Shown here: positions 1 to 64,000 of the stretch, in pieces
Numbering within the stretch: position 1 is the first letter of the stretch
How the letters are laid out: each line of letters opens with the position of its first letter
From: an uncultured Armatimonadia bacterium
GTDB taxonomy: Bacteria; Armatimonadota; Zipacnadia; CAVVLO01
Direction of reading: 5' to 3'
Length of the DNA: 64,000 nucleotides
NCBI GenBank assembly: GCA_963749155.1
Contig: CAVVLO010000001.1
Coordinates: 672,001-736,000, forward strand
Position numbers and translations under genes: made by a program
The notes under the pieces: generated by a model
Seen by the model: only the letters and a program-made list of their open reading frames with translations
What the model was told of the DNA's origin: nothing
Database searches by the model: none

Positions 1-1903
1 CCAGTTGCTTGCGACTGCGCTTGCGCGCAAGCAAGGTGTTGCGATCATCGTAGACAGGTGTTGTGCCCTCCAGCTCCAGCGGGAAGCATGCCAGCACGAA
101 ATCGCGCCGCGGGTCCTCGCCTGCCCCATTATTCTCGGGGGGACAGGTCGTTTGATAATTCACCAGTCGGGTCTCGAACTCAATCGTCCTGCACCCTTCA
201 TACAAGGCTATCTCCCTTACCAGTTCATGCTTCTCGGCAAGGGTAGACTCGATTATCAGCTTCTGCGCGACAGTCCCGGTCAGTCTCGTAACCTGGGCCG
301 GCGCTTCAGAGGCGAAGTGCTTCTCGCCCGTTGTATGGAACTCCCAGGAGGGCTCCACCCCTGGCCCCTCGATGAGCAGCGCGATATCGTTCCCCAGGCA
401 CTTGGAAGTGGACTGGATAAGTTCGCGTCCTTCCTGTTTGTCCCACAAGCTGACGATGCCGCCCCCGCGGGCCGGGTCCACTGTGATGCGGAAGAACTCG
501 TTCTCAATTGTGGTCTCGCAGTCCAGACGGGGCTCGTGAGTGCGCGGCTCCTTGGTCTGGTAGTAATAGGACTTGTACCCGAGCGCTGGCACGTCCTCGG
601 CCCAGAAGCGGATGGTTACCCCGTGGATATCTCTGTGGAAAACCTGGTGAGGCACGATGCGTCCGCTTGATTCGAAGACATCCAGATCGCCAAACTCGCC
701 CTCGACAGTCAGCTCGCAGGGGCCGCTGCGTTTGCGGGGCAGCGCATTGAACACCACCAGCGCCTGGGCGTCCGAATCGGCCATCCGGGTTTCGGCTTTG
801 CTTGCGATAAACCGACAGGCGTTCTCCAGCACCTCACTCGACAGCTCAAGTGACTCTCTGTAACTCGAAAGCAAATCCAGGAAAGGTCGGTCAGACTGCG
901 TGCCGGTGATGGAATCATGATGGTGCACGAAAGCCAGTTGCCGCCAGGCCTTGTCCAGGGCGAGGTGAGGATAGTCTGCTCCCATAAGCGAAGCGATGCT
1001 CGCGAAGGCCTCGGCCTGGTAGACCCGGTTCTCGCCCAGCCGGTTGCCCAGCTTCAGGTTGCTGCGCGACACCGACGTGCCGATGTGGTAGTGGTGGATA
1101 TCGCGACTCGTCAGCGGCAGCTCCAGCCCTTCGTGGTCTACCGCGTGATGGATGGCGTCGAAATACTTGCCAGGCACCGAGATAACGATAGGTGGATCCT
1201 GCTCTGCCAGATATTTGAGATTACCAGTCAGCCACTCGCGCGGCGGCTCGAAGTCCGACCCAATCATCAACAGGTCGGTCGGCACCCCCGCCGCCGCCTC
1301 TTCTTTCTGATGCTGCTTGCAGTGTTCGATGGCCTGTTCAAGTCCGCCAACGAAAGTCAGTGGATGATAAGGCTCGCGCTTCAGGATAAGCTCTGACCCG
1401 TCTGGCGAGAGATACCGGAACAGCCGGGGGAAGGGGTAGTCTATGAAAGCCGGCGGGTTGCCCTTGGTGTAGACCATCCCTCTGAAGCCAAATCCCTTAA
1501 GCAACTGGGCGATACGCCGGCAATGGCCGAACACGTCATGTGGCTGGTAAACGGTCGGCTTGTCACCGAGTTGCTCCTCGTGGAAGGTCTTGCCCAGCGC
1601 CAGGTTCCGGATGATAGCCTCCAGGCCAAGCGACACTTCGTTCGGCTCGCTGTAACTGCCTGCGGTCTCGATGCGCCCCTCGGCAATAAGTACCTTGAGC
1701 GCATTGCGCCGGTCCAGCATATAGTCCACATAGGGCTTGAGGTAATCCACCTCGGTAAGCACCGCGTGATAGAGGGGGTCCTCCAGGCAGCACTCGACAA
1801 ACTCGTCCGAGTTCATCATCGAACGCCAGATGCAGGTGTTCTGGTCGCCCAGCCACACCGGGTCACAATGGAAATGCGGCGCGACGTAGACCTTGGCTTT
1901 CAT
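1..1903 (-). CDS. GH38 alpha-mannosidase family protein (3' end runs off the window)
   Basis: Missing from the ORF track. Manual translation from ATG 1903 gives MKAKVYVAPHFHCDPVW...EGRIETAGSYSEPNE...HDVFGH...YLSPDGSE, i.e. the GH38 HxD metal motif and DxFGH nucleophile motif. ATGA overlap with the pfkA stop. Confidence 0.85.
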   Translation of the reverse strand, partial: MKAKVYVAPHFHCDPVWLGDQNTCIWRSMMNSDEFVECCLEDPLYHAVLTEVDYLKPYVDYMLDRRNALKVLIAEGRIETAGSYSEPNEVSLGLEAIIRNLALGKTFHEEQLGDKPTVYQPHDVFGHCRRIAQLLKGFGFRGMVYTKGNPPAFIDYPFPRLFRYLSPDGSELILKREPYHPLTFVGGLEQAIEHCKQHQKEEAAAGVPTDLLMIGSDFEPPREWLTGNLKYLAEQDPPIVISVPGKYFDAIHHAVDHEGLELPLTSRDIHHYHIGTSVSRSNLKLGNRLGENRVYQAEAFASIASLMGADYPHLALDKAWRQLAFVHHHDSITGTQSDRPFLDLLSSYRESLELSSEVLENACRFIASKAETRMADSDAQALVVFNALPRKRSGPCELTVEGEFGDLDVFESSGRIVPHQVFHRDIHGVTIRFWAEDVPALGYKSYYYQTKEPRTHEPRLDCETTIENEFFRITVDPARGGGIVSLWDKQEGRELIQSTSKCLGNDIALLIEGPGVEPSWEFHTTGEKHFASEAPAQVTRLTGTVAQKLIIESTLAEKHELVREIALYEGCRTIEFETRLVNYQTTCPPENNGAGEDPRRDFVLACFPLELEGTTPVYDDRNTLLARKRSRKQL

Positions 1904-2866
1904 AAGGAGCCTCCCCACCGGGTGTTGATGCGTTCGTACAGCGTCATATCGAGTTGCTTGGGCTGGGTTGCCACTTCAGCCAGGGGCAACTCTACAAGCC
2001 TGTCAGTATACCCTAGCACCAGTCCGGTTTGCCCTTCAAGGAGCAAATCCAGCGCGCGTTCCGCCCACGACCTGGCAAGCCAGCGATCCAGCCCGCTGAC
2101 CGGCGCGCCTCGGGCTGCGTGTCCAGTTGCTGAATAACGCAACCTGCAACCTGCTGCTTCGCTCAGCTTCTCGGCGACTGTCCGAGCTTCAGGCACGCCC
2201 TCTCCAATCACCAGCACAACCCAGCCCCGCTGCGACAGAGCATGCTTCAGGGCTTCAGTCGCGTGGGGAAGGTCAGGCTCCACTTCCGGCACAAGCACAT
2301 AATCTGCCTGCCCGACCTCGGCCACCCGGAGCGCGATATGACCGGTATGACCGCCCAGTGTCTCCAGCGCGAAAACACGCTCGCCAAGCGAACTCCCTGT
2401 TGCGTTCAAGCCATCCAGCAAGGTCAGTGTCAGGTTGCACGCCGAATCGAAGCCCAGAGTCCAGTCGCTGCCCCATACATCGTTGTCTATGGTGGAGGGG
2501 ATGCCAATTGCCGCGAGGCCTACCTGCCCCGCCAGGGGCATCCCGTGCCTGAAGGAGCCATCTCCCCCCAGCACCACGAGCCCTTCCAGCCCGTGATCGC
2601 CACCACCTGGCTAAGTCGCTCGACGCCTTCTTCGTCGCAAAGCTTCTATCGCGCGAGGTGCCAAGCACTGTCCCACTGCGCGCAGCAAGAGTGCCGTCAT
2701 CGAGGCTCGCAAGCGGCTGCAGCTTGCCTTCCGCAAGCCCCGCGAAGCCACTACGCGCGCCCAGGATTTCCACCCCGAGCTGCGCCCCATAACGCGCAAG
2801 CGCCACCAGGCAGGCGTTCATTCCGGGGCTGTCGCCCCCGCTTGTCAGGGCTGCTATACGTTTCAT
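1900..2866 (-). CDS. pfkA: 6-phosphofructokinase family (PfkA type), split by an indel near 2600
   Basis: MKRIAALTSGGDSPGMNA, GTVLGTSR, GGDGS, PSTIDND, GHAARG across ORFs 2273-2893 and 1900-2577. Confidence 0.85.
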
Positions 2867-2870
2867 CCAG

Positions 2871-5640
2871 TTAGCCTTCCGGCAGTGCTTCAACGAAGCG
2901 AATCGAGTCGATTGAGAAGGTCACGCCAGGCCCTTCGACCACATCAAGCCTAAGGCTCGTGATCTTGCCTTCCCACCCCATCACATCGCGCATGTCGAGG
3001 TAGTAGTCGTGTTGCTGACCATCTTTTATCAAAGCCACTCGTTTGCTCGCTTCTTGCCGCGCGCTGGGCACTGCCGAGGAGGTGAAGAACAACTCGGCGT
3101 AGTCTTCTCCCGCCCCGCCACTTGCCGCCATCCGCACAGTCAAACCAGCGAATTGCGCTGCCGAAACGAAACAGGCGCCTCCATAGCAGATTGGATCTGG
3201 CCCGTTGGTCCGTCCCGCAAGGAAGCCAGGCTGGTCGAGAGCCTCTATCCGCTCATTCATACTCCAGCCCTGATTGCCGTCTTCGAAATCCCACACTGAC
3301 CGGATATCAAAAGTAACCTCTATCAGAGGTCGCCCCATATCCTGCGGGATTATCTCGGGCGCAGGAGGGGTGCCCGGCGCGAGAGCTTTCTGGAAGGCGT
3401 TCAGCATCTTGAAGCCAAACTCTCGACCTGGCTCGCAGATGCTTCCCTCGCCCCACTCGTTCCAGGCCTCGGCAATTATCATCGGCTTGCCAGCGGGGCC
3501 GATATCCAGCCGCGTCACCGCGTCCAGCGCGTCTTCGAGGTGCTCTTGCAACAGCTCCGGGGTGTAATCGTGCAGTACCAGGGCGTTGTAGCCAGCCCAG
3601 GCGCGGTTGTCCCAGTCGCAGAGCACCTCCGGGATGAAGGGCAGCGCGGTCGGGTCATCTGCAACTCGCTGGAACACGTCCTTGTAGGCCTCTACCAGAC
3701 CGGCATAAGGCGTGCGCTGGCCCTGACCGCCGATGCCAGGGGCGTTATACTCGGAACCTGCATCATACCCCTGGCGCCGCAGGCTCTCGGCCCAGCCAGT
3801 ATGAGGATGACCACAACCGATGAGATACAGCCCGTTAAGTCCGGCCGCCTTGCACTTGGCCTTCATATCATCGAAGGCCCGACGCACTTCGGCCTCGCCC
3901 ATATCCGACAGGAAGCGCCACGGTGTGAATATCCACACGGCGGGCTTGCCGTCTATCTTGAGGTAGTTGTCGCGCCTGAAATAGTTCTCTATCCAGTAGT
4001 CCGTGACTGCCATCAGGTCTTCGTAGCTGCTGGTATTTTCAGCATTATGGTTCGCCCATAGCAACGAGAACTTCATCATGTCCTGGTATTTCGCGTTGAA
4101 GAAGCGCATCGTGCAGCCCATGTTCGAGCGACCTGTGGCCCTGGCTCCAGTACCAGTCGAACAGCCAGAAAGTGGCGCCGCGCTCAACCGCCCACTTGAT
4201 CTGCCAGTCCATTACCTCGGGGTCGCCCTCGGCGTAATACCCAAGCAGTGGCTTACGGAACCATTCCTTTATAGGCCGCCATCTCTGCGCGTCCCACCAG
4301 CCGGGGAAGTAGTAGATACCCGCCTCATAAGGGGTCACCAGAGGCACTGGCTTCGGTACATAATCACCGCTCACGGCAGGGGTGGGAGTAAACTCCGTGC
4401 TGGTCGTCGCCTTGCCACTGCCACCGGCCCATTGTAGATTTATACTGGCCTCGTAGGTACCAGGTTCATCCGCGATGACTTCCCAGACGGCTTCGTACCG
4501 ATCGGAATAACCCATTACGCCTGTCTGGAGCGTGGCTTCCTGCCCAGGCGCAAACCTGAGTCCTGGCCCGCACTCGAGTGTCACTGTGGCGTTGGGGGAG
4601 ATCTCTCCGGTCATATTTTCTACAACTGCAATCAGCCTGGCGGGTTTACCTGTCCGGTTGACGCCGTCATCACGTCCAAAATACCGGATCCACAAATCCA
4701 CCGGCCCCTGGGGCTCTTTCACCAGAGCCAGGCGCTTCAAGGTCAGCGAATTGCCAGCGCCAGGAGGCGTGCGCAGTCCGAACATCCTGAGGCCGCCTTT
4801 CAACGCGACAGGCAGGTTCATCCGATGAACTTGCCCATCCGAGTTGACCGGGAACCATACCGAGGTAGGAGAGGCCCCCACAGCGCGGATAATCGCTTCA
4901 GTGTCCTCTCCCGCGGTGCTGGTACCCTCATAGTAGAGATACCCGTACTCCTCAAGAGGCGCGTCCGCCACGTAAGCGCTGGTAAGCGACCAGCGATCAC
5001 TGGCAGTTATCGTCAGCCCCTCCGGCCCTGTCTCGAGGCTGGCAACGCCTTCTTGCGCCACCCACTGGCCGGCGTCCTCCGGCCTTGTGAGCTCCCAGTC
5101 GGGCGTTTCAGCTTTGGCCATATCCAGCACCGGCTCTATCACCCGGATATAGTCGATCTCCAGTTGCTGCTCTCCGCCCGGCGGATCCAGCCTGAAGGAG
5201 ATAAGTCGAGGCAGCGCCTCCCACAGGGGGAAGAACGAATACTCATGCCAGGCCTCATCGAGTGCGAAATCCAGATGATGGCTCTGCTGCTCGCTGAAGC
5301 CGTTCCACTGGCCCCCATGGTCTGCCGCGTAGAAGAACTGCAGCATCCCGCCTCCCGGCCGGACGCGCACTCGCAGCTCGACTTTCTGGAAAGGCGCAGT
5401 TATCAGCTCGAAGTCCGGCAAAGTGATGATCGGGTCGCCGCCGCTGGTGGTCAGCTTCAGCATACCCTCCTCAACTGCCATCTCGGTAACCTCGCCACTG
5501 GCCACCCAGCCCGCGATATCGGCCTGGGAATCGAACTCCCAACTCTTTGTGACCTTCCACTCAGTAGTATCGCCAAGTACCAATCCCATCACCACCAGGC
5601 AAAGCCCAATTGAAAGCCAAATCACAGCTGCAGGTCTCAT
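2871..5640 (-). CDS. Secreted multidomain GH99-like (WbsX-like) glycoside hydrolase, copy 1 (indel near 4100)
   Basis: Signal peptide; YYFPGW, KPLLGYY, DWQIKWA, FDWYW, WANHN, WNEWGEG; flanking jelly-roll/CBM-like repeats (LRLDP...IDYIR). Joins ORFs 4045-5640 and 2871-4187. Confidence 0.75.
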
Positions 5641-8418
5641 TCAAGTCCCTCCTCGGGAAGCTCTTTCAGCAACCGGATATAGTCCAGCTTCAGTTCAGCG
5701 CCAGGACGCCAGCTCGGATCGAACCTTAATCCCGTAATCGTACCCACCCAGCCAGGCAGAGCGCCCGTATCCAGCAGGTAGGTGTGATATTCACCATCGC
5801 GGGGTGCCTCTGCGTCAGCATATTGGCCCCCGAGAAGCCCGATGTAAGCGAGTTGCTGAAGAAAAGCTGCAATCCGTCAGGTTCTTCGCCCCCGCTCACT
5901 GCCATCCGGATGGCGACGTAGCGATACTCTGCAGCCGATATACTGATAGGCGGCCCCTGCAATACAGGGTCCTGACTGATAGCTCGCCCAACCAGCGCTC
6001 CATCGACCGGCTCCAGCTCCAAGCTTAGCCCTACTGTCCAGCCGTCCAGGCCTTCCTCGAACTCCCAGGCTGTCGCTCCGCCGAACTCTACCTCGCGCAG
6101 CGGCTGCCCCAGGTCAGCAGGAACCAAATCAGACGCCTTTGGCGCCTCTGGCGCTAGCGCCTGCTGGAAGGCATCCAGCATCGAAAAGCCCCACTCTCTG
6201 CCCGGCTCGCAGATTGACCCCTCGCCCCACTCATTCCAGGCCTCGGAGATTATCAGCTTGCCCGCCGGCCCCGTCACGCCGGTCCTCTCGACCAGGTCCA
6301 TCAGGGCCTGGAGATGTGCCTCCAGCGTCTCGGGCGTATACCCGACTCGCCACAGCGTGCTGTAGCCGTGCCAGGCGCGCGAATCCCACCCGCAGTTGGC
6401 GCTCGGGATATAGGGCAGCGCAGGCCCCTCTGGCGCCCTCGCGGAGCGCTCTATCAGGTCCTGATAGTCTTCGTTCATCTGAGTATAGGGTGCCCGCAGG
6501 TCGCCGCCAGTGTTCAGCCCGGCGCTGTTATAGTCCGAATCCGCATCGAACCCAAGCGCCTTCATCCGCTCGAGCCAGCTCTCCCGCGGCTGCCCGCAGG
6601 CGATAAGATACAATCCTCCCAGGCCTGCGTCACGGCACTTCTGACGCAGCTCCTCAAGGGCTTGCCCGAGTACCTTCTTCTCCGAGCGCTGTGGCAATCT
6701 CCATCGGCTGGAATATCCAGATTGCGGGCTTGCCGTCAATCCGCAGGTAGTTATCCCGCTTGAAGTAGTTCTCAATCCAGAAGTCGCACGCGGCCAGTAG
6801 ATCTTCCCGGCTGTGACTGCCAGGCCCGTTGTGGTTGGCCCAAAGCAGCGCGAACTTCATCTGGTCCTGATATCTGGCGCCAAAGAAAGCCTCGTGCAGC
6901 CCATGTTCGAGCGTCCGCTGGCCCTGATTCCAGTACCAGTCGAAAATCCAGAAAGTGATTCCCCGCTCACGCGCCCACTTTATCTGCCAGTCCATTATCC
7001 ACGGGTCGCCCTCGGCGTAATAGCCAAGTAGAGGCTTGCGGTAGTAGTCCTTGATGGATTGCCATCGGTCGGCACTCGCCCATCCTGGGAAATAATAGCA
7101 ACCGACCTCCCAGTCCGTCTTGAGCGGCACCGGCTGTGGCACATAGTCGTTGCGGGCAAGGGTTGGGGAAGTAGAGTGAAGGCAATTTCGGCGTTCGTAG
7201 TGAAACTGCCAGCCTCCGAGCTGACTTCGACCTCCAGGCGCTTTGGGCCTGGTGACTCTGCAACCACCTGCCAGCTCGCCTCAGCCCGGTTGGCGTATCC
7301 GATAACGCCCACCTCTCGCAAGGCTTGCTCGCCTTCGGCCAGCCTTACCCCCAGGCCTGGCTGCAAGAGAAGCCGGACCTGCCCCGCCGGCTCCGCGCCG
7401 AAGTTGGCCAGGTTACACACAACCTTTGCTGGCCGGCCGACCCGATTTACCCCGCTGTCCTTGCCGAAGTAGAGCACCCTGGGCGAGGCTTGTCCAGTTG
7501 GCTCGTTCACAAAGGCCAACCGCTTCAACAGGAGGGTGCTGCCCGCCCCACGCGGAGGCCGGACACCGACCGAGCGCAAATCGCCTCTAATCGTGATTGG
7601 CAGGCACGCCGTGTAGAGCCGCCCATCTGCAGGCCAGGGATAAAGTAGTGTCTTCCTGCCCTCGCCTGTCGAGGTCAGGTCCAGTTCTATTTCTGGCCCG
7701 GCCGTTGTCGCCGCCTCGATCAGCACATAGCTGCCAGTTTGTGTCTCCGGCTGAAGGCAGGCTGTTATCAGGGAAAGCTGCGCGTTCGAGGTTAGCTTCA
7801 GCCCCTCAGGTCCTTGCGAGCTGCTCTCGAGGCCTTCGGCGGCGGTCCACAGCGCGTGCTTCAGTCGGGTTCGTGAAATCCCAATCTGCACTGGGAGAGG
7901 CAGTTAAAGGAGTCTGCCGGCTCGACGAGGCGTACCCACTCCAGACCGAACTCATACCGCCCGGCGACCGGGTCCACCCGCAACTGAACTACCTGCGGCG
8001 CGCCATCCCACCAGGTCCAGGCGCCATACTCGTGCCACTGGCCATCGCCCTGGACCCGGATATTGATCGCTTCGGAAGGTTCAAAACCGCCAAAGGGGCC
8101 TTCGTGATCCGGTGCCCAAAAGACCTGCACATCGCCCACGACACCACTTTTCAGCCGAAGCTCGATCCGCTGCATCGGGCCGGTGGTGATGGGCTGCTCG
8201 GGCAATATCAGGAGGGGATCATCGTTCACCACGCGCCCAATAAGCGCGCCTGCCTCCAGGCGGACGTCCTGCAGCGATCCCGTGCCCCACTGCCCAAGCG
8301 CCCCGGGCGTCGAGAAGTCCCATTGCGCGACCGTGCGCCACTCCAGGGCCCGCGCCGGGTGTCCAAGGCCAAGAATTACAGCAAACACCAAACCAAACCA
8401 GATTGAAAAACTCTTCAT
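5637..8418 (-). CDS. Secreted multidomain GH99-like glycoside hydrolase, copy 2 (about 4 indels)
   Basis: ORFs 7861-8418, 6995-7891, 6654-7142 and 5726-6775 plus a tail ending LDYIRLLKELPEEGLE* at 5637 are collinear with copy 1 and carry the same motifs. Confidence 0.7.
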
Positions 8419-10880
8419 AACGAGCTATTGGCTTCTCGAGAGCTATCTCCTGCCACTACTGGGGGTGCAGGGGGCACTGACCCCTGCGCCTTTATTCGCC
8501 CTTCAGCAGCAAACGATACGATTGCGGGTTTAATCGAGAAGCCTTTCCAGGTGCGCTGGCTGTCCGAGAAGTTCACCAGCACGCCTACCCCATTGGCAAA
8601 CTCGCTCAGTTGCACCTGGCGATCTGCGGAGCAGAACTGGTGGCCTGTCATCTCGGCGTCTTCTACCGCATCGAAGAGTGGTTCGAGGAATTTGCAGGTC
8701 TCGACCATCCGGTCCCTCTGCTCCTCCAGCGTTGCGCGTTTCAGCACCATAAACATCGGCGGAGTCGCATAAAGCGCGTTGAAGAGGTCGCGCTGCTTCC
8801 ACAGGCTGGGGAAGGTGTTGCTGCAGTCGCCCCAGTACCAGTAATTGACCACGCAGTCGTGGTAGACCAGCTCGAACAGGGGCAGTCTGATCCCGGGATT
8901 TAGCTGCGACCTGATAGTCTCCTCATTTGGCTCTGGGCCAGCCTCCAGATAACCTGCCTCAGGATGCCTGTATGGCCCGAGGCTCATCATCCCCTCGAAG
9001 AAAGAGACAGCGGGGATTGCCCAATCGATGCCTGTCTCCGAGCCGCATACCAGCCCCTGCTGCCCTACATAATCCAGCAGGGCAAACTTGCCCTCCTTCT
9101 CGCCAGTCCGGCTGCAGGGATGCAAGGGGTTATAGCATTCAAACAAACCTGCCGCGGTGGTTGTGTCGATGAACCTGGCCTCGCGCGGATAGGCCACCTT
9201 GTCAGGGGGGATATTCACTTCGGCCCATTTCTTATGCTGCGTGCCACATGCCACATAGCCAGGCACAGGGCCTTGCTCTGTGCGGATGACCCATCCGTGC
9301 TGCAGTGTGCCGTCCTCGAGCATCACGATATCGTCGGGCCAGCCCTGAGTGCGATTCTGCAGCTTTGCCTTTTCGAGGTCGGCAGAATCCCAGACATCTT
9401 GATAGATGTCGTAGATGCTCGTCAGATAGCCCAGTGATTTGCCGGCCTCTATCTCCTCAGGCGTAATCGAGTTGGAATGAAGCATCCGCTCGACTCCCTG
9501 TTCATGGAACCAATTAAGAGCCGCGATGCGCTCCTCGGGTTTCATCTCCCAGGCCATCAGCCAGATGTTCGCAGCGCCAATCAGCCTCTCGACGGCGGGC
9601 AGTTTGGCGCGTTTCTCGGCCAGGGTAACGAGCTTGCCTGATTCCTCGGCTTCGCGCCGGTAGCGCTTGCACAGCCCGACATAGCCGCCTTCCTCCGCGA
9701 ACCAGTAGTGGATTGTGCGGTCGTAACCCCAAAGGCCTTTCTGGGCTTGCCAGACCAGCTCCCCGGTGGCGCTGCCCAGTTCTCCCTGCTGCTTGTAGCG
9801 CAGCCAAATCGCCGCATCGTCCGCCTCGCGCGTCCACCACAAGGCTGCCGCGCCCGACTTGGAGTCGGCGATGCCAGTCCACGGCATACACAGCCCGTGC
9901 CCGCTGTATAGCACCTGGGGCCAGGCAGGCTGGATATCGCGGTCGGCGCAGCTATAGAGCCGTCCCTCATTCATCGGGACGATAAGCTCGCAAGTCTCGC
10001 TGCCCCCCGCGAGGGCTGGGCAGGTGCTGACCAGGCCCGCGACTGGGAGTGCCGGGTCAGCCGTTGTGGTCAGAGCAAGCTCTGGCTCCTCCTCCTCCAG
10101 CCTGGCGGTCAGGACACACTCCAGGCGTTTCTCATAGGAGCCATCCGAGATGACCACCGCGCGGAAGACTGCTTCCAGATCGGAAGTCTGGCTTGCTTCG
10201 AGGATGATCACCTGCTCGCAGGGGAAGGTCTGCCATCTCAGTCCATTGCGCCTGTCAGTTGCGATGAAGCTCCAGTTGCGGGGATTGAAGGTGACGGTCA
10301 GTAGCTTATTACGCAACGTAATATTACGCGTCGTACTAGCAGCAGACTGGAGGGGAAGACTTCCCACCAGCTCGAGCTCAAGGTTGTCAGCCAAAAGTTG
10401 GGCCTTGCCCTCTCCCATCAGTCTGAGGGTCATCTGCTTGAAGCCTGGCAGGACGATAAAGCGCCCTTCGAGATGCTGCCATTCGGTGGTGGAAGTATCC
10501 GGCGCAAGCGGCGCCCAGTTCCAGTTGGGGGTTTGTTCCTCTGCCTCGGGATAGCCAATCAGGCTGAACCACAGCCTGACCTCGTCAGTCGTAGCAAGCT
10601 TCACATCACAGGCGATACGATAGACCTGCAGGGGCTCAACCGCAAAACTGGCGAGGAAGGTCGCTGACCAGTCCTGCTCGCCCGGATGGGTGATGCTCGC
10701 AACCTGCCCGTGGCCTTCCGAGGCAATAACCTCTGCTGAGCCCTCGCCATCTCGACTCCAGAAGCCGAAAGCCGGAGGGGTTGCGCCTTCGAAGTCGCCC
10801 CCTGTCACCAGGTTGGCCGACCACGCGCTCAGGCTCAGGAGCAGAGCAAACGCAACAACAAGCGCCAGGACGGGGTTCAT
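8415..10880 (-). CDS. Secreted glycoside hydrolase, GH129/GH101-like, with N-terminal CBM-like domain
   Basis: Signal peptide; NLVTGGDFE CBM4/9-like start; LCMPWTG, YDIYQD, FIDTT, GSETG, LPLFELVYHD. Confidence 0.6.
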   Translation of the reverse strand: MNPVLALVVAFALLLSLSAWSANLVTGGDFEGATPPAFGFWSRDGEGSAEVIASEGHGQVASITHPGEQDWSATFLASFAVEPLQVYRIACDVKLATTDEVRLWFSLIGYPEAEEQTPNWNWAPLAPDTSTTEWQHLEGRFIVLPGFKQMTLRLMGEGKAQLLADNLELELVGSLPLQSAASTTRNITLRNKLLTVTFNPRNWSFIATDRRNGLRWQTFPCEQVIILEASQTSDLEAVFRAVVISDGSYEKRLECVLTARLEEEEPELALTTTADPALPVAGLVSTCPALAGGSETCELIVPMNEGRLYSCADRDIQPAWPQVLYSGHGLCMPWTGIADSKSGAAALWWTREADDAAIWLRYKQQGELGSATGELVWQAQKGLWGYDRTIHYWFAEEGGYVGLCKRYRREAEESGKLVTLAEKRAKLPAVERLIGAANIWLMAWEMKPEERIAALNWFHEQGVERMLHSNSITPEEIEAGKSLGYLTSIYDIYQDVWDSADLEKAKLQNRTQGWPDDIVMLEDGTLQHGWVIRTEQGPVPGYVACGTQHKKWAEVNIPPDKVAYPREARFIDTTTAAGLFECYNPLHPCSRTGEKEGKFALLDYVGQQGLVCGSETGIDWAIPAVSFFEGMMSLGPYRHPEAGYLEAGPEPNEETIRSQLNPGIRLPLFELVYHDCVVNYWYWGDCSNTFPSLWKQRDLFNALYATPPMFMVLKRATLEEQRDRMVETCKFLEPLFDAVEDAEMTGHQFCSADRQVQLSEFANGVGVLVNFSDSQRTWKGFSIKPAIVSFAAEGRIKAQGSVPPAPPVVAGDSSREANSSL

Positions 10881-10912
10881 AACCCGCCTCCAAAGTTGCT
10901 GGTGGCCTGTCC

Positions 10913-13621
10913 TCAGGCAGCGCTTGGCTTAGGCACTCCTGTATAGCCCAGGACTCGCAACACCAGCTTGATTAGCTCTTCCAGTACCAGTACCGACGCC
11001 GCGATCCCCACCGATATGCCCAGATGGTTGAGGTCCAGCACCGCGGTTCGGAACCAGTCATGGAGCGAGGGGATATAGAGAATCGCCAGTTGCAAGCTGG
11101 CGCCCAGCAGGAAAGCCGCATAAAGCCAGGGATTCTGCTTGCCCGAGAGTGAGAGCAGACTCCTTACCGAATACTGGCAGTTTAACGAGTGGAAGAGCTG
11201 GAAGAATACCAGCGTTGTGAAGCACATCGTCCGCCCGTAGTTAATGGCCTCTACACTGTCGCTTCCGAGCACATCCAGCGCAAAGTGCTTGCCAATTTTA
11301 AAAGCAATAAGCGAACCCAGGGCCATAAGGCCGCCAATCATCAGGATGCCCCAGAAGGCGCGCCTGTCCAGTACCCCTGCTTCAGGAGAGCGCGGCGGGC
11401 GCTTCATCAGATCAGGCTCTGCGGGAGAAACACCCAGCGCGAGCGCCGGCGGCCCGTCGGTGACCAGGTTTATCCAGAGGATATGGATAGGCATCAGGGG
11501 CAGGCCCATCCCGGTCATCATTGCAAAGAACATCGTCATAATCTCGCCCGCGTTGGTCGAGATCATATACCGCACGAACTTGGTGATGTTGTCGAATATG
11601 ACCCGTCCCTGTTCTACCGCGTTGACGATGGTTGCGAAGTTGTCGTCGGCCAGCACCATATCGGCCGCGTCTTTGGCGACGTCAGTGCCCTCTATCCCCA
11701 TCGCCACGCCGATATCGGCTGACTTGAGCGCTGGCGCATCGTTTACTCCATCGCCAGTCATTGAGACCAGGTGATTGTCGGCTCGGTAGGCCTTGATGAG
11801 CTTCAGCTTGTGCTCTGGGGAGACGCGCGCAAAAACTGAGGTTGTCCGCGCCGCCTCGGCCAGTTGAGCCTCATCCATCTCATCCAGTTGCTGGCCAGTG
11901 ATTGCCTGAGCGCCTTCCTCCACGATGCCTACCGAAGAGGCGATTGCTATCGCCGTTACTGGATGGTCGCCAGTAATCATCACAGGACGGATACCGGCCT
12001 GTTTACACTCGGCGACCGCTGCGGCCGCTTCGGCCCGGGGCGGGTCTATCATTGCCATATAGCCGAGGAAAATCAGGTTGCTTGCCGCCATATGAGGGGT
12101 GAGCTCTGATTCGTCCTCCATATAACAATACTTGTAAGCAAAAGCCAGCACGCGACGCGCGCGCCGGGCTTCTTCATCTACGCGCTCCTGTACCGCATCG
12201 ACAACCTCATCATCCAAAGCCACAGGGCCGGCGGGCAATACGCCTTCCTTGCAGTGAGCCAGAACGGCTTCCGTAGCGCCCTTCATTACGATAAGCAGTT
12301 TGCCACTTGCGGGATCACGATGGCAGGTCAGCATAAACTTGTGATCCGAGTCGAAGGGGATCTCCCATACTCGCGGCATATGTTTTGCCAGAAAATCTTT
12401 GTAATACCCAAACTTTTCGGCTGCGACCAGTAAACCAATCTCAGTTGGGTCGCCTGTGTATTCGCTGCCTGTATGGGCTGAGTCATTGCAGAGGGCCGCA
12501 GCTTTCAAAAGCAAATCAAGAGTGCTGCCTTCGGCCTGGGGCGCTTCGGGTTCTGCAGGTGGCAGAGCGATTTCCTCGCCCGCTGCTACCAGTGACACGA
12601 CGGTCATCTTGTTCTCGGTCAAGGTGCCTGTCTTGTCGCTTGCGATAATTGTGATGGAGCCCAAAGTCTCGACCGCGGGCAGTTTCCGGATGATGGCATT
12701 AGCTTTGGCCATACGCTGGGCGCCCAGGGCCAGGTTGATCATAATGACCGCCGGCAAGCCCTCTGGGATGGCCGCTACAGCGAGGCTAACGGCCGCCATA
12801 AACATCTCGGTCAGGGGTTGCCCGTGGGTGATGCCCGCCACGAAGACCGCAGCGCAAACCACCAGAGCTGCGATGCCGAGTTGTTTGCCCAGCTTGGAGA
12901 CTCGCCGTTGCAGTGGAGTGGTGCCCTCTTCCTCTTCTGACAGCATTGAGGCGATCTTGCCAAGCTCGGTCTGGGCGCCTGTGGTCGTCACAATCGCCCT
13001 GCCTCTGCCTCGGGCAAGCGCAGTGCCCATGAAGAGCATATTCTGGCGGTCGCCCAGGGGACATTGCCCCTCTGCCTCGCAATCGGCGCGTTTATCCGAA
13101 GGCACGGATTCACCAGTGAGCGCCGCTTCTACAGCGGCCATGGAGAAGGCCTCGATGACCCGCGAATCGGCTGGCACGAGATCGCCCGCAGCCAGGGCCA
13201 GCAGATCGCCTGGTACCAGCTCATACGCGGAAATCCGGCGTTGCTCTCCATCGCGGATTACCATACATTGGGGCACCTGAAGCTGCTTGAGGGCTTCCAT
13301 TGCCTTCTCGGCGCGTACTTCTTGCCATAGCCCGATTAACGAGTTGAGGATGAGGATAGCTGCGATGACGATTGCATCCTGGTATTCATGCAAGGCCGCC
13401 GATATCACTGTAGCGACAATCAACAGGATTACCAGGAAGTCGGTGAACTGGCGCAACAGCTTGATAAGCAGGCCTTCTCTGGGGGCCTCGGGCAACCTGT
13501 TGGGGCCTACCTCTGACAGCCTGCGCGCCGCTTCGGTTGTTGACAGCCCCTGCTCTCCGTCAGTTGCCAGTTCTTTCAAGACACCGTCGATGTCCAGAGT
13601 ATGAGCTACAGGCAGTTGCAT
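10913..13621 (-). CDS. Cation-translocating P-type ATPase, type IIA (Ca2+-like)
   Basis: TGES, PEGLP, DKTGT phosphorylation site, TGD, GDGVNDAPALK, WINLVTDG. Confidence 0.95.
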   Translation of the reverse strand: MQLPVAHTLDIDGVLKELATDGEQGLSTTEAARRLSEVGPNRLPEAPREGLLIKLLRQFTDFLVILLIVATVISAALHEYQDAIVIAAILILNSLIGLWQEVRAEKAMEALKQLQVPQCMVIRDGEQRRISAYELVPGDLLALAAGDLVPADSRVIEAFSMAAVEAALTGESVPSDKRADCEAEGQCPLGDRQNMLFMGTALARGRGRAIVTTTGAQTELGKIASMLSEEEEGTTPLQRRVSKLGKQLGIAALVVCAAVFVAGITHGQPLTEMFMAAVSLAVAAIPEGLPAVIMINLALGAQRMAKANAIIRKLPAVETLGSITIIASDKTGTLTENKMTVVSLVAAGEEIALPPAEPEAPQAEGSTLDLLLKAAALCNDSAHTGSEYTGDPTEIGLLVAAEKFGYYKDFLAKHMPRVWEIPFDSDHKFMLTCHRDPASGKLLIVMKGATEAVLAHCKEGVLPAGPVALDDEVVDAVQERVDEEARRARRVLAFAYKYCYMEDESELTPHMAASNLIFLGYMAMIDPPRAEAAAAVAECKQAGIRPVMITGDHPVTAIAIASSVGIVEEGAQAITGQQLDEMDEAQLAEAARTTSVFARVSPEHKLKLIKAYRADNHLVSMTGDGVNDAPALKSADIGVAMGIEGTDVAKDAADMVLADDNFATIVNAVEQGRVIFDNITKFVRYMISTNAGEIMTMFFAMMTGMGLPLMPIHILWINLVTDGPPALALGVSPAEPDLMKRPPRSPEAGVLDRRAFWGILMIGGLMALGSLIAFKIGKHFALDVLGSDSVEAINYGRTMCFTTLVFFQLFHSLNCQYSVRSLLSLSGKQNPWLYAAFLLGASLQLAILYIPSLHDWFRTAVLDLNHLGISVGIAASVLVLEELIKLVLRVLGYTGVPKPSAA

Positions 13622-13631
13622 TGTTGGCGAT

Positions 13632-14639
13632 TCACTCCACTTGTCCGCCCAGGCTGAATATCAACGCCAGGGCGACTGCATACAGACCGATTGATAGAAC
13701 CGCAAGCGCCCCGCCCCAGCGCCATCTGCTTCCCAGGCTGGTAGCGAGTAGATGGCGCACGCTCATCAGTAAGAAGGTCATCACTACTACACAACCTACT
13801 GTCGCCAGATTGGCCACCGAGGCTCTTGCAAGCAGAGAGCCCTCAAAAGCCAGGTCGGCCACCACCAGCATCACCATATTGAGCGCGTTGCTGCCCAGGT
13901 AGTTGCCGATAGCCATATCGAGCAGCCCCATCCTGGCGGCTGCGAGGCCAGCGGCAAGCTCCGGCAGGCTGGTCACCAGCGCCATCAGCAGCGTGCCAAC
14001 AAAAGTTTCGCCAAGCCCAGTCTGAGTCGCAATCATCTCGGCTGATGAAACCAGATAGTTCATCGCCAGAGCAATTACCAGACCAAGTCCAACCATCTCA
14101 AGCAGCAGCTTCCAGGTACGCGTAAACTGCTGACGCAGCCCAGGGGCAGGATGAGCGCCATCTCTAGAATATTCACCGCGCGACTGTAAATAACTGCCAC
14201 CAAGATAAAGGACTAGAAGAAGCCACAGCGGCCAGGAGGCTCTAAGCAACTCTGAAGCAGGAGCAACCAGCAAGCCGAGGCCCGTAAGGCTAATCATTGC
14301 CAGAGAGAGCCAGGCAGAGGGCCAGACCAGGCTCGCAGGCCCGATGCTGGGACGCATCCGTATAGCATAAAGCAAAGTAATAGCCATCAAGGTGAGGTTG
14401 CACAGATTGCTGCCTACGAGGCTCCCAACCGCAAGGTCAGGCAGACCTCGATGGCCTGTTTGCCAGGCGCCAAGGAATTCGGGCAGCGAGGTTATAGCCG
14501 CAAGCGCTGTGGCTCCAACCCAGACTCGCGAAAGGCCTGTCGCCTCCGCAAGTCGGTCAGCCAGTTTGGTTAACCCTACGGCCGTCAGCGCAATTACCAG
14601 GCCAGAAAGGGTAAAGACGAGAAAAGCCACAGCCTTCAC
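13632..14639 (-). CDS. Sodium:calcium antiporter (CaCA/YrbG family)
   Basis: Two alpha repeats TSLPE...GSN; about 10 hydrophobic segments. Confidence 0.9.
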   Translation of the reverse strand: MKAVAFLVFTLSGLVIALTAVGLTKLADRLAEATGLSRVWVGATALAAITSLPEFLGAWQTGHRGLPDLAVGSLVGSNLCNLTLMAITLLYAIRMRPSIGPASLVWPSAWLSLAMISLTGLGLLVAPASELLRASWPLWLLLVLYLGGSYLQSRGEYSRDGAHPAPGLRQQFTRTWKLLLEMVGLGLVIALAMNYLVSSAEMIATQTGLGETFVGTLLMALVTSLPELAAGLAAARMGLLDMAIGNYLGSNALNMVMLVVADLAFEGSLLARASVANLATVGCVVVMTFLLMSVRHLLATSLGSRWRWGGALAVLSIGLYAVALALIFSLGGQVE

Positions 14640-14765
14640 CAGCCGACAGGATAACTTGACAGCTCTGGAGGGTCAAGCAAATTGAGTCATCCGGACCCTC
14701 TATGTTACACTCCCCGAGGCGATAGCCTGCCAAAGGCTGACGAGGCACTTCCCCTTAAAAACGAA

Positions 14766-16832
14766 ATGAGAGCATCTGAACTCGACCGGCCAAAATTGCT
14801 TGCGAAGCTGATACGGTATTTTCACACCTCCGATTATGTCGGGGGAATTGCTCTGGCGGTCGCTATCGGGCTAGTTGCGGGATTTGGTGGAGTAGCTCTT
14901 ACCCTGCTCATCCGACAGTTGCGCAGTTGGTTCTTCGACGGCGGCGCCAACGTGTTTTGGTTCCTTGGCGATTACTACGTTGTGCTTATCCCCGCTCTTG
15001 GAGGACTGCTGGTCGGTCCGATAGTCCATTTTGTATCACCCGAGACGCGAGGGCATGGCGTCCCCGAGGTTATCCAGGCTATCCAGACCGCCGGGGGCCG
15101 GATGCGCGCTCGCGTGGCCGGGGTCAAAGTGCTGGCTTCGGCGATCACTATCGGTTCGGGCGGCTCGGCGGGAAGAGAAGGTCCTATTGTTCAGGTGGGC
15201 GCCACAATTGGCTCTGTGCTTGGCCAGGGATTGCAACTTCCGGCCCAGCGACTTGCTACACTGGCTGCGTGCGGCGCTGCGGGAGGCATCTCGGCAGCCT
15301 TCAATGCTCCTGTTGGCGGCGCACTTTTTGCAATGGAGGTTATCCTTGGCGACTGGAGCGCCGATGCGTTCGGGCTTGTTGTCATCGCATCTGTAGCTGC
15401 CTCTGTCGTATCGCGTGTTTATTTGGGCGCCGCTCCCGCCTTCGCTGTACCCACCTATGAATTCAACGCCAGCCACTGGTGGGAGTTGAGCCTATACTTA
15501 CTGCTAGGGGTCTTTGCCGGTGTCGCTGCCAAGCTGTATATCTGGCTTCTCTACTCGGCCGAGGACGCTTTCGATACGATAAAGTGCTTGCCAAGATGGC
15601 TTACGCCGGCACTTGGCGGGCTGCTGGTGGGCATCCTTGCCTTAGTGGTGCCCCAGGCGCTGGGCACTGGTTATGAAGAGGTTTCTGACGCCCTGCAGGG
15701 CAACATCGCCTGGCAGCTTGCCCTTCTTTTCGTCGCCGCCAAACTCATCGCTACCGCCTTCACCCTGGGCTCGGGCGGATCGGGAGGCGTCTTTGCTCCG
15801 GGCTTCTACATCGGCGCCATGCTCGGCTGTGCTTTCGGAAAACTAGCCAACCTGCTGCTGCCAGGTATGGTATCGCCTCCGGGCGCTTATGCGCTTGTGG
15901 GAATGGGCTCAGTCTTCGGAGCCGCTGCCCACGCCCCGCTCACCAATGTGATCATGCTGTTCGAGATGTCGGGCGACTACAGTATGATCCTGCCGATGAT
16001 GGTAGGTGTCGTTGTCAGCACTCTCGTGCTGCGTAGTTTCAGCTTTGAAAGTATCTATACGTTGAAGCTCTCTCGGCGCGGAATCCACCTTGGGGTAAAG
16101 AAAGCCAACCCGATGCAACTGCTGACAGTTGCCGAGACGATGAGCGCTGACACTCCCACCCTTTTACCTGTGACCAGTGTGGAAGAAGCCGCTCAGCGCT
16201 TCCTCTCGACCTCCTTCACCGCCTTCCCGCTGGTTGATGGCGCGGGCGATCTGGTGGGCATCATCACCCACGGCGACGTCGAGAAACCTGTCCTGGCCGG
16301 CAATACCCAATTGCCTATTGGATTGCTTAGCACAGCTAAAGTCATCACCTGCTTCCCGGATGAGAACCTGGAGCTGGTCCTCTCTCGTATGGCTGCCAAC
16401 TCGATTTCGCGGCTTGTAGTCGTTGACAGGCTGAACCCCACCAAACCACTCGGGATGATCACAAGGAAGGACATCGTCGCGGCTTATTCGAGATCGATGA
16501 AGGAGCTATCACATATCCATCCCAGGCTTCGACGCAGGATTGCAGGACAGGCGGAGACGCGCGTGCTGGAGTTTGGCATCGGGCGTGATTCGCCCCTGGC
16601 CGGCCAGTGCCTGGCTGATCTGGCTCTGCCGGAGGGGTGCCTGATGGTACTCGTCGAGCGCGGCCGGCAGATCATAATCCCGCGTGGAGAGCTGCGCCTT
16701 GAGGTAGGAGACCACGTCACGATGGTGGCTCTGCGCCATGCAGCCGAACTATTGCTGGCTAAACTCCGCAGGGGAGAGGGTTTCCTGCGCGAGCCGAAAG
16801 TGTCTCCGCTTAAAGAATCGCCCGAGCCTTGA
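14766..16832 (+). CDS. ClC chloride channel/antiporter with two CBS domains and a TrkA-C domain
   Basis: GHGVP, GREGP, GVFAP, SIYT motifs, then a CBS pair and an RCK-C-like tail (IPRGELRLEVGDHV). Start uncertain (14682 or 14766). Confidence 0.9.
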   Translation: MRASELDRPKLLAKLIRYFHTSDYVGGIALAVAIGLVAGFGGVALTLLIRQLRSWFFDGGANVFWFLGDYYVVLIPALGGLLVGPIVHFVSPETRGHGVPEVIQAIQTAGGRMRARVAGVKVLASAITIGSGGSAGREGPIVQVGATIGSVLGQGLQLPAQRLATLAACGAAGGISAAFNAPVGGALFAMEVILGDWSADAFGLVVIASVAASVVSRVYLGAAPAFAVPTYEFNASHWWELSLYLLLGVFAGVAAKLYIWLLYSAEDAFDTIKCLPRWLTPALGGLLVGILALVVPQALGTGYEEVSDALQGNIAWQLALLFVAAKLIATAFTLGSGGSGGVFAPGFYIGAMLGCAFGKLANLLLPGMVSPPGAYALVGMGSVFGAAAHAPLTNVIMLFEMSGDYSMILPMMVGVVVSTLVLRSFSFESIYTLKLSRRGIHLGVKKANPMQLLTVAETMSADTPTLLPVTSVEEAAQRFLSTSFTAFPLVDGAGDLVGIITHGDVEKPVLAGNTQLPIGLLSTAKVITCFPDENLELVLSRMAANSISRLVVVDRLNPTKPLGMITRKDIVAAYSRSMKELSHIHPRLRRRIAGQAETRVLEFGIGRDSPLAGQCLADLALPEGCLMVLVERGRQIIIPRGELRLEVGDHVTMVALRHAAELLLAKLRRGEGFLREPKVSPLKESPEP

Positions 16833-16870
16833 AGCGACCCGGGCGACTGACATCAGGTAGGGGAAAAAGC

Positions 16871-18529
16871 CTACATTTGCTCTGGCGCTGATACCCCGAT
16901 TAACGCGAGTACCTGTCGCAGCACCGCTTTGGTAGCGCGCGCAAGGCCAAAGCGCCCAGTGCGCAGCTCCGGCTCGGCAGGGAGGATTGGGCACTGCTGG
17001 TAGAACCGATGGAAAGCATCCGCCACTGCCAGCGAATAATGCGTCAGCCTGTGAGGCGTAAACAACCGGGTAGCGTCCTCTATCAGTATGGGCAGCTCGA
17101 GCAGCAGCTTCATCAGCGCCAGCTCGGAGGGCTCCCTCAGCAGGGAGAGTTGCTCAAGGGTTGCCTCTTCAATCGCGATGCCCCGGTTGCCCGCTTCCTT
17201 CTCCAGGCTGCACAGCCGCGCATGCGCATACTGCACATAGTAAACGGGATTCTCGTCCGACTGTTTGCGCGCAAGGGCCAGGTCGAAATCAAGATGAGAA
17301 TCGGCTGCCCTCATCAGGAAGAAGAAGCGCGTCGCATCCGCCCCGATATCTTCAAGCACCGAGGCCATAGACACCAGGTCGCCAGCCCGCTTGGACATCT
17401 TAACCATCTCGCCGCCATCAAAAAGCCGCACAATCTGGTAGATCAGGAAGTGAAGCTTTGCCGCCTCGAAGCCAAGCGCCGCTATACCAGCTTCAACCCG
17501 CTGGGTATAGCCATGATGGTGAGGGCCCCAGACATCCACCAGCAAGTCATAGCCCCGCTCGAACTTGTCCATGTGATATGCGAGGTCAGCGGCAATATAG
17601 GCAGGGCGACCATCCTGCCTCACCAGTACCCGGTCCTTGTCATCGCCGAAGTGGGTGCTCTTTAGCCACAGCGCCCCGTCCAGTTCATAGGTCCACCCGG
17701 AGGCCTTGAGCCGGTCTACGACGACTTCCAAAGCGCCTTCATCATAAAGCGATTGCTCGCGATACCACCGGTCGAAATTTATGCCAAAGGCGGAAAGATC
17801 GATCACCTGCTGGTCAACGAGAGTCTTCCGCGACAGTTCCTGAAACCTGCGATGGCACTCGGCTTCGGGCAAATCGAGCAAGCCAGGGCCGTGCTCCTCC
17901 AGTAGCTGTTGGGCAAGTTCGGTTATATAGTCACCCTGGTAGCCTTTCTCGGGAAACTCGACTTCCTGCCCCAGCAACTGGCGGTAGCGCGCCTGGACCG
18001 ACTGGCCCAGCATCGTCATCTGAGTGCCATCCCAGGCGTCGTTTATGTAGTATTCCCGGTCCACCTGCCAGCCTGTAGCTTCGAGCAGATTGCAGAGCGC
18101 ATCGCCGACAGCCCCTCCCCGGGCGTTGCCCATATGCACCGGACCCGTGGGGTTGGCGCTGACATATTCCACATTGGCCCTCTTGCCAGCGTTCGCGCTG
18201 CTGCGTCCAAACTGCTCGGGCGCGGCAAGTACTTCCTGCAATCCCTGGGCGTAATGAGTCTGAGCGATGTAGAAATTGATAAAGCCAGGCCCAGCCAGCT
18301 CCAGTCGGTCCAGCAGCCCTTCAGGTAGCCCAAGGGCTGCCACAAGAGATTCGGCTACCTGCCTGGGCGCCTTCTTGACCTCTCTGGCAAGTTGCATTGC
18401 GATATTGGTCGAGAAATCTCCCAGCTTGGGATCGGGGGTAGAGAGGATCTCCGGGGCTGACTCGAGCCCATATACTTCTTTGACGGCGGCCTCGAGAGCC
18501 ACCGCCAGTATTGATTTTACGTCCAGCAT
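16871..18529 (-). CDS. argS: Arginine--tRNA ligase
   Basis: VEYVSANPTGPVHMGNARG (HIGH-like), KMSKRAG, YYVQYAHAR, GVSAPEQM C-terminus. Confidence 0.97.
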   Translation of the reverse strand: MLDVKSILAVALEAAVKEVYGLESAPEILSTPDPKLGDFSTNIAMQLAREVKKAPRQVAESLVAALGLPEGLLDRLELAGPGFINFYIAQTHYAQGLQEVLAAPEQFGRSSANAGKRANVEYVSANPTGPVHMGNARGGAVGDALCNLLEATGWQVDREYYINDAWDGTQMTMLGQSVQARYRQLLGQEVEFPEKGYQGDYITELAQQLLEEHGPGLLDLPEAECHRRFQELSRKTLVDQQVIDLSAFGINFDRWYREQSLYDEGALEVVVDRLKASGWTYELDGALWLKSTHFGDDKDRVLVRQDGRPAYIAADLAYHMDKFERGYDLLVDVWGPHHHGYTQRVEAGIAALGFEAAKLHFLIYQIVRLFDGGEMVKMSKRAGDLVSMASVLEDIGADATRFFFLMRAADSHLDFDLALARKQSDENPVYYVQYAHARLCSLEKEAGNRGIAIEEATLEQLSLLREPSELALMKLLLELPILIEDATRLFTPHRLTHYSLAVADAFHRFYQQCPILPAEPELRTGRFGLARATKAVLRQVLALIGVSAPEQM

Positions 18530-18558
18530 ATAACGCTCCCTTTTTCTCAGGCCAGCGC

Positions 18559-19734
18559 TTAAGGCGCCAGCATCATCGCTAGGAGGCGGTCAAGTCCTTT
18601 AAGGGCCATATCCGCCAGGATCATCATAAGTGAGCCGCCCACCACTACCTGGGGCAAGCCTCGGTTCCAGATTTGAGCAAAGAATTTCGCTTTCTTGTTG
18701 CCCTCGCGCTGATACCTGTCCGTCAGCTCTTCGGCTGCCTTGATTGCCGAAAGGAGCTGTTCGTCGGTCGGCTCCTTCGTCGTCAGGTATTTCTGTACCA
18801 TCGAACCAAGCCGGCGCCAGGACAGCAGCGCCACCACGGCATAAAGGAGAGGCGCCAGCGGATGCCACTCTATCAGACTCGACAGTCCCAGTACGAACAC
18901 CGAGACCAGCGCGAACAGGGCAACCAGGTTGGTGCCGCATCGTCGGTGTACGGGCGTGAAAGGCCTTATTGCCTCTACCGTCAGGGGCATGCCGTGCTCG
19001 AGCGCCGTGACGGTCTTGTGTTCGGCGCCGTGAAAACCTGCCAGAGGTGTAAACCTCATAAGCACAAGGAAGAGGGCTGCCATCGCAAGCTCGAGGCCCA
19101 TCAACCAGGCTCCCTGGTTTGGGAAGGTGTTTGTGTCATAGGCAACAAACACCTCGGCCAGCTGAGTGCCAAGCGCCTTGTCCAGCAGGAAGAGCGCTGC
19201 GAGAAGCAGCAGATAGCTGAGGAGGAAAAGCCCGGACAGCATAACTCCTGTAAGCACGAGCGCCAGGTCGCCAGGGCCGCCGCTTCGGCTGCCGTCGGTC
19301 AGGTGCACCCCGAGTGGAGTTGCCATCCCGCCCATCCGGCGCGGGCGGTAAGTGCCCGAAACCAGATGCAGCCAGGTAGACTTGAGTACCGCGCCCTGGA
19401 GCCGGCCCTGTTCATCGCGCACCGGCACGAACTGCACTTCCGGCTGGCGGAAATAAGAAGCCAGCTCGCGCGCTGGCAGAGTGCTTTCTACTGGTCCGGG
19501 CGCCATTGCCTGAGCATCCCAGGCCTTTAACTCGCCTTTTGGCGCGCCTTCAGGCGCATTAAGGGTGGCGTTGAAGGCGGATTGTTCCGTAATGAAGCCA
19601 ACCAGATGCCCTTCGCGCACAAGCGCCACCACTGAGACTCCCTCTTGGCGCATCTCATAAAGCGCTTGCCCAAGCGTGGCGTCCGCCTCTACCTGAGGCA
19701 GCCGTTTGGCCAGATTGCCTGCGGTGAGTTCCAT
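18559..19734 (-). CDS. CBS-pair plus DUF1385 membrane protein
   Basis: N-terminal CBS pair ([21 protein letters not shown]), then [27 protein letters not shown] characteristic of DUF1385. Start placed at MELTA. Confidence 0.75.
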
Positions 19735-19848
19735 TGTGTGGGAGAGTATCCCTTGCAGCCTCCTCGACCCTCTGCTATACTTCCGCCGGCAAGTTTGCCA
19801 GAGTTTGGCGTCGGGCGCCAGCCCGCGATGTTCCCGGAGGACGTAATC

Positions 19849-20040
19849 ATGGCCAAGAAGTGTTTTGTCTGCGGTAAGGGCCCGATGGCCGGGAATAATG
19901 TCAGCCATTCACAGCGCCACACCGTGCGCCGGTTTTTGCCCAACCTGCAGTCGGTAAAAATTTCCTTCAAGGGCACCCCAAAGCGTGTCCGGGTCTGCAC
20001 CAGTTGCATCAAGGCTGGCAAGGTTGAGCGCGTAGCCTGA
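19849..20040 (+). CDS. rpmB: 50S ribosomal protein L28
   Basis: [34 protein letters not shown]...[17 protein letters not shown] upstream. Confidence 0.97.
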
Positions 20041-20060
20041 AGCCTAAATCCATCTAAGGA

Positions 20061-20098
20061 AAAGCACCGGTTGCTCAGGCTGCCGGTGTTTTTACTTT
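20061..20098 (+). terminator. Rho-independent terminator after rpmB
   Basis: GCACCGG...CCGGTGT stem followed by a T-run. Confidence 0.7.
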
Positions 20099-20132
20099 AT
20101 TGTGATGCTTCAGCAGGTTATCTTTTGCCGGT

Positions 20133-22833
20133 TTGTGTGGTGTAATAACAGATAACCTGGCCGTTATATCTGCAAGAAAAGGGCCCGTGGGGGAGCGCCC
20201 CAATTTGCTGGATGTGACCTTGTCCTATCTGGTTGCGGTTGCCTTATCTCTGCTGCTCGCGGCGATCTATCTCCTGCGAGCCAAACTGGGTCTTGTCCCC
20301 TTCTTGTTCATCTCTGGCGCGATTGAGTTAGCTGTCCTCACCACCTTCGGCGAGGGAGAAAGCCTCGATAGCAGCGCGCTTATCTTCCTGCCTGTTTTCC
20401 TTAGTGGCTTGCTGCTGTTTCTTGCGGGTGAACCTGCGGCTATCTCTCAGCAGTTATTGATGGCGGTTGGATTGCTCGGGGTAATCGCGGTGGGGGCTGA
20501 CCTTTGGGTAGATACTGCCAGTAAAGATGGCTTTATCGCGATGTTGCACTCACTGCCTCAGCGCGCGCATATCTTCTTGTTGCTGACCCCCCTGACCGCG
20601 CTTCTGGCTTATTCGGTAGCCTGGCATTTATTTCAAAAACTGCCCATCTTGCCTCTGGTTGCCGGGCTAGGCGCTGGATTAGCCTGTAGTCTGACCTGGC
20701 TGGTTGTGCATCTGCCACAGCAACTCCCTGACGCTGCCCAGCCAACCTGGCAGTTGTTGCTGCTCACTTTTGGAGCAGGCTTCTGTCCTTCTGTTATCGT
20801 AGCGATTTTTGCACGAGGTTTTCTTGCAAGGCGAGTTGGGGCTGGACTGCCCCCACCCCCCCAGGATTTGCTTGATATTGCTTTGCAGAAAAAGGCCCGG
20901 CTCGAAGGCCTTACCGTAGACAGCCAAAAACAGCCTGCGGTTGCCGCAGTCCTGGCTGAAGGGATGGCGCTTACAGATAAGGAAGGCCAACTCGTTTATG
21001 TAAATGGCCCTTTCCAGAGCCTTTTTGCGAAGGCTGAAGATGCCTTGCTGGGCCAGAAGGTTGCTGATCTGGTTACTCCCCGCTGGCAGGACACCGTCAC
21101 TTCGGCTCTGGCTTCGCTGATGGCAGGTTCGCTTAACCATATTGTCCTGACCGTTGAACTGGCCGATGGCGATGAGCCACGCTGGATAGAGCTCAGTGTT
21201 GTGCTCGCCGGGCCTGAACTCGCCCGGCAAGGTTTCTGCCTGTGGCTCGCCCAGGATATCACTGATCGCCAGCAGCTGAACTCCCAACTCGTTCGCTCCA
21301 ACTACGAACTCACGACTATCACGGGGTTACTCGCCGCGCTGCTCAATTCAACCGACAGCCACTATATGATTGTGAATGCTACCAAGCAGCTCGCCCAGCT
21401 ACTTGGGGGCGATTTTTGCGGTTTTTACCGAGTCGACTGGCTTGAAGGACTGCTTACCCTTGAATGGGAGCAAGGCCATACTCCAGAGGTTGTGGAAATC
21501 GTAAAGGAGATCCGGCTTGGAGAAGGTTTTTCTGGCTGGGTGGCTGCAACCAGTACCCCTGTCGTCATCGGCGACATAGTAACCCACCGCAAGCTTGTCA
21601 CGCCTTTGCTTGCCAAGAGTGGCATCCACAGTTATGCAGGGGCTCCTTGTGTATATGGGGGCAGATGCTTAGGCGTAATTTTCGTTTCCAGCCTGCGACC
21701 TAATGCGTTTAACTCGGTAGGTCAGGACTTGCTGCAGCGGCTTGGAGAGCTGGTTGGCCCAGTACTCCATCGAGCCGAACAGCTCGAGGCTCGTTCTGCA
21801 CAACTTGCCGATCTGACAGTCGCGCTCGAAGAATGTGGTAAGGGCGTCCTATTGCTTGACGGCCATCTGCGCGTGCTCTACGCCTCTGAGGAAGTCGCTG
21901 GCTTGCTGAATATACCGGTGTCTGAACTGACAGGCAGCTCGGTGCGCTCTATCGAGTTGCATAGCCTGGGAGAGAAGGTTGCCACTCTGGCTCAACATGC
22001 CCTGGAGTCCGAGGGAGAGACCAATGGCCGGTGGCAATTTGGCCGCCCTGTACAAAATTACCGGCTTACCTGCAAGCCTGTTGGCTCTGTCGACCGGCAA
22101 CGCGTCCTGGTACAACTGACCCTCGCTGATCAGCCTTACCAGACGGCTGCTCCCCCTGAGGGTATCCAGCGCATGGCAGTCATATCGTATTTCAGCGCCA
22201 GCATCGAGCATGAGTTAAACAACCTGCTCGGGCCACTCCAGTTGCGCCTGGAGCTGCTTGATGCGCGCGAGGAACTATCGCCCGAAGCCATCGAGGATGT
22301 AGAAGAAGCCCTCGCCAGTGTCGAAGACCTGAAGGCTTTCCTGGCCGAGCTAGGCGCTTTGATGCGGCGCGATGGCCTGCAACCTGGAGCCAGTGAATCT
22401 CGCGGATGTCGCCCGGGCGGTGCTGCTGCTTTGTGGGGCGGAAGCCCGGCGTATGCAGGTTTCTCTTAAGCTGGAGGTACCTGATGATCTGCCACCGGCT
22501 AACGCTGACCCCCTGGCCTTGCAGGAGTTGCTACTCAACCTGGTCTCCAATGCTTTCGATGCGATGCCCGAGGGAGGAACTCTTACCGTACTCGGTCAAG
22601 AAACGGGAGAGTGGGTGCAACTCCTGGTTAGCGATACTGGGCAAGGCATCGCCCCTGAACATCAGGCTTTTATTTTTGAGCCCTATTTCAGCACAAAGGG
22701 CCAGCAAGCTACCGGCCTTGGCCTTCACGTCTGCGCCCGACTGGCCGAGGAGATGGGCGGACGTCTAAGCCTCGAAGGCGCGCCGGGCGAAGGCGCTACT
22801 GCCCTTCTTAGCCTTCCGAAGGCCCTTCCCTAG
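20133..22833 (+). CDS. Membrane sensor histidine kinase (TM-PAS-GAF-PAS-HisKA-HATPase), indel near 22370
   Basis: HELNN H-box; NLVSNAFDAM, DTGQGI, FEPYFSTK, GLGL in ORF 22372-22833. Start uncertain. Confidence 0.85.
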
Positions 22834-22841
22834 TCCCCTTC

Positions 22842-22870
22842 TTGACACTGCAGACCACCGGTTGTATACT
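22842..22870 (+). promoter_or_regulatory. Sigma70-type promoter
   Basis: TTGACA-17 bp-TATACT upstream of the AAGGAGGT RBS of the 3D-domain gene. Confidence 0.75.
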
Positions 22871-22917
22871 CCGGACCAGCGCCACACGACCGACACCAAG
22901 GAGGTGGGCGGCGCCTA

Positions 22918-23745
22918 ATGAATTTACGAACAACCTTGATAACAGGCTTACTCGTCCTCATGGCGGGTACTCTATATATGGCGTTCGCTTCAGATAGTCC
23001 CACAGTTACACCTCAGGTATCACCTCCCTTTACCTTCACTCTGCTGGCCGATGGCTGCGAAGTTTGCGTGCCTGCCGTTGGCGCCACGCTGGCTGATGCT
23101 CTTGATGCCGCGGGGATTGCTGTTGGGAAGCTGGACCGGATTAGCCTGCCAGAGACCACAAATCTCAAGCCAGGCCTGAAGGTAGAGATTACCCGGGTAA
23201 GCTGTACCGAGGTAAAACAGTACCAGGTACTGCCTTTCGAGACCCTTTATAAGGACTCGCGTGACCTGCGCCCAGGCGAGGTAAAAGTTGAGCAGCAAGG
23301 CAAGCCTGGGCTCCTCGAGACCGTCCGCGAGGTCTGGACCAAGAACGGCCAGGTTACCCTTAGCAAGGTCACTGGTGGGAAGGTCCTTACCCAGCCAGAA
23401 AGTCGTATCGTGCTGCGCGGCGCTCGGACCGACCTTTCCTCGCGTGGCTTCGACCGGAGCAGGCGCGTTGTCAGGATGACGGCCACCGCTTATTCGGCTT
23501 CACCAAGTCAGAATGGCGGCTGGAGTCGCACCGCAACAGGCCTCAAGCCTCGCAAGGGCATTGTAGCCGTCGATCCGCGAGTCATCCCCCTTGGCACACA
23601 GCTTTATATCGAAGGGTATGGCTATGCCCTGGCCGCTGATACGGGCGGCGCCATCAAGGGCAACCGCATCGATTTGTGCTTCCAGACCAATGCCGAGTGC
23701 ATCCGGTTCGGCCGGCGCACTGTCACAGTGCACATACTCGACTAG
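22918..23745 (+). CDS. DUF348-G5-3D domain cell wall protein (YabE-like)
   Basis: G5 region (VLPFETLYKDS...QQGKPG), 3D domain (ATAYS, VAVDPRVIPLGT, ADTGGAIKGNRIDL); yabE-rsmA-ispE synteny. Confidence 0.9.
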   Translation: MNLRTTLITGLLVLMAGTLYMAFASDSPTVTPQVSPPFTFTLLADGCEVCVPAVGATLADALDAAGIAVGKLDRISLPETTNLKPGLKVEITRVSCTEVKQYQVLPFETLYKDSRDLRPGEVKVEQQGKPGLLETVREVWTKNGQVTLSKVTGGKVLTQPESRIVLRGARTDLSSRGFDRSRRVVRMTATAYSASPSQNGGWSRTATGLKPRKGIVAVDPRVIPLGTQLYIEGYGYALAADTGGAIKGNRIDLCFQTNAECIRFGRRTVTVHILD

Positions 23746-23770
23746 GCAGCCTTGAAATCCAGCCCAATCA

Positions 23771-23800
23771 GCCCGGCGCTCAGGCGTCGGGCTTTTCTTT
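23771..23800 (+). terminator. Rho-independent terminator
   Basis: GCCCGGCGC-TCAG-GCGTCGGGC then TTTTCTTT. Confidence 0.65.
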
Positions 23801-23823
23801 GGGAGAGGCGTTATAATTGGCCC

Positions 23824-24717
23824 GTGAAAAGTAATGATCTCAAAACTGTGCAGGCCGAACTGGCTGAATACCTGCGCCAGGTGAAACTCGAGTTGCCCGA
23901 GCGCCGGCTGGCCTTGTCAAAACAACTTGGGCAGCATCTCCTGGTCGAACCGGGCCTGCTTGAGCGTATCGCATCGGCGGCGGCGGCCTTTGAGACTGGC
24001 CTGGTGGTAGAGGTGGGCACAGGCCCAGGCAACCTTACCCTGGCACTTGCCCGGGCTTTCGACCGAGTCGTCGGGGTTGAAGTTGATAAAGGCCTGTTCG
24101 AGCTTGCTTCCGAGTTACTTGCTAGCGAGCCTGGCATTAAGCTTGTTCACGCCGATATCCTCAAACTCTCGCTGCCCGAACTCGTCGAAGGCACTCGGTA
24201 TACGCTGGTCAGCAATGTGCCTTATTCCATCTCGGGGCCCTTCCTTGCGAAGCTGGTACTCGAAGCCGAAGGCCTCGAAGGCGCTGTGTTGATGCTGCAA
24301 AGCGAAGTGGCAAGCCGGATGGCCGCCAGGCCAGGGGCTGCAGCTTATGGCTCACTCAGCGTGCTACTTGGTTGCTATTACCGGGTCGAGCCTCTCTTCA
24401 AAGTGAGCGCATCGGCTTTTATGCCCAAACCTCAGGTCAGTTCGCAGGTCCTGCGCGCAACGCCTTTGGCTGCCCCTCTGCTGCCCTGGGCAGAAGCCCC
24501 GGCACTTGAAGCCTTGCTGCGGGCGTCTTTTGGCTCGCGTCGCAAGCAACTGGCCAATTCGCTCAAGCATCACCTCCAGGCAACTTCACCTGAAGCACTG
24601 GCGAACGCTCTCAGGGCGGCAGGCGTCAGCGGAGAAGCCAGAGCCGAGCAACTTTCGCCGCAGCAGTTCGCAAGTCTGGTTGCCGGCTGCCAGGAGTCGG
24701 GGGTGAGGCTGCTATGA
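23824..24717 (+). CDS. rsmA: 16S rRNA m6,2A dimethyltransferase
   Basis: LGQHLL, VEVGTGPGNLT, SNVPYSIS, MLQSEVA, YGSLSV, RRKQLAN, RAEQL. Confidence 0.93.
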   Translation: MKSNDLKTVQAELAEYLRQVKLELPERRLALSKQLGQHLLVEPGLLERIASAAAAFETGLVVEVGTGPGNLTLALARAFDRVVGVEVDKGLFELASELLASEPGIKLVHADILKLSLPELVEGTRYTLVSNVPYSISGPFLAKLVLEAEGLEGAVLMLQSEVASRMAARPGAAAYGSLSVLLGCYYRVEPLFKVSASAFMPKPQVSSQVLRATPLAAPLLPWAEAPALEALLRASFGSRRKQLANSLKHHLQATSPEALANALRAAGVSGEARAEQLSPQQFASLVAGCQESGVRLL

Positions 24718-25622
24718 CCAGTTACAGACTGGCTGCGCCCGCCAAAATCAACTTGCTACTAAGAGTGACAGGAAGGCGCGAGGATGGCTTTCACGAGTTA
24801 GTCTCCATTTTTCAGGGGCTGGACTTCGCAGACCAGCTAAGCCTGCGATGCAGCGCGGAACCTGGCACTCGACTCACTATCGAGAACGCCCCTGACCTGG
24901 ACGCAGGCCCCGGCAACCTGGTTACGCGCGCGCTGATGGCTTATGCCGAAGCTGCCCAGCTTGAGGGGGGCCTGGAGTGCGCGCTTGAGAAACATATCCC
25001 GCTTGCCGGAGGGCTAGGGGGAGGCAGCAGCGATGCCGCCGCCGCGCTGAGGCTGGCCGAAGCTGCTCAAGAAGGGTCCCTCGGTGTTGAGAAGCTGCAT
25101 GAGGTCGCCGCTTCACTAGGCTCGGATGTGCCCTTCTTCTTGCACCTTCCGACGGCGCTGGCTCGGGGAAGGGGCGAGTGCTTAAAACGCCTTGCCCCCC
25201 CTTCCAGACCTCTTTGGGTCGTCCTGGCCGTACCGCCCTTTGGGTGTTCGACACCCGAGGTCTATCGCAGGCTGGCAGGCAGGTTCACCCAGGCAGCGCA
25301 AGCGGAAGCAGAGGCTCGCCAGCTGGCTGAGGCGCTAGCCCGGGGCGCTTCGGCTGCAGAGCTTGCTCCACTGCTGGCTAATGATCTCCAGGCGCCGGCG
25401 CTCGAAGTGGCCCCTGGGCTGGGCGACTTGATTGGATTACTCGAGGAGTGCGGGGCCCCGCGCGCGCTGGTCTCAGGCAGTGGCAGCACAGTCTTTGCAC
25501 TGGTTGACAGTTCGACCAGGGCCTCGTGGCGAGTTACTCAGGCCCTCTCCAGGACATCCCAAACCAGCTTTACAGTCACCAAGATCCTGGCCTCGGCGCC
25601 GGAGGTAATCGTATGCGAATAA
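24714..25622 (+). CDS. ispE: 4-diphosphocytidyl-2-C-methyl-D-erythritol kinase
   Basis: APAKINL, GFHEL, KHIPLAGGLGGGSSDAAA, LGSDVPFF, SGSGSTVF. Confidence 0.96.
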   Translation: MTSYRLAAPAKINLLLRVTGRREDGFHELVSIFQGLDFADQLSLRCSAEPGTRLTIENAPDLDAGPGNLVTRALMAYAEAAQLEGGLECALEKHIPLAGGLGGGSSDAAAALRLAEAAQEGSLGVEKLHEVAASLGSDVPFFLHLPTALARGRGECLKRLAPPSRPLWVVLAVPPFGCSTPEVYRRLAGRFTQAAQAEAEARQLAEALARGASAAELAPLLANDLQAPALEVAPGLGDLIGLLEECGAPRALVSGSGSTVFALVDSSTRASWRVTQALSRTSQTSFTVTKILASAPEVIVCE

Positions 25623-26377
25623 GCGCTGCTCTGCTGGCTGGAGGCAAGCCCGGAGACAAGCTGGCGGTAGCTGCCGGCGTGCCCGTCAAAGTGATGGCTC
25701 CGATTGCGGGCAAGCCTATGGTGAGTTATGTACTGAAGGCCTTGCGAGGTGCTCCCTCTGTAAGCGAACTTGCCTTGATAGCTGATGAGCCGGCCTATTC
25801 GGCAAGCGGGGCGGCGGCCTCCGAGCGACGCATACCTACCCAGGGAAGCTTCTCCGGCAACGTGCTGGCCGCTCTGGACGCCTTTCCCGAGGCGGAGCGC
25901 GTGCTGATGGTGTCGGGAGATATCCCCTTTGCGACCTCGGAGCAGATTGAGGACTTCATCGGGGCCGCGGTCGCCCTGGACTGCGACTTCGCTTATCCCA
26001 TTGTAGACAAGAAGGACGCTCTCAAACTTGATGAGCATGGCAAACATACCTTCGTCCACACGAAAGAGGGCACTTTCACCGGGGGCAACCTGATGCTGGT
26101 CAGGGGCACCTGGATCCGGTCTCACCGCGAGCTGGTGGAGTCGGTACTGGAGGCGCGCAAGAATCCTGTAAAGCTGGGCGCCCTCATCGGGCCGACTATC
26201 GTGATGCAGGCGCTCTTCGGAAGGCTTAGTGTCGCTGGCGTCGAGAAGCTGGCCCAGAATAAACTGGACTGTCATGCCAGAGCCATCATAACTCCCCATG
26301 CGGCGCTTGGGATTGATATAGACACGCCCGAGGCGCTGGTCTGGGCCGAGTCTGTTTTGGCCAAGCGCTCGGGTTAA
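25613..26377 (+). CDS. MobA-like NTP transferase family protein
   Basis: AALLAGG, K...IAGKPMV, GDIP, TGGNL, DIDTP. Confidence 0.8.
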   Translation: MRISAALLAGGKPGDKLAVAAGVPVKVMAPIAGKPMVSYVLKALRGAPSVSELALIADEPAYSASGAAASERRIPTQGSFSGNVLAALDAFPEAERVLMVSGDIPFATSEQIEDFIGAAVALDCDFAYPIVDKKDALKLDEHGKHTFVHTKEGTFTGGNLMLVRGTWIRSHRELVESVLEARKNPVKLGALIGPTIVMQALFGRLSVAGVEKLAQNKLDCHARAIITPHAALGIDIDTPEALVWAESVLAKRSG

Positions 26378-26506
26378 AGCCTTTCTCCGGGCCTTTACCT
26401 GACCGCCCGGCTGTGTTATTATCGCGCGGCCCCAAGGCTTTGGCCAGTTGACCAGCCAAGGCTGATTTTGTTACACTCGGGGTTCTGTTGAAAGGAGTTT
26501 GAGTGG

Positions 26507-26719
26507 ATGCCTACTTCTCTAAGTAAAGTGGATTACAGCGCGCTACGTGCTTACGATAGCAAGCCGCTGGAAGAGCTCGATGTCGAAGTAATGGGAACTA
26601 TCACCCGCGAGTTCAACGAGCGGAAGCTAGCCTATATCGACAAGCGCCAGGGCAAGGGAAAGAAAAAGAAGAAGCGCGGCCGGCGCGGCAGCAACAACAG
26701 CAGCGACAAGAAGGATTAG
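26507..26719 (+). CDS. Small basic hypothetical protein
   Basis: AAAGGAG RBS; 70 aa with Lys/Arg-rich tail; directly upstream of the tRNA. Confidence 0.6.
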   Translation: MPTSLSKVDYSALRAYDSKPLEELDVEVMGTITREFNERKLAYIDKRQGKGKKKKKRGRRGSNNSSDKKD

Positions 26720-26733
26720 TAAGAGGGTATCTC

Positions 26734-26810
26734 GGCGGCGTAGCTCAGATGGTCAGAGCGCGCGGTTCATACCCGCGTGGTCACTGGTTCAACTCCAGTC
26801 GCCGCTACCA
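26734..26810 (+). tRNA. tRNA-Met (CAT), elongator type
   Basis: GGCGGCG/CGCCGCT acceptor stem, TAGCTCAG D-arm, CGCGG-TTCATAC-CCGCG anticodon arm, GGTTCAACTCC T-arm, encoded CCA. Confidence 0.95.
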
Positions 26811-26819
26811 ACATATTGA

Positions 26820-26851
26820 GGGGCGCCAGGCTTGGCCGGGCGCCCCGTTTT
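26820..26851. terminator. GC hairpin terminator after the tRNA
   Basis: GGGGCGCC...GGCGCCCC followed by GTTTT; lies between convergent units. Confidence 0.6.
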
Positions 26852-26877
26852 CACGTGTGCAGGGTGTCTGCTGGAGC

Positions 26878-28715
26878 CTACAGTTCCCCGGTATCCACAA
26901 TCTCGGCTGGCGGCACAGTCACGGTGAAAGTGCCTTCCGACGTTGTGATCCGTGCCTCCGATGGGGTCTCTTCCGCATTGAAGAGCAGCCAGCGCCCCGG
27001 CTCCACCTCACTGGCGAACACCTGCCCGCTGTATTGCTGCTCGACGACCGGCAACCCTGACTCGTCGAGTGTCGCGTAGAGCCTCGGAGCAAGCTCTCCC
27101 AGTGAGGCGCACCGTTCCACACTGCCCTTGCCAAGATCGCGTCCACCAGGGGTCTCGCCGAAAAGCAACTGCTCCGGCAGCGCGTCACCTTCGACCGTCT
27201 CCAGCTTCGGCACGTTCACCACGAACAGCCTGCCGCCGGCCTTCACCCAGTCGGCGATGCGATGCGCGTCAGCTGGCTCCAGCACCTGGCCGTGCACCAT
27301 CACCAGAATCGGGTACTTAACCAGCGCGCCCGCCTTCAGCAGGCTCTCGTCCACGTAATCCAGGTCCGTCAGCTTGCGCAGCAGATAGGCGTCACCCCAG
27401 TGCGCGAGGTAGCTGTTCTCCAGCGTCAGAGTGACATTCGGATACCAGAGCGCCACATGGATCTGCGGCTCGGGCACGTGGAAGAGATACTGCAGATGGG
27501 CCTCGATAACGGCCCTCTGGGTAGGCTTCTTCACCGTGTTGTAATGCTTGTCCGCAAGCTGCACGGCGCCCGAGGTGGTCGCATTGAAGATGCGCGCGAC
27601 GGCGCCCAGTTCGTTCTCAAGCGCCGCCGGCTCGAAGCCGAAATACGCGCCATAATAGCGCCCCGCCGAGGCCACCCACCGGGTGTGCATAAAGTTGCCG
27701 GCGAAGTCCGACCCCTCGTTAGTGATGCGCACTCCCGCCCCGTGCGCTGCCGCGACCCGGCACTGGTCGGCGAACTGCGAGCCATGGTCGGATGGGCATC
27801 TCCGCCCGTGCACAGGTAGATCTGCGTGTTCGGGAAGTGCTTGCGCGCGTCCGCGAGCCACCAGTCCGACAGGTCTGTCATCGCCTCGCGGTACCACGTG
27901 ACGAAGTCCAGCCATCGGCGGCGCTCCTGAGGAGTCGCCTTCAGCACACCTACGTTTACCTGGGGCAGGTCCTCACCGCGCGCGGGATAGTCCACGGTCT
28001 CGAAGCTCTCATACTGCGTCCCCCAGGCCTGGTTCAGCAGCGAGAGAGCGCCATACTTGCGCCTCGCCCAGTCGCGGAAGTCCGCGAGCGCGTATTCATC
28101 TCCGCACCAGAAGCCCGCGTGGTTGTGATACTCGCCGGGGACGTTCTTCGTCCACGTCCCAGCAACTGAATAGATGGCCTCTCCGAAGTCGCCCTGGATG
28201 CCCAGGTTGACCGATTCCAGTATGCCAGTCGCCGCATAGCGCTCGGCGAAGGTGGCAAGGAACCTGTCCACTCGCGCCTTCAGGAAGGGGTTCCACAGCG
28301 ACTCTATCTTGCTGGTGATGCCGTGTTCGAGGCACACACAGCCGACATGCTCCTCGCCCTCGCGGAACCAGTCCGGCGTCGAGTAGGCGGGCCCCAGGAT
28401 GAGGAAGGGGATCCACTTCAGCCCGTGGCGCTGGAGCGTGGCGGCGGTCTGGTCCCACTTCGACCAGTCCCACTGGCCATCGCCCGCGCGCTCGCAGGTC
28501 TCCCAGGTCACATAGGTCTGGATGCTCGTGCCGCCCATCGCTTTCCAGTCGGCAGCGATCTGGTCGAGGTCGGGCAGCACGCCCTCGAGGATATCGTCAA
28601 TCGTGTAGCTCATACCGCGCGCGCCGGGTCCCCCGGCGAGTTCCTGGCTCATAGCGCCCTCCAGGCAAAACAGGATCAGGGCCAGCAGGCCCACCATCAC
28701 AAGCGTACCGCGCAT
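26878..28715 (-). CDS. Secreted GH42/GH14-like glycoside hydrolase (indel near 27790)
   Basis: Signal peptide; YVTWETCE...WDWSKWD, YSTPDWF, LGIQGDFGEA, LNQAWGT; C-terminal trimerisation-like domain (WVKAGGRL). Confidence 0.65.
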
Positions 28716-28840
28716 CAGGCTTCCCTCCAAGGCTCACTTAGAGGCAGGTTCGCGATGGGGAAGGCGCCTCCTGCGCAACTCGCCTAACGGGTATACAATC
28801 TAGTCAGCTGCTGCAATATGTAACTGGGGGAGTAGAGCCC

Positions 28841-29842
28841 ATGAAGTTCATACTATCTTCCGTAGGTTCCGCAACGCACCCTCGCACAATACTCGCTACC
28901 GGATGGCCAGACCGAGTGCTGTTGTTGGGTACCGTCCTCCTGCTCCTGGCCAGCCTTGTCACGGCCGATGACGACCTTGTCATGCTGAGAACACAGCTTC
29001 AGCAACTCCAGACTCGGATCGAGGCACTGGAGCAGGCCAACCAGGCGCTCCACCAGCAACTCACTGTCGACAGGCTATTGGTGAAGCAGGAACTCATCAT
29101 CTCCGACACCGGCCAGCCGTGGGAGCAAGGCTTCGAGACCCAGGAGATCCCTCGCGGCTTCTACGCTCGTTCACAGTGGGACGGCGGCTCAGCGGGTCTC
29201 TGGGTGCGTAGCAGACTCATTAAGGGGGAGCTCGATGATCCTTTCGATGACCGGTTCCACGCACTCAATCGTGACGGCACCCTCACGGGCGTGCCGGGAC
29301 ATATCTCGTGGAACGTTTGGTTAGATGGCACATGGCGGCAGATGGTTCTCATCGAGGGCGGTGGGGTCGACTACTCCGAATTGCCCCTCGCCCAGTGGTC
29401 GGGTGCAAGCCATCCCGGTCGCCTTCGATTCCTCTCGTTCCGCCCTGATCACGACGAGCCATTGACTGACGCCCTTATCGGCCAAGGGATGATGTCACTT
29501 GGTGGCGGGGGTTATGGCGGGGAAGGGCTACCATATCCGAAGCAGGTCCTCCAGCTCTGGGGCGGCTCGTTGACCCAGTTTCCAGTGGCAACGCCCAGTA
29601 AGCCAAGTACGTTGAGCGACGACGGTTCTGGGCCACACACTTATTCCATCATCGCTGTAGGCCCTCAGGGAGAGCGGTCAGCCCCTTCGCCCGCAACGCA
29701 GGCAGACGGGCTGGCAACGCTACGATGGGGCGATGCAGCAGGTGCCGATTGCTATGTTGTGCTACGCGACGGAGAAGAAGTCTCGGGCTTCCTGTACTTG
29801 GAGGGCAAGACGAAAGAGTGGACCGACCAAGGCTCACACTAG
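28841..29842 (+). CDS. Hypothetical exported protein (coiled coil, C-terminal FN3-like segment)
   Basis: Hydrophobic leader, LQQLQTRIEALEQAN coiled coil, YSIIAVGPQGERSAPS; GGGGAG upstream. Confidence 0.6.
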   Translation: MKFILSSVGSATHPRTILATGWPDRVLLLGTVLLLLASLVTADDDLVMLRTQLQQLQTRIEALEQANQALHQQLTVDRLLVKQELIISDTGQPWEQGFETQEIPRGFYARSQWDGGSAGLWVRSRLIKGELDDPFDDRFHALNRDGTLTGVPGHISWNVWLDGTWRQMVLIEGGGVDYSELPLAQWSGASHPGRLRFLSFRPDHDEPLTDALIGQGMMSLGGGGYGGEGLPYPKQVLQLWGGSLTQFPVATPSKPSTLSDDGSGPHTYSIIAVGPQGERSAPSPATQADGLATLRWGDAAGADCYVVLRDGEEVSGFLYLEGKTKEWTDQGSH

Positions 29843-30025
29843 GGCTGCTAGCAGGGGTCCTTCGACATGGCTCAGGACAGGTGTGGGGTATGACCCCCAC
29901 GCCTTCCGCCCTTCGCTGTGAATTCCCGATCCTTTTAGTCTGATTTAGCCTTTATCTTTCTGGGTAGAAACCCAGTGGCGGGCAGTTGCGTATATAATAG
30001 ATATAGTGGAAAACGGAGGTGCGAG

Positions 30026-30160
30026 ATGGCAGCTCCTGCTTCGAGCAACCAGATGCCACTTGCGCGTTGGGGCTTGCTGCTGGGCCTCTCTCCTTGGCCT
30101 GGGGCTGCCCGAGGCCCTGCCTCTGCTGCGGAAACGTCTCGAAGGAGGCCACCGAGATGA
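30026..30160 (+). pseudogene. Possible remnant of the 5' end of a thioredoxin-like gene
   Basis: GGAGGTGCGAGATG...MPLARWGLLLGL resembles GGAGGTCGCGCGATG...LPLWRFSLLLAL at 33182, and both precede a pilin pair. Confidence 0.35.
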
Positions 30161-30903
30161 CCCTCAAACGCAGGCTTAACGCTTTCACCCTGGTAGAACT
30201 GCTGATCGTAATCGCCATCCTGGCGGTGTTGGCGGGCATACTTTTCACCGTCTTCGCCCCTGCGAAGGAGAAAGCCCGCCAGACGCAGTGCATCAGTAAT
30301 TTGAAGCAAGTGGGGATGGCAGTCCTGCTCTACAGACAAGACTACGATGGGCAGTGGCCTGCAAGCCTGCGGCACGTGTATGCTGGCTATGTCTCTTCTC
30401 ATAAGATGCTCGTGTGTCCTGACGACGGAACAAGCGAGGCGCAGCGCGCGGAACAAGAGGCAGCGACCCACGCGCCATACTGCAGCTATGACGCCAGCGA
30501 TGGGCTCCCGCGCATCTCGGGGGTCAGAGTAGCCAAGCTGCTGGCCCAGCAGGATGTATCCTGTGACGAGCTGGCCACGGCCATCCTCTACCACCGTCTA
30601 GCAGAACCGGTTGCCTTTGACTGCCTGTATCCGGCATGTGGCGCCCGGCGCACCCGACATCGTTGCGGCTCTGACAGACGACTTCCTGCGCGGTGATGAT
30701 CGGTCGGTACTATTGGTGCTGGAACAGGACGGCCGAGGGACTGCATGCGCATCATTCCAATCTCGGGCCAGAGCAGATGGTGTCTATAGCGTCAGCGTAC
30801 GCTGCCTGGAGTGACTGCACCTGAGGAGTGGCTAGCGATGCTGGCTGAGGTAAAGGATGCCTTCTAACATGCGCCGAAGCAGGGTTGCGAGGAGGAGGAG
30901 TGA
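30157..30903 (+). CDS. Prepilin-type N-terminal cleavage/methylation (DUF1559-like) protein P1; indels and an in-frame TAA near the end
   Basis: NA|FTLVELLIVIAILAVLAGILF; CPDD; CIRH...LEQDG in the shifted frame; ends KQGCEEEE* at 30903 like its paralogs. Confidence 0.75.
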
Positions 30904-30904
30904 G

Positions 30905-31644
30905 ATGACAAAACGGGGTTTCACCCTGGTAGAACTGCTGATTGTAATCGCCATCCTGGCGGTGCTGGCGGGCATACTTTTCACCGTCTTCGCCCCCGCG
31001 AAGGAGAAAGCTCGCCAGACCCATTGTATGAACAACCTCAAGCAGCTCGGGGCCGCCATCCTGCTCTACAAGACGGATTATGATGGGGGCTGGCCACGAG
31101 CGCTGCGGGAGACTTACCCGCAGTATGTATCGAGCGATGAGGTGTTCGTGTGCCCAGATGACGGCGCCACCTCGGATATGCGCGAGTCTTTCAGGGCCGT
31201 TATACGGCCTCTACCTGCTCATACGGCAGGTGCGGCGGTGATTCCTGGCCCTCTCTGTCCGGCGACGGCCTGCGGCGCGCCTTGGCCAGTCCAGTACGCG
31301 ACTGCAGACCATATCGCTGCCGAGATGATAGCTGCGATTACGCCTCGCGCTTCCCGCTGCTGATGTGCTACTACCACTTGCTGCCTGGGAGCGACCCCGA
31401 CAAGCACGAGTGGCACCAACTGCTGCATGATAACGATGTCCACTCCGTCATCCCCACGCTGAACCAGGACGGCAGTGTGCAGTTCATCACCACTCCGGGC
31501 AGGTGGGGCCGGGCCATCGTCCCAGCGCTCCACAACCACCTGGGACTAACTTCGGGGCAGTGGTTCGCCCTGCGAGACAAGTATATCCAGAAGGCCATCG
31601 ACCAGGGCTTGTGCGACAACGATGAGGGCGAGGAGGAGGACTAG
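30905..31644 (+). CDS. Prepilin-type protein P2 (indel(s) near 31200-31290)
   Basis: RG|FTLVELL; VFVCPDD; RFPLLMCYYHLLPGSD...TLNQDGSV; ends GLCDNDEGEEED. Confidence 0.8.
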
Positions 31645-31647
31645 TCT

Positions 31648-32367
31648 ATGCGTAATCCTTTGATGCGACTCTCCGGGCGGGTGAGGCGCTGGCTGATTAG
31701 AGGACTGCTCTCGGTGCTCGTGCTGGCGGCGCTCTCAGGGCTCGGTCTGCTTGGCTGGAAGCTCTTCTACCCCACCACTACAGCCGGCCATCAGGAGGCC
31801 TGCATAAGCAACCTGCACCAGCTCAGTATGGCCATCTTCGCCTATAAGCAGGACTGGGGCAAGTGGCCGTATGGCTTCAGAGCTTTCTATCCTGCTTACC
31901 AGCGCGACTCGTCAGTGCTGCTCTGCCCCGACGACCGCACCAGGCCTGAGCGACGCAAAGAGCTCGAGGCCACTTTTGGCGCCTACTCGAGCTATCTGAC
32001 CTATGGGGGAGACCTGCTTTACATTATCTCCCGGAGTGGGCGAGAGCTGTATTCGGAGTCTGACGCCGAGGGCTGGGCGTACTGGAAGACCTGCGAGCAG
32101 TATCGCAAGCAGATGCCCCTTTTCGTCTGTTATCACCATCTCCTTGGCTATCGCGTGGGGAGCGAGGAGGCGCTGCAAAAAGCTCTGGCGAAGGAGAAGG
32201 TCCATACGGTCTTCCTGAAGGTGAATCAGGACTCTCACGTCTCCCGCGTGAAGGTGCCTGAAGAGTGTCCTTACGCCGATGTCACGACTCCCTGGGGCGC
32301 CGCTGGCATCCCCGCCGACCAGTGGAAACAGACCTACCGGAGCTGGCTGGCGCAGGGGAGGGACTAG
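31648..32367 (+). CDS. Pilin-like protein P3 with non-canonical N-terminus (no FTLxE)
   Basis: Basic leader and TM segment, then CISNLHQLSMAIFAYKQD, LLCPDD, CYHHLLG...VNQDSH homologous to the P1-P7 heads. Confidence 0.75.
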   Translation: MRNPLMRLSGRVRRWLIRGLLSVLVLAALSGLGLLGWKLFYPTTTAGHQEACISNLHQLSMAIFAYKQDWGKWPYGFRAFYPAYQRDSSVLLCPDDRTRPERRKELEATFGAYSSYLTYGGDLLYIISRSGRELYSESDAEGWAYWKTCEQYRKQMPLFVCYHHLLGYRVGSEEALQKALAKEKVHTVFLKVNQDSHVSRVKVPEECPYADVTTPWGAAGIPADQWKQTYRSWLAQGRD

Positions 32368-32439
32368 CAGCCTGCGCGCCTGGGCGGTATAATGAAGCCA
32401 CTGAGAGACTCTCGACAACCAGGAGGCCCCGAGTTTTAG

Positions 32440-33031
32440 ATGACGTCGCAGACCAGGAAGAAGACTTCGGTCCTGTTTTGGGTAGTTATCCTGCTGGGCC
32501 TGGTGGCCCTGGGGTTCTTCCTGAGGCCCCCGGCGGGCGGAGACAAACCCCCTGTCGCTTCTCAAACCGAAGCCCAGTCAGGAGCAGGGGGGCCTGGGGC
32601 GGTGACCGTTACCCTTATCAAGGACCCCGAGCCGGGTGAGGCCGCGCCCGCGCGCCTGGCAGAAGCCCTTGCCAAGGTGGCGCCCGAGGGCAAACCAGTA
32701 GTGCTCGTGATTATCGGAGACTGCACCGATTGCGCCCTCAAGTATCTAAGAGAGTGGAACAAGTTTGCCGCCGAACCCGGCGCGCCTGTCCATACTGGTG
32801 CTGACCCCAAGCCTTGAAGAGCAGCTTGCGGCGTTCAGGGCCAAGTATCCAGAGATTAAGTTGCCCTTGCTGAGAGAGCCGTATGACGAGTTGGACCTGG
32901 AATTGAATGTCCTCTTCCGACCGCGCGTCTATCTCTACGGGTCGGGGCTGCTCCTCGATTATGTGCAGGCCGATGGGATCGAACCTTTGAAGGCGCTGGA
33001 GCAAGTCCGGGCGCGCCTTACCGGCAGCTAA
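32440..33031 (+). CDS. Membrane-anchored thioredoxin-fold protein T1 (CTDC), indel near 32790
   Basis: N-terminal TM; GKPVVLVIIGDCTDC; LNVLFRPRVYLYG at the cis-Pro loop position. Joins ORFs 32440-32817 and 32765-33031. Confidence 0.65.
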
Positions 33032-33181
33032 GGAGCAGGCGGCAGTTGTTTAGCGCGCGGTGGCTTAATATACTGTTGCTCATTATTTATAATATTTAAC
33101 CTTGCAAAGCTAGTGACAAAGCTGGGCGGGGGGATAGACTGTTAAGTGAAGCAAAGTTCTGGCAGTGTTGGAGGTCGCGCG

Positions 33182-33812
33182 ATGACCCAAGCCCAGAGCC
33201 TTTGGAAAGAACGCCTCCCCCTGTGGCGATTCAGCCTGCTGCTCGCTCTGCTTATTGTTTCTCTCATCGTATTCGCGCGCGTCTCCAAGGCCACTCCAAC
33301 GAACCCCCTGTTCAAGCTTAAGCAATTCGTGCTGGAGCAGAAGCAGCAGCACCAGCAGAAGCTGGACCTCGAGCGCGACCCCACTCTCTGGCCAGCCAAG
33401 GCCCGAAGGCCTGACCCAGTGGCTCGCGCAGCAGGGGCTCGCGGGCAAGCCGCTGGCGCTGCTGATGATAGGCTCCTGCAGCGAGTGCGCCACAAGCTAT
33501 CTCAAGGCCTGGAGCGACTTCGCCGCGCTGCCCGGCGCGCCGGCGGTGGTGGTCTTCGCGGCCAGTGAAGAAGCCCAGGTCGAGGTTTTCCTCGCAAAAC
33601 ACCCTGAGCTCAACCTGAAGCTGAAGGTGGCGCCATATCCGGGGCTGGAGAAGGAGCTCAACGCCATCTTCCGGCCCCGCGCCTACTACTACGGGGCGGA
33701 TGGCGCGCTGGGGTGGCTTCAGGGCGACCACACCGACCCCTGGGCGACGCTTGCAGAACTGAAGGAACGGCTCGGACTGGCCGGGGAGGGCAAGGCAGAT
33801 GCGCAAGACTAG
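33182..33812 (+). CDS. Membrane-anchored thioredoxin-fold protein T2 (CSEC), indel near 33395
   Basis: N-terminal TM; GKPLALLMIGSCSEC; LNAIFRPRAYYYG; paralog of T1; overlaps the P4 start. Confidence 0.65.
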
Positions 33813-34506
33813 AGGTTTCACCCTTATCGAGTTGCTGATCGTGATGGCTATCCTGACCCTGCTGGCGGGAATCCTCTTCACCGTCTTCGCCGGCGCGAAG
33901 GAGAAAGCCCGCCAGACCCACTGTATGAATAACCTCAAGCAGCTCGGGGCAGCCATCCTGCTGTATAAGCAGGATTATGATGGTGGCTGGCCAGAGTTCG
34001 CGTGGCAGACCTATCCGCAGTATGTTAGCGACAAGGCGCTGTTCGTCTGCCCAGATGACGGCACAGCATCCAGTATCCGTAAGTCCTTCGAGGCCCGACA
34101 CGGCGCCTATGAATCGTATGCGAGAGGCGGGGGAGACCATCTCCCCATATTGTCTGGATTGTTTCTCCGCCAAGCCGCGATCCCGGAGACCGATTGCGGT
34201 TCGCGGGCGATGGCTTTGGCCAGCTGGCACTACCACGATCGATACCCGGTGCTCAGGTGTTTCAATCATCTGTTCCCAGGTAGTGACTGTGACTCCCGCG
34301 CGTTCGACAAGCTGCGAGAGACGCAGGAGGTGCGCGGCGTGATACCTACGCTGAAACAGGATGGCAGTATTGTGATGGAAATCGTGCCTTCTCGTTACGG
34401 ATCGAACCCCTTGGCGGGAAGTGTTGGTGCCCACATAACTGGCAAGGAATGGATGGATGTGCTGAGAAGCTACAAGGAGCAGCTTGGGTGTGAAGAGGAG
34501 GATTGA
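33799..34506 (+). CDS. Prepilin-type protein P4 (head type A)
   Basis: Intact 235-aa ORF, RG|FTLIELL, ends KEQLGCEEED. Confidence 0.88.
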   Translation: MRKTRGFTLIELLIVMAILTLLAGILFTVFAGAKEKARQTHCMNNLKQLGAAILLYKQDYDGGWPEFAWQTYPQYVSDKALFVCPDDGTASSIRKSFEARHGAYESYARGGGDHLPILSGLFLRQAAIPETDCGSRAMALASWHYHDRYPVLRCFNHLFPGSDCDSRAFDKLRETQEVRGVIPTLKQDGSIVMEIVPSRYGSNPLAGSVGAHITGKEWMDVLRSYKEQLGCEEED

Positions 34507-34507
34507 G

Positions 34508-35242
34508 ATGGCAAAGCGAGGTTTCACCCTTATTGAGCTGCTGATTGTGATGGCCATCCTGACCCTGCTGGCGGGAATCCTGTTCACCGTCTTCGCCGGC
34601 GCGAAGGAGAAAGCCCGCCAGACCCACTGTATGAACAACCTCAAGCAGCTCGGGGCAGCGATCCTGCTCTATAAGCAGGACTACGATGGGGGGTGGCCGC
34701 AGTCCAGGCACTGCTCGCTGTTCCCACACTATGTTCAGGACCGAGCAGTGTTCGTCTGCCCAGACGACGCAACCGACTCGAGAACACGCGACGGCGCTAG
34801 AGGCGCGCTGACGGCGCTGTACTGCAGCTATACGCGGGGTAGAGGCGACTACCTTCTGCGGTTGTCTGGATGGGAGTATGAGCGGGTGACAGCCAGTGCG
34901 AACTGTGAGCTCAAGTTCGCCATGCTGTCAACCCAACCCTTCACCTCCCGATTCCCGATGTTGGTTTGTCGCTGGCATCTCCTGCCCGGATCGGATGTGC
35001 TCCGTGCTGAGTTCACGCAGCAGATAGAGACGGCCAGAATTCAAGCACCAATACTGAAGCTGAACCAGGATGGCAGCGTAGTCCGGTGGATGGTACCCAC
35101 ACAAACCGGGGGCTACGAAAACGCTGACACCACTCTGGGCGTCATAGCCTATAGCCGAGAGGAGGCCGCCACTGCTCGCAGGAGGGCAAGAGAGCTCCTG
35201 CGGGCCCAGGGCGGCTGCGACGACTTTCTGAACAGGAGGTGA
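34508..35242 (+). CDS. Prepilin-type protein P5 (head type B)
   Basis: MAKRG|FTLIELL; GAGGAGG RBS; ends GGCDDFLNRR. Confidence 0.88.
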   Translation: MAKRGFTLIELLIVMAILTLLAGILFTVFAGAKEKARQTHCMNNLKQLGAAILLYKQDYDGGWPQSRHCSLFPHYVQDRAVFVCPDDATDSRTRDGARGALTALYCSYTRGRGDYLLRLSGWEYERVTASANCELKFAMLSTQPFTSRFPMLVCRWHLLPGSDVLRAEFTQQIETARIQAPILKLNQDGSVVRWMVPTQTGGYENADTTLGVIAYSREEAATARRRARELLRAQGGCDDFLNRR

Positions 35243-35249
35243 GAAGACT

Positions 35250-35590
35250 ATGAGAAGGCTCGATGTCTGCAACCGTCGTGTATGTAGTGCTGGTGGCAGT
35301 GGCGCTCGGCGTATTTGGTCTTGCCATCATTGCGTCGGCCGACGACTGCATACACTACTACATGTGTGGTCCAACGTACAACACATGCTGCGTTAAAGGG
35401 GTGCACCTACACGTCTTTCGGCTCGTATGACGTGGTGAGCTGCTACGAGATGATCGGGATAGGTGGTATAACTATCGCTTGCTACAAGAAAGTGGCGGAT
35501 GCGATCAATCCCTCGTGCCCGACGCCGCCACACCTGTGCACGGACGGGAAGTATGAGCAAGTGACAGGGCATTGCTCGGAGGACTGGTAG
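35250..35590 (+). CDS. Cys-rich secreted miniprotein C1 (10 Cys; extra G near 35400)
   Basis: GGAGGTGAGA RBS. Reconstructed ...VAVALGVFGLAIIASA|DDCIHYYMCGPTYNTCCVKG-CTYTSFGSYDVVSCYEMIGIGGITIACYKKVADAINPSCPTPPHLCTDGKYEQVTGHCSEDW*. Start is 35250 (needs a further indel) or 35263. Confidence 0.7.
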
Positions 35591-35611
35591 CGACACGGAC
35601 CAGAATAACAA

Positions 35612-35680
35612 GAGCAGGGGGACGGTGGGTCCCCTGCTCCACCTCTCTCCGGCCAGGCGCGCTACGAGGAGGCGCAAATG
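35612..35680. repeat. Cassette-boundary repeat copy 1 (GC hairpin plus RBS spacer)
   Basis: GAGCAGGGGGAC-GGTGG-GTCCCCTGCTC-CACCTCTCTCCGGCCAG...GCGCTACGAGGAGGCGCAAATG. Confidence 0.85.
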
Positions 35681-36387
35681 CGCAAAGACGAGGTTTCACC
35701 CTTATCGAGCTGCTGATCGTGATGGCCATCCTGACCCTGCTGGCGGGCATCCTGTTCACCGTCTTCGCCGGCGCGAAGGAGAAAGCCCGCCAGACCCACT
35801 GTATGAACAACCTCAAGCAGCTTGGGGCAGCGATCCTGCTCTATAAGCAGGACTACGATGGGGGGTGGCCTAAGGATCTGGCCCGGATATACCCGCATTA
35901 TGCGAACAGCTCTGCAGTGTTCGTATGCCCTGACGCGGTTGCGACTGCTGAGGAGCGAGAAGCTGCCCACCGCAGGAAGGGACTCTTCGTGTCGTATGAG
36001 CGCCTTGGGGGCTCCGCCTTGGGTGCGCTGTCCGGCGAGCAACTTGACCGGGTTCTTCGAACTCCTCAGTCGAGCTGTCTGGACAAGGTCGTCGCCTATG
36101 TGACGAACGATGTCGCCAGCAGGCTCCCGGTCCTGTGGTGCGTGGATCACCTGCTCCCTGGCGAGAACTGCATGCGCACAGGCTTCAGGGAGCGCGTGCT
36201 CGAGAACAACGTGCGGGGGGTGATGCCGACACTTGAGCAGGATGGGAGCGTGATAGTAGTGGCAGTGCCGACGCGGTACGATCCCAACCCCTTCGCGTTC
36301 AACGCGATGGCTAGAATGACAGGGCACGAGTGGCAGCGCTTAGTCGACTCGTGGAAAAAGCAGCTTGGTTGTGAGGACGAGCAGTAA
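35678..36387 (+). CDS. Prepilin-type protein P6 (head type A; indel in the first codons)
   Basis: ATG 35678 follows GAGGAGG as in P7; RG|FTLIELL in ORF 35572-36387; ends KKQLGCEDEQ. Confidence 0.82.
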
Positions 36388-36411
36388 GCTTGCGAATTGG
36401 AGGTGAGACAA

Positions 36412-36760
36412 GTGAGAAGACTGTCTGTTGCAACAATGCTGTGGTTCGTCCTTCTGGCGCTGGTGTTGGGCGTGCTCGCGCAGCTTGTGCTTGCGGACGA
36501 CTGCACAGGTACCCACTGGCTCTGTGGCACCTGGTACGACACCTGTTGCGCGCGTGGGTGCAGCGTCGAGTATTGGGATCCCATCGATTTCCAGATCTCG
36601 TGCCACGAGGTAGATATCAATGTGGGTTACGTCACGTACACGGGCAAGTGCGTCGAGTATCGGGACACAGCAAATCAATACACCTGCCCTACGCAGGAGC
36701 CTCCGTGCAACCGCACACACTGGTGGTTCTGGCCCATGGAATCCTGCCTAGGCAACCTAG
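36412..36760 (+). CDS. Cys-rich secreted miniprotein C2 (10 Cys)
   Basis: GGAGGTGAGA RBS, GTG start; MRRLSVATMLWFVLLALVLGVLAQLVLA|DDCTGTHWLCGTWYDTCCARGCSVEYWDPIDFQISCHEVDINVGYVTYTGKCVEYRDTANQYTCPTQEPPCNRTHWWFWPMESCLGN. As sequenced it reads on to 36843; the likely true stop is the out-of-frame TAG at 36758-36760. Confidence 0.75.
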
Positions 36761-36832
36761 GCAGGGGGACGGTAGGTCCCCCTGCTCCACCCCTCTCCCG
36801 GCCAGACCGCGCGCTACGAGGAGGCGCAAATG
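36761..36832. repeat. Cassette-boundary repeat copy 2
   Basis: GCAGGGGGAC-GGTAG-GTCCCCCTGCTCCACCCCTCTCCCGGCCAGACCGCGCGCTACGAGGAGGCGCAAATG. Confidence 0.85.
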
Positions 36833-37564
36833 CGCAAGACTAGAGCTTTCACCCTTATCGAGCTGCTGATCGTGATGGCCATCCTGACCCTGCTGGCAGG
36901 AATCCTGTTCACCGTCTTCGCCGGCGCGAAGGAGAAAGCCCGCCAGACCCACTGTATGAACAACCTCAAGCAGCTCGGGGCGGCGATACTGCTCTACAAG
37001 CAGGATTATGACGGGGGGTGGCCGCCGGAGGCACGCGCTCTCTTCCCTCATTATGTAGCTGATAAACAGGTCTTCGTGTGTCCAGACGACTGCACCCCCC
37101 AGAGAGAGCGCCGACGGATAGACGAGACATACACGCCCTATTGCAGCTATGACCGGGGTACTGGCGACTACCTGCCGACTTTATCGGGGTGGGCCCTGGA
37201 GCAGGCAATGGCTTCCTTCAACTGCGACCTGAAGGCCAAAGCCCTGGCCGAGCGAGCCTTCCTGGCCCGGCTGCCGGTACTTGTCTGTCTCTGGCACCTG
37301 CTGCCTGGCGCAGATGTGCCTGCTGTGGATTTCAACCGACGCCTGGTTGAGGCGGAGATACAGGCTCCAGCTTTGGTTCTCCGCCAGGATGGGAGTGTGG
37401 ATCGCCTGATGGTTCCATCCGAGACAGGAGGGTACCTCGACGGCATCCGCGGTACCGGTGTGCATGGCTACACGCTGGCAGAATGGATCCCAGCACTTAA
37501 ACGAGCCAGAGAGCAACTGCGCGCGTCGGGTCACTGTACAGATGAAGAAGAAGAGGGGAGGTGA
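36830..37564 (+). CDS. Prepilin-type protein P7 (head type B)
   Basis: Intact 244-aa ORF, MRKTRA|FTLIELL, ends GHCTDEEEEGR. Confidence 0.88.
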   Translation: MRKTRAFTLIELLIVMAILTLLAGILFTVFAGAKEKARQTHCMNNLKQLGAAILLYKQDYDGGWPPEARALFPHYVADKQVFVCPDDCTPQRERRRIDETYTPYCSYDRGTGDYLPTLSGWALEQAMASFNCDLKAKALAERAFLARLPVLVCLWHLLPGADVPAVDFNRRLVEAEIQAPALVLRQDGSVDRLMVPSETGGYLDGIRGTGVHGYTLAEWIPALKRAREQLRASGHCTDEEEEGR

Positions 37565-37572
37565 GAAAGAAG

Positions 37573-37665
37573 GTGAGAGAGTTGAAGAAACTCGCTTGCC
37601 CCGACGGCGAGCCGCCCTGCACTCTCACAAAGTGGGAGTTCGAGATCTGGGGAGAGTGCGACTGA
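37573..37665 (+). pseudogene. Internally deleted third Cys-rich miniprotein C3
   Basis: GGAGGTGAGA RBS then VRELKKL-ACPDGEPPCTLTKWEFEIWGECD*, which matches the last three Cys of C2 (CPTQEPPCNRTHWWFWPMESC). Confidence 0.65.
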
Positions 37666-37679
37666 GCCTAAAAAAACAA

Positions 37680-37720
37680 GAGCAGGGGGACGGTAGGTCC
37701 CCCCTGCTCCACCCCTCTCC
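37680..37720. repeat. Cassette-boundary repeat copy 3
   Basis: GAGCAGGGGGAC-GGTAG-GTCCCCCCTGCTC-CACCCCTCTCC, preceded by an A-run. Confidence 0.85.
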
Positions 37721-37831
37721 TGGACGAAGTCCAGAAGAATTCTATTTCTATTTAAATTATACCACCAAGCTGCGTACACGCAAGCCCTCTCTTTTTCCCG
37801 CAAGAAGGCCTCTCCAGTTGGTTTTTGAGGG

Positions 37832-37940
37832 GGGCCGGTGCTGTGTTACACTCTCTTTTATGTACCTGCCCAGTGGCGAGAACCTGAAAAAGTGGAAGCT
37901 GTGCCCAAGCGAGAGGCCTCCTGGTTGCTTTGCTGCTTGT
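37832..37940. repeat. ~110-bp diverged direct repeat copy A (promoter and 5' end of the Grx-CcdA gene)
   Basis: GGGCCGGTGCTGTGTTACACTCTCT...GAGAGGCCTCCTGGTTGCTTTGCTGCTTGT matches 43444-43553. Confidence 0.85.
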
Positions 37941-37987
37941 GCCCGGCCCTTGCAGTCTAGACGCAACAGCAGACGTTTGGAGGAACG

Positions 37988-39762
37988 ATGAGAAGTTTGA
38001 TGCTCATTGAGTTGGCCATACTGGTCGCATATATTCTCGCGTTCACCACCACTCTTGGGCTTGCTGCTTCCGAGGGCAACGAACCCGGCAGACCCTCGGC
38101 GCCCTTGCAGGCTAGTGCAACGGAAAATTCCGCCTCTTTCATCAAGGTCACCCAGGCCGACGGAGTATTCGTCAAGCAGCCGCTGGTTCGATCCAGTCAC
38201 TATGACGAGAAGCTAGCCAGCCAAAATACAGCACGCATCAAGGCCATCATGAGCTCCCCGGCCATCAGCCAATATTGCCGAATCTACTTTCCGGCAGGGG
38301 CCTATTATTTCAACGGCGCCGCAACTGGCTGGAACGCCAGCATCCAGTCTACTGCCAAGTACCAATCTTTCACTGGCGATGGGATCAATGCTACTCGCCT
38401 TATTCAGAAAAGCCTGGATGTCCCAGCCACAATCAAGCTCAGCCATAGTAACTGCACAATCCAGGACTTATCAATTATGTCTTCTGATTACCAGCAGGAT
38501 TTCAATGAGGATTGGGACAAGCACCCGCATCAGACGGCAATCGCACTGGAGTCTTCAGCCTTTACGCATACCGATCCGCAGATATTGAATGTCAACATCA
38601 ATACCAGCGGAAACAACATTATCATCGATGGATTCTTCCGTCCCTTCAAGACAGGCATAAGGATCACCGGCCCGTGGTTCAATGTCTATGCGCACACAAT
38701 GTTTATGTTGTATGTCCACAATGCTATCTATGTAAACCAGGGCAATATGTGCGGGGGCCGGCAAAGTTCCTGGATATCAACGCGTACGCCACCTCTCCTC
38801 ATACGGAGAAGCCAGTTACCCAGACCTGGAACACGTTCTTCAAGAGTGAAGGGCATTTCATGGAGCAGGTCGAGCTTATCCACTGCACTTATATAGGCTC
38901 TCAGTTCATCTGCATGGATGGCGCCAAGCTCTCCCCGGGTGACGATAACTCTACCAAGACGGCGACTACCCCGGTTTACAACATGATCGTGGATCATTGC
39001 TACATAAACTCACTCTGGCTACCGTCACCCTCGGAGGAGGCGAAGTGGTCAGGTATTTACTTGAATCTGCCGCCAAGGCCAGGAGGTATTGAGCCGGGAT
39101 TTGGCACGGAGCTTTACAGCAGGCAGGTAGTCTTCACCAACAATACCTGTATGGGCAAGACCCCGCGCAACGGAGCGTTTTTCTACATCGAGGGCAACGT
39201 TAGAGATGTAACACTTCAAGGTAATCATATTGCCTCGGGAGGAGGAGATCGCTGCATCTATATTCGGGCCACCCGCCCGTTCCTGGATACAGATGTAGCG
39301 GTGCGTGATATCAAGATCTCCGATAACTACTTCGAGGATTTCCAGGCGCCGATTACGATCGGAGGAAACAAGCAAGATCTATCACGAACCAGTAACAACG
39401 CAGGCCAGGATGATGATCCTTACTGGGTCGAAGGCGTGACGATTACCGGTAACAGGTCTTACTATTTGCCGGTCACAGAGAAGTATCAACTTACGGGTAT
39501 TCTCTTGAACCGCGCGCGGCGTGTCCTTGTGCAGGCCAACACACTCGCCAGGACCAGTGGATCGTCGGTCATCCTGAACGAGTGCGAAGACATCATAATG
39601 CAGGACAATATGTTCGCTGGTCTTGCTGATATGGGCGAGAACGGGATAGTACTGCAGAAATGCAAGACGGCTATTTTGATCGGAAACATAACGCGCGGTT
39701 TTCGGCATGGGATTTTACAGCAGGGCTCCGAGAACGTGACGCTCGCAAACAATTTGGAGTAG
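37988..39762 (+). CDS. Secreted right-handed parallel beta-helix (pectin lyase-like) protein, indel near 38755
   Basis: Signal peptide; IYFPAGAY, GDGINATRL; repeated (I/V)TGN/QGN/QDN turns. Joins ORFs 37988-38896 and 38512-39762. Confidence 0.75.
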
Positions 39763-39859
39763 GGCGTGTATCACCCTCCCCTGACCGCCACCATGAGGGA
39801 GCCAGATTACCGGGCCAAAGGGGCACTGATGACAGCTAGTGATAACCGTGCATTAGATA

Positions 39860-39999
39860 TGGATTCCCCCGCAATATGCAATCCTCTAGTATGATATCAG
39901 AGGGAGATAGAACAGATGAAAGAGTATAGCACGGAGTTTCGGGAGGAAGCGGTAAAGCTGGTGATCGAGGGCAAGCGAGGCCAGGCGCTGACTTCCTAA
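39860..39999 (+). mobile_element. IS3-family left-end remnant (truncated orfA)
   Basis: TG-initiated end TGGATTCCCCC, then RBS and MKEYSTEFREEAVKLVIEG...* (39916-39999), like the start of the IS3 OrfA HTH; no orfB. Confidence 0.6.
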
Positions 40000-40151
40000 A
40001 GTCCCCTTCACCAAGTTTACCTTGGATCACCACAAATCGAACCCCAAGGCGGTACCGCCCTTCGAGGCAGCCCGGTCGCAGGTTGACCTACCGCAGGAAA
40101 GCCGGTGCAGATTGAGAAAACACCGCGCTAGCCAGGAGAGTCCAGGCTCTT

Positions 40152-43100
40152 ATGGACGAAAAACAAGCACAAGGTAAGGTTACAGGGCCTAGTCTGTGGG
40201 TGGCCGGCTCGATCGCCCTCCTGCTGGTCGTCGGGATTCTCTTCACCTGGTGGACGGCAATGCGGGCTGACCGAGAGATGCGCGCCGACCTGATGCAACA
40301 GGCGCGGTTGGCGGCTCAAGCGGTGAGCCTTGAGCGAGTCCAGGCGCTTGCCGGCTCAGAGGCGGAGCTGACCAGCCCTGACTATCTCCGACTCAAGAAG
40401 CAGTTGGATGGTATCCGCACGACCAACCCCCAGTGCCGGGGCCTCTACCTCATGGGGCGCCATCCCGACGGGACGGTGTTCTTCCTCGTAGACACCCAAA
40501 ACGACGCGACGGAGAACTCTCCGTCCGCCTTGCCTGGGGAGCTCTACCCCGATGCATCCGATGAACTCAAAGCCCTCTTTGCCACCGGAGTGCCTTTCGT
40601 GGAGGGCCCGCTGCCCGATGAGTGGGGCGTTTGGGTCTCGGCCCTGGTCCCGCTGACCGACCCCGACACCGATGCCGTGATCGCGGTCGTGGGGATGGAT
40701 ATCGATGCTGGTGACTGGAACCTGAAGGTGGCAGAAAGGGCAGCCCTGCCCGTGGGGCTGATGCTGCTATTGCTTATAGGCGGGGTTACCGCTCTGGCCA
40801 TCACCCGCCGCGTGAGTGCTTCGCCCAAGCCGGTGCTGCGTCGCCTCTTGCTCCCACATGCAGTCCTGGTGGTGCTCTTTCGACGGTCGGCGCGGGGGCG
40901 CTTCTCTGGCAGCAGCATCAGCAGCAAGTTACCCAGACCATCGCGAGCCATGATGCCGAAGTCGCGAGGGACCTGCGCACAATCCTGGAGCAGCAGGCCT
41001 CTGGCCTGGCCACCGCCCTTCAGCCCATCACCGCAGATGTCAGAGTGCAGCAAGCCCTGCGCAAGGGCGACGCCGCTAGTCTGCTGACCGTCTGGCGCCC
41101 TGTCTTCGAGAGCATGCACAGCGAGAACAAGGTGACCCACTTCGTCTTCCTGGATGCGAAACGCGTCTGCCTGCTGCGGGTTAATAAACCAGACAAGCAT
41201 GGCGATCGGATTGATCGATTCACGGCGCTCGAGGCGGAGCGGACTGGCAAGACCGCTTCGGGAATTGAACTCGGACTACTAGGCACCTTTACTCTGCGAG
41301 TAGTGCGACCGGTCTTCGAGGCTGGCACTCTTGTCGGTTATGTGGAACTCGGCAAGGAGATCGAAGATGCCATGCAGGTGCTGCATACCCGGTATAACAG
41401 CCAGTTAGTCATCTGCATCAGAAAGGAATACCTGGACCGGGAGGAGTGGGAGAGCGGTATGCGCCTGCTCCAGCGGCAGCCTGACTGGGATCGCCTTGCC
41501 CACTACGTCGTCAGCTATTACTCGCAGGGCCGCCTGCCCAACGCCTTCGCAACTTGGGCCGATAAGGTATTGGGTACCGAACAGAGCGACAAGAAGGACC
41601 ACGAATTTGACCTGGGCGGAGAAGTCTGGCGCGTGGCCAAAACGCCCTTGCAGGAGGCCTCGGGCAGGGAGGTCGGTGACCTGCTGTTCCTGGATAACAT
41701 CACTGCCGACAAAGTGGCTTTTACGCGGCTGCTTGTCCTGGCCAGTATCATTGCCGGAGTCGTGTTGGCTCTGCTTCTAGGTTACATCCTTGTCCTGCTT
41801 GCACGCACCGATGCGGCTATCCGCGCCCAGCAGCGAGAACTGCGCGAGAGTGAGGAACGGCATCGGTTGCTCTTCGACCAGTCCTGGGACGCCCTTATGA
41901 CCCTGGCCCCCCCGTCGTGGAAGTTCACTTCGGGCAATCCGGCGGCCTACAAGCTCTTCGGCATCCAGGATGAGGCGGAATTTACCAGCCTGGGACCATG
42001 GGACCTGGCCCCTGGACTGCAGCTAGACGGCCTTCCCTCAGCTGAGAAGGCCAAGAATCATATTGAGACGGCCATGCGCGAGGGTTCCCACTACTTCGAG
42101 TGGACTCACCGGCACCTCAGTGATGGCACGGATTTCCCTGCCACGGTGCTGCTGACCAGGATGGAGCAAGAGGGACAAGTTTTTCTTCAGGCTACAGTAC
42201 GCGACAACACGGCCCAGAAGCGGGCGGAGGAGGCCCTAAGGGAGAGGGACATCTTCCTGACCAACCTCTTGGACACACTCCCCATCCCCGTTTTTTACAA
42301 GGACCAGGAGGGACGGTACCTGGGGCTGAACAAGGCCTTCATGACTTTCCTCGGGAAGTCGCGAGAGCAACTGCTGGGGAAGACCGTCTTCGAAGTCAAC
42401 CCGACGGAACTTGCGGCCGTCTTCCACGCCAAAGATCTGGAGCTGATGGAGAGAAGGGGCCTGCAGCAATACGAGGCTCAAGTAATGGACGCCAGTGGAG
42501 TAATGCGCGACGTCATCTTCTACAAGGCGACCCTGACAACTAGCCAGGGCGACCTGAACGGTCTTGTCGGGGCCATACTGGACATCACCGAGCGCAAGCA
42601 AGCGCAGGAAGTGCTAAGTCGCTCCCACGAGGAGCTTGAGCGCCGGGTGACCGAGCGCACCGCCCAGCTGCTGGAGGCCAACAAGGAGCTTGAGGCTTTT
42701 GCCTACTCGGTCTCGCATGATCTGAGGGCGCCCCTTCGCACTCTCAACGGCTTCTCGAATATCCTCTTGAAGAGCAATGACGAGGCGCTGGACGAGCAGT
42801 CCAGGCACTATCTTGACCTTATCGGCAAAGGCGCCCTGCGTATGGACCGGCTGGTATCAGGCCTGCTGGAATACGCTCGCACCAGCCAGGCAGCGATGGA
42901 GCCTGACTGGTGTTATCCCGAGGCTCTGGTGCGGGAGCTGCTGGAGGGGCTGGGTACCCGCTATCCTACCGCTACCTTAAAGATAGAGCCTCTACCTAAG
43001 TGCTGGGCTGATCCCCAACTCCTGCACCAGGTGTGGCAGAACTTGCTTGATAACGCATTGAAGTTCTCCTCAACCCGGGAGGACGCTGTGGTCCAGGTAG

Positions 43101-43525
43101 GTGGCCGGCGCGAGGGCGAGGAGATCGTCTATTTCGTGAAAGACAATGGCGAGGGCTTTGACCCCACTTACTCTGAGAAGCTTTTCAAGGTGTTCCAGCG
43201 CTTGCATACCGATGAGCAATTCGAGGGCATCGGGATCGGGCTTGCGATAGTGGGCAGCCTCATTGGAAGGCACGGAGGGCGTGTCTGGGCGGAGTCCATC
43301 CCCGGAGAGGGAGCGACTTTCTTCTTCAGTCTCCCGGCCGTCAGAGAAAGGCAGAGACTGACCGGGCAACAGACCAGTAGGCAGAGGGGGACGGGCCAGG
43401 TTTACGGGTGCCACAAGCCAGCCGAAGGGTTGCTCCACCCTTTGGGCCGGTGCTGTGTTACACTCTCTCTTATGAACCAGTCCAGTTGCTGGAGTGTGCA
43501 ATTCGTGGGAGTCAGGCGCAGGTGA
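40152..43525 (+). CDS. Membrane sensor histidine kinase (two extracytoplasmic domains, 2 PAS, HisKA, HATPase), indel near 40880
   Basis: SVSHDLRAPLR, QNLLDNALKF, DNGEGF, FQRLH, GIGLAIV. The tail after ~43340 may be read-through. Confidence 0.88.
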
Positions 43526-43553
43526 GAGGCCTCCTGGTCGCTTTGCTGCTTGT
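43444..43553. repeat. ~110-bp direct repeat copy B
   Basis: See copy A; contains extended -10 TGTTACACT and the GTG start of the next gene. Confidence 0.85.
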
Positions 43554-44619
43554 CCTGTCGGCTGGCCTTGCCGTCGCCGCGGAGCTTGTTTATTTTACCG
43601 ATCCGTTTTGCCCCGAGTGTGGTCAGTCTCGCCCCCTGCTTGAAAAGGCTCTGGCAGTGCATCCTGAATTCACACTGCGCGAGATCGATGTCTCGAGGAG
43701 AGAGGGGCTGGCGGAGCGCCGCAAGCTGGAAGAAGCCGCTGGCATCTCCGTCCTCGACCGCGGTCACACACCCGCCGTGCTGGTCGGCAATCGGGTGATA
43801 TACGGGCTGGACCAGTTCGCGCGGCTGTCCGAGATATTGACCGAGTCTGTCTCTGAATCCGTTACCCCCCCTACTGTGACAGGGAAGGCCTCGCTTTGGC
43901 TGGTGCTGCTCGCCGGGCTGGCCGATGGAGTGAATCCCTGCGCGGCTGCGGCGGTGCTCTTCTTCGCCGCGATGATGACCCGGATGGGGAAAGGTCGCAA
44001 GGGCATCTTGCTGCTTGGGGGAGGCTTCCTGGTCGGGTTCGTCCTGGGCTACCTGCTGCTGGGAGTCGGTCTGCTGGCGGGATTGAAGAGTATCCTGGTT
44101 GGGCAGGGGGTAGCGTCGGCGCTATATGGCCTGTTCGGCCTGGCCTGTCTTGGGCTGGCAATACTGGCTTTCAGAGACGCCGCGCGCTCCTGGCGCAGTG
44201 GTAAAGCCGAGGTAAGCCTCGGGCTGCCGCCCTTCCTCAAGCGGGTGGAGCACCGGCTGACCCGCTGGGCGACCAACTCGCGCTGGCTACTGCCGGCAGG
44301 CTTCTCGCTTGGCTTTGCGCTGACGCTGGTCTCTTTCGTCTGCACGGGGCAGCTCTATATCCCAGTACTGACGGGCATCGCCTCAGCAAAAACGAGTATC
44401 GCGAGCAGCTTCCCGCTGCTGCTGCTCTACAATCTGGCTTTTGCCATCCCGACTGCGCTGGTGCTGGGCGCCTGCGCGGCTGGAGTGGGTAGTGAGCGTC
44501 TGGGCGCTTTTTTCAGCCGGAAGGTGGCCGCTTCGCGCCTGGCGATGGGGATTGCGTTTATGCTGCTGGGAGTGTGGCTGCTGGAACTCGCCTGGAAGAG
44601 TCGCTTGCTGGTAGGCTAG
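43522..44619 (+). CDS. Glutaredoxin-like domain plus CcdA/DsbD-type transmembrane protein
   Basis: Signal peptide; YFTDPFCPEC...TPAVLVG; GLADGVNPCA and VCTGQLYIP TM cysteines; LLLYNLAF. Confidence 0.8.
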   Translation: MRGLLVALLLVLSAGLAVAAELVYFTDPFCPECGQSRPLLEKALAVHPEFTLREIDVSRREGLAERRKLEEAAGISVLDRGHTPAVLVGNRVIYGLDQFARLSEILTESVSESVTPPTVTGKASLWLVLLAGLADGVNPCAAAAVLFFAAMMTRMGKGRKGILLLGGGFLVGFVLGYLLLGVGLLAGLKSILVGQGVASALYGLFGLACLGLAILAFRDAARSWRSGKAEVSLGLPPFLKRVEHRLTRWATNSRWLLPAGFSLGFALTLVSFVCTGQLYIPVLTGIASAKTSIASSFPLLLLYNLAFAIPTALVLGACAAGVGSERLGAFFSRKVAASRLAMGIAFMLLGVWLLELAWKSRLLVG

Positions 44620-44692
44620 ACGGACTCCACTTCACAGGGGGAACCTCCCCCTGTACCCCCGAATTCGCTTCGCGCGCTTGAAGTCAGACTCT

Positions 44693-45919
44693 TCAGTCGT
44701 AGCAGTAAGCGCGAAGGACTTCCTCAGCGGTGGGCAGTTTCCAGGAGCCATCTGGCAGGCGCTCGGTAGTCTCTTTCAGACGCCAGACGAGTTGGCCGCA
44801 GGTATAAGTCTTGTAGCCGAACATCATCGCACAAAGGCAGGTCTTCTCGCCGTTGCCAGGCTCTTTGCCGTAATGCTGAGCGTTGTACGAGCAATAGCCG
44901 TCCTTGTCGAGGCCATAGCCATAAGCCTCACACATTGGCTCGATTCGCATCGTAATGGCTGGGGAAGACTTCAACATCCGCATCGGGTAGCCAGTAGGCG
45001 AACAGAGATTAACCTCAACGTCGTCTTCTTCGGCTTCCAGGAAGAGCTGCTTGACCGGGTCAGGCAGTCCAGCTTCCTGGCTGATGGCAAAGCGCGTGGC
45101 CACCTGTACGCCCGCGGCGCCGCGCTTCATAAAATCGAGTGCGTCTTCGGCTGTGAACACGCCACCAGCGGCGAGCACGGGGATATCAAGAGACTGCTCT
45201 CTAACCAGTTGCAGCACTTCGTCCAGAATAATACCCAGGTCAAAATCTTGCCAGTTGAGGGGAAAGCCGAGATGCCCTCCCGCCAGTGGCCCTTCAACGA
45301 TTATGTAGTCCGGCAGCCTGCTAGCGCGGGCGGCGCGATTGAGGAACAACTTGAGCGCCCTGGCGGAGGAGACAATTATGCCGATATGCGCATCGCGGAA
45401 CCTGGGGTTGGCTTTCATCAGGTCCATACTGGCCAGATGCAGCCCTGCGCTAAGCGTGATGCCATCGGCGCCTGCGTCAAGGGCGGTGTTGAGGCGGACC
45501 GAGAGGCTCTCCTTCGGCGCGCCCATAAGGAGCTTCTCCATCACGTTGACGAAGATGCCCCCCTCGCCGCGTTTGGCGTTTACAGCGGAGCCGACATAGA
45601 GCTCGGTTGCCTTGCGGATATCGGCCAGGTCGACGACGATGCCAGCTTTGTCAGGTTTGCCTACGTGGTCGCGATAACGCGCTAACTGGTTTTTTACCAG
45701 ACTGGTACCAAAACGTCGGTCAGCTACCGCGGGCAGCATTGCCTCAGAAAGATGCCCGATACCACCCAACCGGGCGATTTCGAGCGCAAGCGCGGGCACC
45801 GAGATATCTACTCCCATCCCCCCGACAACCAGCGGGAGGTACTCACGCTGACCAAGGCGCAGGGATGAATTAGCGAGCTGTGTTATAGCGATACTCCTCG
45901 ATTGCGGCGCAGAATGCAA
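44693..45919 (-). CDS. Nitronate monooxygenase family flavoprotein
   Basis: GGMGVDIS, SAGLH, IIVEGPLAGGHLG, AAGGV, GVQVATRF, SPTGYPMR. Confidence 0.85.
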   Translation of the reverse strand: MHSAPQSRSIAITQLANSSLRLGQREYLPLVVGGMGVDISVPALALEIARLGGIGHLSEAMLPAVADRRFGTSLVKNQLARYRDHVGKPDKAGIVVDLADIRKATELYVGSAVNAKRGEGGIFVNVMEKLLMGAPKESLSVRLNTALDAGADGITLSAGLHLASMDLMKANPRFRDAHIGIIVSSARALKLFLNRAARASRLPDYIIVEGPLAGGHLGFPLNWQDFDLGIILDEVLQLVREQSLDIPVLAAGGVFTAEDALDFMKRGAAGVQVATRFAISQEAGLPDPVKQLFLEAEEDDVEVNLCSPTGYPMRMLKSSPAITMRIEPMCEAYGYGLDKDGYCSYNAQHYGKEPGNGEKTCLCAMMFGYKTYTCGQLVWRLKETTERLPDGSWKLPTAEEVLRAYCYD

Positions 45920-46270
45920 CTGCTGACGCCGGCTTATGGCCTACAGCAGGCACGCGACCTCGCTCCAGAACCACCGATAACAGGGCGCGAAAAACTACCG
46001 GTCAAAAACCTCAGGACGACCAAGGCATAGAATACCAGATTAGGTTTCTGAATGCCAGCTATATATTGGTCAAAAGGAAAGAGGAGAGCCCCCTCGCTCT
46101 CCTCTTTCAAGCCTCACCCAGGGAGGCCGGCACAAATCAGGTCTGGTCTAATACCTTCTGCTTACTTAATATACCTCCTGCAGCCCTGGATATAACCTTG
46201 GAGCCGGGACAGGAATTGGGCAAGCGGGTATAGAATCCAGCTGGTAGTTGATTGCTTGCGGGGGGCCGGT

Positions 46271-47867
46271 ATGCGCGCGCCAGTGATTGTATTGTTGTTG
46301 GTTAGTCTGGTTGGCACTCTGGCAAGAGCTGAAGGAAGCTTTGCCAATCCTCTCGGGGTGCCAGTCGCCGACCCTTTTGTGCTTCAGCTTGAAGGTCAAT
46401 ATTATCTGTATGGCACCTGGGAACCCAACCCCGCGGCCGGCGTGCCGGTTTTTACCTCGAGTGACCTGGTGCACTGGCGCTGGCAAGGGTTTGTCCTTCA
46501 ACCAGGCAACAAAACCTGGGCACAGACCCACTTTTGGGGCCCCGAAGTAATCCAGCGCGAGGGGCATTTTCTGTTGGTCTGCTCCGCCTCACCCCAAAAA
46601 GAAGGCACCACGCCTTTGAGGATGGGGCTTGTGGTAGCTGAAAGCGACTCACCGCTTGGCCCCTTCACAGAGGTCTGTGCCCCACTGCTGGCGCCCGACG
46701 CGCCCGACGAAGCCATCGATGGGCATATATTCCGGGATGAAGACGGCAGCCTTTGGCTCTACTTCACTCTGGTCACACAAGGGAGAAACGAGATCCGGGT
46801 CGCGCCTCTTGCGCCTGACCTGCTCTCGCTTGCAGGTGAGTCTTCCCTCTGCACCCGCCCCGAGCAGCCCTGGGAGAGCCATCCCTGGCAGGGTCATGTG
46901 GTCAACGAGGGGGCCTTCCTGACAAAGCACACCGGCGCCTATTACCTTATATATACAGCGAACCATTTTCTTGATCCGGACTATTGCCTTGGGTATGCAA
47001 CTGCTCCTTCTCCGACCGGCCCGTGGACGAAAGCGGCGGAGAACCCGATCCTCGCCCGCACCGGCGCCGTTGCCGGACCGGGCAGCGGTTCCTTGATCAA
47101 CTCTCCCGATGGGACTGAACTCTTGGCTGATTTATCACACCCATAACAGCCTGGCCCAGGTGGCGCCGCGTCAGCTCGCGATGGACCGCGTCCACTTCGA
47201 ACCTGTCACATCGGGCCCTGACCGGCTGGTGGTGGAAGGCCCAACTCGCTCGCCCCGGCCGCTGCCAGGCGGCGCTCCAGAGTGGCCAGAGGCCACTTCG
47301 GATGAGTTTGAGGGCGCAGCCCTTGACCGGAGTCAGTGGTTCCTCCTCAACGAGCGACCGGAGGCTTTCTGGGTGGCCGAGGGCAGTCTTTGGATACGTC
47401 CGACTAACGGCGACATGTGGACCTGGCGCGACGATTTCGGCAACCTTTTTTTGCAGGAGGCCCCACCTGAGCGCTGCGAGGTGACCGCCCGTTTGAGGTT
47501 CGGGCCTCAGATGAATTACGAGCAGGCCTATATCCTCTTCTATCAGGACCACGACAACTGGGCGCGTCTCTCAACACTCTGGGCGGACGGGCCCAAGCTC
47601 GCTTTTGGCTGGGAAATCGACGGCCAGTATCAGCAGGTCATCGTGCCAAACCAGCTCGGGCGCGCCCTCTACCTCAAACTCTGTCGCAAGGGAGACGTCT
47701 ACACCGCCCTTGTTAGTAGTGATAAGAAGGACTGGCTGCAGGTTGGAGAACCGACTACCGTCCTACTTTATTGCCCAAAAGTCGGCCTGGGCGCTTTGGC
47801 GACGACCGATGCCAGTTCTCCCTCGCTGGCCCAGTTTGAGAGCTTCCAGTTAAGTCCCTTGCCCTGA
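46271..47867 (+). CDS. GH43 glycoside hydrolase with C-terminal ConA-like domain, indel near 47120
   Basis: ADPFV, WGPEV, AIDGHIFRDEDG, VNEGA, NPIL; second part SDEFEG... Confidence 0.88.
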
Positions 47868-47932
47868 ACCTGCAGGGAGTAGCGTCCTCCTGTTAAATAC
47901 TTCCCCGACACAAAAAGGACAAGGTGAATCCA

Positions 47933-49181
47933 ATGGCAAACGGTTTCTTCAAAAAACCTGTAACCCGCAAGCAGGCGGTCAAACTGGCTGGTGCTGGTAT
48001 CGCGGCGCTAGCGCTTGGCCCAGAGGCTGTATTCGGAGGCGAAAACAATATGGACGATTCTCGTAAAATACGTATCGGGGTGGTTGGCGGAGGTTTCGGT
48101 ACCGATTTCCAGTGGTCCGAGCACCCAGGCTGCATCGTCGAAGCGGTCAGTGACCTGCTGCCGGTGCGCAGGCAGATACTGCAAGATGTGTATAAATGTC
48201 CCAAAGCTTACAATTCGCTGGAGGAACTCATCCTCGATCCCAAAGTAGAGGCCGTTGCGGTCTTCACCGGCGCGCCGGATCACGTGCGCCATGCGGTCGC
48301 GGCGATGCGCCACGGCAAACACGTTATCTCGGCCGTGCCCGCTGCCATCACGCTGGAGCAGGCTGAAGAGCTGCTGGCTGTGAAAGAAGAAACCGGCCTG
48401 ACTTATATGATGGCCGAGACCAGTTATTACCAGCAGGCGGCCATCTCGGCGCGCAAGTTCTGGAATGAGGGGCAGCTTTGGCAACCTGGTCTTCTGCCGG
48501 GCAATGTATCATCACCCAGGCCTCGAGACGCTGTGGTTCAACGCCGATGGTTCGCCCACCTGGCGCCATAGTTATCCGCCGATGCTGTACCCGACTCATA
48601 GCACGGCCTTTCTCGTCGGAATCACCGGCGACCGGCTGACCGAGGTCTCGTGTATCGGTTGGGGCGATGGCGCGGACATAATGAAAAACAATCAATACCA
48701 TAATCCCTTCTGGAGCGAGGCGGCTTTCTTCGAGACCGACCGCGGGGGCAGCTTCGAGATGGAAATCTTCTGGAAGGCCGCCGTCGGCGGTTGCGAGCGC
48801 GCCGAGTGGTATGGCGATCAGATGAGCTTCTATATGGCCCATCCCAACGGCCTTGGCCCCATCATCCGCCGCGCCAGCGAGCAGGTCGAGAAAGACGATG
48901 CCGGCTTCGAGCGCACTTTGGCGACCTATGAGGCCTATCAGCAGCCTCTCTGGTGGCAGACCGATATGCTGCCCGAGCCGCTTCGCCATGACAGCGGCCA
49001 CGATGGCTCGCATACCTTCCTGACCCACGAGTTCGTCTCGGCGCTGCTGGAAGAGCGCGCCCCCACGGTGGACATCTACGAGGCGCTTTCCTACACCGTG
49101 CCTGGCATCGTCGCGCACGAGTCGGCAATGAAACAGGGCGAGCATCTGCGCATCCCCGTCTACCACAGACCCAAGGCATAA
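47933..49181 (+). CDS. Gfo/Idh/MocA oxidoreductase with Tat-like leader, indel near 48470
   Basis: IGVVGGGFG, HGKHVISAVPA, YMMAETSYY, PPMLYPTH, SGHDGSH. Confidence 0.85.
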
Positions 49182-49193
49182 AGGAGCAACCTG

Positions 49194-50443
49194 ATGCCCA
49201 AAGTGAAAGTAGGTGTGTTCGGCGGAGGCCGGGGCACCTCAATGGTGAACCAGCTCGCGCTTCATCCGGATGCGGAGCTTGTTGCGATCTGTGATGCCAA
49301 TCCGGCCATCTTGAGCAACTGTCGCAAGGTGGCCGAATCGGCAGGCAGCCAGGTGAGGCTGTATAGCGACTTCGATGAGTTCCTGCAGGACGATATGGAG
49401 GCCGTCGTCCTGGCCAACTATGCGACCGAGCATGCCCCCTTCGCCGTGCGGTTGCTGGACTCGGGCCGGCATGTCTCGAGCGAAGTGCTGGCCTGCCAGA
49501 CCCTCGCCGAGGCGGTCGCGCTGGTCGAGGCCGTCGAGCGCAGCGGCAAGGTCTACAGCTATGCGGAGAACTACTGCTACTTCCGCGGGACGCTCGAGAT
49601 GAAGCGCCTCTACCAGCAGGGCGATATCGGCGAGTTCCTCCATGGCGAGGGCGAATACGTCCACGACTGCGAGTCCATCTGGGTGCATATCACCCGGGGC
49701 GAGCGCCAGCACTGGCGCAACTGGATTCCCGCTACTTTCTATTGCACCCACTCGACCGGCCCGTTGCTCACGATTACGGGCACGCGCCCGACCCGCGTCA
49801 CAGCCTACGAGACGCCCAACCTCAACTGCCAGAAGTTCGGCAGGCGCGGCGCGGACGGCGCGGTTATCCTCTGCCAGATGAGCAACGGCGCGACGACCAA
49901 GTTTCTGCCCTGGAGCAACTTCAAGCGCGAGCCAGGCTCCATCTGGTACAGCGTCTACGGCAGCAAAGGGATGATGGAGACCAATCGCTGGGCTGGCGGA
50001 AGCGACCAGTTGAATGTCTACTCGAGGGAGACGAGCAGCGTTGCTACACGCCTGATTTCCCGCTGGCGGAGAAACTTGCCGCGGCCGGCGGGGGCCACGG
50101 CGGTTCGGACTTTTACACGATGCATTACTTCCTCGAGGCTATCCTCGGCCGGCCGGACGGCGCCGAGTCCATTGACGTGTATCAGGGCCTCGATATGACG
50201 CTGCCGGGCATCCTGGGCTATCGTTCTATCTGGGAGAACAACGCCGCCCTCGAGGTGCCCGACCTGCGCGAGGCTTCTCTTCGTGACAAATATCGAAACG
50301 ACCACTGGTGCGTGGACCCGAAACTCGCCGGCCCAGGTCAGCCCGAGTGGAGCAACCACTGGGGCCCCATCGAGCCTGATGAGGCCCTCTACGAAGACCA
50401 GCGCCACGCCTGGCGCAAGCTGATTGGGGAGGAGGAAGCCTGA
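49194..50443 (+). CDS. Gfo/Idh/MocA oxidoreductase, indel near 50025
   Basis: VGVFGGGRG, GRHVSSEV, YAENYCY, YCTHSTGP, GHGGSDF. Confidence 0.85.
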
Positions 50444-51567
50444 TGGGTCCTCGCGCAGAGCTTGCACTCGAGGTACTGGAGGGACGCCCGGCAAAGGGCA
50501 TCCCTTCGTGGATCCTCCACGTGATGGAGCATCGCTTTATCGAGAAATTCGCCGGCGCTCAGCCTGGTGAATACGTAAAGAACCACGTGCAGGTCTATCT
50601 CGACTGCCAGCATGAGCTGGGCGCGTGTATGGTAGACCAGTATATCCCCGACAATCCGCTCTCCATCGGCTGTCACGGCTATGAGGGAGGGGCCCACGGG
50701 GCCACTACTGGGGCCACCGAGATAGTGCTGGATGGCCTGGTGATAGACTCTCCGGAGGCTGTCTGCCAGCATCTGGAGCAGTTCGTCTTCCCGGCGCTCG
50801 AGGCCCAGCCTGCGCCTGATGAAGCTGCCATCGCACAGGCCATCATCGCGAGCGAGCAGAGCGTCCAGGCTTTTATCGAGCCCTGGGATCTGCTCAAGAC
50901 GCCTTATGGCGTTGCGCCCTTCCCCGGACTCGCCTATGGCAGTTACGGTTACGCCTACTACTTTATGGCATGCGCCCTCTATCCCGAGGTCATCGAGCGA
51001 CACTTCTCCCTGCAGGCCGACTGGTCCGAGCAATACAACCGCGGTGTCGCGCGGGCTTATGTGGAGGGCAAGCTGCCGAATTTCCTGCGCCTCGACCACG
51101 ATATGGCGGACTCTCGCTCCACCCTCAACCGCGAAGACTGGCTGGATAGCTACTGGTTCCCGCACTTCGAGCGCTCTATCCGCCCCCTCGTCGACGCGGG
51201 GATAGACTGCATCTGGCACTGCGACGGCAACCTGATGGCGATGGTGCCGCGCCTGCTCGATTGCGGGCTGGTGGGCTTCCAGGGCTTCCAGTATGAGGAC
51301 GGGATGGACTACGAGAAGATCTGCGGGATGAAGACTCGCGAGGGGGAAGAGCTGCTGATTATCGCTGGCGTCTCGGTAACGCGCACTCTGCCCTTCGGCA
51401 CCCCCGAGGACGTGAAGCGGGAGATAGACTTCCTGGTGGAGCACGGCCCCAAAGGGCGTCTCTTCCTCGCCGGATCGAGTTCAATCGCCCCCGGTGTCTC
51501 GTGGGACAACCTCGTCACTCTGCGCGACGGCCTCGCCTGGTACCGCGAGCACGGGCGGAAGGGGTAG
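50443..51567 (+). CDS. Uroporphyrinogen decarboxylase-like (MtaA/CmuA family) protein
   Basis: DHDMA, WHCDGN, TLPFGTPEDVKRE, LFLAGSSSI. Confidence 0.75.
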   Translation: MGPRAELALEVLEGRPAKGIPSWILHVMEHRFIEKFAGAQPGEYVKNHVQVYLDCQHELGACMVDQYIPDNPLSIGCHGYEGGAHGATTGATEIVLDGLVIDSPEAVCQHLEQFVFPALEAQPAPDEAAIAQAIIASEQSVQAFIEPWDLLKTPYGVAPFPGLAYGSYGYAYYFMACALYPEVIERHFSLQADWSEQYNRGVARAYVEGKLPNFLRLDHDMADSRSTLNREDWLDSYWFPHFERSIRPLVDAGIDCIWHCDGNLMAMVPRLLDCGLVGFQGFQYEDGMDYEKICGMKTREGEELLIIAGVSVTRTLPFGTPEDVKREIDFLVEHGPKGRLFLAGSSSIAPGVSWDNLVTLRDGLAWYREHGRKG

Positions 51568-51625
51568 GGGGGTAAGGGAGGCCCCGCAAAGGGCTTCCCT
51601 GGGTAACATAACTCGTCCTCGTCCC

Positions 51626-52506
51626 TTAGAGCGCGAAGACCTTCGCGATGACGGCTGATAGCACCGTCACTAGCGCTGCAACCGCCAAGGCCGGTAGGGG
51701 AAGACCGTTGGATTCGTCCGGGCTACGCCCCAGCGAGTACGCAACGCTAAGTACCTCCCCGGTATGCGCATCAATATCAGCGGAGTAGCTCTCGTACTCA
51801 ACGCCCGACAACTCCAGACGCCAAAGCAGTCGGGCATCGCCAGGCGCAACAGGCCAGATCTCCAGGTCACTTTCATCGAGGGTAACCTGATCTGAGACCT
51901 CGGCGGCAACCAGAGCAGTTGCTTGCGTTACTGGTGAGATCGGGCGTGGCCGAGGGCAGGGAGCCCGGTGCCCGCGTGAACGCCAGACCAAGTACCCGTC
52001 CACCGTTGTCGACCTTGAACACCCAGTCTGGCAAGCCAGGTACATCGCCATCATAACGCCGCCACTCGACAGAGCGCCCACTGAATCTACTGCCTGGCTG
52101 CACCATCAGCACGTCGGTACCGAGTGGGGTCGGCAGGCCCAACGCCTGCGCATACTGAGACAGGAACTGGCTAGCGCGCGCCGTGGCCTCCGCATCGCTT
52201 GTCACCGGCGTCGCGCCCTGGTTAAATGGCGCTGTCGCCCGACGGACAAATCAGCCCAAGGAAGGCACCATCGCTATCGGCGACCCATAAGAATACGTCC
52301 TCTGTTCGCCACTCCTCAGAGCCCTGCAGTGGGTCCAGGAACTGGTGCATGCAGTACATCCCGTCAGTCGCCAACCCAAGTGAGGTCGCATAACTCTCCG
52401 CAGCAGTCTGCTGCAAGGCTTGTGCTGCTCCAGTATGCAGCACGAGGCCAGCGACCAGCATAAGGCCGGCAGCCAGGTATGACCTGTGGTTCGACGCAAC
52501 TTGCAT
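51626..52506 (-). CDS. Exported PepSY-like protein with C-terminal TM anchor (2 indels)
   Basis: Signal peptide; EATARASQFL; LLWRLEL...IDAHTGEVL; C-terminal hydrophobic helix. Confidence 0.5.
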
Positions 52507-52595
52507 TCGACTCCCCTCCTATTCGGCCAGCCAGACGGTAACATTGCCATCGCCAAAGACTTCGTAGTTCCCTTGTCCTGCTTTGTTCGCCTGTG

Positions 52596-53541
52596 TCACG
52601 CCGTGCGCTTGGTCCGCCTTGACCAAAGCACTACTCCCACCAGGACTAGAATCGTCAGTGTCCCGGCGATGGTTGGGGGCCAGTCCACGAGCGGCCTTGA
52701 GGGCTCCTCTTCGGTGGCATCGGGTGCGGGTGGAGGTGGCACCGGCGCCGACAGCGGATCTTCGTGGACTGCGAATATGAGCACGTCGCCGGTGATGGCA
52801 TCTACCCAGCCTTCTGCGTAAGGGCCATCAGGGTCTGATGTCTTCAGGACTATCTCCCAGCGCAGCCGGTCACCGCGCTCGGGCCACGGCAAGCAGCATT
52901 ATGGTGGCTTCCCAAAGCTCATACTTCCCCCAGCCCTTGAGCCTGGCGAGCAGGCGCTCACGCGCCTCGTAGGCGGTGAGCTTCGCTGTAGTCTGAAGTG
53001 GTGGATGAGCCCTAAGGAAGGTCAGTTCTTCGATGGCGCCCGAACGGCCAACCAGCACGCGCCAGATAGGGACTCCGTAGATGCTGTTGTGCGCAGACAG
53101 GAAGCTCACCCACCAGCCCTTTGCGAACTCGCTGTTCTCATACCGGGCGTTAGTCTGCACCTCGGCTGCAGGCACATCAACGAACAGCTTCGGTCCCTGC
53201 GAGGCGAGGAACTCGCGCGCCCGCTCGATTGCCTGCCCCTTGGACCACACTCGGTGTGTGCTACGGTTGAAGGGAAGGTCTCTTTTGAACTGATAACTCA
53301 GCGGTTCTCCAGCATCATCCAACTGGATCTCCCACTGCGCATTTCCGTATCGCTCGCCGAGGCCGAACTTGCTGTCAGTGGGTTCTGGGCCACGCAGGTT
53401 GGGAGGCGCTTCTACTCCCAGGTTGGCGGCTAGCTGGTCCACGGCCGCCTGGTGGCGAGGAGTACTGACCTCGGCCCATCCAACCAGGTCGATCAGCCCT
53501 GCAACCACCACGACTAGCCCCAGCGTCCAGCTAATTTTCAT
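52596..53541 (-). CDS. Exported PepSY-like protein with Pro-rich linker and C-terminal TM anchor (indel near 52890)
   Basis: Signal peptide; QAIERAREFL; LRWEIVL...VDAITGDVL; TM followed by RRTKR. Confidence 0.55.
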
Positions 53542-53687
53542 GCGGCACACCCTTTGGGTGATGCATAGGGACACTTCCATTTTAGCACGAGGTTTACGCC
53601 ACGTGACCAGAAGCGGGTTTCCTTCTCAAGGCTGGGAACGCGCGTCGGCGCTGGCAGGATTCCTCACTGAAATCTTTGCCTTCCCCC

Positions 53688-53722
53688 TTGACACCCGCCA
53701 GAGAAGTGGTATAGTAATACCA
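53688..53722 (+). promoter_or_regulatory. Promoter of rrf2-hcp with overlapping palindrome
   Basis: TTGACA-16 bp-TATAGT with TG extension; TGGTAT-AGTA-ATACCA inverted repeat over the -10. Confidence 0.65.
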
Positions 53723-53744
53723 GAATACTTGAATGGAGGTTCTT

Positions 53745-54218
53745 ATGCAGAAGCTACTGCAGATCTCGGATGCCGCATCGCTTGCTCTGCACGCTGCCGC
53801 AACGCTTGCCGCGAACCCTGAGGAGCGCGCTTCCACTCGTCAGATGGCCCAGTTGCTCGAAGCCTCCGAGGCGCACCTGGCCAAAGTGATGCAACGCCTC
53901 GTCCACACGGGCCTGGTCACGAGTGTCCGCGGCCCAGGGGGCGGTTTTACGCTGGCCCGGCCGGCCGATGAGATAACTCTGATGCACATCTTCGAGGCCA
54001 TCGAAGGGCCCTTCCAGCCCTCGACCTGTCTGCTCGCCCGTCCTGCCTGCAACGGCACCGGCTGCCTGCTCGGGGGGATGCTCGGAGAGCTCAACACGAC
54101 CTTCGAGGACTATTTCCGTCAGCATACCCTTGCCGACCTGGCGCCTGGCACCTGGCTAACTACGTTGAAGCAGCTACCCCAAGGTAAAACGCCAGCTACC
54201 CCGTCGGCTGATCACTAG
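53745..54218 (+). CDS. Rrf2 family transcriptional regulator with three Cys
   Basis: SEAHLAKVMQRL, SVRGPGGGFTLAR, IFEAIEG, CLLARPACNGTGC. Confidence 0.93.
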   Translation: MQKLLQISDAASLALHAAATLAANPEERASTRQMAQLLEASEAHLAKVMQRLVHTGLVTSVRGPGGGFTLARPADEITLMHIFEAIEGPFQPSTCLLARPACNGTGCLLGGMLGELNTTFEDYFRQHTLADLAPGTWLTTLKQLPQGKTPATPSADH

Positions 54219-54251
54219 CACTGCCAAATTAACCCTGTGGAGGGATGAACT

Positions 54252-55898
54252 ATGTTCTGTTATCAGTGTGAGCAAACCGCCAAAGGCACCGGTTGCAATA
54301 TCTCCGGTGTCTGCGGCAAGAGTCCCGAGGTCGCTGACCTGCAAGACCTGCTGCTGTATGCCGCCAAGGGCATCGCGCAGTACACCTCGCGCGCCCGTAA
54401 ACTCGGCAAGACCAGTGAGAAGATTGACAAGTTCCTCGTCGAGGCGCTGTTCACGACCGTGACCAACGTCAACTTCGACCCCGACCGGCTGGTTGAACTG
54501 CTGCAACGGGCTGGCAAGAAGAAAGCCAAGGCGAAGGCCCTCTACCTCGAAGCCGCTGCCGCAGCGGGTGTCACGCCCGAGGAGCTGCACGGCCCCGCCG
54601 ACTGGGAACCCGCCTGCTGTCTCGAGCCACTTCTCGAACAGGCCAAAGCCGCCTCCATCCCAGGTCGCCTGGAGTCGCTTGGCGCCGACGTAACCGGCCT
54701 GCAGGAACTCGCGATGTACGGCCTCAAAGGCGCGGCGGCCTACGCTGACCATGCTTATGTACTGGGCAAGTGGAACGATGAGGTCTTCCAGGGCTTCGAG
54801 AACGCCCTGGCGTACCTGGCCGACGACCCGACCGACATCGGCGACCTGCTGGCTTTCAACCTCGGCCTGGGCGAGCTCAACCTCAAAGTGATGCAACTAC
54901 TCGATGGCGCCAATACGGGCGCTTACGGAAATCCCGTGCCGACCGCAGTGCGCATCCATCCGGTGAAGGGCAAGGCCATCCTGGTCTCTGGCCACGACTT
55001 GAAAGACCTCGAATTGCTGCTGCAGCAGACCGAGGGCAAGGGGATCAATATCTACACGCACGGCGAGATGCTTCCCGCGCATGGTTATCCCGAGCTGAAG
55101 AAGTACAAGCACCTCGTGGGCAACTACGGCGGGGCCTGGCAGGACCAGCAAAAGGAGTTCGAGGCTTTCCCAGGCGCCATCCTGATGACTACCAACTGCA
55201 TCCAGAAGCCGCGCGAGACTTACAAGGCGCGCATCTTCACCACGGGTCTTGTCGCCTGGCCTGGCGTCGAGCATATCGGCAAGGAGAAGGACTTCTCGCC
55301 GGTCATCGAAGCGGCGCTCGAGGCTGGAGGTTTTGCTGAAGACGGCCCGGACAAGACCATCCTTGTAGGCTTCGGCCACGCCGCGGTGCTGGGCGTAGCG
55401 GACAAAGTTATCGAGGCGGTGAAGACTGGCGCTATCAAGCACTTCTTCCTGATTGGAGGGTGCGACGGCGCCAAACCTGGCCGCAACTACTATACCGACT
55501 TCGCAGAGGCGGTGCCGGATGACTGCGTCATCTTGACGCTGGCCTGCGGCAAGTTCCGTTTCAACAAGCTGGAGTTCGGTGATATCGGCGGCATCCCGCG
55601 GCTGCTGGACATCGGCCAGTGCAATGACGCCTATTCGGCTATCCAGATAGCCGTCGCGCTGGCGGGCGCCTTCGAGACCGACGTCAACAGCCTGCCGCTG
55701 TCGATGATACTCTCCTGGTATGAGCAGAAAGCCTGTGCCATCCTGCTGACGCTGCTGCACCTGGGGATCAAGAACATAAAGCTCGGGCCATCGCTACCGG
55801 CCTTCGTAACTCCCGCGGCGCTGAAGGTGCTGGTTGAGAAGTTTGGCATCGCGCCCATCACGACCGTTGAAGCCGATTTGGCCGAGTGCCTTGCCTGA
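54252..55898 (+). CDS. hcp: Hybrid cluster protein (hydroxylamine reductase)
   Basis: MFCYQCEQT...GC...[42 protein letters not shown]. Confidence 0.97.
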
Positions 55899-55933
55899 GC
55901 TGAAGCTCAGTAATTACCTGGTGATTTTACATA

Positions 55934-55964
55934 AACGGGCGTCTTTAGGGGCGCCCGTTCCTTT
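55934..55964 (+). terminator. Terminator after hcp
   Basis: AACGGGCG...CGCCCGTT followed by CCTTT. Confidence 0.55.
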
Positions 55965-56217
55965 CCCCTTTGTGGGCGGTGCGGCCAAAAGGGGCTACAA
56001 AGGCGTAAAACGGCGTAACAGGGAGGTAACCAACGGTTGTAAGGATGGGAGATCCACTTGGAAACAACCCCCCCTTGCGTGAATACCTGCGCTACAATAG
56101 TATTGGTAAGGTGGAGAGGAGAGGGCCTGTTGCACTTTGTTAAACGAATATTAAGTGCATTGGGCGCTCGAGCGCGCTTGTTGCTTAGCGACTGCGGGGC
56201 GCGTTGAGGCGGCTTAT

Positions 56218-58618
56218 ATGTCCGAAGTACTTACACAACCTGCTGTCGAGATACTGCTGCTGAGTCTTATCACGGTCTTGGCCCTGTGGGCCATGCATGT
56301 CCAGGGATTACGCAAACAGATAGCCGATAAACGTAATGAGATTGCGCGGCAAGAAGACCAGGTTGTTCAGCTCCAGGCCGAACGCGCCGCCATGCGCGGT
56401 GATGTGCTACTTGCAGATGAAGCCCTGAGACACACCAGTTGCGCTCTGGTGGCATGCGACAAGAAGGGGCGCCTCCTGCTTGCCAATGAGGCAGCCGAAG
56501 CGCTGCTTCACCTCGATGTACAATCTACCAACCTGCTGGCGCCCGAGTGGCTCAACCATTTCCGAAGCGAACTGGTTTCCGATGTTGCCGGGCAGGAAGC
56601 TTTGCTTCCTCATATGCAGGTCCTGAACGGCAATGGCCAGGCAGCTTCTTCTTCCGCGCTGGTACAAGACAAGGCCCGTTCCGGCTGGATAGAAATATAT
56701 GCCTGCCCTCCGCGCAGAGGCTGCCAGGTGCCTGCGAGTGTCTTCTTGCAGGCCCATGATGTCACCGAGCAAATCCAGCGCCAGCTCGAGCTGGGTAAAG
56801 AGATTGCCCGATGGCAAGAGCTTATCAACGATCTTCCCGCCCTGGTATGGATCTCGGATGCCGATTTTGGGCTGCTGATGGCCAGCAAAGAATGGGAAAG
56901 TGTGCTTGGCCAAAAGCCCGAAGCAATGCTTGGCCAGGCCTGGCTCGAGCTGGTGCATCCGGTAGATTTACCCGACCTTAAACAGCAATGGCGCGAAGCG
57001 GCGCGTACCCGGACCAGCCTCGATCTCCAACTCAGGCTTCGCAATGCTGAAGGAGACTGGCGCTGGTTCAGGATGACAGGGCACCCTCAAGGGGAGCCAG
57101 GCAAAGGATTTGCGGGTTTTGTGGGGTGTTGTCTGGGTTCTGATGTTGCAGGTCAGGGCGGAGACGAACTCGGGATGTACCGGATTATCGCCGATGGGCT
57201 TGGCGAAGCGATGCTTATCATTGATGAGGATGGCTTTGTACTGCATGCCAACCGGATGGCCGAGCGGCTTTATGGATGCAGCCGCGAGCAGCTTATTGGG
57301 ACCAAGATCCAGGAACTGCGGGTCGAAAATACAGGGCCAAGCCTGTCCGATATCGCCACAACCGCGGGGGCTGAAGGATTGCTTTACGAAGTGCGCCACA
57401 AGCGCCTGAATGGAGCAGTCTTTACCGCCGAAGTACGCAGCAATGTAATAGAGCTGGGTGGCAAGCAGTTCTTCATTGCCTTTGTGAGAGATGTAGGGCC
57501 CAGGCGCGCCGCCCAGGAAGAGCTACGCGAGGAGCGAGAGCGCTTCCATGCCGCCCTCCAGTCTGCCGGGCAATCCTACCTCTCTGCTGGAAAACCACCA
57601 GCTTCGATTCGTAAACCAGGCTATGACTGAGTGCTTTGGGCCATATAAGGGCCAGCCTTGTTATAGTTATCTGCTGGGCTCTGCCAAACCCTGCGCTGGT
57701 TGCAGGACTGATAATCCTGCCTGCGAGCAAGCCTCTGCCAACGGAGTATGGGCTTCTCCCGATCAAGCTCGCTGGTATAAGGCAAGCGTTACTCGCTTGC
57801 GCGTTTCGGCAGGCACTCCGGAGTTTCTCCTCGTGTTGCATGATGTCACAAAGGCACGTGAGGACGAAGAGGCCTGGAGACTTACGAATGAAGCCCTCGA
57901 GGCAAGAGTCAACGAGCGGACAGTGCAGCTTCAAGAGGCCAACAAGGAGCTTGAAAGCTTCGCTTATTCGGTATCTCACGATCTGCGCGCTCCGTTGCGC
58001 ACTCTGAATGGCTTTTCGAAGATACTGCTGCGCCAGCCAGATGAGAGCCTGAGCGACCAAACGGTCCATTATCTGGAGCTTATCAACAAGAGCGCCCTGC
58101 GGATGGACCAGCTTGTGTCGGGCCTGCTCGAGTATTCCAGGACAGGCCGGGCTGCGATGCATCCTGATTGGGTAGCGCCTGATGGCATAGTGCAGGAATT
58201 GATGGAAGAACTGGGGATGCAATATCCAACAGCCACAATATTGGCCGAAGCTCTGCCCCGTTGCTGGGCTGACCGTCAGTTGCTGCGGCAAGTACTGCAA
58301 AACCTGCTCGGTAACGCTTTGAAGTTTTCCTCCAAGCGTTCTGATGCGGTCATACAGGTCGGTGCCAAGCGGAACGGCGAAGAAGTTATCTATTTTGTCA
58401 GCGACAATGGAGAAGGCTTCGACCCCACCTATTCTGACCGGCTCTTCCGGGTATTCCAGCGTCTGCACACTGAAGAGGACTACGAGGGCACAGGGATAGG
58501 ACTTGCCATAGTTGGAAGCATCATCACCAGACATGGTGGTCGAGTCTGGGCAGAATCCAAACCGAACGAAGGCGCTACTTTCTTCTTCACCCTGCCAGGG
58601 GGAGAACATAATGGCTGA
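56218..58618 (+). CDS. Multi-PAS sensor histidine kinase (Cph1-like kinase core), indel near 57580
   Basis: One TM, several PAS domains (WLELVHPVD...WRWF), SVSHDLRAPLR, FQRLH, GIGLAIV. Confidence 0.88.
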
Positions 58619-59069
58619 GACCTACACGCTGGTTGTCGTTGAAGACAATCCTGATGAGCTCGAGTTGCTGATGTATGCGCTCCGCGAGCATGCAAAAGAT
58701 GAGACGGTAAGGGCCTTGCGAGATGGCGCCCAGGCGCTGGAGTTTGCTTTTGGAGAAGCAACACGCACAGCGCGCCGGACTTTTGGCTTGCCCAGGCTTG
58801 TACTCCTTGATCTCAAGCTGCCCAAAGTCGGTGGTCTCGATGTGCTTGCCAAGCTCAGGAGCGATCCGGACTGGTGCGCCGTCCCTATAATCGTACTTAG
58901 CGCCTCCAACCAGCAAAGCGATATCACTCGCGCCTATGAGCTGGGGGCAAGCAGTTACCTCGTGAAGCCTGTCGACCTGGATGAGTTTACCGAGCTTATA
59001 CAGCTTGTGGTCACTTATTGGCTCAGGACGAATCGGACGCCAATGCCGGTCATACAGCCGGGAGGATAG
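58611..59069 (+). CDS. Single-domain response regulator (Rcp1-like)
   Basis: VVEDNPD, LLDLKLPKVGG, AYELGASSYLVKP, YWL. Confidence 0.92.
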   Translation: MAETYTLVVVEDNPDELELLMYALREHAKDETVRALRDGAQALEFAFGEATRTARRTFGLPRLVLLDLKLPKVGGLDVLAKLRSDPDWCAVPIIVLSASNQQSDITRAYELGASSYLVKPVDLDEFTELIQLVVTYWLRTNRTPMPVIQPGG

Positions 59070-59073
59070 CCTG

Positions 59074-60225
59074 ATGGGTGAGGCAAGCTTGAATATGCTG
59101 ATGGTGGAAGACAGTCTGGCCGATGCCGAACTGACGGCGGCTGAACTAAGGGAATACTGGCCAGAGCTGACCTGGAAGCGCGTTGAACGGGCCGAATCCT
59201 TCGTGGCTGCCCTTGCCGAAGAGCCTGACATCATCATCTGTGATTATAGTCTGCCAGGTTTTAACGCGCCTGCGGCAATAAAACTGTTGAAGGAAAGCGG
59301 CAAAGACATCCCCCTGATTGTAGTCACAGGCCAGGTGGGAGAAGAAGCCGCCGTTAATTGTGTGCGCGAAGGGGCGGCCGACTGCCTTTTGAAAGATCGC
59401 CTGGTAAGGCTGGGCGAAGCAGTGCGGTCTGCTCTCGAGGCGAAGCGCCTTCGACTTGAGCAACGCCGTTCTACTGCCCTGCTTCAGGCGAGTGAAGAAC
59501 GGCTACGGCGCGTTTTTGACGCGACCCAGGATGCCATTATTCTTTTCGATTACGATGAGGACCACTGCCTGGGCAGGCTGCTTGAGGCTAATAGTGCAGC
59601 TGGGAGAATGCTGGGTGGGGGCGTAGAGCGAATAATCGGCTTGCATGCCAGCGATTTTTTGAGGTGGGGCAAGAATCATGGCCCCCAGACCGGGCAGGAT
59701 TTGCTTGCAAAGGGACACCTTTCCTGTGAGGCAACCATTATCACCAAATCTGGGGCTGAACGGGCGGCTCTTCTCACAGGGACGGTACTCGACCTGGGGG
59801 ATGCGCCAGTTGTTATGGTGCTGGCCCACGACCTGTCCGAACGTAAACGCGCCGCATTAATGCTGGCCCAGTCAGAACTCGACCGCGAGGCTTTCTTCGA
59901 GCACTGTCCGGAAGGTATTTTCCGGGTAAATCCCAGGTGGATTCTATTGGACGCTAATCCTGCTCTGGCCGAGTTGCTTGGTCATCCTGATCCTGCCTTG
60001 ATGGCGGGGTTGAGTCTGCCTCGAGATGTGTTTGCCGATCCTGATGAGGCTGACCAGTTGATAAAAGAAGTCGAACATGTCGGACTCATTCACAACCGGA
60101 TAGTGAGGTGGCGCACAGAGGGGGGAGACCTTATCGAGGTCTTGTTGTCGGCTCAACTGCTTGCCGAAGCCGACGGCCTGGCCTACCAGCTAGTCGGTTT
60201 CGTTCGCCCTGTCCCTGAACACTAG
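59074..60225 (+). CDS. REC-PAS-PAS protein without an obvious output domain
   Basis: VEDSLADAEL, ICDYSLP, GAADCLLKDRL, two PAS domains, then stop and terminator. Confidence 0.85.
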   Translation: MGEASLNMLMVEDSLADAELTAAELREYWPELTWKRVERAESFVAALAEEPDIIICDYSLPGFNAPAAIKLLKESGKDIPLIVVTGQVGEEAAVNCVREGAADCLLKDRLVRLGEAVRSALEAKRLRLEQRRSTALLQASEERLRRVFDATQDAIILFDYDEDHCLGRLLEANSAAGRMLGGGVERIIGLHASDFLRWGKNHGPQTGQDLLAKGHLSCEATIITKSGAERAALLTGTVLDLGDAPVVMVLAHDLSERKRAALMLAQSELDREAFFEHCPEGIFRVNPRWILLDANPALAELLGHPDPALMAGLSLPRDVFADPDEADQLIKEVEHVGLIHNRIVRWRTEGGDLIEVLLSAQLLAEADGLAYQLVGFVRPVPEH

Positions 60226-60254
60226 CTCTTACCAACCAGGCACAGTAACAGGAG

Positions 60255-60279
60255 GACGCCTTCGGGCGTCTTTCTTTTT
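60255..60279 (+). terminator. Rho-independent terminator
   Basis: GACGCC-TTCG-GGCGTC then TTTCTTTTT. Confidence 0.85.
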
Positions 60280-60519
60280 GGGTCCTCCAGGCAACAAACC
60301 AACCTTGAAATCACAAAAGGACCCTCTTTTAGCGTAATAATTTATAAACACATATTGATAAAAGACCAAGGAAGTATTGTCCAGACGCTAAGCGCTGGCT
60401 ACGAATCACTCCTCACAAGCGCTTCTAGCCTGCGAAAAATAAGTCGAGTCATTCTGTTGGCAGAATGGTTGCAGTTTGGAAACCCAGAGTTATACTGCAT
60501 CGAGGAGTTGATGCAGCCT

Positions 60520-61125
60520 ATGATGAAGTTACTCCTATATGCCGCGCTTGCAGTGGGCTTTTGCCTGACTTGTGGTATTGCTTCTGCTAATCCCTTCAGC
60601 GTCACTTACATTGGAGAGACTGAAGCTGGTGCTGATGAAACCTGGGACCTTGCCTGGCAGGTAGTGTGGACCCACACTGGCGGTGAACATGTCGATTATG
60701 TCTGGTTTGGCATAAGCGACAATGTGATGAGTGAGGATATAACGAACATCATCATCCCCTGGGGAGGGGACTACATTACTACTCCGGGTCTGGATTACTA
60801 TGTCGGAGTAGCTGATGATCCTTACTTCGTGCCGGAAGGCGCTCATGCACTGCTTTGGACTCTCTCCCCTCGCCGCACCAATGTAGTGGTAGGGGTTTCT
60901 ATCCTCGATGCAGGTGATATGCATCAGACAGGGGAGGTTGCCATAGGAGTCGGAGGCCAGAAGTTGAAGCCTGATATGGGAGACAACCAGTTTATCTCCT
61001 TTGGAGGAACCGGCCTGACTCCAGAGCCAGGCAGCCTGGCAGTAGTGGTAATGGGATTTGCCTTGGGGGGATATGGGCTGGCTCGCAAAAAGAGGCCCCA
61101 ACGCAGGCTTAGGGGCAGGCACTAA
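60520..61125 (+). CDS. PEP-CTERM sorting domain protein 1
   Basis: Signal peptide (ASA|NP); C-terminal TPEPGS, TM, RKKR. Start 60511-60523. Confidence 0.85.
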   Translation: MMKLLLYAALAVGFCLTCGIASANPFSVTYIGETEAGADETWDLAWQVVWTHTGGEHVDYVWFGISDNVMSEDITNIIIPWGGDYITTPGLDYYVGVADDPYFVPEGAHALLWTLSPRRTNVVVGVSILDAGDMHQTGEVAIGVGGQKLKPDMGDNQFISFGGTGLTPEPGSLAVVVMGFALGGYGLARKKRPQRRLRGRH

Positions 61126-61199
61126 ACATCAGGATCAGCAGTGTGCAGGGGAAACAAGATATTACAGAAATTTATCTCTGTAAAAGGTTGTTTACCGGC

Positions 61200-61227
61200 T
61201 TGACACCGGCCAGAAATGTGGTACATT
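61200..61227 (+). promoter_or_regulatory. Sigma70-type promoter
   Basis: TTGACA-16 bp-TACATT with TG extension. Confidence 0.55.
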
Positions 61228-61314
61228 GGAATTACGTTTCAGGTTAGAAGGAATCTGACCAACCAGTTATAACGAACGGTCTCGCGCTCCGTATGCGCGA
61301 AAAGGGTGAGTTCT

Positions 61315-61893
61315 ATGCGTAGCGTCACTCTCGTAATAATGTTGTCACTCCTGAGCCTGGCACTCTTTACGGGCCTCGCGTCAGCCAATCCATGGACCGT
61401 CAACTACATTGGCGATACCACGTGGCTTGGCGATAACGAGTGGGATCTGCAGTGGCTTGTAGCCTGGTCCGCAAGCAATGAACCACCAGAAACCGTAAGC
61501 TTTGTCTGGTTCGATGTGACGGATGATCTGCAAAGTGCCGATGTAACAAGCTGGACCGACACTGCTTATGCAGACTTCATCACTTCGAGCGGGGTCAACT
61601 ACTATATTGGCGTAGCTGATGACCCTTACGGTGTGACCGAGGGCGACAAGGTTTTCCTGTGGTTGATAAGCGACCCGGGCAACCAGTTCCTGCTCCTGAG
61701 CGCCGTTGTGGATAACGACCCGGCAATCTACTCGTTAGATAATGTCACCGGCGGCATTGGGGGTACTGAGCTTGATCCTGGTGATACGTACAACGAGTTC
61801 ACTGACCTCGGTCTGACCCCCGAGCCAGGCAGCATGGCTGTGCTGCTCTTCGGTCTGGGCGCCATGGGCCTTATCCGTCGCCGCAAGAAGTAA
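61315..61893 (+). CDS. PEP-CTERM sorting domain protein 2
   Basis: Signal peptide; TPEPGSMAVLLFGLGAMGLIRRRKK; paralog of protein 1. Confidence 0.88.
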   Translation: MRSVTLVIMLSLLSLALFTGLASANPWTVNYIGDTTWLGDNEWDLQWLVAWSASNEPPETVSFVWFDVTDDLQSADVTSWTDTAYADFITSSGVNYYIGVADDPYGVTEGDKVFLWLISDPGNQFLLLSAVVDNDPAIYSLDNVTGGIGGTELDPGDTYNEFTDLGLTPEPGSMAVLLFGLGAMGLIRRRKK

Positions 61894-61923
61894 GGTTCAG
61901 TTTTTTTCACCGCCGCATATACG

Positions 61924-61955
61924 AGGAGCTACCCCAGCGTTGGGGTAGCTCCTCT
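61924..61955. terminator. Hairpin between convergent genes
   Basis: GAGGAGCTACCCCA-GCGT-TGGGGTAGCTCCTC perfect 14-bp stem. Confidence 0.75.
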
Positions 61956-61978
61956 TGGTTTATAACTAGTAGCCTTTG

Positions 61979-63020
61979 CTATCTCGGCGCAAGCTCCTCG
62001 AATAACTCCAGGTAATAGACCAGATGCTCGAGGGGGATGTTCGCGGGCAGATGGTTACCGGTGGCAAATACAAAGCCTGGGCAGTCTTTACAGAGGTTGA
62101 AAACTTCCTCCATCTCTTTTTTGATGTCCTCTTTGGTGCCGAAAGTCATCGTCCGACAATCAGCGCCCGCCCATGATGACATGCGTCTTGCCATAGCCCT
62201 CGACCAGTCTTTCAAGATCGTTGGTCGGCTCGAAGCAGAAACCATGGGCTCCAGCGTCTGCCAGATCCTCGTAGAACATATCGAAGGTGCCATCCGAGGT
62301 GAAGAGCACCTTCTTGCCGGCCTCTCTTAGCACGTCCCAGAGCTGCTTGTAGCGCGGAAAGATATAGGTCCGGTAGAAGTCGGGACTGATGAAGGGCCCT
62401 TCTGTCCAGACCATATCGTCATGGCACATGAAGAACTCTATAGACGTCTTTGACCAGGCCCGATAGTGATGCAAAGATTGCTGGAAGATACCTTCCAGCA
62501 CCTGCTCCCCAAAGCGCTGGGGATCCTCTCCTGCGGCCAGTAGCAGCATGTCCCAGCCGAAGGCCGCGATGGCGCCCGAGACCAGTGTCTGATAGTACCC
62601 GCCCGAGATGACCTGGTTGCAGCCTGCCTGACTCTGCTTGAACCAGTTCTCGTAATAATCTACAAGCTTGGTAAAGTCGGTCAGGCCATATTCCTGGACG
62701 GCATCGAAGGACAGGACGTCTTCAGCTTCTTGAAAAGGACTAGGCTGCGGCTTGCGGTAGTCTGTACCGCCCTCGACATAGACCGCGTGGCCCATATCAG
62801 TGACCCGCCCCCGTGTCCCCCAGGGCTCAGGGCCATCGTTTACAGTCCACTGGTAATCGAGATCAAGCAAGTCATTAAACTCTTGCCAGGCTGAGGGCTC
62901 CTTCAGGGGATCCTTGCCAGTGATGTAACGGACGAACTCCCAGTGATCGTTGTACTCAGTATGAGCGACCCTCTCGGTCATCTGAAGATTCAAGGCTTTA
63001 CGGCCAATCTCGTAGCTCAT
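61979..63020 (-). CDS. Uroporphyrinogen decarboxylase-like protein, indel near 62165
   Basis: CHDDMVW, FTSDG, GFCFEP, MTFGTKEDI, ATGNHLP. Confidence 0.78.
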
Positions 63021-63028
63021 AGGCTAGC

Positions 63029-64000
63029 TTTACTCCTCTGTCAGTGGCTTGCGTATCGTAAAGGCCTTGGCGACGTTCTCGCGTAGCAATCTGTGGACGG
63101 CTGCTTCGTCTGCGCCCGCTGCGACAAGTGCCGGGACAAACTCTCGTGGCAGCCAGTCGAAAGGCGCCTGCTGGCCGCCGCGCTCCTGCTCCGACATTGT
63201 ACCAGCCGGCGTCCTGGCTAATCAGCAACTGGTCGGGCCAGCGCTCCAGTGCCTGCAGCACCAGGGGTAGCTTCGCCTCGGCGCTCTCCTTACGAAGGCC
63301 ATCGAAGGACAGCCAGGCCCCTCGCCTTGCAGCTTCTGCCCAAATATCAGGCTGCGGATCAGCATCGGCGTGCACCCAGATGAAGCGCGAGGCCGGGACT
63401 CCCTCCGCAGCCAGCACGTCCAGCACTTCCAGCGCGACCGAGGCCGTCGTCGTGTGGGAGGTGATGACAAGGCCCGTCGCCTTCGAGGTAAGCGCAGCTG
63501 CGCGCACAATCTTCCGCTGGATTGGCGTCAGTTCGTTTTCGCTTGCGGCAATCTTGATAAACCCAGGCTTGATGCCCGAAGGCTCAATACCCTCTCTGGC
63601 TTCGCGGATCCACCCCTCGGCAATCTGCTCGGCAGTGGCCTCCTCAGCCCAGGCGGGCAGGAAGGGCGCCTTGTACCAGCCGGTGTTAGTGATGAGCTTG
63701 ACGCCGCTAGCCTTCGAGAGTCGTTTCAGCAGTGCTGGATCGCGTCCAAGCCATTCAGGTGTGCACTCGAACAGCGCTTCGATGCCGGCAGACTTCAACT
63801 CGACCAGATAGGGCAGCATCACCTCGAAGACCTCATCTGCATCGTACCGGTCAGGTGAGACCTGGTCCGCGCCGACGAAGTCCACCAGCACGTGTTCGTG
63901 TTCGAGCGCAGGCCCTAGTTGCTCAGGCTTGATAGTGCCAGTCACGGTCTGGATTTTACCAACTGCTGTTTCAGATTTATCTTTGTCGCCGTTGCCAGCC
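63029..64000 (-). CDS. Phosphotriesterase-family amidohydrolase (5' end off the window, indel near 63190)
   Basis: IQTVTG, HEHVLVD, GRDP, TNTGWY, GFIKIA, SHT, WVHAD, LISQDAG; corrected end RENVAKAFTIRKPLTEE*. Confidence 0.88.

Follow-up and report, generated by a model that had tools for sequence, protein, structure and literature searches.

The 64-kb stretch of DNA analysed here (the window), from an uncultured Armatimonadia bacterium, holds at positions 30026-37720 an array built from three gene families: pilin-like genes (P), genes for membrane-anchored thioredoxin-like proteins (T) and genes for secreted miniproteins with ten cysteines (C). Every gene lies on the + strand, in the order P1-P2-P3-T1 / T2-P4-P5-C1-hairpin-P6-C2-hairpin-P7-C3 remnant-hairpin.

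P1, 30157-30811, +: prepilin-type, DUF1559-like; split into two reading frames by a break near 30600
P2, 30905-31644, +: prepilin-type; frame break somewhere in about 31200-31335
P3, 31648-32367, +: intact paralogue; TM anchor, without prepilin cleavage motif
T1, 32440-33031, +: TM-anchored, CTDC, thioredoxin-like; frame break near 32785
Promoter-like site, 33065-33093, +: 10/12 consensus positions, a consensus match only
T2, 33182-33812, +: TM-anchored, CSEC, thioredoxin-like; frame broken by an extra base at 33383
P4, 33799-34506, +: intact, prepilin-type, 235 aa, 6 Cys
P5, 34508-35242, +: intact, prepilin-type, 244 aa, 7 Cys
C1, 35250/35263-35590, +: ten-Cys secreted miniprotein; frame breaks near 35262 and near 35392-35416
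Hairpin 1, 35612-35640, +: GC-rich stem, without U-tract
P6, 35678-36387, +: prepilin-type; start codon one base out of frame at about 35688
C2, 36412-36750, +: ten-Cys secreted miniprotein, GTG start
Hairpin 2, 36761-36785, +: follows C2
P7, 36830-37564, +: intact, prepilin-type, 244 aa, 7 Cys
C3 remnant, 37597-37662, +: last ~22 codons of a C gene, 5' part deleted
Hairpin 3, 37679-37710, +: array end; z -3.0

Coupling between the genes is mostly tight: P2 and P3 are 3 nt apart and P4 and P5 a single nucleotide (1 nt), T2 and P4 overlap by 14 nt, and about 20-24 nt separate P5 from C1 and P6 from C2. The order, common strand and close packing given in a preliminary description of this DNA are thus borne out. 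A second locus (L001), on a different contig of the same genome, is a mosaic arranged T-P-P-P-C, T-P-P-P; the segment common to both loci begins at about 33056, with the promoter-like site at its start. That the array is a real multi-gene unit, as had been claimed, is upheld both by the second locus and by junctions in independent metagenome assemblies, which bridge P2-P3-T2, T2-P4, C1-P6 and P6-C2; one contig (X20) crosses hairpin 1, from C1 into P6. T1 is missing in related strains, where two contigs (X1 and X4) join 32359/32367 straight to 33055/33059; judged from these junctions it is dispensable there. The deletion reported for C3 is likewise real: over 92 nt the identity to the 3' C end and hairpin of the second locus is 94.6%, and for the remnant itself it is 90-100% against the 3' part of the C gene there.

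Frame breaks and the state of the genes

As assembled, six of the 11 genes are broken by single-base indels, with eight breaks in total: in P1, P2, T1, T2, C1 (twice), P6 (just after the ATG) and probably at the C2 stop. Six of the eight – all except those in P1 and T1 – are contradicted by related contigs from metagenomes, by orthologues with an intact frame or by the paralogous locus, and for this reason we read the breaks mostly as assembly errors. In the P2 region indels are present in two related contigs, X4 and X20, at 31306 and 31335. Base 33383 of T2 is absent from contigs X2 and X4 and from the T2 paralogue, and two T2 orthologues (P0131 and P0132) have an unbroken frame of 209 aa. 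An intact C1 orthologue (P0124) reads through both C1 break sites, where X20 has a net -1 base; the same contig has an extra G behind 35688 in P6. The C2 reading frame extends to 36843, through hairpin 2, probably owing to an extra base at 36748, and a C2 orthologue (P0129) stops directly after the last Cys. The tail of P1, with a QDG motif, continues in the other frame.

Were the breaks real, the array would be a decaying set of paralogues in which most genes are pseudogenes or silent donor copies. The density of the breaks – about eight in 7.7 kb, against four or more clearly split genes in the ~56 kb that make up the rest of the window – speaks for such decay, but we hold it to be very unlikely given that most of the breaks are contradicted elsewhere. 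Each of the two paralogous T copies has private indels of its own, and a housekeeping phosphofructokinase in the window is also split, which points to general assembly error. Moreover dN/dS is well below 1: comparison of P4 with its paralogue gives 0.03 for the N-terminus and 0.17 for the head, values that indicate functional P genes. By this measure the prepilin N-terminus is under strong purifying selection.

The three protein families

Six of the P proteins (P1, P2, P4, P5, P6 and P7) match N_methyl (PF07963 / TIGR02532) over the cut-off, with E values of 2e-7 to 3e-9 (1.9e-7 for P1). They thus belong to the proteins with a class III signal, in which a short basic leader is followed by G|F(T/S)LxE, with Glu at +5, and by a hydrophobic helix of about 20 residues. 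P3 has no N_methyl match and lacks the G|FTLxE prepilin site; it gives a weak DUF1559 match (E 0.0046) and is 31% identical to P4 over its whole length. The constant N-terminus and divergent heads noted earlier are evident in P4-P7, where residues 1-65 are 97-100% identical and the heads 31-50%. Six P proteins match DUF1559 (PF07596) at 26-31 bits, over a cut-off of 23.3, the matches spanning only profile positions 3 to 31-36 of 268. Profile-profile comparison (hhalign) with 16 canonical DUF1559 proteins gave a probability of 100 over columns 1-108 of 238 only; the alignment ends there, and homology over the whole globular domain was not found. The first ~105 residues are thus homologous to DUF1559, while the rest of the head, with its 6-7 Cys, is lineage-specific. 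No NCBIfam match (E up to 0.1) was obtained to the C-terminal H-X9-DG domain of DUF1559; a loose 'H..PG ... QDGS' pattern can be made out in the P proteins by eye only.

With the DUF1559 families of Planctomycetota, Verrucomicrobiota and Armatimonadota (PF07596, SBP_bac_10) the P proteins have in common the prepilin N-terminus, a conserved helix, a YP.YV..x.VF.CPDD...SY block and the presence of many paralogues per genome. They differ in the remaining ~130 head residues, which are not detectably related, in their extra Cys and in an acidic tail after the last Cys. Passages of two papers describe the function of DUF1559 itself as unknown (PMC10632474, PMC5352709). A class III signal and hydrophobic helix are also common to GspG, the major pseudopilin of type II secretion, and to type IV pilins, and the best NCBIfam match of the P proteins is TIGR01710 (E 1e-8 to 1e-9, profile positions 1-56 only). 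Unlike GspG, however, they reach about 35 bits against an equivalog cut-off of 88.85 bits, their heads are unrelated, and no assembly genes lie nearby. The Verru_Chthon cassette families TIGR02596 and TIGR02599 score 14-19 bits over the N-terminal motif, below their cut-offs of 70 and 256.5. It had been suggested that the assembly machinery acts in trans, and this fits the genome: no prepilin peptidase, T2SSE ATPase or secretin was found within the 64-kb window, and elsewhere there are one Peptidase_A24 (G000:C2:912156-912542), seven T2SSE matches and six secretins. The P proteins would enter a filament.

T1 and T2 are, as first described, membrane-anchored CxxC proteins, each with one N-terminal TM segment and with CTDC in T1 and CSEC in T2; CSEC is invariant in all rows of one alignment (A2) that cover the site, T1 being aligned in another (A3). 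No Pfam or NCBIfam match was obtained at E up to 0.1, and a PDB sequence profile gave no thioredoxin match at E up to 10. The predicted structure, a model of low confidence (pLDDT 54), has the order beta-alpha-beta-alpha-beta-alpha-beta-beta-alpha and places the CxxC at the junction of strand 91-95 and helix 100-114, that is, at the start of helix 1, after strand 1. In a Foldseek search with this pLDDT-54 model nearly all matches listed were redox proteins with a thioredoxin fold, for the most part thiol-disulfide oxidoreductases and peroxiredoxins; DsbE of Mtb (1lu4, E 1.5e-3) ranked first. VIA aligned about 95 residues at Z up to 6.5, which is below the level where chance arrangements end, and the Atlas feature neighbours of T are Thioredoxin, TlpA and Redoxin clusters (0.91-0.94). 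The single anchor, the helix-1 CxxC and, as far as modelled, the fold topology are those of TlpA/ResA/CcmG/DsbE, the top structural matches of the low-confidence model. In contrast to those proteins T lacks a sequence-family match, its CSEC and CTDC active sites are unusual, and the partners to which its genes are coupled are pilin-like genes, not those of cytochrome c maturation.

In the genome, scored 100% complete, no match was found for VKOR, DsbB, DSBA, Thioredoxin_4 or MauE; one DsbD_TM/CcdA gene lies elsewhere. Since DsbA, DsbB, VKOR and MauE are not detectable, T proteins look like private disulfide catalysts, most likely acting in the periplasm as oxidases or isomerases. An oxidase would be left without an electron acceptor, as no DsbB- or VKOR-like reoxidation partner was found. 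Their substrates would be P and C.

The C proteins have about 84 residues, ten Cys – likely forming five disulfides – and a Sec signal peptide with an A|D(D/E/Q)C junction. The preliminary description had them as a fixed Cys scaffold with unrelated loops; the ten Cys stand, but the loops are not simply unrelated, for mature residues 1-22 are conserved (mean identity 63%) and the remainder is variable (36%). The AF2 model is confident (pLDDT 84) and beta-rich and has no match among solved structures: the best Z is 3.4, and the 2.9 of laterosporulin cannot be told from chance. Only five relatives were found among 1.84 billion sequence representatives.

Small, Sec-exported, rare proteins that are hypervariable in their C-terminal two-thirds might be disulfide-rich toxins or bacteriocin-like effectors, with T as dedicated folding catalysts and P as an export pseudopilus or as mere neighbours. 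Sublancin, alongside which thiol-disulfide oxidoreductases are encoded, provides a model, and T genes are present in both loci. We nevertheless regard a toxin role as unlikely: neither locus holds an immunity-like or transporter gene, T genes are coupled to P genes and not to C genes, the P heads are themselves Cys-rich, and the C model resembles no known toxin or bacteriocin fold.

Another view is that this is an ordinary cluster of DUF1559 paralogues, to which C and T are unrelated neighbours. Some 30 further DUF1559-type genes (42 tblastn pieces) do occur in the genome, and several form tandem arrays that have no C or T. Yet the two loci, and no other place in the genome, bring together the P-head subfamily, T and C, and wherever T is followed by P the two genes overlap (3/3 cases). 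All three families are, furthermore, equally narrow in distribution, being confined to one rare, family-level lineage, so that linkage elsewhere is seen in close relatives only. An ordinary cluster thus seems to us highly improbable.

Gene conversion and the proposed pairing of P with C

Evidence of exchange between the loci comes from a tract of some 650 bases, spanning the P6 head and the beginning of C2, that is 98-100% identical between them and has old flanks. Positions 35850-36500 of the window are 98-100% identical to L001, as against 85-93% for the pilin 5' segment and 50-60% for the 3' two-thirds of C; between P6 and its counterpart L001-Pc there are 0 synonymous changes in 165 head codons versus 11 in 45 N-terminal codons. 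So young a tract between old flanks shows that gene conversion took place recently and that a breakpoint fell within C. Diversification by duplication and recombination, as originally proposed, is supported by these mosaic tracts and by the second locus.

The same data bear on the further proposal that every pilin variant has a cognate miniprotein as its partner. In its strict form each P head would bind, as tip ligand or adhesin, the C encoded just downstream of it, and the two would diversify together. Such pairing accords with the close P-to-C spacing (about 20-24 nt), with the threefold repetition of the P-C-hairpin unit, and with P-C and C-hairpin-P junctions in foreign contigs, seen as N-terminal extensions of P0127 and P0007. 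Against it stand the nearly identical heads of P6 and L001-Pc (2 aa differences in 165 codons), which are followed by C proteins only 59% identical overall and by variable C parts only 50-60% identical in DNA. The C 3' end and hairpin beside P7, moreover, match the C of the other locus even though the upstream P heads differ, which implies that the C 3' module travels independently of the upstream P; and P1-P4 have no C gene at all. Strict cognate pairs are therefore unlikely. A separate point concerns assembly: a tract of 100% identity could in principle be produced by cross-polishing of paralogues.

A proposed mechanism and its nearest parallels

Taken together, our data favour – at about even odds, a probability of roughly 0.5 – a multigene locus, particular to this lineage and subject to recombination, whose products are exported envelope proteins rich in disulfides. 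P would be a type IV pilin-like or pseudopilin-like protein of the DUF1559 class, with a constant prepilin N-terminus and a variable, Cys-containing head, processed by the single prepilin peptidase of the genome and handled by a pilus or type II secretion apparatus whose genes lie elsewhere. C would be a Sec-exported beta-rich protein, translated just downstream of a P gene, that may work with P at the surface. T, a putative membrane-anchored thioredoxin-fold CxxC protein translationally coupled to the next P, would serve as disulfide catalyst for both. Diversity would arise as gene conversion copies segments from cassette to cassette and from one locus to the other, with two conserved stretches, the 5' segment of the pilin gene and the 5' part of C, and the hairpin-leader as likely substrates of recombination, so that P heads and C cores would be shuffled as separate modules. 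Through these arrays the function of a large pilin-like family, so far obscure, can be approached by experiment.

The preliminary description knew of no system with this architecture, and our literature search found none either; there are nonetheless partial parallels. TcpF and CofJ are soluble proteins whose genes belong to type IVb pilus operons and which a minor pilin helps to export; C resembles them as a small protein with a Sec signal encoded beside pilin genes, but is far smaller, disulfide-rich and without similarity in sequence or fold. In Neisseria, variable pilin segments are exchanged between pilE and pilS copies through conserved flanks, with one expression site and promoterless, partial silent cassettes. 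Conversion tracts between copies are seen here too, one of them recent. Unlike pilS, however, all copies are full-length, each with its own Shine-Dalgarno sequence and start codon, and no single expression site is evident; and the conversion tract takes in part of a second gene, C.

Architecture of the array and integrity of its genes

The array occupies the plus strand from 30157 to 37710, and throughout this interval the gene order reported in the preliminary description was recovered: P1-P2-P3-T1, followed by T2-P4-P5-C1-hairpin-P6-C2-hairpin-P7-(C3 remnant)-hairpin, where P genes encode prepilin-type DUF1559-like proteins, T genes membrane-anchored CxxC proteins and C genes secreted ten-Cys miniproteins. 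That description – of variable pilins, each with a cognate miniprotein, served by dedicated thiol oxidoreductases – stands largely as observation and only in part as interpretation. The genes are closely coupled: T2 and P4 overlap by 14 nt, P2/P3 and P4/P5 are spaced by 3 nt and 1 nt, C1 and C2 start some 20-24 nt 3′ of the preceding P gene, and a GGAGG-type ribosome-binding site is present at every P gene. In all three cases (3/3) a T gene overlaps the P gene that follows it. Long minus-strand reading frames in the array proved to be mirror images of P genes. A role for the hairpins as intrinsic terminators was rejected, the plus strand having no U-tract behind them, and a search of 29500-38500 against Rfam gave zero matches. 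Directly 3′ of the array lies a gene for a beta-helix (NosD-like) protein (37961-39759, plus strand), itself split into two frames, in a patch with a G+C content of 0.517 versus about 0.60.

A central issue is the nature of the frame breaks. As assembled, P1, P2, T1 and T2 each contain one frame switch, at about 30600, 31300, 32785 and 33383 respectively; C1 switches frame just behind its likely ATG (35250), at about 35262, and a second time near 35392-35416; in P6 the ATG (35678) and the body of the gene are out of register by a single base, at about 35688; and the C2 frame continues past the stop expected for it, at about 36748, and enters the hairpin. Contigs of related strains from four public runs (X1, X2, X4 and X20) were aligned to the array at 90% identity or above. 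Base 33383 is missing from those of X2 and X4, indels in P2 at 31306 and 31335 are found in those of X4 and X20, and X20 contigs show a net loss of one base at 35392-35416 and an additional G behind 35688. Protein-collection searches returned intact orthologues of T2 (P0131 and P0132, 209 aa) and of C1 (P0124), together with a C2-like protein (P0129) that terminates immediately behind its last Cys, and the two T paralogues, 95% identical, each have a private indel that the other lacks. Comparison with these outside contigs, orthologues and paralogue, a comparison outside which P1 and T1 fall, suggests that most of the array's frame breaks are errors of this assembly. Four genes elsewhere in the window are similarly split, each being read as two overlapping frames whose Pfam matches complement one another:

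1903-2920, minus strand, split phosphofructokinase
5729-7280, minus strand, split WbsX-type glycosyltransferase
20106-22830, plus strand, split histidine kinase
56155-58615, plus strand, split histidine kinase

The assembly thus carries general single-base indel errors. Breaks are denser in the array, at about 8 in 7.7 kb, than over the remaining ~56 kb, where at least 4 cases are clear; poor polishing of a repeated or heterogeneous region may account for the difference.

Further evidence for the arrangement comes from the related strains, whose contigs bridge P2-P3-T2, T2-P4 and P6-C2 (X4), P3-T2 (X1) and C1-hairpin-P6 (X20). The mis-called N-terminal extensions of two related proteins, P0127 and P0007, cross the 3′ end of a P gene, and that of a C gene together with its hairpin, so that junctions of the array recur on foreign contigs. 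All of these supporting assemblies are from close relatives rather than independent lineages. Contigs of X20, an RNA library, cover P2, T2, C1-P6 and P7, but since such libraries can contain DNA they do not count as evidence of transcription. Neither the uncovered parts of the stretch nor the small word shares of 20 other runs count as evidence for variability or habitat. In X1 and X4 the stop of P3 is joined to the region upstream of T2 without T1 (window 32359-33059), with 8 or 20 other letters between them, which makes T1 an accessory copy.

A second locus and the exchange of modules

The genome carries one paralogous locus, L001, on another large contig (G000:C2, about 1,516,800-1,524,100). 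Its order is T-P-P-P-C-hairpin followed by T-P-P-P; it contains separate frame breaks, and its flanking genes differ from those of the array. Within this genome the nine matches to the P4 head, the four T genes and every C gene are confined to these two loci.

Each locus is a mosaic of the other. The promoter-like site of T2, T2 itself and the 5′ end of P4 are 93-100% identical to their L001 counterparts, and the heads that follow are about 55% identical. A second tract, 35850-36500, spans the P6 head and the initial third of C2 and shares 98-100% identity with L001, with flanks that drop to 85-93% (the upstream 5′ segment of the pilin gene) and 50-60% (the rest of C). Codon comparisons of P6 with its L001 counterpart place the two parts of the gene in different histories: the 45 N-terminal codons differ by 11 synonymous and 0 non-synonymous changes, which argues that the constant N-terminus is old and under purifying selection; the 165 codons of the head differ by 0 synonymous and 2 non-synonymous changes, which, combined with the drop in identity, argues that the head and the start of C are a recent copy whose breakpoint lies within C. 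The C3 remnant and the third hairpin, for their part, match the 3′ end of the L001 C gene at 90-100% despite differing upstream P genes.

These tracts bear out the earlier proposal that the array diversifies by recombination. They speak against its companion proposal, a strict pairing of each pilin with a cognate miniprotein: the mosaics are explained better if P heads and C cores are shuffled independently. Complex prediction for mature C2 and the P6 head gave scores of 0.23, 0.33 and 0.89 in three runs, with 0.37 for a control, and so carries no weight on either side of the question of binding. The mosaic tracts provide a natural case, outside pathogens, of modules being shuffled within a pilin-like family.

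The P, C and T protein families

The P proteins are a new subfamily within the known DUF1559 class. An N-methylation motif and a DUF1559 match over the cut-off are present in six of the seven, the match being limited to the first ~30 of 268 profile positions; NCBIfam gave only sub-threshold N-terminal matches (GspG and other pilins). P3 retains the body of the family, with a plain transmembrane anchor in place of the cleavage motif. In profile-profile comparison against 16 named DUF1559 proteins the P profile aligned with a probability of 100 as far as column 108, behind a CPDD...SY block, and the remaining ~130 residues are specific to this subfamily. Residues 1-65 of P4-P7 are 97-100% identical and the heads 31-50%; the heads contain 6-7 Cys and most terminate in a Cys and an acidic tail. 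Comparison of P4 with an 84%-identical paralogue gave dN/dS values of 0.03 for the N-terminus and 0.17 for the head, indicating working genes rather than drifting ones.

A search of 5.8 billion proteins with P4 scored 4259 proteins; from rank 16 onwards the matches cover, with few exceptions, about one third of P4. Full-length or head-containing relatives outside the genome number eight (P0003, P0004, P0007 and P0009-P0013), on contigs of 2.2 kb or less. The head was not detected in the 400 other genomes of the phylum that were searched, and a scan of metagenome contigs with the head of P0009 confirmed nothing. The nearest DUF1559 homologues carry the names Capsulimonadaceae, Abditibacteriaceae and Armatimonadota, which suggest the phylum; arginyl-tRNA synthetase, matching unrelated phyla at just 37-46%, was uninformative on placement. 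In several phyla the pilin-like proteins of DUF1559 type rank with the largest of all paralogue families (68 copies in one planctomycete; PMC10632474), and the literature passages on DUF1559 describe a large family of unknown function. Two further tandem arrays of DUF1559-type prepilin genes exist in this genome, one of five (G000:C2:313859-318056) and one of four (G000:C3:399343-403629), neither with T or C genes; their similarity to P4 is mostly limited to the N-terminal ~100 residues and extends to residue 170 in two copies.

Read from a GTG start at 36412, C2 encodes a precursor of 112 residues, whose signal peptide ends ...LA|DDC, and a mature protein of 84 residues and ten Cys. HMMER found only 5 relatives of the C family among 1.84 billion representatives, none of them on a contig longer than 1.2 kb. 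None was found in 40 genomes of the same class, a weak match in one of them (G005) being rejected because it falls within an unrelated corrinoid-protein region; a survey of one genome for each of 185,579 species gave 9 pattern matches, of which zero were confirmed, and language-model atlas features gave no usable match. Conservation is concentrated in the first 22 mature residues (a C-x6-C-x6-CC-x3-C block); the remainder is variable except for a CP...PPC block, and in two members one Cys is shifted by a few positions. The AlphaFold model of C, confident for so shallow an alignment (pLDDT 84), is mainly a long beta-hairpin sheet. Against solved structures it matched nothing convincing (best Foldseek E 0.7; best VIA Z 3.4, all-against-representatives). 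C thus emerges as a new family and, going by the model, its fold is possibly new. Between two P genes of L001 lies a 100-codon reading frame (L001 13545-13844, plus strand, equivalent to G000:C2:1523545-1523844) that encodes seven Cys and a signal peptide whose end reads ...WA|DVC. This reading frame shows no relationship to the C family, has zero relatives in the genome or the protein collection, and may be either another miniprotein or a chance reading frame.

T1 (CTDC) and T2 (CSEC) each have one N-terminal transmembrane segment. Four relatives were found among 5.8 billion proteins, sequence profiles from Pfam, NCBIfam and PDB all failed to recognise the family, and a scan of metagenome contigs with the orthologue P0132 confirmed nothing. 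Clues to its nature came from structure. The AlphaFold model of P0132 is poor (pLDDT 54); it places strands and helices in thioredoxin order, with the CxxC opening helix 1. Nearly all of the Foldseek matches listed for it (best E 1.5e-3) are thioredoxin-fold redox proteins, among them DsbE, StoA, ResA, CcmG, DsbF and peroxiredoxins. VIA-align gave Z scores up to 6.5, and the language-model neighbours of T are thioredoxin, TlpA and redoxin clusters (0.91-0.94). On this modelling T is likely, rather than proven, to have a thioredoxin-like fold and to be a divergent thioredoxin-like protein.

Proposed disulfide catalysis and a possible surface repertoire

P and C would, as Cys-rich exported proteins, need disulfide catalysis, and the usual catalysts appear to be missing from this organism: in its genome (scored as 100% complete, 5.87% contamination) VKOR, DsbB, DSBA, Thioredoxin_4 and MauE were unmatched. 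In a sample of 401 genomes of the phylum VKOR was found in 231, and in 0 of the 49 from families labelled as the same class. A pilin-like gene is missing from every one of the phylum's 30 best canonical VKOR loci; a Cys-rich reading frame at one VKOR locus (L066), without a signal peptide, was judged spurious. The most economical reading is probably that the T genes supply catalysis locally, acting on P and C. No reoxidising partner for T was found in the genome. One CcdA-like gene is present (G000:C3:321700-322281), and a CcdA-fed isomerase role for T would suit ten-Cys clients.

From the signal types and the coupling of the genes we infer that P is built into a filament and that C functions alongside it at the surface. 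The expectation that pilus machinery would be encoded outside the window proved correct: the window has none, and one prepilin peptidase, PilB/PilT-like ATPases and six secretins are encoded elsewhere in the genome.

Combining these elements, the locus may encode a combinatorial surface repertoire of an environmental bacterium, in which gene conversion between two loci independently shuffles variable P heads and variable new-fold ten-Cys cores, and private thioredoxin-like catalysts replace the missing Dsb system. We regard this as tentative, with a probability of roughly one in four. Literature searches on H-X9-DG, or on pilin with cysteine-rich, thioredoxin and Armatimonadetes, found nothing relevant. 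The setting is a rare lineage in an error-prone assembly; within it the architecture and the recombination are clear and directly testable. The locus connects one DUF1559 subfamily with two defined partners – one of them a secreted ten-Cys protein, the other a thioredoxin-like enzyme – and an organism without recognisable general disulfide machinery offers a simple test ground for whether T folds C and P, and whether C sits on a P filament.

Two minor observations concern the wider surroundings. Three of the six secretin-domain genes lie within 4 kb of one another (G000:C2:1258252-1262262), and window positions 61273-61890 (plus strand) encode a protein with a PEP-CTERM sorting motif.

Follow-up and report, generated by a model that had tools for sequence, protein, structure and literature searches.

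Cassettes of pilin-like genes, miniprotein genes and hairpins

The window, by which we mean the whole 64-kb stretch of DNA that was analysed, contains a repeated cassette in which a DUF1559-type pilin-like gene is followed by a gene for a small cysteine-rich exported protein (C1, C2 and the remnant C3) and then by a conserved GC-rich hairpin. The features of the locus are listed in order along the strand.

32440-33028, + strand: CxxC paralog (CTDC), split over two frames, with no family match
33146-33812, + strand: membrane-anchored CxxC protein (CSEC) whose end overlaps the pilinA start; split over two frames
33799-34506, + strand: pilinA, DUF1559-type pilin-like protein of 235 aa with no miniprotein gene after it; ortholog P0018 is 83.6% identical
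34508-35242, + strand: pilinB, pilin-like protein of 244 aa, its stop inside the C1 Shine-Dalgarno sequence
35250/35263-35590, + strand: C1, ten-cysteine miniprotein gene with a TAG stop at 35588-35590; its read-through is 75% identical to the intact ortholog P0009
35398-35401, + strand: four-G run at which C1 changes frame; with three G the frame would be that of all relatives
35614-35639, + strand: GC-rich hairpin after C1, with a G5 arm and a C4 arm
35678-36387, + strand: pilinC, pilin-like gene whose ATG (35678) and body (35680-36387) are in different frames
36412-36747, + strand: C2 miniprotein, from GTG start to Cys10 codon; Shine-Dalgarno sequence GGAGGTGA at 36399-36406
36748-36843, + strand: C2 read-through tail of 31 codons, of low model confidence, spanning a CCTAGG palindrome, the hairpin and the pilinD start
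36761-36785, + strand: GC-rich hairpin after C2, with a G5 arm and a C5 arm
36830-37564, + strand: pilinD, pilin-like protein of 244 aa, its stop inside the Shine-Dalgarno sequence of the C3 remnant
37573-37665, + strand: C3, a 30-codon remnant of a third copy that keeps its Shine-Dalgarno sequence, MRxL and the last 22 residues (CPDGEPPCTLTKWEFEIWGECD)
37680-37709, + strand: GC-rich hairpin after C3, with a G5 arm and a C6 arm (z = -4.5)

C3 falls outside the interval 35250-36760 considered by the earlier note, and a whole pilin-like gene (35680-36387) falls inside it.

All four pilin-like genes that flank the miniprotein genes scored above the gathering cut-offs for N_methyl (32.7-36.7 bits, cut-off 21.2) and for the N-terminal region of DUF1559 (PF07596; 29.2-31.1 bits, cut-off 23.3), the latter matched over profile positions 3 to ~35 of 268 only. 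Proteins of the DUF1559 type rank with the largest families of paralogs in Planctomycetota, Planctopirus limnophila having 68 copies of unknown function (PMC10632474). Within the 64-kb window we found no assembly ATPase, platform or secretin gene.

The miniprotein genes lie tight against their pilin-like neighbours. The Shine-Dalgarno sequence of C1 (AGGAGGTGA, 35234-35242) overlaps the pilinB stop and that of C3 (37559-37566) the pilinD stop, and C2 starts 25 nt past the stop of pilinC, so that the spacing as read from the DNA is close enough for probable translational coupling. Pilin subtype and miniprotein clade are not consistently paired, the 244-aa type preceding C1 and C3 and the 235-aa type preceding C2. 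The gene row opens with genes for two CxxC proteins, each with a CxxC and a downstream R-P motif seen by eye. They gave no thioredoxin, redoxin or DsbA match in Pfam at E ≤ 10 and no PDB match, and the CSEC protein is a possible thiol-disulfide oxidoreductase as judged from its motifs.

The hairpin motif occurs exactly three times in 64 kb, each time just 3’ of a miniprotein gene, against 0 expected by chance, and its predicted stability ranges from -31 to -41 kcal/mol. Because an intrinsic-terminator scan found no + strand T-run past any of the hairpins, we do not call them canonical terminators; the third scores as a terminator on the - strand only. No Rfam family matched the hairpins at the gathering threshold, the sole match in the window being a tRNA (26734-26807). 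The order miniprotein gene, hairpin, pilin-like gene is also found on an unrelated contig of 1519 nt, where a spurious N-terminal extension of the pilin P0019 contains a translated hairpin, RGTVGPPAPPLS, preceded by the out-of-frame 3’ end of a miniprotein gene.

A rare exported family with ten cysteines

The earlier note had described for C1 and C2 a shared signal-peptide end, A↓DDC, and a shared ten-cysteine scaffold, and both were confirmed by direct reading and by a six-frame scan of the 64 kb. The motifs CG-x2-Y-x-TCC-x2-GC, SC-x-E and CPT-x4-C are common to the two proteins, and in combination they occur at two places only, C1 and C2. The C1 signal ends in ...IIASA↓DDC and is followed by a mature part of 82 aa with the spacing C-5-C-6-CC-3-C-12-C-12-C-11-C-6-C-11-C; C2 has a 28-aa signal peptide ending in ...LVLA↓DDC and an 84-aa mature domain up to Cys10, with ten cysteines spaced C-6-C-6-CC-3-C-13-C-15-C-11-C-6-C-12-C. 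The statement that the two show almost no identity between the cysteines was a mild overstatement: in the mature part 24 of 78 aligned residues are identical, and 14 of 68 are identical when the shared cysteines are left out.

Relatives were few. A word search returned three (E = 4.5e-37 to 6e-30) and a profile search of 1,835,955,588 representatives gave seven matches at E ≤ 1e-3, the best at 1.8e-28. In total there are ~10 distinct family sequences of 109-119 aa, except for the truncated P0011 (77 aa) and the C2 read-through (143 aa). Our alignment holds ten rows, namely C1, C2, P0005 and P0006 from the word search and six more relatives from the profile search. The independent relatives all retain the cysteine framework, and their existence rules out that the C1 and C2 reading frames are spurious. 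Two types can be told apart: type I (C1, C2, P0005, P0006, P0009 and P0011), and type II (P0010, P0012, P0013 and P0014), the four relatives that lack Cys6. Two scans of 185,579 representative genomes, in which 51 and 20 stretches matched the pattern, confirmed no relative, and P0005 found no tblastn match among plasmids and phages. Pfam, NCBIfam, a sequence search of the PDB and two queries of the ESM Atlas yielded nothing usable, PADLOC gave nothing for three family members and four neighbouring proteins, and PHROGs nothing for five family members; literature searches turned up no publication describing such a miniprotein family. Thus the proposal that this is an unrecognised exported ten-cysteine family held up across these resources and across the PDB and BFVD searched by fold. 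C1, C2 and C3 almost certainly belong to a real exported family defined by this framework; it is genuine, very rare and restricted to a lineage of uncultured Armatimonadota.

Direct reading of the sequence gave an n-h-c signal with an AxA↓DDC site, and the precursor leaders are of the Sec/signal-peptidase-I type, ending in A↓D[DEQ]C with the exception of P0013 (AEDPC). Two other kinds of export signal were considered and set aside. A lipoprotein is rejected by the lack of a lipobox ahead of the first cysteine. C1 and C2 are themselves no type IV pilins or pseudopilins, as their leader is Sec-type and neither has an N_methyl or TIGR02532 match for a pilin class III signal (G↓F-x-x-x-E). The mature domain is acidic and 80-88 aa long with ten conserved cysteines; it carries a net charge between -3 and -9, and 11-20% of its residues are aromatic, many of them Trp and Tyr (the garbled P0007 left out).

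AlphaFold2 modelled the mature domain with a mean pLDDT of 89.5 and a pTM of 0.73 (pLDDT 79.9 for the full precursor). In the model a short, cysteine-dense N-terminal segment is pinned to a long three-stranded antiparallel sheet with predicted strands at residues 23-43, 46-63 and 72-80 of the mature domain. Foldseek found no neighbour in the PDB or BFVD; against the PDB there were 0 matches at E ≤ 1e-3, and the best (E = 1.6-2.2, TM ≤ 0.35) included no knottin. On the strength of the model, this bacterial scaffold of ten cysteines in 84 residues is a candidate new fold.

Five disulfides are plausible given the even cysteine number, the export and the conserved framework. Ten cysteines in ~84 residues could alternatively be Cu, Zn or Fe ligands or redox-active thiols, and two CxxC proteins are encoded upstream, but we consider a metal-binding or redox protein very improbable. 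The Sec signal would take the protein into an oxidising compartment, the miniprotein has no CxxC or CxxxC ligand-type cluster beyond one CC pair, and the cysteine number is even in 7 of 9 full-length, ungarbled sequences. Moreover, in four relatives Cys6 is relocated beside Cys7, which resembles a moving disulfide partner.

The variable positions do not lie where the earlier note had placed them, in hypervariable loops. They sit in the three predicted β-strands, and conservation is highest over the cysteine-dense N-terminal 22 residues (0.62, vs 0.36-0.38 in the strands). Diversifying pressure, which had also been proposed, finds suggestive evidence in the C2 clade, where the signal peptide is 82-93% identical vs 47-57% for the mature part (Fisher p = 1e-5 to 0.02). 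However, the pattern is reversed in the pair C1/P0009 (signal 62%, mature 77%). Even for the C2 clade the contrast in sequence identity is no more than suggestive of such selection, and gene conversion at the 5’ ends of tandem cassettes would account for it equally well. Because the housekeeping protein ArgRS itself has a best non-self match of just 68%, identities of 55-75% among miniprotein relatives are not unusual in so thinly sampled a lineage. Also against diversifying pressure, the last 22 residues of C3 are identical to the C-terminus of P0006, while the pilinA ortholog encoded on the same contig as P0006 is the one with 83.6% identity (P0018).

Frame defects at the locus

None of the three copies in the window is canonical, as C1 has a shifted frame, C2 lacks its stop and part of C3 is deleted. 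The extra G that, according to the earlier note, breaks the C1 reading frame is present in the sequence, and comparison with P0009 places it in the G-run at 35398-35401. When the G-run is taken as one step the protein reads ...TCCVKGCTY..., and its counterpart in P0009 reads ...TCCSKGCTY.... P0009 is an intact C1-type protein of 113 aa, so intact homologs do exist. A second one-base indel near 35262 is probable in C1, because its two candidate ATG codons, one at 35250 (next to the Shine-Dalgarno sequence, MRRL) and one at 35263 (opening the signal peptide), are in different frames; the MRRL start is shared by the ATG at 35250, C2 and the relatives of C2. Likewise, the out-of-frame ATG of pilinC points to an indel at the very start of that gene. 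Programmed frameshifting at AAA-GGG-G in C1 was considered and dropped, given the many other frameshifts in the window and a site that is no known slippery motif.

C2 has no stop after Cys10, and its frame continues for 31 codons, open to 36843 (a read-through frame of 143 aa), whereas the relatives stop 0-4 residues past Cys10 in 8 of 8 full-length cases (the 77-aa truncated P0011 set aside). In the +1 frame there is a TAG at 36749, and another 9 nt on, and the read-through tail may reflect the loss of a stop or else an artefactual indel. In C3 an internal deletion of ~250 nt has removed the signal peptide and Cys1-7.

Since all three copies are deviant, the locus may be decaying here; the shifted frames of C1, the missing stop of C2, the deletion within C3 and the faulty start of pilinC would then be real lesions. 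The internal loss in C3 is no sequencing-type error, and ~9 of the ~13 apparent frameshifts that we counted by inspection fall within 30-40 kb, so that errors are not uniform over the window; long housekeeping genes elsewhere in it (ArgRS, a P-type ATPase, CLC and prismane) are intact. Against decay, frameshifts split many other genes, among them the core enzyme phosphofructokinase (its Pfam profile is matched at positions 1-81 in one frame and at 89-276 in a second), which makes assembly error likely for C1 as well. A WbsX glycosyltransferase (profile positions 48-171 and 173-349), a GH43, a histidine kinase and two more pilin-like genes are also split. Furthermore, the C1 G-run and the hairpin C-runs of 4, 5 and 6 facing a G5 arm are homopolymer differences typical of consensus errors, paralogous repeats polish less well, which could account for the clustering, and the entire mature domain of C2 is intact. 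We therefore consider assembly indels more likely than real frameshifts in C1, and regard decay of the locus as a doubtful reading, though one that is compatible with the family being functional elsewhere.

Possible roles beside the pilin-like proteins

The pilin cassette context, absent from the earlier note, is the best lead to function, whereas the range of roles proposed there (adhesin, recognition ligand, toxin or immunity factor) is too broad. We propose, with a probability of roughly 40%, that the miniproteins are disulfide-stabilised extracytoplasmic binding modules that act with a pilin-like partner. The partnership is proposed from the order and coupling of genes in a single window, with indirect evidence from a second contig; the lack of a miniprotein gene after pilinA and the inconsistent pairing of pilin subtype with miniprotein clade speak against it. 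Under this proposal each miniprotein would be made in fixed proportion to its pilin-like partner, exported by Sec and then, perhaps helped by the two CxxC membrane proteins whose genes open the operon, oxidised to five disulfides in an extracytoplasmic compartment. It might then serve as a rigid binding module docked on the pilin-like protein, or share its display or export. A conserved core of N-terminal cystines and the CP..PPC loop would hold the fold, and the variable sheet surface, different in each paralog, would set what the miniprotein binds. A glycan is a reasonable guess for the ligand, given an acidic surface rich in aromatics and neighbouring genes for glycoside hydrolases and a β-helix protein.

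Known pilus systems offer a partial precedent. PilY1 and the type IVa minor pilins, and the GspK-I-J tip with its type II secretion substrates, likewise combine a non-pilin exported protein with a pilin-like cluster in presumed co-expression. However, our 84-aa cysteine-rich miniproteins have no similarity to PilY1 or to any known secretion substrate, and unlike the pilins of minor-pilin tip complexes the pilin-like proteins here are of the DUF1559 type, whose function is given as unknown (PMC10632474).

The same coupling bears on whether the miniproteins could be free secreted effectors, that is, stand-alone toxins, antimicrobials or protease inhibitors that diversify as conotoxins and knottins do, with the pilin-like neighbours incidental. 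Pilin-like paralogs are indeed very numerous in the phylum, with 79 PulG-like genes in Fimbriimonas ginsengisoli (PMC4072686), yet the overlaps of Shine-Dalgarno sequence and pilin stop at C1 and C3 and the 25-nt gap at C2 are hard to call incidental. The C2 clade shares with the conotoxin superfamilies a signal peptide more conserved than the mature part, but the miniproteins have no propeptide and the conservation pattern of the C1 clade is the opposite.

The knottin consensus is C-x(3-7)-C-x(3-6)-CC-x(1-4)-C-x(4-13)-C. Type I members are compatible with this spacing, with a last gap of 12-13 residues, and their first six cysteines (C-6-C-6-CC-3-C-13-C) with the C-x6-C-x6-CC-x3-C-xn-C pattern of inhibitor cystine knots; the type II members lack Cys6. 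Like the miniproteins, knottins are exported and disulfide-stabilised, with a conserved cysteine framework and variable segments between the cysteines. They differ in having ~30-40 aa and six cysteines, compared with ~84 aa, ten cysteines and a long three-stranded sheet; the miniprotein family has no profile, PDB sequence or fold match, includes four relatives without Cys6, and is bacterial and coupled to a pilin-like gene. The single toxin-like match was a spider ICK toxin (5i1x, E = 1.2) in a PDB profile search, whereas nine members scanned against Pfam gave no toxin, knottin or defensin even at E ≤ 10, a PDB search with just the N-terminal 37 residues returned 0 matches at E ≤ 10, and Foldseek gave no knottin neighbour. 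The negative charge is unlike that of cationic membrane-active peptides and no immunity-like small gene lies adjacent. A free effector is thus an unlikely reading.

The aromatic content, with many Trp and Tyr, and the all-β sheet of the model would also suit a lectin- or CBM-like module that binds polysaccharide for a glycan-degrading host without involving the pilin-like proteins. Glycoside hydrolase genes (GH38, GH129, GH43 and GH14/42-like) abound in the window, and a β-helix protein is encoded directly downstream (37988-39762). Small cysteine-rich binders of chitin and cellulose exist (hevein/CBM18, CBM1), and hevein/CBM18 domains are also disulfide-rich, aromatic-rich and exported, with a core resembling CC-x-x-G-C. 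However, no CBM or lectin match was found by sequence (Pfam) or fold, including none by Pfam or fold to the chitin-binding type-1 domains of hevein/CBM18, and the aromatic positions are not conserved in the family except for the W/Y before DTCC. We judge a free carbohydrate binder to be quite improbable.

A more specific form of the partnership proposal, for which we hold out only slender odds, is that the five-disulfide β-sheet fold serves as a specificity cap or ligand of the DUF1559 pilin-like proteins, and that the cassettes make up a modular recognition repertoire diversifying by duplication, deletion and hairpin recombination. The reach of either proposal is bounded by a tiny family confined to an uncultured lineage, by the imperfection of every copy in the window and by a role read from sequence and model. 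In its own right, the confidently modelled ten-cysteine scaffold might prove useful as a stable framework for binding. Should the cassette reading be true, the miniproteins would be a concrete, testable partner for DUF1559-type pilin-like proteins; if the specificity-cap reading is also true, they would provide a first functional handle on the DUF1559 and PulG-like expansions of Armatimonadota and Planctomycetota.

Two ten-cysteine genes and a remnant third copy

The two small genes with a common cysteine framework that had been read from the DNA by eye are indeed present on the + strand (35250–36843), and in a six-frame motif scan of the whole 64 kb the combined cysteine motif was found at these two genes, C1 and C2, only. 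C3 is what is left of a third copy. Framework cysteines are numbered Cys1 to Cys10, and pilinA to pilinD are DUF1559-type pilin-like genes.

Genes and hairpins around C1, C2 and C3, in order
30157–32364 (+): three upstream pilin-like genes, of which 30169–30811 and 30905–31641 are frameshifted and the third, 31645–32364, has an atypical N-terminus and no N_methyl match
32440–33028 (+): CxxC protein (CTDC)
33146–33812 (+): CxxC protein (CSEC), overlapping the start of pilinA
33799–34506 (+): pilinA
34508–35242 (+): pilinB
35263–35590 (+): C1, breaking at the G-run 35398–35401 and resuming in the next frame; TAG stop 35588–35590
35614–35639 (+): stable hairpin
35678–36387 (+): pilinC
36412–36747 (+): C2, GTG start at 36412, five bases past GGAGGTGA; Cys10 codon 36745–36747
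36761–36785 (+): stable hairpin
36830–37564 (+): pilinD
37573–37665 (+): C3, reduced to its ribosome-binding site, MRxL and the final 22 residues by the loss of everything between
37680–37709 (+): stable hairpin
37988–39762 (+): beta-helix (pectate-lyase-like) gene, split

The extra G said to hide C1 lies in a four-G run that is present in the sequence as given. With this run taken as one step, C1 (P0008) is a 108-aa precursor whose mature part has 82 aa and 10 cysteines. Its signal peptide opens at ATG 35263 (MSATVVYVVLVAVALGVFGLAIIASA, followed by DDC). A second one-base indel near 35262 is probable, because ATG 35250, which begins the MRRL opening common to C2 and the relatives and adjoins the ribosome-binding site, is out of frame with ATG 35263. 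The earlier note named a confirmed C1 frameshift with no intact homologs as grounds for rejection; an intact homolog exists in P0009, a C1-type protein of 113 aa with 75% identity to the read-through C1, which confirms how the frame runs across the G-run as well as a start with MRKL...

C2 has a 28-aa signal (ending LVLA, before DDC) and 84 residues to Cys10. Unlike all 8 full-length relatives, which stop 0–4 residues past Cys10, it lacks a stop there, and 31 further codons run across the hairpin and the start of the next gene (to 36843). In the +1 frame a TAG lies one base past the Cys10 codon. A palindrome, TGCCTAGG-CAA-CCTAGGCA, stands directly 3' of the last cysteine codon of C2 (36745–36765, +) and is not found after C1 or C3; its +1 frame has TAG twice, and a one-base difference within it would terminate C2 at Cys10, as in the relative P0010. 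The C3 remnant is identical to the relative P0006 over 22 residues.

Family size, fold and variability

A word-indexed search of 5.8 billion clusters gave three non-self relatives of 112 aa (55–64% identity, E = 4.5e-37 to 6e-30). Seven proteins at E <= 1e-3 came out of a HMMER profile search that ran exhaustively over 1,835,955,588 representatives, and five of the seven reached E <= 1e-10; six have 109–119 aa and P0011 is truncated at 77 aa. P0007 has a garbled middle and 9 cysteines, probably through a frameshift in its own source. Four relatives (P0010, P0012, P0013 and P0014) form a second sub-pattern without Cys6, the SC-x-E position, and with a CC pair where Cys7 would stand; the cysteines number 11 in P0010 and P0014. 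A cysteine moved to a neighbouring strand position would fit a disulfide partner. No relative appeared in two scans of 185,579 species (one genome each), nor among plasmids or phages.

The claim of an unrecognised family was borne out, as Pfam and NCBIfam were empty for C1 and C2 at E <= 1. At E <= 10, Pfam gave only four unrelated hits among nine members, each in a single member, and PADLOC and PHROGs gave no match. A profile search of PDB sequences found nothing significant: its best hit, at E = 0.033, was a haemagglutinin signal region, and E was 1.2 for a spider ICK toxin; the N-terminal 37 residues alone had no PDB match. Two queries of the ESM Atlas yielded no usable match. AlphaFold2, run on a nine-row family alignment, gave a mean pLDDT of 79.9 for the precursor and 89.5 (pTM 0.73) for the mature domain alone, which is modelled with short strands at 4–6 and 12–15, a helical turn at CC and long strands at 23–43, 46–63 and 72–80. 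Foldseek found no match at E <= 1e-3 to either model in PDB, nor in BFVD. The miniproteins resemble knottins and the conotoxin superfamilies, as cystine-stabilised scaffolds, in behaviour but failed the tests of knottin membership by sequence profile and by fold. No description was found among the families, structures and literature listings searched, or in passages of PMC4072686 and PMC10632474. The family is genuine and an orphan: its model is confident, no relatives are detectable and its distribution is very narrow.

Of the 78 aligned mature residues, 24 are identical between C1 and C2; with the shared cysteines left out, 14 of 68 are. The interpretation in the earlier note was partly supported, as it held for the novelty of the family and failed for its "hypervariable loops": the least conserved positions lie in three predicted strands (mean top-residue frequency 0.36–0.38), as against 0.62 in the cysteine-dense N-terminal 22 residues and 0.50 in the CP..PPC loop. 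Length variation in the family alignment falls at the long hairpin's tip. Within the C2 clade, signal versus mature identity was 26/28 vs 39/83, 23/28 vs 46/83 and 23/28 vs 47/83 (Fisher p = 1.2e-5, 0.013 and 0.023), an unusual pattern that fits either diversifying selection or 5'-end gene conversion among tandem copies. The pair C1/P0009 is reversed (signal 16/26, mature 60/78), and the overall divergence of the miniproteins is not above that of ArgRS.

Pilin-like genes, hairpins and a possible role

The stretch from 30.1 to 37.6 kb contains seven pilin-like genes, and all four around the miniproteins have an N-terminal methylation motif and a DUF1559 start above gathering scores. The miniproteins as pilins themselves were ruled out. 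The stop codon of pilinB falls within the ribosome-binding site of C1, and that of pilinD within the site of C3; 25 nt separate the pilinC stop from the C2 start. Such spacing is typical of translational coupling. A promoter-like site lies at 33065–33093. The two CxxC genes head the pilin/miniprotein operon, each split over two frames; their products are paralogous and membrane-anchored, with a downstream R-P motif. Neither had a match in Pfam or PDB or to any thioredoxin profile; they might be thioredoxin-like.

The window contains exactly three copies of the hairpin core GCAGGGGGACGGTRGGTCCCC, always just 3' of a C gene, with 0 expected by chance. The hairpins match no Rfam family and lack a T-run on the + strand. 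The intergenic hairpin is more conserved than the surrounding genes. It might serve in the processing or stability of transcripts, or mark a cassette boundary at which recombination takes place. P0019, a ~50%-identical pilin on another contig (1519 nt), has a miscalled N-terminal extension containing 'RGTVGPPAPPLS', which is how the hairpin reads when translated in the tail of C2, preceded by 'VVRDLGHLRL', which resembles an out-of-frame reading of the 3' end of a C gene in the window. This is indirect evidence that the order C gene, hairpin, pilin may recur there.

The pilin-like proteins and ArgRS have their named relatives in Armatimonadota (Capsulimonadaceae, Chthonomonadales, Armatimonas). 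The best non-self match of ArgRS has 68% identity and the next about 51%, so the lineage is thinly sampled. P0006 is encoded on a contig of 1.6 Mb, which it is taken to share with P0018, a pilin 83.6% identical to pilinA. Elsewhere in the window, a single tRNA gene (26734–26807, +) is the only Rfam match at gathering threshold, and a 195-aa protein (61306–61893, +) has a PEP-CTERM sorting motif at its end, so that an exosortase system is to be expected somewhere in the genome.

We hypothesize that each miniprotein would be co-translated with a pilin-like protein, exported by Sec and oxidised to five disulfides, perhaps aided by the two CxxC proteins. Its role might then be that of a rigid binding module, docking on its pilin-like partner or being presented or exported with it, and its variable sheet surface would set binding specificity. 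Since the miniproteins are acidic and rich in aromatics and lie in a neighbourhood rich in glycoside hydrolases, a glycan would be a reasonable guess for the ligand. We put the probability of this mechanism as a whole at about 0.4; its rivals are a free effector, a free lectin, a metal binder and a decaying locus.

Broken frames: assembly noise or decay

Decay has to be weighed against errors in the assembly, as many genes in the window are split.

Other genes in broken frames
1903–2920 (−): phosphofructokinase, PFK profile 1–81 in the frame of 2276–2920 and 89–276 in that of 1903–2610; linking residues in the third frame near 2590–2645
5729–7280 (−): WbsX glycosyltransferase, profile 48–171 and 173–349 in different frames
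46256–47867 (+): GH43 and its C-terminal domain, in different frames
47924–49181 (+): GFO/IDH oxidoreductase, split
56155–58618 (+): histidine kinase, PAS sensor part and kinase core in different frames

Two more pilin-like genes, both CxxC genes and the pilinC start are also split. A broken phosphofructokinase, a core glycolytic gene, points to indel errors in assembly, and the three hairpin copies set a G5 arm opposite C4, C5 and C6. Because the window looks indel-noisy in these ways, we consider the breaks in C1 roughly twice as likely to be artefacts as to be real. Partial decay of the miniprotein locus is a live alternative, since the C3 deletion differs in kind from an indel-type error, about 9 of roughly 13 apparent breaks by our count fall within 30–40 kb, and several of the long housekeeping genes are unbroken.

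The miniprotein copies in this window are imperfect and the assembly is noisy. What has been shown is an exported, all-beta miniprotein family with a cysteine framework, encoded in pilin-miniprotein-hairpin cassettes; the interest of this context is offset by the narrow distribution and imperfect copies.
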